Assembly (NCBI GenBank): GCA_031370785.1
Contig: JANMQY010000139.1
Location: forward strand, 1 to 26,350
Direction of reading: 5' to 3'
Origin: Candidatus Eiseniibacteriota bacterium
GTDB taxonomy: Bacteria > Eisenbacteria > RBG-16-71-46
DNA length: 26,350 nucleotides
The notes under the pieces are model-generated. The model worked only from the letters and a program-made list of their open reading frames with translations, was not told the origin of the DNA and made no database searches. Below are positions 1 to 26,350 of this stretch, piece by piece (within the stretch, counting starts at the first letter, position 1; every line of letters starts with the position of its first letter). Both the position numbers and the translations under genes were made by a program.

Positions 1-2
1 CG

Positions 3-239
3 AAGGCTGTTCGCAGGCTCTCCGGCATCGAAGGGTTTCACGGTCACCAGATGCGGCACACGTTCGCATGTCAGTGGCTCGAGCGGGGCGGAAGTCTTGC
101 CGCCCTTCAACAGATCCTCGGGCACGCCTCAATCGTGACGACGCAACGCTACGCGCGACTCTCCGACGAGCTCGTCATGCGCGAATCAGAACGTCTGCAG
201 TCTCACGGGGCTACCACAGGGGTAGCCAGCAATTCTTAA
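3..239 (+). CDS. Tyrosine recombinase/integrase, C-terminal part (5' end outside window)
   Basis: Frame open from window edge: KAVRRLSGIEGFHGHQMRHTFA...LQQILGHASIVTTQRY. Contains H-x-x-R, LGH and the catalytic Tyr; stop TAA 237-239. Confidence 0.92.
   Translation, partial: KAVRRLSGIEGFHGHQMRHTFACQWLERGGSLAALQQILGHASIVTTQRYARLSDELVMRESERLQSHGATTGVASNS
209..227. repeat. Short perfect inverted repeat GGCTACC-N5-GGTAGCC
   Basis: GGCTACC 209-215 and GGTAGCC 221-227, inside the recombinase 3' end and 20 nt before the tRNA. Function unknown. Confidence 0.45.
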
Positions 240-247
240 GTCGTTGT

Positions 248-324
248 GGCCCCGTAGCTCAGACGGATAGAGCAGCGGTTTCCTAAACCGCGTGCCACTG
301 GTTCGACTCCAGTCGGGGCCACCA
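248..324 (+). tRNA. tRNA-Arg (anticodon CCT)
   Basis: Acceptor stem GGCCCCG/CGGGGCC, D-arm GCTC...GAGC, anticodon arm GCGGT-TTCCTAA-ACCGC (CCT 282-284), T-arm ACTGG-TTCGACT-CCAGT, encoded CCA end. Confidence 0.97.
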
Positions 325-328
325 ACAC

Positions 329-1324
329 CTAGTCGCCGGTCTTCTCCCGCAGCGCCACCCGCGCCGCTTCCCGCTCGATCAGCTCGTCGGTCACGCGCGC
401 GTATCGCATCGTCGTGCTGAGATCCCGGTGCCCGAGGATCTGCTGGAGGACCGCGAGATTGCCGCCGGCCTCGAGCCAGCGCATCGCGAACGTGTGCCGG
501 CAGCGATGCACATGGAAGTCCGGGATTCCGGTCCGATGCCGGACTCCGCGCGAGAATGATCCAGGGCTTCCGGCCGCATACGGCACCAGCCTGTGTTCGC
601 AACGGGAGATCTCGTCGAGTAGTTCCGGGTTCAGTGGCACGCGACGCAGGCGCCCCGACTTGGTGTTTCCGACCTCGAGCAGCGCGCCACGGACATCGTC
701 ACGCGTTGCGCGGCAAGCTTCGGCCCAGCGCAGGCCGGTTCCGAGGAGGAACCTGAGCACGAACCCAGCATGTCCTGGGACGGCGACGAGCGTCGCGACT
801 TCACGGTCGTTGAACCCGCGTGGAGCCACCTCCGCAATCCGCGGCATGACGCGGACTGGAAATGGTGAGCGCTCGAGCAATCCGACGCTGACCGCCCAGC
901 GTAGAAAGCAGCGCAGGTCGCTCAGCACGTGGGTCACTGTGTAGGGGCTGAGCTTCCAGTGATCCTCGAGCATGAGCCGAAACTCGCGGATTTGGTCGCC
1001 GTTGAGTTCCCTCAGCGTTGTGGGGCTGAGCCAGCCGAGCGCGTAGGTGTCAAAGCGAATCTTCGCGAGCCGCTGGCCCTTGGCATTCCTCGTCGTCGCG
1101 ACATAGGACGCAAGCCAGCGGTATCCCGCCTCGAGCAGGGTGGGACCGTCAGAGGTGCCTTGTTCCGGCGGACCGGGCGTATGGCCCGGAACACGCCGTG
1201 GGCTTGGACATCTGTCACGCGCGGCGACACCTCCGGAAACGATGCCTGCGGGGACCGGGGCAAACGGGTGCGTGGGCAGCGCACTTTCAGCGCACTCTCG
1301 AACCTCACGCACGTCCCGGGCCAT
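329..1324 (-). CDS. Tyrosine recombinase/integrase (~331 aa)
   Basis: Full catalytic set: GLRWAE (R), TKSG (K), HRCRH (HxxR), LGH, TTMRY (Y), plus a core-binding region (LSPYTVTHVLSDLRCFLRWA). ATG at 1324 chosen as start; the track's longer ORF overlaps the divergent gene. Start uncertain. Confidence 0.9.
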   Translation of the reverse strand: MARDVREVRECAESALPTHPFAPVPAGIVSGGVAARDRCPSPRRVPGHTPGPPEQGTSDGPTLLEAGYRWLASYVATTRNAKGQRLAKIRFDTYALGWLSPTTLRELNGDQIREFRLMLEDHWKLSPYTVTHVLSDLRCFLRWAVSVGLLERSPFPVRVMPRIAEVAPRGFNDREVATLVAVPGHAGFVLRFLLGTGLRWAEACRATRDDVRGALLEVGNTKSGRLRRVPLNPELLDEISRCEHRLVPYAAGSPGSFSRGVRHRTGIPDFHVHRCRHTFAMRWLEAGGNLAVLQQILGHRDLSTTMRYARVTDELIEREAARVALREKTGD

Positions 1325-1426
1325 GTCCCCCCGGGCCCCCCTCGAAACCCACGGCCCTCCTTGCACGTATTGCAGGCACGTCCCGCGACACGAGAGGTCC
1401 TTTCGGAGGGGCTTGTCTTGACCGAC

Positions 1427-3169
1427 ATGCAGACTCGACTGAGCGCGATGCCGCCCCTGGAAGTCCCGAACCCCTCGACGGTCGTGTCGGCGTTGGTCCA
1501 GATGCTTTCCCGCCTGGGCGTGCAAGAGGCGTTCGGCGTCTCCGGTGGCGCAATGGCGGCACTATGGGACGCACTGTCATCGAGCCCACTCGGCGTCTAT
1601 CACTTCCGTCACGAGACAGGGGCCGCGTTCGCCGCCATTGAGGCGTGCTTCGCCAGCGGGCGACCGACCGTGCTGTTCACGACCACGGGACCCGGACTCA
1701 CCAACGCGCTGACTGGCATCGTGGCGGCTCGCGAAGAACGAGCGCGCGTCATCGTCGTCTCGGCGTATACGTCCGCGTCCTCCCGGGGCCGGTTCGCGAT
1801 CCAGGAGACTTCGCGCGGCACCTTGCCTCCGTCGCTGTACGAATCCGGACGGCCGTTCCACTTCGCCACCGTTGTCGACGATCCCACGCAACTCGCCGCG
1901 GTCGAGAGGGAGCTCGCGACTGGCCTCCATCGCCGCAGCGGGTTTGTCGCGCATCTGGCGCTGGACACCGAGGCGCAGCGAGCACCTGCGGCCCAACCTC
2001 AGATTCTGTCGCTGGCGGTTCCGATGTCCGCGGAAACACCGCCCCTCGCGCAGGTCGCGGCTTGCATCGATGCGCTGAGCGATGGACCGTTTGCGATCTG
2101 GGTCGGGTATGGCGCACGCGATGCCGCGGCCGAGGTCGCGACGCTCGCCCGCTGCACGCAGGCGCCGGTGATGTGCTCACCGCGCGGCAAGGGGATCTTC
2201 CCCGAGGATGACCCGCTGTTCGTCGGTGTGACCGGCCTGGCGGGACACGCGTCGGTCATGCGCTATCTGGAGGAGTTCAAGCCGCGACGCCTGCTGGTCC
2301 TCGGCTCACGGCTGGGCGAGCCGACCTCGTTCTGGGATCGCCGTTTCATCACGCCTGAGGGCTTCGTTCACGTTGATGTGGATCCGGAAGTTCCGGGCGT
2401 TGCGTTCGGCGCCGCGCCCACGCTCGCCGTTGTCGGGGACGTCGGAGCAACGCTGCGGGCGGTGCTCGCCGACCTGCAACCTTCGAGCGGCGACGCCATG
2501 CCGGAGCTGCCGCATCCGCGCATCGACCGAATCGAGCGGCGCAGTGACGGCCCGGTACGCCCCGAAGCGCTGATGGACGCGCTGCAGGACTGGGTCGTCG
2601 ATCGCAGCGACGCAACCGTGCTGTCGGAGTCCGGCAACTCATTTTTATGGACGACGCATCGGTTGCGGTTCTCCACGCCGCACCGATACCGGGTCAGCAC
2701 CGGGGTGGGGGCGATGGGTCACGCTTCGGCCGGTGTGATCGGCGCAGCGCTGGCCAGCGGGCGCCGGGCGGTGGCGGTTGTCGGCGACGGGGCCCTGCTC
2801 ATGACCAACGAGATCAACACCGCGGTGAAGTTCGATGCGCCCGTGGTGTGGGTCGTCCTCAACGACGGACGCTATGGCATGTGTGCCCAGGGCATGGACG
2901 CCCTCGGGCTCTCGGCCGACGCAGAGATCCCGCAGGTCGACTTCGCGGCGTTCGCACGCGCACAGGGAGCCCGTGCGACACGTGTCGACCACGAGGTGCA
3001 GCTCGACGCAGCTCTGGCAGAGGCAATGGCGGCAGACGGCCCCTTCGTCGTGGACGTTCGCATCGACCCGCGGTGCAAGGCGCCGGCGTCGCTGCGCAAC
3101 GCCGCGCTCGCCGAGAAACTCTCCCTGCATCGCGAGCGGATCTTCCCCTCGCGCGAGGACCCGCGGTAA
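1427..3169 (+). CDS. scyA: ScyA-like thiamine-diphosphate-dependent acyloin synthase (acetolactate synthase family, ~580 aa)
   Basis: FGVSGGAMA, HFRHE (catalytic Glu), TTTGPG, GDGALLM...VLND ThDP motif. Segments such as RGRFAIQETS and LGEPTSFW match recalled cyanobacterial ScyA. GGAGG at 1405-1409; start is ATG 1427 or TTG 1418. Confidence 0.85.
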   Translation: MQTRLSAMPPLEVPNPSTVVSALVQMLSRLGVQEAFGVSGGAMAALWDALSSSPLGVYHFRHETGAAFAAIEACFASGRPTVLFTTTGPGLTNALTGIVAAREERARVIVVSAYTSASSRGRFAIQETSRGTLPPSLYESGRPFHFATVVDDPTQLAAVERELATGLHRRSGFVAHLALDTEAQRAPAAQPQILSLAVPMSAETPPLAQVAACIDALSDGPFAIWVGYGARDAAAEVATLARCTQAPVMCSPRGKGIFPEDDPLFVGVTGLAGHASVMRYLEEFKPRRLLVLGSRLGEPTSFWDRRFITPEGFVHVDVDPEVPGVAFGAAPTLAVVGDVGATLRAVLADLQPSSGDAMPELPHPRIDRIERRSDGPVRPEALMDALQDWVVDRSDATVLSESGNSFLWTTHRLRFSTPHRYRVSTGVGAMGHASAGVIGAALASGRRAVAVVGDGALLMTNEINTAVKFDAPVVWVVLNDGRYGMCAQGMDALGLSADAEIPQVDFAAFARAQGARATRVDHEVQLDAALAEAMAADGPFVVDVRIDPRCKAPASLRNAALAEKLSLHRERIFPSREDPR

Positions 3170-3179
3170 CGGTCACTCG

Positions 3180-5357
3180 ATGGAAAACAACACCTTCGCT
3201 ACCACGATCTACGCCCAGGCACCGGCGACGCGGACGTTCGCGTACTTGCGGCGTCTGCAGAACCTCGATGAGTGGACCCTCGGCAGCCGCATGCTCACGC
3301 GCATCGACGACGACACGTTCATGGGCACAGCATCTGGCTACCAGGCCATGCTGTGCTACCACGTGCGCACGCTCGAGCATCCGCGGCTGTCCGCGATCGA
3401 ATGGCAGTGCGGCTACCGTTATCGCGAGTACTTCAAGCAGTACCCCGTGTTCGTGTTTCCTTCGCGGTATGCGGACCCACACGGCGACGAAGACGGCAGC
3501 TACATCCACTGGGTCAGCGTGATCGATCCCGCACGCCGAACCGAGATGATCATGCAGGGGATCTCGGCCGTGCATCGCTACGAGGCGCGAGGACTCAAGG
3601 CCGCGCTCGAGCGCGGGGAGGGGGCTGAGCGGCCCGCCGCGGGGCGATTGTCCGTGATCTCGGACACGATGTGGGTCGATGCCCCGATCGAAATGGCTCG
3701 AGCGTTCCTCGCCGATCGAGGGGCCCTCGCCCAATGGGCGCCGCTCTTTCGCGCTGTCGACGCTGATGCGGGGTCGTTCCTCGACGAGTATGCGCGGCGT
3801 GTCCAGGTCGAGTTCGCCGCGTGCGATCTCGGCGACTACGTGCTGGTCGAGCAGGACTATGCGTACCCCGATCTCGGTGTGGTGCAGCGCTGCCCGATCG
3901 TCCTGGTGCCGTGCGCTCGCGCCTTCGGCCCAGAGGCGCCAGGGTTCCTGCTCCACCGGATCGCATTCGTCCGCAACGACGGGTCGCAGACGCACGGTCG
4001 CACGACGGCCTCCGAACTGAGCGCGGAGAGCATGGCGATCAAGCGTACGCTCGAGGCGCGCGCGGGGAACCTGACCAGTTTCGCTCGCGGGATGAGCTAC
4101 CGCCCCGATCCCGCGACAACCGAGGACGAGATCATGGCGTCACCACCGGACATCTTCGCACCTGAGTTCGCCGCGGATCCTTACCCGCACTATCGCCGCA
4201 TGCGCGACGAGTATCCCCTGTACTTCCACGCACCCACGCAGGCGTGGATCTTGAGCCGGTACGACGACGTCCGCATGGCGCTGACCAACCCGGCGTTCAC
4301 CACCAGGAGCTATGCCACGCAGACCGAGCCCTTGCTCGGCAAGACGATCATCCAGCTCGACGGACGCGAGCATGCGCTGCAGCGCGGGTTGCTGACGCCA
4401 TCGTTTCGCGAGGGGAGCATTCGAGAGCGCTTCTCGAATCTGATCCGCGACGCCATCGACGAGCTGATCGGCGCGGTCGCATCGCGCGGCGAAGCGGATC
4501 TGATCGCGGATGTGGTCGTGCACCTTCCGGTACGCATCATGGCGGGGTTGCTCGGCTTGCCCGTGCACGACCGCGACCGCTTCCGAACGTGGTACACGGC
4601 CCTCATTCAAGGTGCGCTCAATCTCGCCGGTGACCCTATTGTGGCAGCGGCCGGCATCAGGGCCCGGGACGAGCTCGACGCCTACCTGCGGCCGCTGATC
4701 GTCGCCCGCCGCGAGAGGCCGGGCACCGATCTCATCTCCACCCTGGCGACGACCACGGTCGAAGGCGATCGGCTGACCGACGAACAGATCATCCGCTTCG
4801 CGATGCTCATGGTCTTCGCGGGTGGCGAAACCACGGAGAAGGGGCTCGCGACCACTCTGCGCAACCTGCTCGCGCATCCCGACGTTCTAGCAGCCGTGCG
4901 GCGGGACATGTCGCTGCTGCCGCGAGCGATCGCCGAGTCGTTCCGCTACACCGCCCCGACCCACATGGTGCCGCGTCAGACCAGCGAGGAAGTGCAGGTA
5001 TCGGGTGGACTGCTGCCGGCGGGGGCCGATGTCATGTGCTTCCTCGGCTCGGCCAACCGCGACGAGCGTCGCTTCGCCGATCCCGATCACTTCGACCTCA
5101 ACCGACCCGAGGCCGACCCCAAGCGTGCGTTCACAGGCGCGGCCGACCACCTTGCGTTTGGCGGCGGCAGGCACTTCTGCCTCGGAGCCGTACTCTCGCG
5201 TTTCGAGATCGAGGTCGCGTTGAGTCACATCTTAGACGCCTTACCCGACCTGCGACTCGCCGACGAGACGCCTCCTCCCGATGTCGGGTTGTTCCTGCGT
5301 GGCCCAGCGACGCTTCCGGTTCGGTTCTCGAAACCGACGTTGGAACGAATCTCATGA
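3180..5357 (+). CDS. scyC: Fusion of ScyC-like cyclase/decarboxylase (aa 1-318) and cytochrome P450, CYP134/CypX-like (from Met at nt 4134); 725 aa
   Basis: N-half (MENNTFAT, NLDEWTL, GTASGY, IEWQCG, DAPIEM, AESMAIKRTLEARAGNLTSFARGMSY) follows recalled ScyC end to end. C-half has the I-helix AGGETT, ExxR (AESFR) and heme motif FGGGRHFCLG. No stop codon between the halves. Confidence 0.85.
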   Translation: MENNTFATTIYAQAPATRTFAYLRRLQNLDEWTLGSRMLTRIDDDTFMGTASGYQAMLCYHVRTLEHPRLSAIEWQCGYRYREYFKQYPVFVFPSRYADPHGDEDGSYIHWVSVIDPARRTEMIMQGISAVHRYEARGLKAALERGEGAERPAAGRLSVISDTMWVDAPIEMARAFLADRGALAQWAPLFRAVDADAGSFLDEYARRVQVEFAACDLGDYVLVEQDYAYPDLGVVQRCPIVLVPCARAFGPEAPGFLLHRIAFVRNDGSQTHGRTTASELSAESMAIKRTLEARAGNLTSFARGMSYRPDPATTEDEIMASPPDIFAPEFAADPYPHYRRMRDEYPLYFHAPTQAWILSRYDDVRMALTNPAFTTRSYATQTEPLLGKTIIQLDGREHALQRGLLTPSFREGSIRERFSNLIRDAIDELIGAVASRGEADLIADVVVHLPVRIMAGLLGLPVHDRDRFRTWYTALIQGALNLAGDPIVAAAGIRARDELDAYLRPLIVARRERPGTDLISTLATTTVEGDRLTDEQIIRFAMLMVFAGGETTEKGLATTLRNLLAHPDVLAAVRRDMSLLPRAIAESFRYTAPTHMVPRQTSEEVQVSGGLLPAGADVMCFLGSANRDERRFADPDHFDLNRPEADPKRAFTGAADHLAFGGGRHFCLGAVLSRFEIEVALSHILDALPDLRLADETPPPDVGLFLRGPATLPVRFSKPTLERIS

Positions 5358-5402
5358 ACGCCGGCAAATCGGGATGACGACGCCGCGCGAGGAGAAGCAC
5401 AC

Positions 5403-5465
5403 ATGACTCACAGGACGAACGCTCGGCTCGCCGGCGCCATGCCGCCGCAGAGGCAATCGGCCTGA
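5403..5465 (+). pseudogene. Possible N-terminal gene remnant (DUF4386-like start MTHRTNARLAG)
   Basis: Strong RBS GAGGAG at 5389-5394, then a 20-codon ORF whose first 11 residues resemble recalled DUF4386 N-termini. Confidence 0.3.
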
Positions 5466-5519
5466 CAATGCTGGGCACCGCGGACCTTCTCGTCCGCGGT
5501 GCCGTACGTCGGCCCAACT

Positions 5520-6947
5520 TCAGGATGCGGGTTTGATGTTCTGATTCATGCGGAACAGATTGGTCGGATCGAACTTCGCCTTGAGTTTCGCCAGGCGGTC
5601 GTAGTTGGGACCGTAGGCGCCTACTTGCACGCGCTGCGTCTCGTCCTCGGGCATGAAGTTCACGTACACGCCACCGGTCGCGAACGGGGTCGCTGCGTCG
5701 AACAACTCCCGCGTCCACTTGATGCATTCCGCGTCCTGCGATGATTCTCTCCAACGCGTGTGCACGTTCATGATGAAGTCAATGTCGCGGTGAGGATATG
5801 CAGTGGCGCCGGCCGGAAGCCGATTGACGGCCCCGCCGAGGTGCCCGATGAAGACCTCGCACTCCGGGGTCGGCAGGTGGCCCACCGCGTCGCGCACGAC
5901 GTCGAGGAATCCGTCGTCGAGCTTCTTGAAGTCATGCGACTTCCAGTAGTTCCGGGCACCCGGCGTGAGGAGCGGATCGAAGGCCGTCTGCCATCCTGCG
6001 AACGGGGCCGGTCCGATCACATCCGCAATCGGCTTTCCCAGCGCACGCAGTGGCGCGACCGCCTTCTCGGCCTTCTGAATGTCCCCGATGGCGCACACCG
6101 CAAACACCAGGATCTCCTTGCCATGCACCTCGGGGGGCAGGAACGGAAGCGGCGGAGCCTTGCGCAACACCACCCAGGCCGTGACTTCATCGGGAGCCGA
6201 GGCGACGAAGCGACGGTACCCATCGAGCAGCTCTTTTGCCTGCGAGAACGGATGGACGATGAGGCCCGCGATCACTTGAGGGCCCACCGGGTGAAGCCGG
6301 AACTCGAACGAGGTGACCGCGCCGAAATTGCCGCCGCCACCACGCACCGCCCAGAACAGGTCCGGGTTCTCCTTTTCGCTCGCCCGCTGCAGATTGCCGT
6401 CGGCGGTCACGATGTCCACCGACAGCAGGTTGTCCACGGTGAGTCCGAGCTTGCGGCTGGTCCAGCCAAAGCCGCCGCCGAGCGTGAAGCCTGCAATCCC
6501 GGTCGTCGAGTTGATCCCCAGCGGAGTCGCGAGGCCGAAGGCCTGCGCCTCACGGTCGAACTCGCCCAGCGTGACCCCGGGCTCGACGCGCGCTGTGCGA
6601 GCCGCCGGATCTACGCGCACCGACTTCATCAACGACAGATCGAGCATCAGCCCGCCGTCGCACACTGCGTTGCCCGCGATATTGTGGCCACCACCACGCA
6701 CCGCCAGCAGCAGCCGATATTCCCGGGCCAGCGAAACCGCGCGCATCACATCCGCCGCTCCGGCAGCGCGCACGATCGCCGCCGGCTTGCGATCGATCAT
6801 CGCATTCCAGATCGTGCGGGCGGCGTCGTAGCCCGGCTCGCCGGGCAGGCACAGTGTTCCGCGCAATTCCTTGCGCAGCCCTTCGAGCACCTCGGCCGGA
6901 ATCGATTTCCGGCCTCCATCGAGTGTCTTCAGATCGACTGCGGTCAC
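5520..6947 (-). CDS. FAD-binding oxidoreductase, berberine-bridge-enzyme-like (~475 aa)
   Basis: RGGGHNIAG (His for covalent FAD), GFTLGGGFG, RGGGGNFG, C-terminal YVNF...LKAKFDPTNLFRMNQNI. GTG 6947 is preceded by AAGGAG. An alternative in-frame ATG lies at 7250. Confidence 0.93.
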   Translation of the reverse strand: MTAVDLKTLDGGRKSIPAEVLEGLRKELRGTLCLPGEPGYDAARTIWNAMIDRKPAAIVRAAGAADVMRAVSLAREYRLLLAVRGGGHNIAGNAVCDGGLMLDLSLMKSVRVDPAARTARVEPGVTLGEFDREAQAFGLATPLGINSTTGIAGFTLGGGFGWTSRKLGLTVDNLLSVDIVTADGNLQRASEKENPDLFWAVRGGGGNFGAVTSFEFRLHPVGPQVIAGLIVHPFSQAKELLDGYRRFVASAPDEVTAWVVLRKAPPLPFLPPEVHGKEILVFAVCAIGDIQKAEKAVAPLRALGKPIADVIGPAPFAGWQTAFDPLLTPGARNYWKSHDFKKLDDGFLDVVRDAVGHLPTPECEVFIGHLGGAVNRLPAGATAYPHRDIDFIMNVHTRWRESSQDAECIKWTRELFDAATPFATGGVYVNFMPEDETQRVQVGAYGPNYDRLAKLKAKFDPTNLFRMNQNIKPAS

Positions 6948-7334
6948 CCTGCTGCTCTCCTTTCGTCTCTGGATGGAATTCGCGACTATCTGGCCCCCGG
7001 CGAGAAGGTGGAGATTGGCAGACAATTCGCCGCTCGCGTCGCCATCCGCAGGCGCGAGACTTTGGTCGTGGGGGCAAGGCCACACGTGTCTTACGTGGCA
7101 TTGGTACTGCGGTGACGCGTGATGCGTCAAGGGGGCTCCTGCCTGAAATGACTCCGAATCCACTCGAGGCGTCACCGCTTCAGCCGGCGAGGCGGCGGCG
7201 GTAAGTACGACTCCAAGAACCAGCAAGGCGCAACCTCTCACAAGGCGCATGAGATGTTTCCTCCTTCCCGCCCTACGGGTCGGCACCGATTCTGGTTTCG
7301 GGGCGGGCACTTTTCGGCGAGCGGCGAGCAAAAG

Positions 7335-7358
7335 GGTGCTCCGAATCCTAGGAGCACC
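7335..7358. promoter_or_regulatory. Inverted repeat in divergent intergenic region (possible operator or hairpin)
   Basis: GGTGCTCC (7335-7342) - N8 - GGAGCACC (7351-7358). Confidence 0.35.
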
Positions 7359-7569
7359 TCTCTTCGTTGCCGGAGAGGACCGGCGAGGGGTCACACCAAA
7401 GTACCGTGGACCCATCGGCCCCTGCGACGCATCTTCAATGCTCTCGGGTGTCGGCGACACCAACCTCCTCTTACGGATTCGTGCTTCGCGGCGTGTTGCG
7501 ATCTCGTCGTGGAGCGCAGGTGGCCCTGTAGTTCGCAATGGCTGCAGCTCACAGGAAGGGAGAACGTCC

Positions 7570-8415
7570 ATGAGCACGATCACGATGAAGGATGGCACCC
7601 GGATCTATTACAAGGATTGGGGAACGGGACAGCCGATCGTCTTCAGCCACGGATGGCCGCTCAGCTCGGACGCGTGGGAGGACCAGATGGTCTTCCTGGG
7701 GGCGCGCGGTTACCGCTGCATCGCACACGATCGCCGCGGGCATGGACGATCGGGCCAGCCCTGGACCGGCAACGACATGGACACGTACGCCGACGATCTG
7801 GCGGCGCTTGTCGAGGCGCTGGATCTGCGCAACGCCATCCATGTCGGTCACTCCACCGGCGGGGGAGAAGTCGCGCGCTACATCGGACGGCATGGCACGA
7901 GCCGCGTCGCCATGGCCGTGCTGATCGGCGCGGTGACGCCGCTCATGCTCAAGACGTCCGCCAATCCGGGCGGCCTGCCGATCGAGGCGTTCGACGCGAT
8001 TCGCGCGGGCGTCATCGCCGATCGATCCCAGTTCTTCAAGGACCTGAGCGTTCCGTTCTATGGCGCGAATCGTCCCAGCGCCAAGGTCTCGCAGGGCATC
8101 CGGGACTCGTTCTGGCTCCAGGGAATGCTGGCGGGCCACAAGTCCGTCATCGACTGCATCAAGGCATTCTCCGAGACCGACTTCACGGAAGATCTCAGGA
8201 AGTTCGACGTGCCGACGCTGATCCTGCATGGCGACGACGACCAGATCGTCCCGATCGGCGCGTCGGCGATGCTGTCGTCCAAGCTCGTGAAGGGCTCCAC
8301 GCTGAAGGTCTATCCGGGTCTCTCGCACGGCATGTGCTCGATCAACAAGGACCAGATCAACGCGGATCTGCTCGCGTTCATCAAGGCGCCGGTGCACGAA
8401 GCCGCCCCCAGATGA
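7570..8415 (+). CDS. cpo: Alpha/beta hydrolase, cofactor-free haloperoxidase/perhydrolase family (281 aa)
   Basis: [29 protein letters not shown] nucleophile, [12 protein letters not shown]. Purine-rich RBS before ATG 7570. Confidence 0.93.
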
Positions 8416-8448
8416 TGTTCGTGAGTCTCAGGTAGTCAAACGCCGACG

Positions 8449-8485
8449 GAAGCGGGTCGCCGAGGAGTCAGCGGCGACCCGCTTC
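8449..8485. terminator. Stem-loop between convergent genes, likely bidirectional terminator
   Basis: Perfect 14-bp stem GAAGCGGGTCGCCG / CGGCGACCCGCTTC with a 9-nt loop; no clear U-tract. Confidence 0.65.
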
Positions 8486-8520
8486 GCTTGCGTGCCCGAG
8501 GGGAACAACCATCAGCGCAA

Positions 8521-8763
8521 TCAGCGGCCCGAGGTTCTCGGAGCCTTTCGGTTGTCGGGCCCTCGCAGGGTCTGGCGCGCGCTCCGCGGCTTCGCGTTCT
8601 TTCGCGCCATCTCCCGCTCGTCCAGATTCTGGTCGACGCCGGCCTGTTCGTGGCGTCCTCGGGTGGGATTGGCGGCCGGCCCGAGCGGACCGGGCGACTT
8701 TGCAGGCCGCCGAGTCTGGCCGGAGGATGATGACTTCCTGGTCTTCTGCTTGCTGCCCGCCAT
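8521..8763 (-). CDS. Small basic, low-complexity hypothetical protein (80 aa)
   Basis: AAGGAGG 6 nt before the ATG; K/R/S/P-rich; ends just before the 8449-8485 hairpin. Confidence 0.65.
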   Translation of the reverse strand: MAGSKQKTRKSSSSGQTRRPAKSPGPLGPAANPTRGRHEQAGVDQNLDEREMARKNAKPRSARQTLRGPDNRKAPRTSGR

Positions 8764-8944
8764 GGTCTGCCTCCTTGTGAAGTAGTGGCTCGAAATCGCC
8801 GAACGCTCTCATTCCCGAGTTCGTGGTCGACGTGGATTGAGTTTCGATGACCTGTACCGGGCCGCGGTTGCTGAATCATTTTCCCTGGGGCAACTCAGAT
8901 ACTTCGGGTTGCACGCGCGCGGAAACGGGAGAACAATCTTTGTC

Positions 8945-10042
8945 ATGAAACCTTCGCGATTCGTCCCGGTCGCGCTCGCGCTGCTCGCATGTTTCGCCGC
9001 ACCGGCTCGAGCTGCGCAGCCTGCCGGCTCGGCTGCGCTCGCTCTACTTCTGCACCGGCGCTGGCGATGTGAACGGCGATGGGTACGATGATCTGGTGGT
9101 GGGGGCGAGGCGCTTCAGCGGAAACGGCATCACACGCGAGGGGCGCCTCTACGTCTACCACGGCTCGCCGTCCGGGCTCTCGACCACAGCCAGCTGGGTT
9201 CGTGATGGGGGGCAGAGGAATGGAGAGTTTGGCGAGTCCGCGTCGAACGCCGGCGATGTCAACGGGGACGGCTTTGGCGATCTGATCGCGGGCGCGTTTC
9301 GCTACGACCACCCTGAAGTGGACGAAGGAATCGCCTACCTGTTCCTCGGCTCGACGAGCGGTCTCTCGCAGACGCCTGCCTGGACTGCCGAGGGTAATCA
9401 GGCCGGGGGATACTTCTCGTACCACGTCGATACTGCCGGCGATGTGAACGGTGACAACTTTGCCGATGTCGTGCTCACTTCGGCGAACTACGACGTGAAT
9501 GGATTCACCGATGCCGGCAGCGCCTGCGTGTATCTGGGATCGCCATCGGGACTGGCATCCACGCCCGCGTGGATCCAGGACGGCGATCAGGCCGGCGGCG
9601 GGCTCGGCAACTCCGGGCGTGGAATGGGCGACGTGAATGGCGACGGATTCGATGACGTCGGAACCGGCGCGCTGTATGAGGACTTCGGCTCTTGGTGGAT
9701 GCCGGCCGTGCGTATCTGTTCTACGGATGCAGCGACGGCCGCACGGCTGTGCCGGAGACTGATGCTGCGCGACTCGACCTTCGCGCGGCGGGCCCCAATC
9801 CATTTTTCGCAGGCACTTCGATCGCGTACGTCGTTCCGTCGCGCGAGGCGGTGACGCTGTCGGTAGTCGATGTCTCGGGCCGGATCGTGACCGACCTCGT
9901 CAACGAGACGGACCCATCCGGAGTTCACATCGTCGCCTGGGATGGTCGCACGCGAGACGGTCGACGGGCGGGCGCCGGGATCTACTTCGTGCGTCTGGCG
10001 ACGCCGGATGGAATCAGGAAACTCAAACTGGTTCGGATGTGA
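8945..10042 (+). pseudogene. Secreted FG-GAP (integrin-alpha-like) repeat protein with C-terminal FlgD-Ig-like domain, broken by two frameshifts
   Basis: Signal peptide MKPSRFVPVALALLACFAAPARA in one frame; four GDVNGD repeats in the next frame (9069-~9690); then PNPF...VDVSGR...WDGR...GIYFVRL back in the first frame (9692-10042). Confidence 0.85.
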
Positions 10043-10055
10043 GAGGAGTCTCCGA

Positions 10056-10544
10056 ATGAGCATCGTTGAAGCACTCATTCCCGAGTTCGAGCAGGAGATG
10101 GCGACGACCCGCAGGCTGCTCGAGCGCGTGCCGAGCGAAAAGGGCCAGTGGAAGCCGCATCCCAGATCATTCGCGCTGGGCCATCTCGCTCAATTGGTCT
10201 CGTGGATGCCCGGTTGGATCGCGAACACGCTGACCAATACTGAACTGGACCTCGCCACCGCACCCGGATACAGCTTCGAGACCACCGAGACACTGGTCGC
10301 CGGCTTCGACCGGAACGTCCGCGAGGCGAAAGAAGCGCTCCGATCGGTGAAGGACACCGACTTCACCGTGCCGTGGTCGCTGAAGCGCGCAGATCGGGTG
10401 CTATTCACTGCGCCACGAGGAGTTGTGGTGCGCTCGCATATCAGTCACCTGAGCCATCATCGCGGCCAGCTCACCGTCTACCTGCGACTTCTCGACGTGC
10501 CGATCCCATCGATCTACGGACCGACCGCAGACGAGCGCATGTAG
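10056..10544 (+). CDS. DinB family protein (162 aa)
   Basis: RBS GAGGAG; WKPHPRSFALGHLAQL and HLSHHRGQLTVYLRLLDVPIPSIYGP DinB signature. Confidence 0.9.
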   Translation: MSIVEALIPEFEQEMATTRRLLERVPSEKGQWKPHPRSFALGHLAQLVSWMPGWIANTLTNTELDLATAPGYSFETTETLVAGFDRNVREAKEALRSVKDTDFTVPWSLKRADRVLFTAPRGVVVRSHISHLSHHRGQLTVYLRLLDVPIPSIYGPTADERM

Positions 10545-10647
10545 GGGAAATCAGCAGCTTGTAACGCACAGCGTGCAGGATGCTGGGTTCCGGCCATGAC
10601 CACAATTTCACTCGACTAGCGGATTCCGCACGCTTACGTTTGAACCC

Positions 10648-11247
10648 GTGCGAACCCGCAAGCGCATCTCGATGGCAATCTCCGCCGTCACCGTGACGAC
10701 CTCCGGTGCATGCGCCGGCAGTCTCGCGCGTGCATGTGCCGCGCTTCTGCTCCTTCTTCTGCCGCTCACCTCATGTCACAAGTCACCGCTTCAACCGGCA
10801 ACCGGGGTCTACGACTTCTCGCTGGTCGACGTGAACCCGAATTCGGCCACCTACGGGCAGGCGGTTTCCCGCTCGAACTTCGCCGGCAAGCCGCTGGTGC
10901 TGTTCGTCGGCGCCTCCACCTGAAGCTTCTGCCAGCGGCAGTTCGCCGCTCTCAATGACATCGCCGGGTACTGGCCGGCCCAGAGTCTTGATGCCGTCCC
11001 GCTCTTCATCAACATCATCGGCACGGAGTCGGGCGTCGCGGCGCTGACGCAGGGGCGGACGATGCCGATTCTCCAGGACACACCCTCGGCAAAGGTCGTC
11101 GGGAGACTCGGGTTGGTGAAGGACGATCTCGTCATCCTCGATCGTCAGGGCAGCTTCTGGAAGCGCCAGCACACCGACACGAACTGGAATTTCTACACCG
11201 AGCCTGGGATCTCGACGCTGGATACCTGGGTGCGCGAAGTGCCGTAG
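10648..11247 (+). CDS. Putative selenoprotein: thioredoxin-fold lipoprotein with U-x-x-C (Sec at TGA 10921-10923)
   Basis: Track ORFs 10648-10923 and 11062-11247 are in one frame separated only by a single TGA. Read-through gives PLVLFVGAST-U-SFC. Lipobox-like LLLLPLTSC; redoxin-like DFSLVDVN and LVILDRQG; hairpin 10934-10950. Start is GTG 10648 or ATG 10672. Confidence 0.8.
10934..10950 (+). promoter_or_regulatory. Candidate bacterial SECIS element
   Basis: AGCGGC-AGTTC-GCCGCT stem-loop beginning 10 nt after the in-frame TGA, with a G in the apical loop. Confidence 0.6.
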
Positions 11248-11261
11248 GCGATCCCGCGCAC

Positions 11262-11342
11262 CTCGAGCAGATCGCGCAGCCTCTGCGCGACGGTCTTCGA
11301 TCCTGGCGGAGTCTCCGCAAACCTGTACAGCCCCAACTCCAT
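11262..11342 (-). pseudogene. N-terminal remnant of an LLM-class (luciferase-like) flavin-dependent oxidoreductase
   Basis: ATG 11342 reads MELGLYRFAETPPGSKTVAQRLRDLLE, resembling recalled LLM starts (MELGLYTFA...QRLRDLLEEIELAD). Similarity then stops and the frame closes at 11193. Confidence 0.5.
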
Positions 11343-11536
11343 GTCTTACTCGAGTCCACGGATGAGCGTCGCCCGCGCGCCGTGCAAGCATTGGCGCGGC
11401 GCGCGAAGCGCAGACTCCATGCGATCGGGCAGGGACAAGCGCGCCGCAAATCCCGGCGGAGGTGTCGACTTGCAGTCCGCGCGTCGCGTGCGCGATTCTG
11501 CACCGTCGTGAGGCTCGACTGACAAGAGGAGAGACC

Positions 11537-14308
11537 ATGCACTCTCGATCGAGGTCGAATTCCGGAGGCGCCGCGACGCGGGCATTCACGATCGCGCTCC
11601 TGCTCGCTTCGTCAGTCGCCGACTTCGTGCGGACAGGCGCCGCGGCCGCGACTGCCTCGGTCGCGCTGCCCGACACCGGCGTGTTCGCTCCGGTCGCGGC
11701 CCAGCTCGAGGCGCGCCTCGCGCGGCTCGCGGAGCTTCCTGCCGGAAACGTGACGCCCGAGCGACTGTGGCTGCTGCTCGACACTGGTCGGCCCGATGCG
11801 GCGGCGCGGATCGCGAACGCGCTGATCGGCGACGATCCCGCGGCACTCGTCGCGCGAGCGCGCGTCGCGCTCGCGATGCAGGATTTCGCGACCGCGGCCC
11901 CGATCGTCGCGCGGCTCGCGCTGAGGCCAGAAGCCGACGCGCGCGCCACTCGCTACCTCTGGGAGTCGGCGCGAGACGCAGCCGGCACCCTCGATTCGCT
12001 GACCCGCGCTCGACTCGCAAGCGGCGATGCGGGATCGGTGCCCGAGCTGCTCGCGGCCGGGCAGCTCGCGTACGACATGCTCGACTACCCGCGCGCCGAC
12101 GATCTTTTCTCGCGTGCGCTGGAGGCCACGCCCAAGGGCTCCTCGTTTGCCGCCCGACGGGCGCGCTCGGCCGCGCACGTTGGCCGCGCGGTCGTGATGC
12201 AGAAGCGTCGCGACTGGGATGGCTCGCTGGCTGAGCTACGCCTCGCACTGGCTGAGCACGCCAGCGCCGCTGCGCTCGAGGCCTCCGCCAATACGCTGAT
12301 CCGGCTCGGTCGCACTGACGAGGCAATCTCGGCAGGGGAGTGGGGCGTGCGGCTCTATCCCTACAGCGACGGGTCGCACTATCTGCTCGGGAACGGCTAC
12401 GCGCGCAAGAACTACACTCAGCTCGCGGCCGCCTATCCGGCGGCGTTCGCCGATGCCGGCGGCCGCAGGGCGCTCAGGCTCGGCGACGCGAAACTCGCTG
12501 CCGGCCACCGCGAGGCGGCGCGCAGGCAGTACGCGGCGGTTGTCGCCTCGCATCCCGGATGGGCGGACGCGCACGTCCGGCTCGCCTCGCTGGACTTCGA
12601 GAACAGTCGCTTCGCCGAGTCGCGCGACGCCTGCTTCGCCGCGCTCCGCGCGTGTCCCGAGTACGGCCGCGCTCACGCGGTGCTGGCCAAGGCGCTCGAG
12701 TCGCAGCGCTTCGTGGTCGACGTGCACCGCACCGACTACGAACGGCGCTTCGCCGCCATGCCGACGCCACAGGTGCCCGACATCGAGAAGTTCGTGGTCA
12801 ACTGGCGCTCGCTCGGCCCGCGTCACCAGAAGCGCGTTGCGCTCTCGGTCGCACCATGGAAGGCATTCGTGCCGGTGCTGGTGGATGGCGGCGCCACCTT
12901 CTACATCAAGCCGCTCTACATGCTGCTCAGTGAATGCCCGGACATGCAGACGCTTCACGACCAGCGCATCGACTACGATTCACGGCTGTGGGACGACGTG
13001 CGCGGAGCGGGCGGGTTCCACACCGTGACTGGCATCGAGGATGTCGAGCGCACCATCTTCGACCGCTACAACACCGTCACTCATGAACTGACGCATCAGG
13101 TGCACGGGGTGCTGCCGGCCGACGACTCGCGCGCGATCCAGGACTCCTATCGGCGCGCCAAGGTGCGCGACGACTCGACCCACGATGCGTTTCTCTCGCG
13201 CTATGCGGGAGGGAGCGTCTACGAGTACTTCGCCGAGGGCGCCAACGCGCTGGAGTCTCCGAAGCGCGACGCCTACGACCCGCGCGAGGTCGTGCGCGAG
13301 CGCCTCGACACGATGGACCCCGCGCTCGAGAACATGGTTCGAGCCTTCTTCGCTCGTACCGACGTGAGCGCTTCCTATCCGGTGGCCTACGCCGCCGGCG
13401 GGGACGATCGCGTCGAGCGCGGCAGGGTGAAGGAAGCGCTGCCGTTCTATCGCAAGGCGCTGGCGGCGCGGCCGGACGAAGAGATCGCGCTGGTCTCGTA
13501 TGCGAGAGCACTCGCGCTCGGAGGTCAGGCCACGGCGGCGGAATCCGTGGCGGCTCGCGCGGTAGCGGCGCACCCCACGAGCGGTCCCGCACGCCTCGCG
13601 CTCGCCAGTGCGGCCTGGAACGCCGGGCGCGGTCTCGATGCCGCGCGCGCCGGGCTCAAGTCGAGCCGGAGCGCAGTGCGCGCCGAGGATCGCTACCAGA
13701 TCGATCAGGCGCTGGGCGCCTACGCGTGGACCGCTGGCGATACCGCCGCCGCGCTGGCGGCGTTCGATTCCGTGCTGGCCTACCAGTCGGACAATCCCGA
13801 GGGCCTGCATGGGCGGGCGTCTGCGCTCGCGCTGGCCAGCCGGAGCGACGAAGCCTTCAAGCTCTACGACCGGGCCGTGCGCGAGCGCACCGGCGTCGTC
13901 GATCTGCGCTGCGACTATGCGCGGGATCTGCTGTGGGCGGGGCGCTCGGCCGAGGCGGTCAGCCAGCTGGATGCGGCGAGCCTGCTCGATGCGCAGAATG
14001 CGACCGCGGAGGCGCTGCGTGGCTGGGCCGCTCTGCAATCGGGTGATCTCCGTGCGGCGCGCGCGCACATGATGCATTCGCTCGCATGGGGGCCGTGGTG
14101 CGACCTTGCGCGGATCGTCGAAGGCGGCATTGCGAAGCGCGCGGGGGATGCGGCCGCCGCCGAGCGCGCGTGGTCATCGGTGCGCGCCCGCATCGCGAAC
14201 AACACGCCGCCCGAATACGTCTATCGCCCGAAGCTCGCGGTGTGGGAACACGTGCACACGCTGCCGGCGGTCGAGCGGCGGCTGTTGGAGAAGCTTGCGG
14301 CGAACTGA
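11537..14308 (+). CDS. Large secreted TPR-repeat protein with central zincin-like metallopeptidase domain (923 aa)
   Basis: RBS GAGGAG; signal-like N-terminus; Ala-rich TPR helices on both sides; HELTH (13082-13096) followed by EYFAE (13223-13237). Confidence 0.8.
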   Translation: MHSRSRSNSGGAATRAFTIALLLASSVADFVRTGAAAATASVALPDTGVFAPVAAQLEARLARLAELPAGNVTPERLWLLLDTGRPDAAARIANALIGDDPAALVARARVALAMQDFATAAPIVARLALRPEADARATRYLWESARDAAGTLDSLTRARLASGDAGSVPELLAAGQLAYDMLDYPRADDLFSRALEATPKGSSFAARRARSAAHVGRAVVMQKRRDWDGSLAELRLALAEHASAAALEASANTLIRLGRTDEAISAGEWGVRLYPYSDGSHYLLGNGYARKNYTQLAAAYPAAFADAGGRRALRLGDAKLAAGHREAARRQYAAVVASHPGWADAHVRLASLDFENSRFAESRDACFAALRACPEYGRAHAVLAKALESQRFVVDVHRTDYERRFAAMPTPQVPDIEKFVVNWRSLGPRHQKRVALSVAPWKAFVPVLVDGGATFYIKPLYMLLSECPDMQTLHDQRIDYDSRLWDDVRGAGGFHTVTGIEDVERTIFDRYNTVTHELTHQVHGVLPADDSRAIQDSYRRAKVRDDSTHDAFLSRYAGGSVYEYFAEGANALESPKRDAYDPREVVRERLDTMDPALENMVRAFFARTDVSASYPVAYAAGGDDRVERGRVKEALPFYRKALAARPDEEIALVSYARALALGGQATAAESVAARAVAAHPTSGPARLALASAAWNAGRGLDAARAGLKSSRSAVRAEDRYQIDQALGAYAWTAGDTAAALAAFDSVLAYQSDNPEGLHGRASALALASRSDEAFKLYDRAVRERTGVVDLRCDYARDLLWAGRSAEAVSQLDAASLLDAQNATAEALRGWAALQSGDLRAARAHMMHSLAWGPWCDLARIVEGGIAKRAGDAAAAERAWSSVRARIANNTPPEYVYRPKLAVWEHVHTLPAVERRLLEKLAAN

Positions 14309-14452
14309 GGGGCGCCTTCCGAGCGTGCGCCGCACTACCGCCCAGCACTTCGAGCCCGCGTGCCTTGTTCACCCGGGGGCTCGCTGCTAGTGTCGCTGCG
14401 CCCGCGTCAACGATGTTCGGATCCCGATTCAGTCGAGAACGAGGAGACCGTC

Positions 14453-14569
14453 ATGCCCAAGTTCGTGATCGAGCGGGCCGCAGTCAAGAAGCACGCGCAG
14501 CTCGGCGGCTTCCCGGCCAACCGGATTTCCAAGGTACTATCTGTCATCGAGCCGACCACGGCGGAATAG
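14453..14569 (+). pseudogene. Internally deleted DUF4242-family gene (38 aa)
   Basis: RBS GAGGAG. MPKFVIER is joined directly to AVKKHAQLGGFPANRISKVLSVIEPTTAE, the typical N- and C-termini of the roughly 90-aa family with the middle missing. Confidence 0.7.
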
Positions 14570-15301
14570 ATGGCACTCACCAGCGCGCAGATCGACGCAA
14601 TCCTCCTCGCCGAAGCCGGTCACGAGTGTGACGGCTTCGGCGAACATCGCGTCTGCGTGCGAATCGAGGCGATCGCCGAACTGCCCAGCCGCTTCGGGCG
14701 CTTTCAGATCCTCGGCTTCTGGAACAACCGGGACGGCAAGGAGCACGTCGCGGTCATGTACGGCGATGCCTTCGGTGGCGAAGACGTGCCGACCCGGCTT
14801 CATTCCTCGTGTCTCACCGGCGATGCCCTGGGCTCCCTGCGCTGCGACTGCCGCGACCAGCTTGAGTTGTCGTTGCGTGCGATCGCCGGCTTCGAGCGCG
14901 GACTGGTGCTCTACATGCAACAGGAGGGGCGCGGCATCGGGCTCCTCAACAAGCTTCGCGCCTACTACCTTCAGGATCGGGGCCTCGACACCGTGGAAGC
15001 CAACCAGGTGCTCGGCTTTCGCGATGACGAGCGCGAATACTCGGTCGCGGCGCACATGCTCGCGAGCATGAAGGTGAAGTCGATCCGGCTGATGACCAAC
15101 AACCCCCGCAAGATCGAAGAGCTGACGAGCTTCGGCGTGCGCATCTCCGGGCGCCTCCCGCACGTGATCCCGCCGAACGAGTTCAATCGGTTCTACCTCG
15201 AGACCAAGTCGACCAGGTCCGGCCATCTGGGCTTCGAAGGCAAGCCGCGCCTGCTCGAGCAGGGCGAGCCGATTCGCGTCGAGAACGAACAGGGCGACTG
15301 A
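14570..15301 (+). CDS. ribA: GTP cyclohydrolase II (stand-alone)
   Basis: RLHSSCLTGDALGSLRCDC zinc motif, QEGRGIGLLNK, DTVEAN, DEREY, LMTNNPRK, YLETK...GH. Confidence 0.95.
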   Translation: MALTSAQIDAILLAEAGHECDGFGEHRVCVRIEAIAELPSRFGRFQILGFWNNRDGKEHVAVMYGDAFGGEDVPTRLHSSCLTGDALGSLRCDCRDQLELSLRAIAGFERGLVLYMQQEGRGIGLLNKLRAYYLQDRGLDTVEANQVLGFRDDEREYSVAAHMLASMKVKSIRLMTNNPRKIEELTSFGVRISGRLPHVIPPNEFNRFYLETKSTRSGHLGFEGKPRLLEQGEPIRVENEQGD

Positions 15302-15430
15302 TCCCCGACCGCACGGGATCATTGGCACGGAGATCTGAGATCCGCTAGCCTGCCGCACTTCGCCCGCACCAGTCGGGCCTTCCGTTCATCCATCGACGAC
15401 AATTGATCACTCTCAGGAGACGTTGACCAC

Positions 15431-16258
15431 ATGCGTCGTTCCGTTCCCGCCGTCCGAATCCTTCGCTGTGTCGCGACGCGCTTCGTCGCTCTCGCTCTGA
15501 TTCTCTTGATGCTTCCCGCTTCCGCTCGCGCCGACCGGCGCTTCTTCCTTTACACCTATTCGCCTTTCCTCGAACCGCCCGGCGAAATGGAAATCGAGAC
15601 CTGGCTCACCACCAGGAGCGGCAAGCAGGATCCCGGGGTCGGCACCCAGTGGGAACCGCGTGTCGAGTTCGAGTACGCGCTCCACGGCCGGCTCGGAACT
15701 GCGGCGTATCTCAACTTCGCAAAGGATCCGGGCAGCAACCTCGAGTTTCGGTCGCCTTCGCTCGAGCTGATCTACGGACTCGCAGCTCCGGGAAAGATCG
15801 CGGGAGATCCGGCGCTGTATCTCGAGGCGAGCGAGACCGGCGATGAGCTCGAGATCGAAAGCAAGTTGCTGCTCGCTCACCGCGTCGCGCGCTGGGTCGG
15901 CGGAATGAATCTGATTGGCGAGTTCGAATTCCGGCACGACGACAAGGAGCTGCTGCCGGGCGGACGGGTTCTCAGCAACGCCGTCGCTGGGGAAGTCACG
16001 GGCGGAATCGCCTACGAGTTCAGCCGGCGCCTTTCGATCGGCGTCGAGTCGCGGTACCGCTCGGAGCACCCGAACTTCGGCCGCGAATCCGCGGCGCTGC
16101 TCGCGGTCGGCCCGAGCGTCAACCTGCGAATGGGCGAGATGCAGCTCGCGGTCGGCGTGCTGCCGCAGGTGTGGGGGAGCCCCGCCACCAGCGGAAACAG
16201 GAACCTGGAGGGATTCGAGAAGGTTCAGACCCGCGTGATCATGGGAATCGAGCTCTAG
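15431..16258 (+). CDS. Putative outer-membrane beta-barrel protein (DUF6662-like)
   Basis: RBS AGGAG; signal peptide ending ARA-DRRFFLYTY; amphipathic beta-strands (VEFEYAL, GIAYEF); terminal strand TRVIMGIEL. Confidence 0.7.
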   Translation: MRRSVPAVRILRCVATRFVALALILLMLPASARADRRFFLYTYSPFLEPPGEMEIETWLTTRSGKQDPGVGTQWEPRVEFEYALHGRLGTAAYLNFAKDPGSNLEFRSPSLELIYGLAAPGKIAGDPALYLEASETGDELEIESKLLLAHRVARWVGGMNLIGEFEFRHDDKELLPGGRVLSNAVAGEVTGGIAYEFSRRLSIGVESRYRSEHPNFGRESAALLAVGPSVNLRMGEMQLAVGVLPQVWGSPATSGNRNLEGFEKVQTRVIMGIEL

Positions 16259-16262
16259 CGGG

Positions 16263-17627
16263 TCATTCCTCGTTCGTGCGGCGGACCGCTGCGACCTCGT
16301 CGGGCGTCAGCCAGCGTTTGACGATCTTGTCGCGTCGCTCTTCGAGAACGCGCACCAAGTATTCGGTCGCGCGCGGGTCGCTGTAGCGGCCGCTCTCGAC
16401 CGCGGCACGAATGAGGTCGTCCGTGAACGCGGCCACGATCCGCGCGCCCCACTTGATGTCGCGCTCGGTACGCTCATCGAGCGCCGGATTCTGAAGGTAG
16501 GGGCGCCAATTGCCGGCGTCAAAGGTCTGCGAGTCGATGAATCCAACGCTGGTGATTCCCGGATCGACCGAGCTCTCCCACACGTAAGGCGGCAGCGCGA
16601 GAGTTACCGTCGATTTCGCCGTGACCCCGTAGTCCGCCCAGTACTCGTGCCCGCTACGCAACGGTTGCGGCGCGATCGAGGCCGAGCCCAGGCAACCGCT
16701 GAAATCGATCAGATGATGGCGCACGAACGAACGCCCGCCGTCCTTGACGTACATGTCGAGCGTGTTGCGCGCGCTGCAGTCGGTGTGATTGACCCACGCA
16801 TTGATCGCGTACAGTCCGCGAAGCTCGCGGCGCAGTTGATGCGGGATCAGGTCCTCGATGTCGTCCTTGCGCCGCCCCTCGTAGCGCCACTCGCCGAGCG
16901 GTTTCCCCTTGAGGAACCGGCTCGCCACCACGCGGTAGCGTCCATCGGCCTGTCTCGGCACTTCGCTCAGCAGGCTGTCGATGAATCCGGGCGTGATCGG
17001 AACTTTCTGGCCGGCATAGTCGTAGTTCGCATCCTTCCCGATATCGAGATCCTCTCGACGGAAGTACGCGATCGTGTTGTCCGGCACGTTGTAGCCCGCG
17101 GCCCAGTAGAGCTTGGAGACCACCACGTCGGCGCTGGTGGCGAGCTCTGGAAATGGCATGGGATCGAACTTGATCGCGAACCGATCCCCCGCGGAATCCT
17201 TGATCTGGAAACCCTTGGAGACGCCACCGGTCTTCGACTTCACGACCGTCCAGCGTCCCGGAGAGGGGCCGCTGCCGGGGCCCGGGCCGGTCAGCATGTC
17301 CTTGATGCCCACCGGCCGGTAGCCGAGCCGCGGTTGCCACCACGTGGTGGGCAACAGCACCCGGTCCTGATCGTCGATATTCACCGCCTCGCGTGGCTTC
17401 CCGCCCAGTTTGCGCACCAGTCGTGACGGATCCAGACCGCGTGCAATCGGTCGCGAGACCGCCTGCGTGAAGGCGTCGAAGGCATACGACAGATGCGTCT
17501 CGCGGGGCATGGGCACCGAATCCGGCGCGCTCGCGACTGCCGCGGCGGGGCGGGGCAGGAGCAGGGCCGCCGCCACCCCGGTGGCGGCAAGAACCCCCCG
17601 GCGCGCGTTCTCGCGTGCGCGGCTCAT
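16263..17627 (-). CDS. Exported hypothetical protein with atypical kinase-like motifs (454 aa)
   Basis: Signal peptide; GGVSKG loop, AIKFD, ELATSA, HTDCSARN, LIDF in kinase order; start overlaps the upstream gene's stop. Confidence 0.7.
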   Translation of the reverse strand: MSRARENARRGVLAATGVAAALLLPRPAAAVASAPDSVPMPRETHLSYAFDAFTQAVSRPIARGLDPSRLVRKLGGKPREAVNIDDQDRVLLPTTWWQPRLGYRPVGIKDMLTGPGPGSGPSPGRWTVVKSKTGGVSKGFQIKDSAGDRFAIKFDPMPFPELATSADVVVSKLYWAAGYNVPDNTIAYFRREDLDIGKDANYDYAGQKVPITPGFIDSLLSEVPRQADGRYRVVASRFLKGKPLGEWRYEGRRKDDIEDLIPHQLRRELRGLYAINAWVNHTDCSARNTLDMYVKDGGRSFVRHHLIDFSGCLGSASIAPQPLRSGHEYWADYGVTAKSTVTLALPPYVWESSVDPGITSVGFIDSQTFDAGNWRPYLQNPALDERTERDIKWGARIVAAFTDDLIRAAVESGRYSDPRATEYLVRVLEERRDKIVKRWLTPDEVAAVRRTNEE

Positions 17628-19051
17628 TCCACCCCTCCGATCGAGAATCGCAAGCGGGTCGTTTCCGAGCTCCAGTCGAATCCCACCATCGCGAATGGGG
17701 CGAACTCGGTGCGGAAACGCAGCGCGGCTCCGAAAGAGGTCTCGAACGACGTCATCTGCGCCCTGCCGAGATCCGGATACACCCCGCCGGTTTCGGTATG
17801 GAGGTCGAACTCGAGATTCTTCACCAGCGGGTAGATGTAGGAGAGCTTGCCGACGATGAGATCGAGGTCGCGGAAGCGGCCGGGGTCGAATCCCGCGAGG
17901 CCCCCAGCGCCACCAAGCGATGCCAGGTCACTGACGAGGAAAGTGCCGCCGCCCGTGTCCAGCCTCTGGTCGACCGCCGTGACCTCGAGCCGCAGCGTGC
18001 GAGGATCGCGCCCGAATGATGCGCCGGCTTCGGCGCGATAGGTCATGCGACTGAACGAACGGGCGCGGCTGTGCGCGTCCTTGAGCGCGAGCGCTTCGAT
18101 CGACCGGTCGTAGCGCTCGGCCTCGATCGACGCGTGCCAGCCGCGTGACCAGTGAGGCATGCCCGAGCGCGCATCGTGAGAAAGCCGCGCGCCATAGGTG
18201 AGGTGTTCGACGCGCCGGTCGATCGAGCCCGAGGCCTCGGTCGGATGGACCACCTCGAATGAAGGACGGTCGGAGTCCCGGCCTCTGGTCACGAATGTCA
18301 CACGTGGGCCCGCCCATGCGCTGACCTGTGTGGCCGGAACCGGCGCCAGCGTGTCGGTTGCAATCAGGGATTGGAATCCCTGGAGCTTGGTCGCGCTTCC
18401 GCTCGGGGGCCACGATACGAACAGCTTCGCGGACTCCGAGCGAGCGGCGTAGGCCGACGCCCCCGAGCGTGGCGCGCCGAGCCCGGGCCCGAAGTAGGGC
18501 TCGCGCGGACGCCATTCCGAGGTGTAGATCGCGTTGAGCGGGCCGGCGAGCGCGCCGACGCGCTCGCGGTTGTACTGGTTCGTGGTCGCGGCGACCTCGC
18601 CGAACAGATGGCGACCGATCTGAGGTGGCTGCCAGCGCGCCTCGCCTCCCAGCCCGGCGCGATCACCGAGCGAGGCGGGGGCCACCGAGACCCCGAGCGC
18701 CCCCTGTCGCGCAAACAGGAGGAGAGCCCTGGCGACGAGGTCCGCCTGCTCCGTGTAGACCATGGTCTGCTCGGCGGCGCGATTCAACACGGTGAGCGGA
18801 AGCGTCACGACCTGCCCGGGAAACCTCATCGCCATCTCCCAGGGCTTGGCGGCGGGCACGGGCTCGCGAGGGATCGAATCCGTGGGGGCCACAGGTGGCC
18901 TGCGTGGCGGCGGATTCCATGGCGGAGCGGTGGATGCGCGCAGGCTCCGGCCCGCGTAAGAGGAGTCGCTCCCGGCTGCCATCGCTGGTTCCGGCAACGC
19001 GATCAAGGCGAGCGGGAGCGCCAGGCCGGTCAGAAGACGGGAGACGGTCAT
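17624..19051 (-). CDS. BamA/TamA (Omp85)-like outer-membrane protein (475 aa)
   Basis: Signal peptide; LGGAGGLAGFDPGRFRD resembling the Omp85 loop-6 LGG...(L)RG(F/Y) motif; C-terminal strands ETGGV, SFGAALRF, RLRFSIGG. Confidence 0.7.
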   Translation of the reverse strand: MTVSRLLTGLALPLALIALPEPAMAAGSDSSYAGRSLRASTAPPWNPPPRRPPVAPTDSIPREPVPAAKPWEMAMRFPGQVVTLPLTVLNRAAEQTMVYTEQADLVARALLLFARQGALGVSVAPASLGDRAGLGGEARWQPPQIGRHLFGEVAATTNQYNRERVGALAGPLNAIYTSEWRPREPYFGPGLGAPRSGASAYAARSESAKLFVSWPPSGSATKLQGFQSLIATDTLAPVPATQVSAWAGPRVTFVTRGRDSDRPSFEVVHPTEASGSIDRRVEHLTYGARLSHDARSGMPHWSRGWHASIEAERYDRSIEALALKDAHSRARSFSRMTYRAEAGASFGRDPRTLRLEVTAVDQRLDTGGGTFLVSDLASLGGAGGLAGFDPGRFRDLDLIVGKLSYIYPLVKNLEFDLHTETGGVYPDLGRAQMTSFETSFGAALRFRTEFAPFAMVGFDWSSETTRLRFSIGGVE

Positions 19052-19231
19052 GGAAGACCACTATCCGGGAAACCGCGTCCAAGTCAACCCGGGAATCGGC
19101 GGCGCAGGCCGGGCCGAGAGGGGCGTCCCGCATTTCGCGCACAAGCTCGCTGGGAGCGCTGCGCCCGATCGCATAGGATGACGCGGCGTCATCCCACATC
19201 TCTTGGCGAACGGCCGGGGCACATCGAACCC

Positions 19232-20281
19232 ATGCGTGAGTGGCTGAGCCAGGCGCTCGAGCAGACGAGAGCCGCATTCGTCGCGCTCCTGCTGGGTGCG
19301 CTCCTGCTCTACGCGCTGTGGCCGTGGCTCTCGGGTCACGCGCGCGCCTCGGCGCCGCGCACCCTGGTGTTCTACGGCTTCAGCATTCTGGACCATGCGA
19401 TCACGCGCGACGTCTTCCCCGCGTTCCAGAGGCGCTGGCTCGCGCGCACCGGCGAGAACATCGAGTTGATCTCTTCGTTCGCCGGCTCGGGCACGGTCAC
19501 CAATCAGATCATCATGGGCGTTCCGGTGCAGCTCGCTTTGCTCGCGCTCGAGGCCGACGCCGTAAGGCTTGCGGATGCCGGTGACGTCGCACCCGGGAGC
19601 TGGCTTCCGCTGCCCTACTACGGCGTGGTGAATCGCACCCCGATCGTGATCCTGGTGCGTTCGGGAAATCCGAAGGGCATCCACGACTTCGCGGATCTCG
19701 CCCGTCCGGGCGTGCGCGTCGTGCATCCCGACCCGCTCACCTCGGGCGCCGCGAACTGGGCGATCCTGGCCGAATACGGCGCGGGGGCCCGCGCGCACCC
19801 CGGCGATCCCGACGCGGGGCACGATCTGCTGCTCGGAATCTGGAAGAACGTGGTCGCACAGGCCGCATCGGCGCGTGCCGCGCGCACTCAGTTCGACCTC
19901 GGCTTCGGTGACGCGCTGATCACCTATGAGCAGGAGGGACTCTGGGACCGCGCGCGCGGCCGACTGCACGGCGAGATCGTGTATCCTCGCAGCACCATCT
20001 TCACCGAGCACACGCTGGTCGTCGTCTCGAAGAACGTCGCGAGCAACGATCGCGCGCTGGTCGACAGCCTGGTTGCGTTCCTGTGGTCGGTGCCGGCGCA
20101 GCAGATGTTCGTTCGTAACGGTTTTCGTAGCGTGAACCAGAGTCTGGCGGATGCCGACACGACTTTCCACAGGATCGAGGACCCGTTCTTCGTCGCCGAT
20201 CTCGGCGGATGGGAGCGCGCCCGCCCTGGGATCGTCGAAGGCGTGTGGCGCCGGCGCGTGTTGAAGGAGCTGGGCCGATGA
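19232..20281 (+). CDS. sbp: Sulfate/thiosulfate ABC transporter substrate-binding protein (Sbp/CysP family)
   Basis: SSFAGSG, LVRSGNPKGIHDFADL, PDPLTSGAANW, GDALITYEQE, DLGGW; N-terminal hydrophobic segment. Confidence 0.87.
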   Translation: MREWLSQALEQTRAAFVALLLGALLLYALWPWLSGHARASAPRTLVFYGFSILDHAITRDVFPAFQRRWLARTGENIELISSFAGSGTVTNQIIMGVPVQLALLALEADAVRLADAGDVAPGSWLPLPYYGVVNRTPIVILVRSGNPKGIHDFADLARPGVRVVHPDPLTSGAANWAILAEYGAGARAHPGDPDAGHDLLLGIWKNVVAQAASARAARTQFDLGFGDALITYEQEGLWDRARGRLHGEIVYPRSTIFTEHTLVVVSKNVASNDRALVDSLVAFLWSVPAQQMFVRNGFRSVNQSLADADTTFHRIEDPFFVADLGGWERARPGIVEGVWRRRVLKELGR

Positions 20282-21126
20282 GAGAGTCGGACGAGGCCCC
20301 GCTGGATCCGCCGATCGTCCGCGCCCCGAGCCCCGGCGTGTTCGTGCCGGTCGGGCTGCTGGTCCTCGTGCTGCTGCCGCTGCTGATGATGCCGCTCGCG
20401 GCGGTGTTCGTGTTCGCGTTCCGCGGCGGCACCGATGCGTTCCGCGAGGCCCTGGCGGGGAAGGAATCCCAGTTCGCGCTTCGCTTCAGCCTGTTGATCG
20501 CGTTCGCGACCGCGGCGGTGAACTCCGTGCTCGGCACGTTCGCGGCCTACGTGCTGAGCAAGTTCCGCTTCCCCGGGCGCGGCGCGCTCACCACCATCGT
20601 CAATCTGCCGATCGCGATCCCGACCGTGGTGGTCGGCACCTCGCTGCTGCTGCTGTGGGGGCCGATCGGGTTGCTGGGCCGCACCCTGGAGCCGCTCGGG
20701 CTGCAGCCGATGTTTGCTCCGATCGGAGTTCTGCTCGCGCACCTGTTCGTGACCTTCCCCTACATGCTCGGCACCGTGAAGCCGCTGCTCGACGAGCTCG
20801 AGGTCACGTATGAAGAGGCCGCGGCGACGATCGGGGCTTCGCGCATGCAGACCTTCTGGCACGTCACGCTGCCCGCGCTGCGCGGCAGCATCTTCACCGG
20901 AGCGCTGCTCACCTTCGCGCATTCGCTCGGGGAGTTCGGGGCGACGGTGCTGGTGTCGGGCAACCTGCGCCTGCGCACGCAGACCGCTCCGCTCTACATC
21001 TTCGCGCAGTTCGAGGCGGGCAATCTCGCCGCGGCCAATGCGGTCGCGGCGGTGCTCGCCACGCTGTCGTTCGTCATCTTCTTCCTGCTGCTCAACATGA
21101 CCCGGCGCGCAGAGCGCCACACGTGA
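20278..21126 (+). CDS. cysT: Sulfate ABC transporter permease (CysT/CysW family)
   Basis: ATGA overlap with sbp; FRFPGR, LPIAIPTVVVG, EEAAATIGAS EAA motif, SLGEFGA. Confidence 0.87.
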   Translation: MRESDEAPLDPPIVRAPSPGVFVPVGLLVLVLLPLLMMPLAAVFVFAFRGGTDAFREALAGKESQFALRFSLLIAFATAAVNSVLGTFAAYVLSKFRFPGRGALTTIVNLPIAIPTVVVGTSLLLLWGPIGLLGRTLEPLGLQPMFAPIGVLLAHLFVTFPYMLGTVKPLLDELEVTYEEAAATIGASRMQTFWHVTLPALRGSIFTGALLTFAHSLGEFGATVLVSGNLRLRTQTAPLYIFAQFEAGNLAAANAVAAVLATLSFVIFFLLLNMTRRAERHT

Positions 21127-21174
21127 CGCGCCTCGCTTTGATCCCGCGCGGTTTCCGCGGCCGGCCACGGGCAC

Positions 21175-23064
21175 ATGTCCATACGCATTGAGAATCTCGA
21201 CAAGCGCTTCGGCGCTCAGGTCGTGCTCGAGCGGATCTCGCTCGAGGTGGCCGAGGGCGAGCTGTTCGTGCTGCTCGGCGCGAGCGGCAGCGGCAAGAGC
21301 ACGCTGCTGCGCGTGGTCGCCGGGCTCACCATGCCGGATCGAGGCCGGGTGCTGCTGGACGGGCGCGATGTGACCACGCTGCGCGCGCAGCAACGCGGCA
21401 CCGGGTTCGTGTTCCAGAACTACTCGGTCTTCCGCCACATGAGCGTCGGGCAGAACATCGAGTTCGGACTCAAGCTGCGCAAGGTCCCGCGCGCCGAGCG
21501 CGCGCGGCGCTGCGACCAGCTCCTCGATCTGGTCGGCCTGCCGGGATTCGGCAGCCGCGATGCCGCGCAGCTCTCGGGCGGACAGCAGCAGCGGGTCGCG
21601 ATCGCCCGCGCGCTGGCCTACGAGCCGCGGGTGCTGCTGCTCGACGAACCGTTCGGCGCGCTCGACGTGCGGATCCGCACCCAGCTGCGCCGGAGCCTGC
21701 GCGAGATCCAGGAGCGGCTGCGCATCACCACGGTGCTGGTCACGCACGATCAGGACGAAGCGTTCGAGCTGGCCGATCGCGTCGGGCTCATGGACCGCGG
21801 CCGCTTGATCGAGGTCGGCCGCGCCGAGGAGCTGTACGCGCGCCCGCGCACACTGTTCGGCGCCACGTTCCTCGGCAGCGGCACGCTGCTGATGGGGCGC
21901 GTCGAGGCGGGCCGCGCGAGGTTTCGCGGCCTCGGACTCTCGGTCGTCCCCGATCAGCCTCACGAGGACGGCGCGCCCGCGCACCTGCTGGTGCGCCCCG
22001 AGGATCTACAGGTCTCATCGGATGCGATCCCCGACGATCTGCCGGAGCTCGGGAGGGGAACCGTGGTCGAGGAGAGCTTCGCGGGCGCGGTCCGGCGCGT
22101 GCGCATCCGGTTTCCGAATCGCGCCGAGGTGCATCAGGCCTCCTCGTCGCGCTCCGACTCGGACGGATTCACGGTCGAAGCCCTGCTCACCGTTCACGAA
22201 CAGCTTCCCGACGGCGAGGTCCGCGTCGCGCTGCGCCGCTGGCATTTCCTCGATCCACCCTCGGCCTCGCTGCTGGTCGCCGATCCCGGGCACGGCTCGA
22301 TCGTTGCGCTCGAGTTGGCGCGCGCGCTCTCCCAGGCACTCGGTGCGAAGGTGACCGTGCTCGGGGTCGCCGTGGACGCGCGTCAGGCCGGGGGTCTGGG
22401 CTGGCGCATCCAGCGCCGCCTGACGCGCGCGCACCTCGCCTCGGGCGAGCTGCGTGTGCGCTACGGCAGCAGCCCATCCGCGCAGATTCTCAACGAGCAA
22501 GCGGAGCTGCTCAGCCAGATGATCGTCGTCTCGTCATCTTCCGTACTCCATCCGCTCATCGACTGGGCGTTTCCGGGCAAGGCGATGCGCCGGGCGCCAG
22601 GCCGCACCGTTCTCGCGCTGATCGAGAGCACCCGCGTCCCGGTGCTGGTGGTGGCGGGACGTCCGCGCGAGCTGAAACACACGCTGGTGGTCTCGACCCC
22701 TGGCGCCGCGGAAACCGATTTCCTGCGCGAGAGCGCCCGGCTGGCTCGCCCCCTGAAACTGGCGGCGACACTGATCGAGACGGGAGAGGAGCGTCAGATG
22801 GCGCGGGGCGAAGATCCATTTGTCGCGCGCGGCATCGAGGTCCGCACCCGCGAGCGCGTGACCGCGCCGGACCCGGGATCGGAGGCGACTGCGCTGCTGC
22901 AATTCCCCTCGGACCTGTTGACGGTGCCGGTGATACGGCGCGCCCCGCATCAGACGAACGAAATCGAACCGCTGGTCGCCGCGCTGCTGGCCTCGGCCGA
23001 CCGGCCGGTGCTGGTGCTACCCGTGGAACGAACCGAGACCTACACCACGACCCGGTCGGACTAG
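21175..23064 (+). CDS. cysA: Sulfate-type ABC ATPase (CysA-like) with C-terminal tandem USP-like domains (629 aa)
   Basis: GASGSGKST, LSGGQQQR, LLLDEPFGALD, VTHDQ; after ~22260 two alpha/beta units ending in TRVPVLVV and ADRPVLVL. Confidence 0.85.
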   Translation: MSIRIENLDKRFGAQVVLERISLEVAEGELFVLLGASGSGKSTLLRVVAGLTMPDRGRVLLDGRDVTTLRAQQRGTGFVFQNYSVFRHMSVGQNIEFGLKLRKVPRAERARRCDQLLDLVGLPGFGSRDAAQLSGGQQQRVAIARALAYEPRVLLLDEPFGALDVRIRTQLRRSLREIQERLRITTVLVTHDQDEAFELADRVGLMDRGRLIEVGRAEELYARPRTLFGATFLGSGTLLMGRVEAGRARFRGLGLSVVPDQPHEDGAPAHLLVRPEDLQVSSDAIPDDLPELGRGTVVEESFAGAVRRVRIRFPNRAEVHQASSSRSDSDGFTVEALLTVHEQLPDGEVRVALRRWHFLDPPSASLLVADPGHGSIVALELARALSQALGAKVTVLGVAVDARQAGGLGWRIQRRLTRAHLASGELRVRYGSSPSAQILNEQAELLSQMIVVSSSSVLHPLIDWAFPGKAMRRAPGRTVLALIESTRVPVLVVAGRPRELKHTLVVSTPGAAETDFLRESARLARPLKLAATLIETGEERQMARGEDPFVARGIEVRTRERVTAPDPGSEATALLQFPSDLLTVPVIRRAPHQTNEIEPLVAALLASADRPVLVLPVERTETYTTTRSD

Positions 23065-23711
23065 TATTGCGGGAATCGTATGCCGAGCGAGACGACGATC
23101 GCCTTGGGATTGTCGCCGCTCTTCCACACATCTCCGTCGCGAGTCAGCGCCTGGTGGTAGTCGCTGCTCAGGATGACGTCGACGCCCTTGATCGCGGGGT
23201 AGGAGAGACCCGCGCCTCCGAGGAAGGCGAAATCCTTCTGGTACTGCGAGAGGACGAGCGGAGGATCGAAGATGTCCAGCTCGGCCTTGGCGGTGTGCGA
23301 GGTGACACCGACTCCGGATTCGACGTACATCCCGAGCTTCCACCACGGCAGCCGACCGCGATACTGCAGGACGGCGTGGACGGGAACCGATGTCAGCTTG
23401 CGCCGAACGATTGCACCCGGATACAGCGGGAAGACGTCACTCTTCTCGTTCTGATAGATCCCGGTTCGAACTCCGAACACGAAATGGCTGGTGAGCCCCA
23501 GCGAGGCGCCGACCATGAAGCCTGGCCCCGGGCCCTCGCTGTACACGCGCGACGCCGCGATATTGCCGTAGGAGGGGTACTTCCCCACGGGACCCGCCCC
23601 GACTCCATCCACCTGGAACTGGAGTCCGGGTTTGATGGCGGCGAACGCGGCGGCGGGTGCGGCGAGTGCAGCCACTCCGAGCATCAGGTTGAACCACTTC
23701 TTCAAACGCAT
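23061..23711 (-). CDS. Small outer-membrane beta-barrel protein (OmpA/OmpW-like barrel, 216 aa)
   Basis: RBS GGGAGG; signal peptide ending AAFA; strands VPVHAVLQYR, YVESGVG, GGAGLSY, VSLGIRF. Confidence 0.8.
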   Translation of the reverse strand: MRLKKWFNLMLGVAALAAPAAAFAAIKPGLQFQVDGVGAGPVGKYPSYGNIAASRVYSEGPGPGFMVGASLGLTSHFVFGVRTGIYQNEKSDVFPLYPGAIVRRKLTSVPVHAVLQYRGRLPWWKLGMYVESGVGVTSHTAKAELDIFDPPLVLSQYQKDFAFLGGAGLSYPAIKGVDVILSSDYHQALTRDGDVWKSGDNPKAIVVSLGIRFPQY

Positions 23712-23884
23712 GAATTCCTCCCATGGAATCGCGGCACGATACCCCAGCAACGCACGGAGGTGAACGAAGATTGCGCCAACGCATCCCTGTCCTCCCCGAA
23801 ACGGAAGGGAATCTGATGGAGAGAGGGCGGGAATCTGGTACGGTTTCGACCCGTTGTCGAACGCCGCAAACGGAGAATGGATGC

Positions 23885-24346
23885 ATGTCGGAAATCATTC
23901 GCATCACCGAGCAGCTGCGTCGCGCTCATGAAGGGGAAGCGTGGCACGGACCCTCGGTGCGAGAAGCGCTCCTGAAGGTTTCCGCCGCGAAGGCGGCGGC
24001 AAAACCGATCCCCAGCGCCCATAGCATCTGGGAGATCACGCTGCACATCATCTCGTGGGACGACGCGGTGCGGCGCTGGCTCGCCGGTCAAAACTTCCCG
24101 TCCACCGACATCGACGACTGGCCCGCCATCCCGGACACGAGCGAGGCCGAGTGGGCGGAGACGGTCGCCAGGCTCGAAGCGGGGCAGCGCGCGCTTCGTG
24201 CGGTGGTGGCCGACTTCGACGCGAGCAATCTCATGCGGACGCCGCCGGGCAAGACCAACTCGCCCTACGTGCTGATGCTCGGCATCATCCAGCACGCGAT
24301 CTACCACGCGGGACAGATCTCGCTGCTCAGGAAGGCTGGGGCGTGA
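23885..24346 (+). CDS. DinB family protein (153 aa)
   Basis: RBS GGAG; AWHGPS, HSIWEITLH, HAIYHAGQI. Confidence 0.9.
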   Translation: MSEIIRITEQLRRAHEGEAWHGPSVREALLKVSAAKAAAKPIPSAHSIWEITLHIISWDDAVRRWLAGQNFPSTDIDDWPAIPDTSEAEWAETVARLEAGQRALRAVVADFDASNLMRTPPGKTNSPYVLMLGIIQHAIYHAGQISLLRKAGA

Positions 24347-25062
24347 GGCCAGGGATCTCGCGCGCAGGCTTCGGCCTCGTGCTCGTCGCGTGGCTCGCCG
24401 TCTCCGTCTGCTGCGCGCGGCGCGAGCAGCCGGGCCCGTCGCCGCCCGCCGCGCATGCCGAGGTCGATACGCTGGTCGCGGCGAATGCGGCGCAGCTCGC
24501 GGAGTGGGTTTCACAGTGGCGGAGCGCGGCTCCGGAGTTCGAGCTCGCCCTGCTCCAGAAGAACGGACCCGCGCCTTTCACGCTTCTCGACATCGTGGCC
24601 TACAGACCGCGCGATCCTCGCGAGCGCGAGAGACGCCTGCGCTACGGGGTCTTCGCGCCGGATTCGACCCGGTTCATCGATCCCGACATCTATCGCTCGA
24701 TCGGGATCGGGACCGGCGGAGCGCCGATGATCGAGCGCGACGCGAACTCCGCCCCGCGACTCGTGGACCTCGCCACCCAAAGTGCGACGCGCCTTCTCGA
24801 CTGCGGCACCGCATGCGGAAACAGCGATGCCTTCTGGATTGACCGGCTTCGCTTCGTACTCGTGGGCTGGAGCGAAGCGGACACGCTCGGGAACATCCGC
24901 GCGGAGCTCCGGTTCTACGATCTCGGCAACGGAATGGTCACGACCTTCTACTCGCCATTGGTGAGCCGCGACGCGTTCGTGCATTACCTCGCGGCCAGCG
25001 ATTCGGCCGTGCTGCGCCGTGACGCCATGCGGGCGCAGGGCCAGACCCCACGCGGGACTTGA
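24343..25062 (+). CDS. Hypothetical exported/lipoprotein (239 aa)
   Basis: GTGA overlap with the DinB stop; hydrophobic N-terminus ending AVSVCC; CGTAC motif. Confidence 0.65.
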   Translation: MRPGISRAGFGLVLVAWLAVSVCCARREQPGPSPPAAHAEVDTLVAANAAQLAEWVSQWRSAAPEFELALLQKNGPAPFTLLDIVAYRPRDPRERERRLRYGVFAPDSTRFIDPDIYRSIGIGTGGAPMIERDANSAPRLVDLATQSATRLLDCGTACGNSDAFWIDRLRFVLVGWSEADTLGNIRAELRFYDLGNGMVTTFYSPLVSRDAFVHYLAASDSAVLRRDAMRAQGQTPRGT

Positions 25063-25325
25063 AGTCCCACACGGAACGTATGGCGCCCTAACCGCTTAGG
25101 CATACCTGCATTCGTCGCCTCATCGCTCTGGCGAGAAACTGATGTGGGCATTCCGGCCATGCCGGGCGCACACTGGTTCCGTCCCGCGAGACTGATCTCG
25201 AGGGCAGGACGCCCCCTGGCTCCACAGAGTCCGTGAGACCATCCGCGACAATCTCCGACATTTCGATGGCAGGGCCCGCGATGTCATCTCATGCACGTCC
25301 CATCAGATCGACGAGCAGGTAGTCC

Positions 25326-26350
25326 ATGATCGGCAGCACGATCGGGCGCTACCAGGTTCTCGCGAAGCTCGGCCAGGGCGGGATGGGCTCGGTGTGGAAG
25401 TGCCGCGACACGGTCCTCGACCGCACCGTCGCGCTCAAGCTGCTGCCCGACTCCCACGCCGCCGCAGGCGATGCGCGCCGCCGATTCCTGCGCGAGGCGC
25501 GAGCTGCCTCACGACTCGACCATCCGGGAGTGGCGCGTGTCTACGACGCGAGCGAAATCGACGGCCGGATGTACATCGCCATCGAGTGCGTCGACGGCGA
25601 GACCGTGAGCGAGCTGCTGACCCGTGGCCCGCTCGCACCACTCGACGCGCTGCGCATTGCCCACGCGGCGGCCGAAGCGCTCGCCCACGCGCACGAGCGC
25701 GGCATCCTCCATCGTGACGTGAGCTCGCGCAACGTGATGGTCGCGCGCGATGGCCGGGTGGTGCTGGTCGACTTCGGCCTCGCGTTGCGCGACGGCACTT
25801 CGCGTCTCACCTCGAGCGGCAGCACTCTCGGCACCGCCGCCTACCTGGCCCCCGAGCTGATCCTCGGCCGCCGCTGCAATCCGCAGAGCGACGTCTACGG
25901 ACTCGGCGTCGTCTTCTACGAAATGCTGACCGGCACCCTGCCGTTCCGCGGCGAGCGCCCCGAAGCGCTGCTGTACGCGACCGTCAACGAGCGGTTCGAG
26001 CCGCCGAGCGCCCGCCAGTCGGGGCTCCCCGCGGGAGTCGATGAGATCGCGGCCCGTGCGCTGGCCCGCGAGCCCGCCGACCGATTCGCGGCAGCAGCGG
26101 CATTTGCGAAGGCGCTGCGCGCACTCGATGAAAGCGTGGTCGAGCGCGTACCGGCCTCGACGCCGCGCCCGCCGCATGCGGGCAGCAACCCGCAGCGCTC
26201 GCCGGGCGCGACGCCTCTCACCTGGGGCGAGAGCATGGCGGCGCCGTGCTACCTCGCGGTGATCCCGTTCACCGACCCGGGCGCGGGGGAGGGCGATGCC
26301 CGTCAGCTGTTCTCGCTCGGCGTCACCGAGTCGGTGAGCGCACAGCTCGG
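25326..26350 (+). CDS. Hanks-type Ser/Thr protein kinase, partial (runs off window; absent from ORF track)
   Basis: MIGSTIGRYQVLAKLGQGGMGSVW, VALKLL, RFLREA, HRDVSSRN, DFGLA, GTAAYLAPE, SDVYGLG; then LAVIPF, typical of the TolB-like domain that often follows. Confidence 0.93.
   Translation, partial: MIGSTIGRYQVLAKLGQGGMGSVWKCRDTVLDRTVALKLLPDSHAAAGDARRRFLREARAASRLDHPGVARVYDASEIDGRMYIAIECVDGETVSELLTRGPLAPLDALRIAHAAAEALAHAHERGILHRDVSSRNVMVARDGRVVLVDFGLALRDGTSRLTSSGSTLGTAAYLAPELILGRRCNPQSDVYGLGVVFYEMLTGTLPFRGERPEALLYATVNERFEPPSARQSGLPAGVDEIAARALAREPADRFAAAAAFAKALRALDESVVERVPASTPRPPHAGSNPQRSPGATPLTWGESMAAPCYLAVIPFTDPGAGEGDARQLFSLGVTESVSAQL

Follow-up and report, generated by a model that had tools for sequence, protein, structure and literature searches.

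A two-gene cassette encoding a ScyA-family enzyme and a ScyC-cytochrome P450 fusion in an uncultured, non-photosynthetic bacterium

Layout of the locus

The window, a stretch of 26,350 nucleotides from an uncultured, non-photosynthetic bacterium, most likely a member of Ca. Eisenbacteria (assembly GCA_031370785.1, contig JANMQY010000139.1), carries near its start a gene for a ThDP-dependent enzyme (gene 1), followed by a gene for a protein with a ScyC-like N-terminal half and a cytochrome P450 C-terminal half (gene 2). The TAA of gene 1 and the ATG of gene 2 are separated by exactly 10 nt, and scyA-type and scyC-type genes share one operon, as in a scytonemin cluster. A preliminary description of this DNA had reported such a co-oriented pair in an apparently non-cyanobacterial genome; the ORFs lie on the same strand as described, profile matches to ScyA, ScyC and P450 agree with the reported enzyme types, and the host is not a cyanobacterium.

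Table 1 Features of the cassette and of the adjoining DNA
Feature	Position	Strand	Remarks
Second, related integrase, C-terminal end only	3..236	+	Cut by contig start
tRNA-Arg(CCT), putative integration hotspot adjoining the cassette	248..324	+	
Tyrosine integrase facing the tRNA 3′ end	329..1318	-	True start not fixed
Shine-Dalgarno-like GGAGGGG 5′ of the gene 1 TTG	1405..1411	+	From sequence
Gene 1, ScyA-family ThDP-dependent acyloin synthase	1418..3169	+	583 aa
Gene 2, ScyC::P450 fusion	3180..5357	+	725 aa, single ORF
ScyC SRPBCC domain 1, CqsB2-like	3180..3623	+	aa 1-148
ScyC SRPBCC domain 2	3639..4106	+	About aa 154-309; departures from cyanobacterial ScyC include P188 (His), V264 (Trp) and A286 (Asn)
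Inter-domain linker of gene 2	4107..4136	+	Variable, pattern-based
Cytochrome P450 domain	4137..5357	+	Profile match aa 324-716; no reductase domain

Gene 1 is read from a TTG that is preceded by GGAGG; the ATG at 1427, in the same frame, is an alternative start. Neither a sigma-70-like promoter nor a terminator above chance was found in 1000-5700. The GC content (0.686 and 0.659 versus 0.678) shows no compositional anomaly. When the window was searched with the tRNA 3′ end, the one exact match was the tRNA itself, and three two-mismatch matches were found versus 1.46 expected, i.e. no att duplicate beyond chance. ScyC is absent from the PLSDB plasmids.

Family and predicted fold of the two proteins

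The gene 1 product contains three TPP_enzyme Pfam domains, with the catalytic Glu65 within RHE and the ThDP motif GDGA...LND at aa 456-482. Its identity is 52-56% to cyanobacterial ScyA (loci L047-L054) and 26-30% to IlvB. In a ThDP enzyme tree of 31 rows out of 60 collected, gene 1 falls inside the wide-sense ScyA family (ScyA and related acyloin synthases), apart from IlvB and other ThDP enzymes, with a support of 100/100, and two further analyses gave the same split. The earlier proposal of a ScyA-type enzyme rather than an ordinary IlvB thus stands for the family, with reservations on the ScyA label in the narrow sense: scores stay below both curated cut-offs, that of the ScyA equivalog NF035923 (772.6 bits versus 1020) and that of the ScyA-related TPP enzyme NF035927 (720.2 bits versus 1000), and the protein lies outside the cyanobacterial ScyA clade of the tree.

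Gene 1 keeps 229 of 278 ScyA-conserved columns, no more than paralogues do (221-254). At 22 diagnostic columns, which tell scytonemin ScyA (13 rows) apart from ScyA-related paralogues (only 4 rows, of putative function), it matches scytonemin ScyA at 15, including M46, I128, F409, V430, R485 and N561, and departs at 7, e.g. L410 for Thr and Y117 for Cys. The motifs GGAM, ESGNSFxW and STGVGxMGH are like those of scytonemin ScyA and unlike those of KAS-linked paralogues. Among solved ThDP α-hydroxy-β-keto-acid synthases, BbmA and CsmA are closest to gene 1.

Gene 1 is the sole TPP_enzyme_N protein in the genome, which also encodes a ketol-acid reductoisomerase, so that gene 1 could be the acetolactate synthase of the host beside an unrelated neighbor. 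We find this hardly credible, because the best acetolactate synthase model, IlvB TIGR00118, gives 202.4 bits (cut-off 538), gene 1 is distant from IlvB and outside its clade, and IlvD is absent from the genome. Moreover, the reductoisomerase lies outside any ilv operon here and is found in 43 of 47 family genomes, whereas the cassette is found in 6 of 88 other genomes of the family, and the linkage to ScyC holds across phyla. A housekeeping IlvB identity was rejected on the score, the clade and the lack of IlvD.

The N-terminal half of gene 2 scores 405.9 bits against the ScyC equivalog NF035924, narrowly over the cut-off of 400, and aligns over the full length of the model (1-312 of 312 with aa 2-309), which upholds its earlier reading as ScyC; 6 of 8 other genomes of the phylum score just below the cut-off. 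The ScyC half retains 97 of the 115 columns that are conserved across 28 ScyC proteins of cyanobacterial type, and its identity to the cyanobacterial proteins is 46-52%. Thirteen of the 18 departures are in domain 2, which has drifted in the fused clade.

The ScyC half is predicted to be a tandem SRPBCC protein (model pLDDT 95.1), and the model has the helix-grip fold of SRPBCC/Bet v 1 cyclases (CqsB2, didomain ARO/CYC). Its top Foldseek matches are BexL, DynU16, StfQ and CqsB2. The best fold match of the domain 1 model is the carbazole synthase CqsB2 (Z 17.4, rmsd 2.1, 145 aligned; next row 13.7), and the domain 2 model matches StfQ with Z 11.5. In domain 1, Y88 (3441-3443), H132 (3573-3575) and E135 (3582-3584) align with the catalytic Tyr144, His206 and Glu209 of CqsB2. 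CqsB2 is also the sole PDB match of the ScyC profile, with an E-value of just 0.047 and three of five named catalytic residues aligned, Glu105 and Tyr172 having no counterpart in the profile alignment. With the ScyC half as a single sequence, the PDB search returned nothing significant.

The carquinostatin/neocarazostatin carbazole pathway (CqsB3/NzsH, CqsB1/NzsJ, CqsB2/NzsI and the aminotransferase CqsB7) has in common with the logic of the cassette an aminotransferase, a ThDP acyloin synthase and an SRPBCC indole cyclase, the Tyr/His/Glu set included. Unlike that pathway, the cassette lacks KASIII and ACP, and its cyclase is a didomain protein with 17% identity to CqsB2. The modeled assignment of ScyC as a tandem SRPBCC protein with CqsB2 as the best match appears to be new here. 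The homology would give ScyC a fold and three candidate catalytic residues, and connect scytonemin and carbazole biosynthesis. No description of the ScyC-P450 fusion or of the ScyC fold was found in the literature covered, which takes in few subscription journals.

The linker that follows is 12-26 aa long (pattern matched in 88 of 111 fusions), and the Met seen here at aa 320 is no general feature, Met occurring in 23 of the 88 linkers. The C-terminal half has the P450 fold with the I-helix AGGETT (aa 547-552) including the acid-alcohol pair, ExxR (586-589) and the heme ligand Cys667 (5178-5180) within FxxGxHxCxG, and these motifs are intact in 109-111 of the 111 fusions. The two-gene cassette contains no redox partner. 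Gene 2 has no internal stop. That the fusion is a frameshift or assembly artefact was rejected, as 110 of 119 other homologues listed have at least 690 aa; those full-length homologues are 53-90% identical across the whole length.

CYP134A1 (CypX, pulcherriminic acid synthase), a multi-step oxidase acting on a small cyclodipeptide, is the best PDB match of the P450 half both by sequence (E 1.6e-76) and by fold, and JGI gives many homologues that name. A CypX/pulcherrimin identity was rejected, however, with an identity of about 32% and a score of 296.7 bits against CYP134/CypX TIGR04538, below the cut-off of 500. The cassette P450 retains the canonical I-helix ETT where CypX has EPA, and no cyclodipeptide synthase is near the cassette, either in the window or among the conserved neighbors of P450-type loci.

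Recurrence of the cassette and the rest of the genome

Full-length homologues of the ScyC-P450 fusion number more than 100, scattered among uncultured bacteria of several groups. When the same gene pair was sought in other genomes, ScyA was found upstream in 59 of 61 P450-type loci that have at least 300 nt of upstream sequence (counted without de-duplication). Among 80 metagenome loci chosen on ScyC alone, 53 contain the P450, 20 contain scyB/scyDE, 7 contain neither and none contains both. All linked P450s belong to one family (54-90% identical); unfused versions of ScyC and P450 exist, and the fused forms make a single clade. A class I/II aminotransferase is present in three larger clusters, and one unfused cluster carries SRPBCC, DUF3108-like, cytochrome c and aminotransferase genes. 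Far from being unique, the two-gene cassette sits at the reduced end of a cluster family that recurs.

In 9 loci a LytTR-type sensor pair or its kinase adjoins the cassette, and the hosts are uncultured non-cyanobacteria, which might suit a catabolic or detoxifying unit of re-purposed enzymes that disposes of indole-3-pyruvate or of some indole compound from the environment. Such a role for the cassette is very improbable, as ScyA and ScyC chemistry consists of bond formation and decarboxylation, and neither transporters nor ring-cleavage genes are conserved alongside it.

No match to scyB, ScyD/E, EboA or EboC was found in the window or in the rest of the 100%-complete assembly (tblastn for ScyD/E, EboA and EboC), and trp genes and chorismate synthase are present on other contigs; the earlier remark that the window lacks scyDEF, ebo, trp and aro genes is borne out. 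The closest ScyB matches in the genome are proteins of about 420 aa with 28-29% identity, read here as the glutamate-dehydrogenase type, and none of five other P450-type genomes has scyB over the cut-off. No dedicated p-hydroxyphenylpyruvate (HPP) supply was seen in the genome (TyrA without match, no HPP dioxygenase over the cut-off).

Cyanobacterial scyABCDEF with ebo (Nostoc punctiforme type) likewise has a full-length ScyC preceded by a ThDP enzyme of the ScyA family. In contrast, the cassette lacks scyB, scyD/E/F, ebo, trp/aro copies and the scytonemin two-component system, has a P450 fused to ScyC, and has both genes outside the cyanobacterial clades. Furanolide clusters (CybE/CybF; CsmA, BbmA) share with the cassette the ThDP α-hydroxy-β-keto-acid synthase. 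CybF is ketosynthase-like, whereas the partner here is ScyC-P450, and the diagnostic columns follow ScyA.

Proposed pathway and descent

With a probability of roughly 0.56, we consider the two genes to be a minimal cassette, spread by horizontal transfer, for the biosynthesis of an oxidized cyclopenta[b]indolone alkaloid, best read as an accessory cytoplasmic route to such a compound and not to scytonemin itself. First, housekeeping aminotransferases, replacing ScyB, would provide indole-3-pyruvate and an aryl pyruvate. Second, gene 1, placed in the ScyA family by its phylogeny, would couple the two into a labile α-hydroxy-β-keto acid. Third, SRPBCC domain 1 with Y88/H132/E135 would close the ring onto the indole with decarboxylation, like ScyC, as its ScyC membership and fold suggest. 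Fourth, the fused P450, intact and strictly linked, would act in the cytoplasm on the tricyclic ketone, desaturating and/or hydroxylating it with electrons from host redox partners. Its product may be scytonemin-monomer- or nostodione-like, and the P450 would take the place of the cyanobacterial periplasmic ScyDEF/Ebo branch. As a role for this product, that of a bioactive small molecule is likelier than that of a sunscreen in the sheath.

Because the ScyC ketone auto-oxidizes to the monomer without an enzyme (PMC6282210), the P450 could be dispensable for the monomer step and may act further. The ketone, C18H15NO2, has a reported m/z of 278.12 (PMC4870267). The cassette alone leaves the late steps of cyanobacterial scytonemin synthesis unexplained, because cyanobacterial scy clusters lack this P450.

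The same enzyme logic could use other building blocks, the ThDP acceptor being phenylpyruvate, a second indole-3-pyruvate, pyruvate or a branched-chain 2-oxo acid, so that cyclase and P450 yield a different indole-fused scaffold. We hold this to be possible, if unlikely. Substrates do vary in the ScyA family, CybE coupling ketoisovalerate with HPP (PMC12395478), and the kinship to BbmA and CsmA, the 7 departing diagnostic columns, the drift of ScyC domain 2 and the missing TyrA point the same way. However, the three gene 1 motifs follow scytonemin ScyA and not the KAS-linked paralogues, and no P450-type locus has a linked ketosynthase, KASIII being absent from the window and from the conserved neighbors.

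Quite unlikely, in our view, is that the P450 joins two monomers within the cytoplasm, yielding scytonemin or a dimer resembling it and so replacing ScyE and Ebo export. The P450 StaP does link indoles by aryl-aryl coupling (PMC7466098). None of the 80 loci combines the P450 with scyDE, and with the monomer forming unaided, dimerization would be the step that needs a catalyst. On the other hand, CYP134A1, the nearest solved P450, does not catalyze coupling, the cassette has no linked genes for export or for a sheath, and a UV-screening role is not evident for a non-phototroph. Under the favored alkaloid reading, the cassette (3.9 kb, two genes, and therefore directly expressible) probably gives access to a new indole alkaloid, and to an uncharacterized P450 family that would act on a scaffold with poorly defined late oxidation steps.

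In the ScyA tree under LG+G4, cyanobacterial ScyA is nested inside P450-type lineages (AU p 0.006, for a group named post hoc), but a mixture model leaves the root open. ScyC outgroups attach on the cyanobacterial side, and rooting attempts for ScyA and ScyC disagree. The ScyC tree of 107 rows is a quick-search version. It is a doubtful, rather speculative idea that in non-phototrophs the two proteins cover the whole way to a dimer of the scytonemin type within the cytoplasm, with the P450 as coupling enzyme, and that P450-type clusters are the older reservoir of cyanobacterial scyA/scyC, to which scyB, scyDEF and ebo were added later.

Until now ScyC has served as a marker almost exclusive to cyanobacteria that make scytonemin. 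In 2022 a survey found a single non-cyanobacterial ScyC homologue, the only one in nr at that time, and had no close outgroup for rooting (PMC9796282). That homologue, from Methylocaldum marinum, is reported together with ScyB-like and ScyA-like proteins, with no P450 mentioned in the description compared here (PMC9796282). With a large sister family present in uncultured bacteria, ScyC becomes a weaker indicator of scytonemin in metagenomes, and the missing outgroup is now available.

The two genes of the cassette

The preliminary description had two co-oriented reading frames 10 nt apart, and gene 1 and gene 2 were found on the same strand at just that spacing. Its reading of gene 2 as a ScyC-like N-terminal half joined to a P450 also holds. 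Residues 2–309 match the whole ScyC equivalog model of NCBIfam at 405.9 bits (cut-off 400), and the P450 match continues from this half over residues 324–716, with AGGETT, ExxR and the heme cysteine (Cys667) all kept. These three elements are intact in 109/111, 111/111 and 111/111 full-length fusions, respectively. Gene 2 is the sole P450 match in the genome, and gene 1 its sole TPP_enzyme_N match.

Features of the window with their positions in nucleotides
Feature	Position	Strand	Description
tRNA hotspot	3–1318		converging integrases
tRNA-Arg(CCT)	248–324		adjoins the cassette
DNA block common to seven loci	about 1406–5340		76–88% identity
Gene 1	1418–3169	+	ScyA-family ThDP enzyme, 583 aa; ORF and NCBIfam models
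Gene 2	3180–5357	+	ScyC::P450 fusion, 725 aa; ORF and NCBIfam models
Genes beside the cassette	5520–8415		BBE-like FAD oxidoreductase (minus strand), alpha/beta hydrolase
Other genes, unrelated to the cassette	14570–23064		GTP cyclohydrolase II, two unassigned minus-strand ORFs (16263–19051), sulfate-type ABC transporter set

Gene 1 had been taken for ScyA, which stands at the level of the family but not of the NCBIfam cut-offs, as its scores with the ScyA (772.6 bits) and ScyA-related (720.2 bits) models are both below them. The best acetolactate synthase model reaches 202.4 bits. Identity is 52–56% to cyanobacterial ScyA, 45–51% to ScyA-related paralogues and 26–30% to IlvB. In a tree of 31 of 60 rows (near-duplicates and long outgroups omitted), gene 1 falls within the ScyA family (support 100/100) and outside the clade of cyanobacterial ScyA and paralogues (100/99). 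Gene 1 keeps 229 of 278 conserved columns versus 221–254 in the paralogues, a count that does not tell ScyA and paralogues apart.

Fold and putative catalytic residues of the ScyC half

Residues 1–310 of gene 2 were modeled as a tandem SRPBCC fold (pLDDT 95.1). Of 48,161 chains, the carbazole synthase CqsB2 matches it best (Z 17.4, rmsd 2.1, 145 aligned, 17% identity), followed by a row with Z 13.7; Foldseek also matches the didomain aromatase/cyclases BexL and StfQ. CqsB2 is the only PDB match of the ScyC profile (E 0.047). In the profile alignment, Y88, H132 and E135 (positions counted by hand along its printed form) stand opposite CqsB2 Tyr144, His206 and Glu209, which a review gives as catalytic along with Glu105 and Tyr172 (PMC7466098); the last two have no counterpart in ScyC in this alignment. 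Whether the ScyC is cyanobacterial, unfused or fused, Y88, H132 and E135 are each kept in at least 90% of the sequences. From this comparison, SRPBCC domain 1 (residues 1–148) would be the catalytic domain. The window ScyC keeps 97 of the 115 columns conserved in cyanobacterial ScyC, and domain 2 (about residues 154–309) holds 13 of the 18 departures.

Protein P0202, a weak sequence match of the ScyC half, fuses a FabH-type ketosynthase with a CqsB2-like domain and is probably a one-protein carbazole synthase.

Mobility, distribution and descent

The window is a complete contig of a 3.44-Mb assembly (100% complete, GC 0.678). The closest titled relatives of the fusion are Ca. Eisenbacteria records, with which the loci of same-family genomes coincide. 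Tyrosine integrases converge on either side of the tRNA-Arg(CCT) beside the cassette. Two other loci (L019, L020) carry the cassette at the same tRNA, and the neighbours of the remaining relatives are unrelated. The main block common at the DNA level covers gene 2 only in L056. The sole same-genus genome (88% complete) is without the cassette, and a search of the window found no att duplicate beside it. The cassette is accessory and appears to be mobile.

At the corresponding hotspot of L019 (902–4009), also with converging integrases, the 3′ end of the tRNA is duplicated (13 bp). A second tRNA-Arg(CCT) of the host genome, on contig C49, has two 39-bp copies of its 5′ half upstream. The BBE-like oxidoreductase and the hydrolase are not conserved next to the cassette in other loci.

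Of 8000 candidates scored in a protein search, 166 came back as matches; among the non-self matches listed, 110 of 119 are at least 690 aa, at 53–90% identity. Within the host phylum, 9 of 206 genomes have a ScyC match. Two P450-side patterns scanned against GTDB picked out 18 loci, titled Eisenbacteria, Acidobacteriota, Ideonella, Alphaproteobacteria, Proteobacteria, unclassified bacterium (one) and ‘Synechococcus’ MAG (one); scyA is directly upstream in 16, and the other two end at a contig edge. In the phylum of G208 (Acidobacteriota by title), that genome is the sole match among 401. The phylum of G206 has matches in 10 of 301 genomes, nine at 587–619 bits and eight in canonical scyABC clusters. 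The cassette family is rare. The MAG titled Synechococcus (G206) carries the fused cluster (L032, 6120–12500), with a TAG inside the ScyC match, and gives no ScyB match; either a cyanobacterium acquired the cluster by transfer or the binning is wrong.

Three architectures were distinguished: scyA-scyB-scyC-scyD/E-scyF-ebo (type I, cyanobacterial), scyA, scyC and P450 as separate genes (type II), and scyA with the ScyC::P450 fusion (type III, the form in the window). A metagenome scan on ScyC alone took the best 80 of 189 relatives, a set biased to the window type because ranking was by likeness to the window protein. In 53 of the 80 there is a P450 with 45% or more identity to the window's and neither scyB nor scyDE, in 20 there is scyB or scyDE without such a P450, and in none are both present; the other seven comprise five cut at a contig end, L101 without a P450 and one apparently below the ScyB threshold. 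The proposed search for the gene pair in other genomes was run, and scyA lies upstream in 59 of the 61 P450-type loci whose upstream stretch is 300 nt or longer.

Extra genes in 73 P450-type loci (duplicates kept) encode a small SRPBCC protein (19), PEP-CTERM (19), a 220-aa protein (17), cytochrome c (16) and a class I/II aminotransferase (3), none of which is in the window. As a lead only, ESM features liken the 220-aa protein to DUF3108. A LytTR-type regulator and His_kinase pair, absent from the window, lies up- or downstream of the cassette in L014, L015, L019, L027, L089, L097 and L120 (kinase only in L090 and L108), and a DUF4386 protein lies between scyA and scyC or beside the cassette in L056, L091, L105 and L097. 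In L101 (155–4081), scyC is followed by an SRPBCC domain fused to the 220-aa protein and two cytochrome c genes. Among cyanobacterial-type loci, L055 (5278–9721) and L112 (4681–10388) have scyA-(scyB)-scyC and then a carotenoid/lignostilbene-oxygenase-like gene in place of scyDEF. L133 (2253–10436) combines a paralogue-like ScyA, scyB, a P450 27% identical to the window's, an O-methyltransferase and scyC; this P450, unrelated to that of the window, is an independent recruitment.

P450-linked ScyC forms one side of a branch in a quick tree of 107 rows (SH-aLRT 99) and a careful tree of 36 rows (94/97, unstarred). The latter unites the fused forms in one clade (100/100), and three rows marked ‘separate’ within the fused clade of the former are contig-end cuts. 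Linked P450s form one family (54–90% identity). Eisenbacteria and Acidobacteriota ScyC rows interleave at 78–90% identity, which points to transfer. An LG+G4 tree of ScyA nests the cyanobacteria in the P450 types, cyanobacterial monophyly being rejected (AU p 0.006) for a group that was named after the tree was seen; a mixture model with 23 ScyA rows left the base open. In the ScyC tree, distant homologues join the cyanobacterial side with weak support. Distant stand-alone ScyC homologues at 30–45% identity (P0129–P0167) include two whose names point to Microbispora and Aquabacterium.

A survey recorded 71 cyanobacterial ScyC proteins and one from Methylocaldum marinum and remarked that a close outgroup was lacking (PMC9796282), and the text available from PMC6939163 describes variant scy clusters only inside cyanobacteria. 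The portions accessible of PMC2726228 and PMC7472256 add nothing further on this. Full-text literature, with subscription journals mostly uncovered and supplements excluded, gave no ScyC-P450 cassette or ScyC fold. Some Bryobacteraceae proteins carry the automatic NCBI label ScyC.

Substrates and predicted product

In scytonemin synthesis, ScyA joins indole-3-pyruvate and HPP to a labile beta-keto acid. Cyclisation and decarboxylation of this acid by ScyC give a ketone that needs one (auto)oxidation to become the monomer, and Ebo plus ScyE serve export and dimerisation (PMC4870267, PMC6282210, PMC7997468). Because scyB, scyE and ebo were looked for and not found, in agreement with the lack of scyDEF and ebo initially described, the cassette does not count as a scytonemin cluster, although it would act in the manner of that pathway's first half. 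Best ScyB matches in the host genome (28–29%) were read as glutamate dehydrogenases. This genome has TrpE/G, TrpA, chorismate synthase, five aminotransferase matches and three Fer2 matches, and its Trp genes and aminotransferases make indole-3-pyruvate plausible by transamination, the role of CqsB7 in the carbazole pathway (PMC7466098). It gave no match to TyrA and none over cut-off to HPP dioxygenase.

At the 22 columns that separate ScyA from its paralogues, gene 1 has the scytonemin ScyA state at 15, which favours scytonemin substrates without proving them, because related enzymes such as CybE use other 2-oxo acids (PMC12395478). Another scaffold is accordingly a possible, if doubtful, product.

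The P450 would stand in for the export and dimerisation branch, acting in the cytoplasm, and its fusion suggests that the ScyC half hands it the cyclised product. The full-length model of gene 2 (pTM 0.79) weakly hints at a fixed arrangement of the halves. We favour, with a probability of about 0.56, an oxidised monomeric cyclopenta[b]indolone made from indole-3-pyruvate and an aryl pyruvate; that the P450 instead dimerises monomers is unlikely, a catabolic role of the cassette appears highly improbable, and a housekeeping role can practically be set aside. The cassette is real and coherent, a variant of scytonemin-type indole-alkaloid clusters with a predicted product, and is surprising for the field and easily testable, the pathway logic being already known.

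Elsewhere in the host genome, an orphan ketol-acid reductoisomerase gene (L136, contig C129, 61258–62160) occurs in 43 of 47 genomes searched of the same family. IlvB was over cut-off in none of 89 genomes, and IlvD was not found in the host genome. IlvC has a ketopantoate reductase function, and the L136 enzyme may serve as such.

Follow-up and report, generated by a model that had tools for sequence, protein, structure and literature searches.

In actinomycete carbazole pathways (CqsB1/CqsB2, NzsH/NzsI), a thiamine-diphosphate (ThDP) ligase for indole-pyruvate is paired with a cyclase of the SRPBCC type. These pathways also require a KAS-III/ACP partner, their products are carbazoles, and to our knowledge no cyclase-P450 fusion occurs in them. 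A second closely related system is the cyanobacterial scytonemin cluster (scyABCDEF plus ebo; Nostoc punctiforme). Scytonemin has been portrayed as an exclusively cyanobacterial pigment, and in a 2022 survey Methylocaldum marinum, with relatives of ScyA, ScyB and ScyC, is the sole non-cyanobacterial source of ScyC; the main text of the survey mentions neither 'P450' nor 'fusion' (PMC9796282). ScyE is linked to the last oxidative step of scytonemin synthesis by attribution only, and in E. coli synthesis goes no further than the monomer (PMC7997468).

Here we analyze a 26,350-nucleotide stretch of DNA from an uncultured, non-photosynthetic Candidatus Eiseniibacteriota bacterium (contig JANMQY010000139.1; hereafter the window), which carries a two-gene cassette related to the scytonemin cluster. 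As in that cluster, a ScyC that passes the family model NF035924 is encoded directly downstream of a ScyA-like ThDP enzyme; in the window the gap between them is 10 nt. Unlike the scytonemin cluster, of which we recovered the canonical architecture in 12 loci (38-46% GC), the cassette is without scyB, scyD/E/F, ebo and precursor genes, its hosts are not cyanobacteria, and it has a cytochrome P450, which in this clade is fused to ScyC. We found no description of a ScyC-P450 cassette in the largely open-access literature searched, where the one paper naming both ScyC and P450 does so in unrelated sections; ScyA sequences of this group may, however, figure in the supplementary trees of PMC9796282.

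A continuous ScyC-P450 gene

An earlier note on this DNA had described a continuous 725-codon frame joining ScyC to a P450, and this is borne out by translation and by profile matches to both domains. The frame is free of stops from 3180 to 5354, with the stop codon ending at 5357, and the RPDPATTEDEI linker, the GAGGA and ATG that accompany it, and the AGGETT, ESFR and FGGGRHFCLG motifs are all as described there (Table 1). Although the open reading frame extends 5' as far as an ATG at 2835, this start is ruled out and 3180 is the true one, since M1-E2-N4-T5 are invariant in 101/101 aligned fused proteins.

Table 1. Coordinates of the cassette, its domains and the adjoining features in the window.
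Feature	Position	Strand	Details
tRNA-Arg(CCT)	248..324	+	ARAGORN; context, outside the pathway
Tyrosine integrase ORF facing the tRNA	332..1525	-	PF00589, E 5e-19; context
scyA-like thiamine-diphosphate carboligase	1427..3169	+	580 aa; first cassette gene; three TPP domains
scyC::P450 fused gene	3180..5357	+	725 aa; ScyC and P450 domains by profile search
ScyC cyclase/decarboxylase domain	3180..4106	+	aa 1-309; predicted tandem SRPBCC fold
Linker	4101..4145	+	15 aa; GAGGA at 4122-4126, internal ATG at 4134
Cytochrome P450 domain	4134..5354	+	aa 319-725; AGGETT I-helix 4818-4835, ExxR 4935-4946, heme Cys667 5178-5180

The junction might nevertheless be incidental, arising from an assembly error or a recent stop loss (both raised in the earlier note), or having little consequence if the P450 were made mostly alone from ATG 4134, independently of ScyC. 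Consistent with such a reading, the window has a GAGGA and an in-frame ATG at the junction, a start codon with a ribosome-binding-like motif occurs inside the linker in 10/44 DNA loci, and a few proteins in the databases that belong to the fused clade stop in or near the linker or shift frame there (P0123, P0126, P0129, P0130). However, both domains are full length in 110/119 of the other long homologues listed (111/120 with the query; 398-1269 aa), and the fused homologues among the matches listed are 53-90% identical to the query in ScyC and 57-92% in the P450. One public contig from a separate assembly (run X2, record 14) covers 3553-4316, and with it the ScyC-P450 junction, without a gap, though it comes from the same study as the best holder of the cassette DNA and is perhaps not independent of the window's source. 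Together, the fused homologues and this contig refute the assembly error and the recent stop loss.

The remaining evidence points the same way. Linker length varies (13-27 aa in 96 proteins, at most 42 aa in one locus) but stays in frame, and dN/dS values of 0.11-0.22 in both domains over six pairs, with 0.29-0.53 in the linker, indicate purifying selection on the two domains. In the ScyC tree a single branch (SH-aLRT 100) sets the fused forms apart, and in the ScyA tree they form one clade (96/93). Stand-alone P450 records (82-88% identity) mostly start with a ScyC tail, which marks them as incomplete annotations of the fused gene. Separate translation of the P450, also suggested in the earlier note, is possible in this window but is no feature of the family, in which a Met occupies the Met319 position in 21/96 parsable linkers. 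From these comparisons we conclude that the fusion is real and old, and we consider an incidental junction very improbable.

Both domains match known enzyme families

Residues 2-309 align to positions 1-312 of the NCBIfam ScyC model at 405.9 bits, above its cut-off of 400, and close fused relatives fall on both sides of that cut-off (368-409 bits). The predicted structure of this domain (pLDDT 89) has its best fold matches in the di-domain ARO/CYC proteins StfQ and BexL, and its first half is structurally closest to CqsB2 (Z 16.9, rmsd 2.4, 145 aligned residues); ScyC, however, is by prediction a tandem SRPBCC protein and only 17% identical to CqsB2. Among the 171 columns conserved in canonical ScyC, 94 are equally conserved in the split and fused forms, and only 4 are fixed differences. 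We infer that the N-terminal domain is a ScyC-type cyclase/decarboxylase acting on the ScyA beta-keto acid.

The C-terminal half matches PF00067 (E 2e-34) and has the heme Cys motif, the ExxR, the I-helix acid-alcohol pair and the fold of the P450 superfamily. E550-T551, E586/R589 and C667 are invariant in 101/101 fused proteins, and such retention of the acid-alcohol pair and heme Cys would suit ordinary oxygen activation. The cassette contains no ferredoxin or reductase gene; its own genome has three Fer2 matches, one of them in a 172-aa frame.

The nearest solved relative is CypX/CYP134A1, the pulcherriminic acid synthase of Bacillus subtilis (E 4e-76), which is the best match in sequence and fold and has an AFxGAAxHLAFG segment in common with the fused P450. 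The label 'CYP134-like' given in the earlier note holds as a resemblance but not as a membership: identity is 31-32% by structural alignment, where a CYP family demands more than 40%, and the TIGR04538 score (CYP134A cyclodipeptide oxidase) is 296.7 against a cut-off of 500, which rules out CYP134A. The I-helix reads A-T-E-P in CypX and G-G-E-T in the fused P450 (Thr for Pro), and whereas the partner of CypX is a cyclodipeptide synthase, those of the fused P450 are the ThDP enzyme and the cyclase. No cyclodipeptide synthase gene was present among 99 neighboring ORFs, heuristically picked at 15 loci, or among the scanned neighbors in the window. CypX is likewise the oxidase of a two-gene cluster, and it oxidizes and aromatizes a ring rather than dimerizing its substrate (PMC7954767). 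At about 32%, the similarity is too low for the reaction type to be transferred, and our comparison flags a P450 group in which many members carry the database label 'pulcherriminic acid synthase' without support.

The protein encoded upstream scores 772 bits with NF035923 (ScyA; cut-off 1020) and 719 with NF035927 (cut-off 1000), missing both, yet these are its nearest families by far, and 2 of 3 canonical-like ScyA proteins scanned also fall just short of the cut-off (1008.6 and 977). Canonical and P450-linked ScyA show 2 fixed differences among 230 conserved columns. The scyA-like gene has the same start in one further locus, L002, as in the window, and its product is the sole TPP_enzyme_N protein in its genome.

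P450-linked loci form a sister lineage to scytonemin clusters

Three architectures were found among 95 loci: fused (46), split scyA-scyC-P450 (23) and canonical scytonemin clusters (12). The search for scyC and P450 genes as fused or adjacent neighbors, which the earlier note had proposed as a check, thus recovered both arrangements. In the split loci a P450 of the same clade is a separate gene straight after scyC; the scyC stop overlaps the P450 start in 10/20, and the remaining gaps are 5-11 nt. More than 100 ScyC-P450 fusion clusters, alongside the parallel split form, occur in bacteria from soil and sediment that span at least three phyla, the fusion hosts being recorded as Ca. Eisenbacteria, Acidobacteriota and Ideonella. 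The gene scyA lies within 200 nt of scyC in 60/71 P450-linked loci, farther away in 3, and is not seen in 8; at L028 it is missing from the 675 nt visible upstream. At L076 (7 kb visible) and L039 (123 nt visible), scyC is not followed by a P450.

The gene content of the two lineages separates cleanly. A P450 occurs at 0/12 canonical loci, scyB and ScyD/E-family genes at 12/12 canonical and 0/71 P450-linked loci, and scyD/E-family, scyF and ebo genes together at 0/71 P450-linked loci, 35 of them with at least 2 kb shown beyond the P450. At the genome level, ScyB exceeded its cut-off in 0/14 searched fusion-bearing assemblies (12 distinct genomes), the best score in the window's own genome being 80.9 bits against 600, and a full-length ScyD/E-family protein is encoded in 1/12 distinct fusion-bearing genomes, on another contig. 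The own genome has no ScyD/E, EboA or EboC match at E 1e-4, only NHL-repeat matches for ScyF, and a best NF033206 score of 29 bits against 80.

In a rooted ScyA tree, rebuilt on 31 rows with long rows left out after long-branch warnings, canonical and P450-linked ScyA form one clade (100/99) against other ScyA-related proteins, within which the P450-linked group (100/99) is sister to the canonical group (99/96). In the ScyC tree, made by a quick method with no outgroup, canonical ScyC and two split groups branch from an open fork. The P450-linked lineage supplies the outgroup formerly lacking for rooting and dating the pathway, and scyA plus scyC alone are not diagnostic of scytonemin. A non-photosynthetic sister lineage would mean that scyA-scyC chemistry is no cyanobacterial or sunscreen specialty, and this chemistry may predate the sunscreen cluster.

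Flanking genes at 15 genome loci (99 ORFs scanned) are mostly unrelated, so two genes are the unit in this sub-clade. A downstream FAD oxidoreductase and a hydrolase were rejected as cassette members, being beside the cassette in 0/95 loci, with the oxidoreductase on other contigs in two genomes (G124 and G160). Longer clusters have recurring genes for an SRPBCC protein (16 loci), a 220-aa protein (14), a di-heme cytochrome c (13: 6 fused, 6 split, 1 without P450) and a PEP-CTERM protein (16), and L076 retains such genes. A search of the ESM Atlas with the 220-aa protein gave hypothetical clusters and a DUF3108-like lead only.

A proposed two-gene pathway

We propose, with about even confidence, that the cassette encodes a minimal two-gene cytoplasmic indole-alkaloid pathway, sister to scytonemin synthesis, in which the P450 would oxidize the ScyC indole-ketone at the monomer level. 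By analogy with ScyA, the ThDP enzyme would join indole-3-pyruvate to an aryl-pyruvate, probably 4-hydroxyphenylpyruvate, giving a labile beta-keto acid. As scyB is absent, the keto acids would be supplied by housekeeping aminotransferases; the window's genome, which markers rate as 100% complete, encodes TrpA and two chorismate-binding enzymes and gives 11 class I/II aminotransferase matches. From its family membership, the ScyC domain would then cyclize and decarboxylate the beta-keto acid to a cyclopenta[b]indol-2-one ketone, a compound one (auto)oxidation away from the monomer (PMC6282210). The tethered P450, with unlinked host redox partners, may oxidize this ketone by desaturation to the benzylidene 'monomer' and/or by hydroxylation, a step that would be enzymatic here and that proceeds by autoxidation in cyanobacteria. 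The product would be an oxidized monomeric phenol-indole, not scytonemin itself. The fusion would have fixed a scyC-P450 pair that was already coupled, and probably limits escape of the autoxidizable intermediate.

In the loci examined, the fusion partner of the P450 is the cyclase and in no case the ThDP enzyme, which points to the cyclase product as its substrate. A different placement would have the P450 act before or beside cyclization, adding a hydroxyl to an aryl or indole ring in the keto-acid precursors or in the acyloin, or would have other keto acids, such as phenylpyruvate or a pair of indole-pyruvates, lead to a different scaffold, with the di-heme cytochrome c carrying out the last oxidation outside the cytoplasm in longer clusters. 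The ScyA-like enzyme, below its cut-off and on its own branch, the absence of scyB from P450 loci, the recurrence of the four longer-cluster genes and their retention at L076 without a P450 after scyC all fit this placement; the small number of fixed differences between canonical and P450-linked ScyA and ScyC, and the choice of fusion partner, speak against it, and we consider it rather unlikely.

The earlier note had suggested that the P450 oxidizes or dimerizes the ScyC product as an alternative late step. The oxidation part fits the absence of scyD/E, scyF and ebo from the P450-linked loci, while dimerization fares less well. A soluble cytoplasmic dimerase would link a pair of ScyC ketones or monomers through a radical C-C bond. 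Reduced scytonemin or a congener would result, and the enzyme would fill in the cytoplasm the role that Ebo export and ScyE are thought to play in the periplasm. The mutual exclusion of the P450 and scyD/E/F/ebo across loci and the near-absence of ScyD/E-family proteins from fusion-bearing genomes would agree with this, as would the several bacterial P450s that join indole compounds via C-C or C-N bonds (PMC7954767) and the portrayal of ScyE as a dimerase posited but not shown in vitro (PMC6282210). However, the exclusion amounts to one split between two clades and not to many independent events, and it includes scyB, hence is not specific to the ScyE step. Among solved structures, the closest P450s are CypX-type oxidases, with no dimerase title among the matches listed; a hydrophobic cytoplasmic dimer would need export, and the minimal cassette has no recurring transporter gene next to it; and the best holders of the cassette DNA are sediment metagenomes, where a sunscreen is of little use. 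We therefore regard dimerization as unlikely. If true, a pair of genes would suffice for cytoplasmic synthesis of reduced scytonemin or a congener, with neither ScyE nor Ebo export needed; the last step would have been solved independently, and the block that holds E. coli at the monomer could be bypassed.

Several observations also count against monomer-level oxidation, our preferred explanation. The ScyA-like enzyme falls below both NCBIfam cut-offs, so its substrates may differ, and E. coli with ScyA-C yields the monomer without a P450 (PMC6282210), so an enzyme for the monomer step is not obviously needed. The loci with scyC and no P450 (L076, L039), the scyA-less L028 and the lack of a redox-partner gene in the cassette weigh in the same direction. 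At the loci that encode it, the di-heme cytochrome c could serve as oxidant in place of the P450. With its soluble P450, the two-gene cassette of 3.9 kb offers a cheap direct test, whose outcome would be a new indole alkaloid or else a cytoplasmic dimerase.

Genomic surroundings

ScyC had no match in a plasmid collection, and no RNA is listed among the sequencing runs holding the DNA. A promoter and terminator scan of positions 1-6000 turned up no promoter-like site and a single terminator-like one, numbers within the range expected from shuffled sequence. The window holds no second copy of the tRNA 3' end and no island boundary was found in it; a repeat search of 1-12000 yielded nothing bounding the cassette, the long inverted repeats being two facing integrase ends. 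The listed start of the integrase overlaps scyA, so its true start is probably nearer 1270, and a DNA match to G124 in this region covers 347-1273. The tRNA-Arg(CCT), which also precedes the cassette in L001 and L002, is probably an integration site beside it.

The fused gene encodes two conserved domains

The gene at positions 3180-5357 (+) of the window translates as a single uninterrupted frame of 725 codons, confirming the continuous ScyC-P450 frame described in an earlier note on this DNA. In a profile search, residues 2-309 matched the ScyC model NF035924 with 405.9 bits against a curated cut-off of 400, which by score places the N-terminal domain in the ScyC family; this part is a tandem SRPBCC protein whose nearest folds are the di-domain aromatase/cyclases StfQ and BexL, plus CqsB2. 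The rest of the protein is a cytochrome P450. Its designation as CYP134-like holds insofar as the CypX/CYP134A-type model TIGR04538 was its top curated match, but not as CYP134A membership, which we rejected because the score falls below the cut-off (296.7 bits against 500), identity is 31-32%, Thr replaces the Pro of CypX, and no cyclodipeptide synthase gene was found among the neighbouring genes examined. E550-T551, ExxR and the heme Cys were kept in all 101 aligned proteins. An AlphaFold model (pLDDT 88, pTM 0.84, lower confidence in the linker) predicts two well-folded domains, and we read nothing further from it. Since its N-terminus is not hydrophobic, the fused protein is most likely cytoplasmic.

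With the ScyC part as query and protein length limited to 398-1269 aa, a search returned 123 matches from 8000 scored candidates. Both domains were full length in 111 of the 120 listed matches (query counted), the others being seven shortened fusions and two proteins without a P450 match. Because this length range selects for fusions, split forms were sought by separate searches. Identity to the query spans 53-90% for ScyC and 57-92% for the P450, and in six pairs dN/dS was 0.11-0.22 in the two domains and 0.29-0.53 in the linker. Moreover, a public contig from sequencing run X2, perhaps not independent of the window's source, spans 3553-4316 without gaps. The recurrence of two-domain homologues and this contig speak against the earlier caveat of a stop loss or assembly error, and we consider it very improbable that the fusion is incidental or artefactual. 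Some public gene calls begin in the ScyC tail or the linker, hiding the fusion, and public records such as P0425, P0429 and P0435 are labelled merely 'cytochrome P450' or 'pulcherriminic acid synthase'.

The linker measures 13-27 aa across 96 parsable proteins. In the window, the linker, GAGGA motif and internal ATG are present as first described, so separate translation of the P450 has a plausible start here; among relatives, however, a linker start codon with a ribosome-binding-like motif occurs in only 10 of 44 DNA loci, and 21 of 96 linkers have Met where the query has Met319.

P450 and scyB or scyD/E-family genes exclude each other across the loci examined

We examined 95 loci: the genome collection supplied 15, and metagenomes the other 80, the best of 130 confirmed there; as they were ranked by likeness to the query, shares among them are not frequencies, and three pairs are duplicates (L007/L040, L053/L055 and L102/L103). 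Fused genes were found in 46 loci, frameshifted members of the fused clade in 2, scyC followed by a separate P450 gene in 23 (visible by its start alone in three) and canonical scytonemin-type clusters in 12, while 2 showed no P450 after scyC (L076, and L039 with 123 nt visible) and 10 ended too early on their contigs. ScyC and P450 thus recur both as fusions and as adjacent genes. One fused locus, L011, comes from the unpublished genome G213, which also counts among the 12 fusion-bearing genomes searched for ScyB and in the quick ScyC and ScyA trees described below, and another unpublished genome, G073, is one of the nine ScyC-bearing genomes of the window's phylum; our conclusions are independent of both.

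In canonical loci (38-46% GC, presumably cyanobacterial) scyB separates scyA from scyC, and scyD/E-family genes come next, often with scyF and ebo. Both scyB and ScyD/E-family genes were present in 12/12 canonical and 0/71 P450-linked loci, 35 of the latter showing at least 2 kb beyond the P450. In 60 of these 71 loci no more than 200 nt separate the end of scyA from scyC; the distance is greater in 3, and scyA is unseen in 8, mostly with short flanks, the exception being L028 (675 nt without scyA). In the window the scyA-like gene ends 10 nt upstream of the fused gene, and its product is a ThDP enzyme nearest to ScyA (772 bits against a cut-off of 1020). The split P450s belong to the same clade as the fused ones (54-65% identical to the query's P450), and in 10 of 20 split loci the P450 start overlaps the scyC stop, an arrangement that would be one frameshift from fusion.

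A longer cluster, seen with split and fused forms alike, adds an upstream PEP-CTERM protein and a downstream SRPBCC protein, 220-aa protein of unknown function (DUF3108-like lead) and di-heme cytochrome c (accessory genes at L080 3821-5861 and L070 4088-4948); the window's sub-clade has the two genes alone, among unrelated neighbours. In L076 (119-4075), the SRPBCC and 220-aa proteins are fused in one 400-aa ORF, with cytochrome c further on. A histidine kinase gene lies upstream of scyA in L001 (4145-5299), L008 (2955-4835) and L088 (3657-4980), accompanied by a LytTR regulator in the latter two, and DUF4386 genes lie in or beside the cassette in L053, L065 (between scyA and scyC), L069 and L011.

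The fusion probably arose once

In a quick ScyC tree (98 rows), every fused form fell on one side of a branch with SH-aLRT 100, and the canonical ScyC sequences grouped together, in an open fork that also holds two groups of split forms. For ScyA, a careful tree used 31 rows chosen from 63, with long-branch rows dropped and eight ScyA-related proteins as root. The ScyC-linked ScyA formed one clade (100/99), divided into canonical (99/96) and P450-linked (100/99) branches, with the fused forms as one clade (96/93) inside the latter; a quick 63-row tree agreed. These topologies indicate that the fusion probably had a single ancient origin, in a lineage sister to the scytonemin cluster. The mutual exclusion of P450 and scyB/D/E is one split, not repeated replacement. 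The eight outgroup proteins are without names or context, and the second cyanobacterial ScyA copy, to which PMC9796282 assigns Myxococcales and Acidobacteria sequences, may be among them, so the tree fixes no direction of transfer.

A candidate role for the P450 on the ScyC ketone

In the scytonemin pathway, as given in PMC6282210 and PMC7997468, indole-3-pyruvate made by ScyB is joined by ScyA to p-hydroxyphenylpyruvate. ScyC then closes the ring and removes the carboxyl group, giving a ketone that needs a single autoxidation to become the monomer, which Ebo proteins export; ScyE is posited as the periplasmic dimeriser. Without scyB, scyE and ebo, the cassette does not qualify as a scytonemin cluster, though its function probably corresponds to the first half of such a cluster. 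Few positions differ consistently from the canonical enzymes (2/230 conserved columns in ScyA and 4/171 in ScyC), suggesting that the two enzymes would yield the canonical ketone or a close relative of it.

Fusion to the cyclase points to this ketone as the candidate P450 substrate. We hold with roughly even confidence that the tethered P450 would oxidise it at the monomer level, by desaturation or hydroxylation; this is favoured by the nearest characterised relative, a ring oxidase (PMC7954767), by an I-helix of ordinary monooxygenase type, and by the minimal cassette having no recurring export gene. Counting against it, the monomer forms in E. coli with no P450 present (PMC6282210 and PMC7997468), two loci have no P450, and 32% identity to CypX is too low to transfer reaction type. 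The reconstituted E. coli pathway halts at that monomer; that the P450 instead dimerises the product seems unlikely, as does the reading that it acts on precursors or that the cassette uses different substrates.

The own genome contained no ScyB, ScyD/E, EboA or EboC orthologue, and no other P450 detectable with the query. It encodes TrpA, two chorismate-binding enzymes and 11 class I/II aminotransferase matches, from which we infer that indole-pyruvate could come from transamination. ScyB scored above the cut-off in none of 14 fusion-bearing genome handles (12 distinct genomes), one of the 12 carrying an unlinked full-length ScyD/E-family gene. Directly 3' of one split cluster (L070, 11204-12418) lies a HisC-like aminotransferase gene, a candidate keto-acid source in place of ScyB. 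The scyA-like gene was the sole TPP_enzyme_N match in the own genome, where acetolactate synthase was not found despite a completeness rating of 100%; branched-chain amino acid auxotrophy of the host is possible.

As for precedent, the accessible portions of PMC9796282 report 71 ScyC proteins from cyanobacteria and a single one from Methylocaldum and leave P450 unmentioned, those of PMC6939163 note that some scy clusters of cyanobacteria contain monooxygenases, P450 occurring 0 times, and those of PMC7822155 mention ScyC and P450 in unrelated sections. The literature covered, mostly outside subscription journals and excluding supplements, contained no description of the fusion or cassette. The cassette is real and conserved, and as a version of a known pathway it is apparently undescribed.

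The cassette is rare and may be mobile

The window constitutes contig C25; its genome measures 3.44 Mb, is rated 100% complete by markers and was placed in one family with G160, a genome with coordinates that match those of locus L002. Four runs from two studies contain more than half of the sampled window words, three labelled sediment or freshwater sediment and one just metagenome; one may be the window's source. ScyC occurred in 9/206 genomes of the window's phylum, with open frames of at least 500 aa in 9/9, and, centre genomes excepted, in 0/400 sampled genomes of G209's phylum and 1/400 of the Ideonella genome's family. The cassette is thus rare and patchy.

In the window, L001 and L002, the cassette sits just past a tRNA-Arg(CCT) with integrase genes, and a same-genus genome (G103, 88% complete) had no match to it, which together suggest that an integrative element carries it; a search of the window gave no boundary repeat. 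The oxidoreductase and hydrolase genes adjoining the cassette were rejected as members, showing no linkage to it in relatives.

Features flanking the cassette in the window
Feature	Position	Strand	Remark
Tyrosine integrase genes	3-197 and 332-1525	+ and -	facing; 3' ends 73-78% alike
tRNA-Arg(CCT)	248-324	+	flanked by the two facing tyrosine integrase genes
Berberine-bridge-type FAD oxidoreductase	5523-6920	-	adjoins cassette
Alpha/beta hydrolase	7579-8412	+	adjoins cassette

Twelve bases at about position 7373 are missing from three public runs. Another contig of the same genome (C49) carries a further tRNA-Arg(CCT) as well as two extra 39-nt copies of that tRNA's 5' half (169-249, 4338-4376 and 7666-7704), as expected of an integration hotspot.
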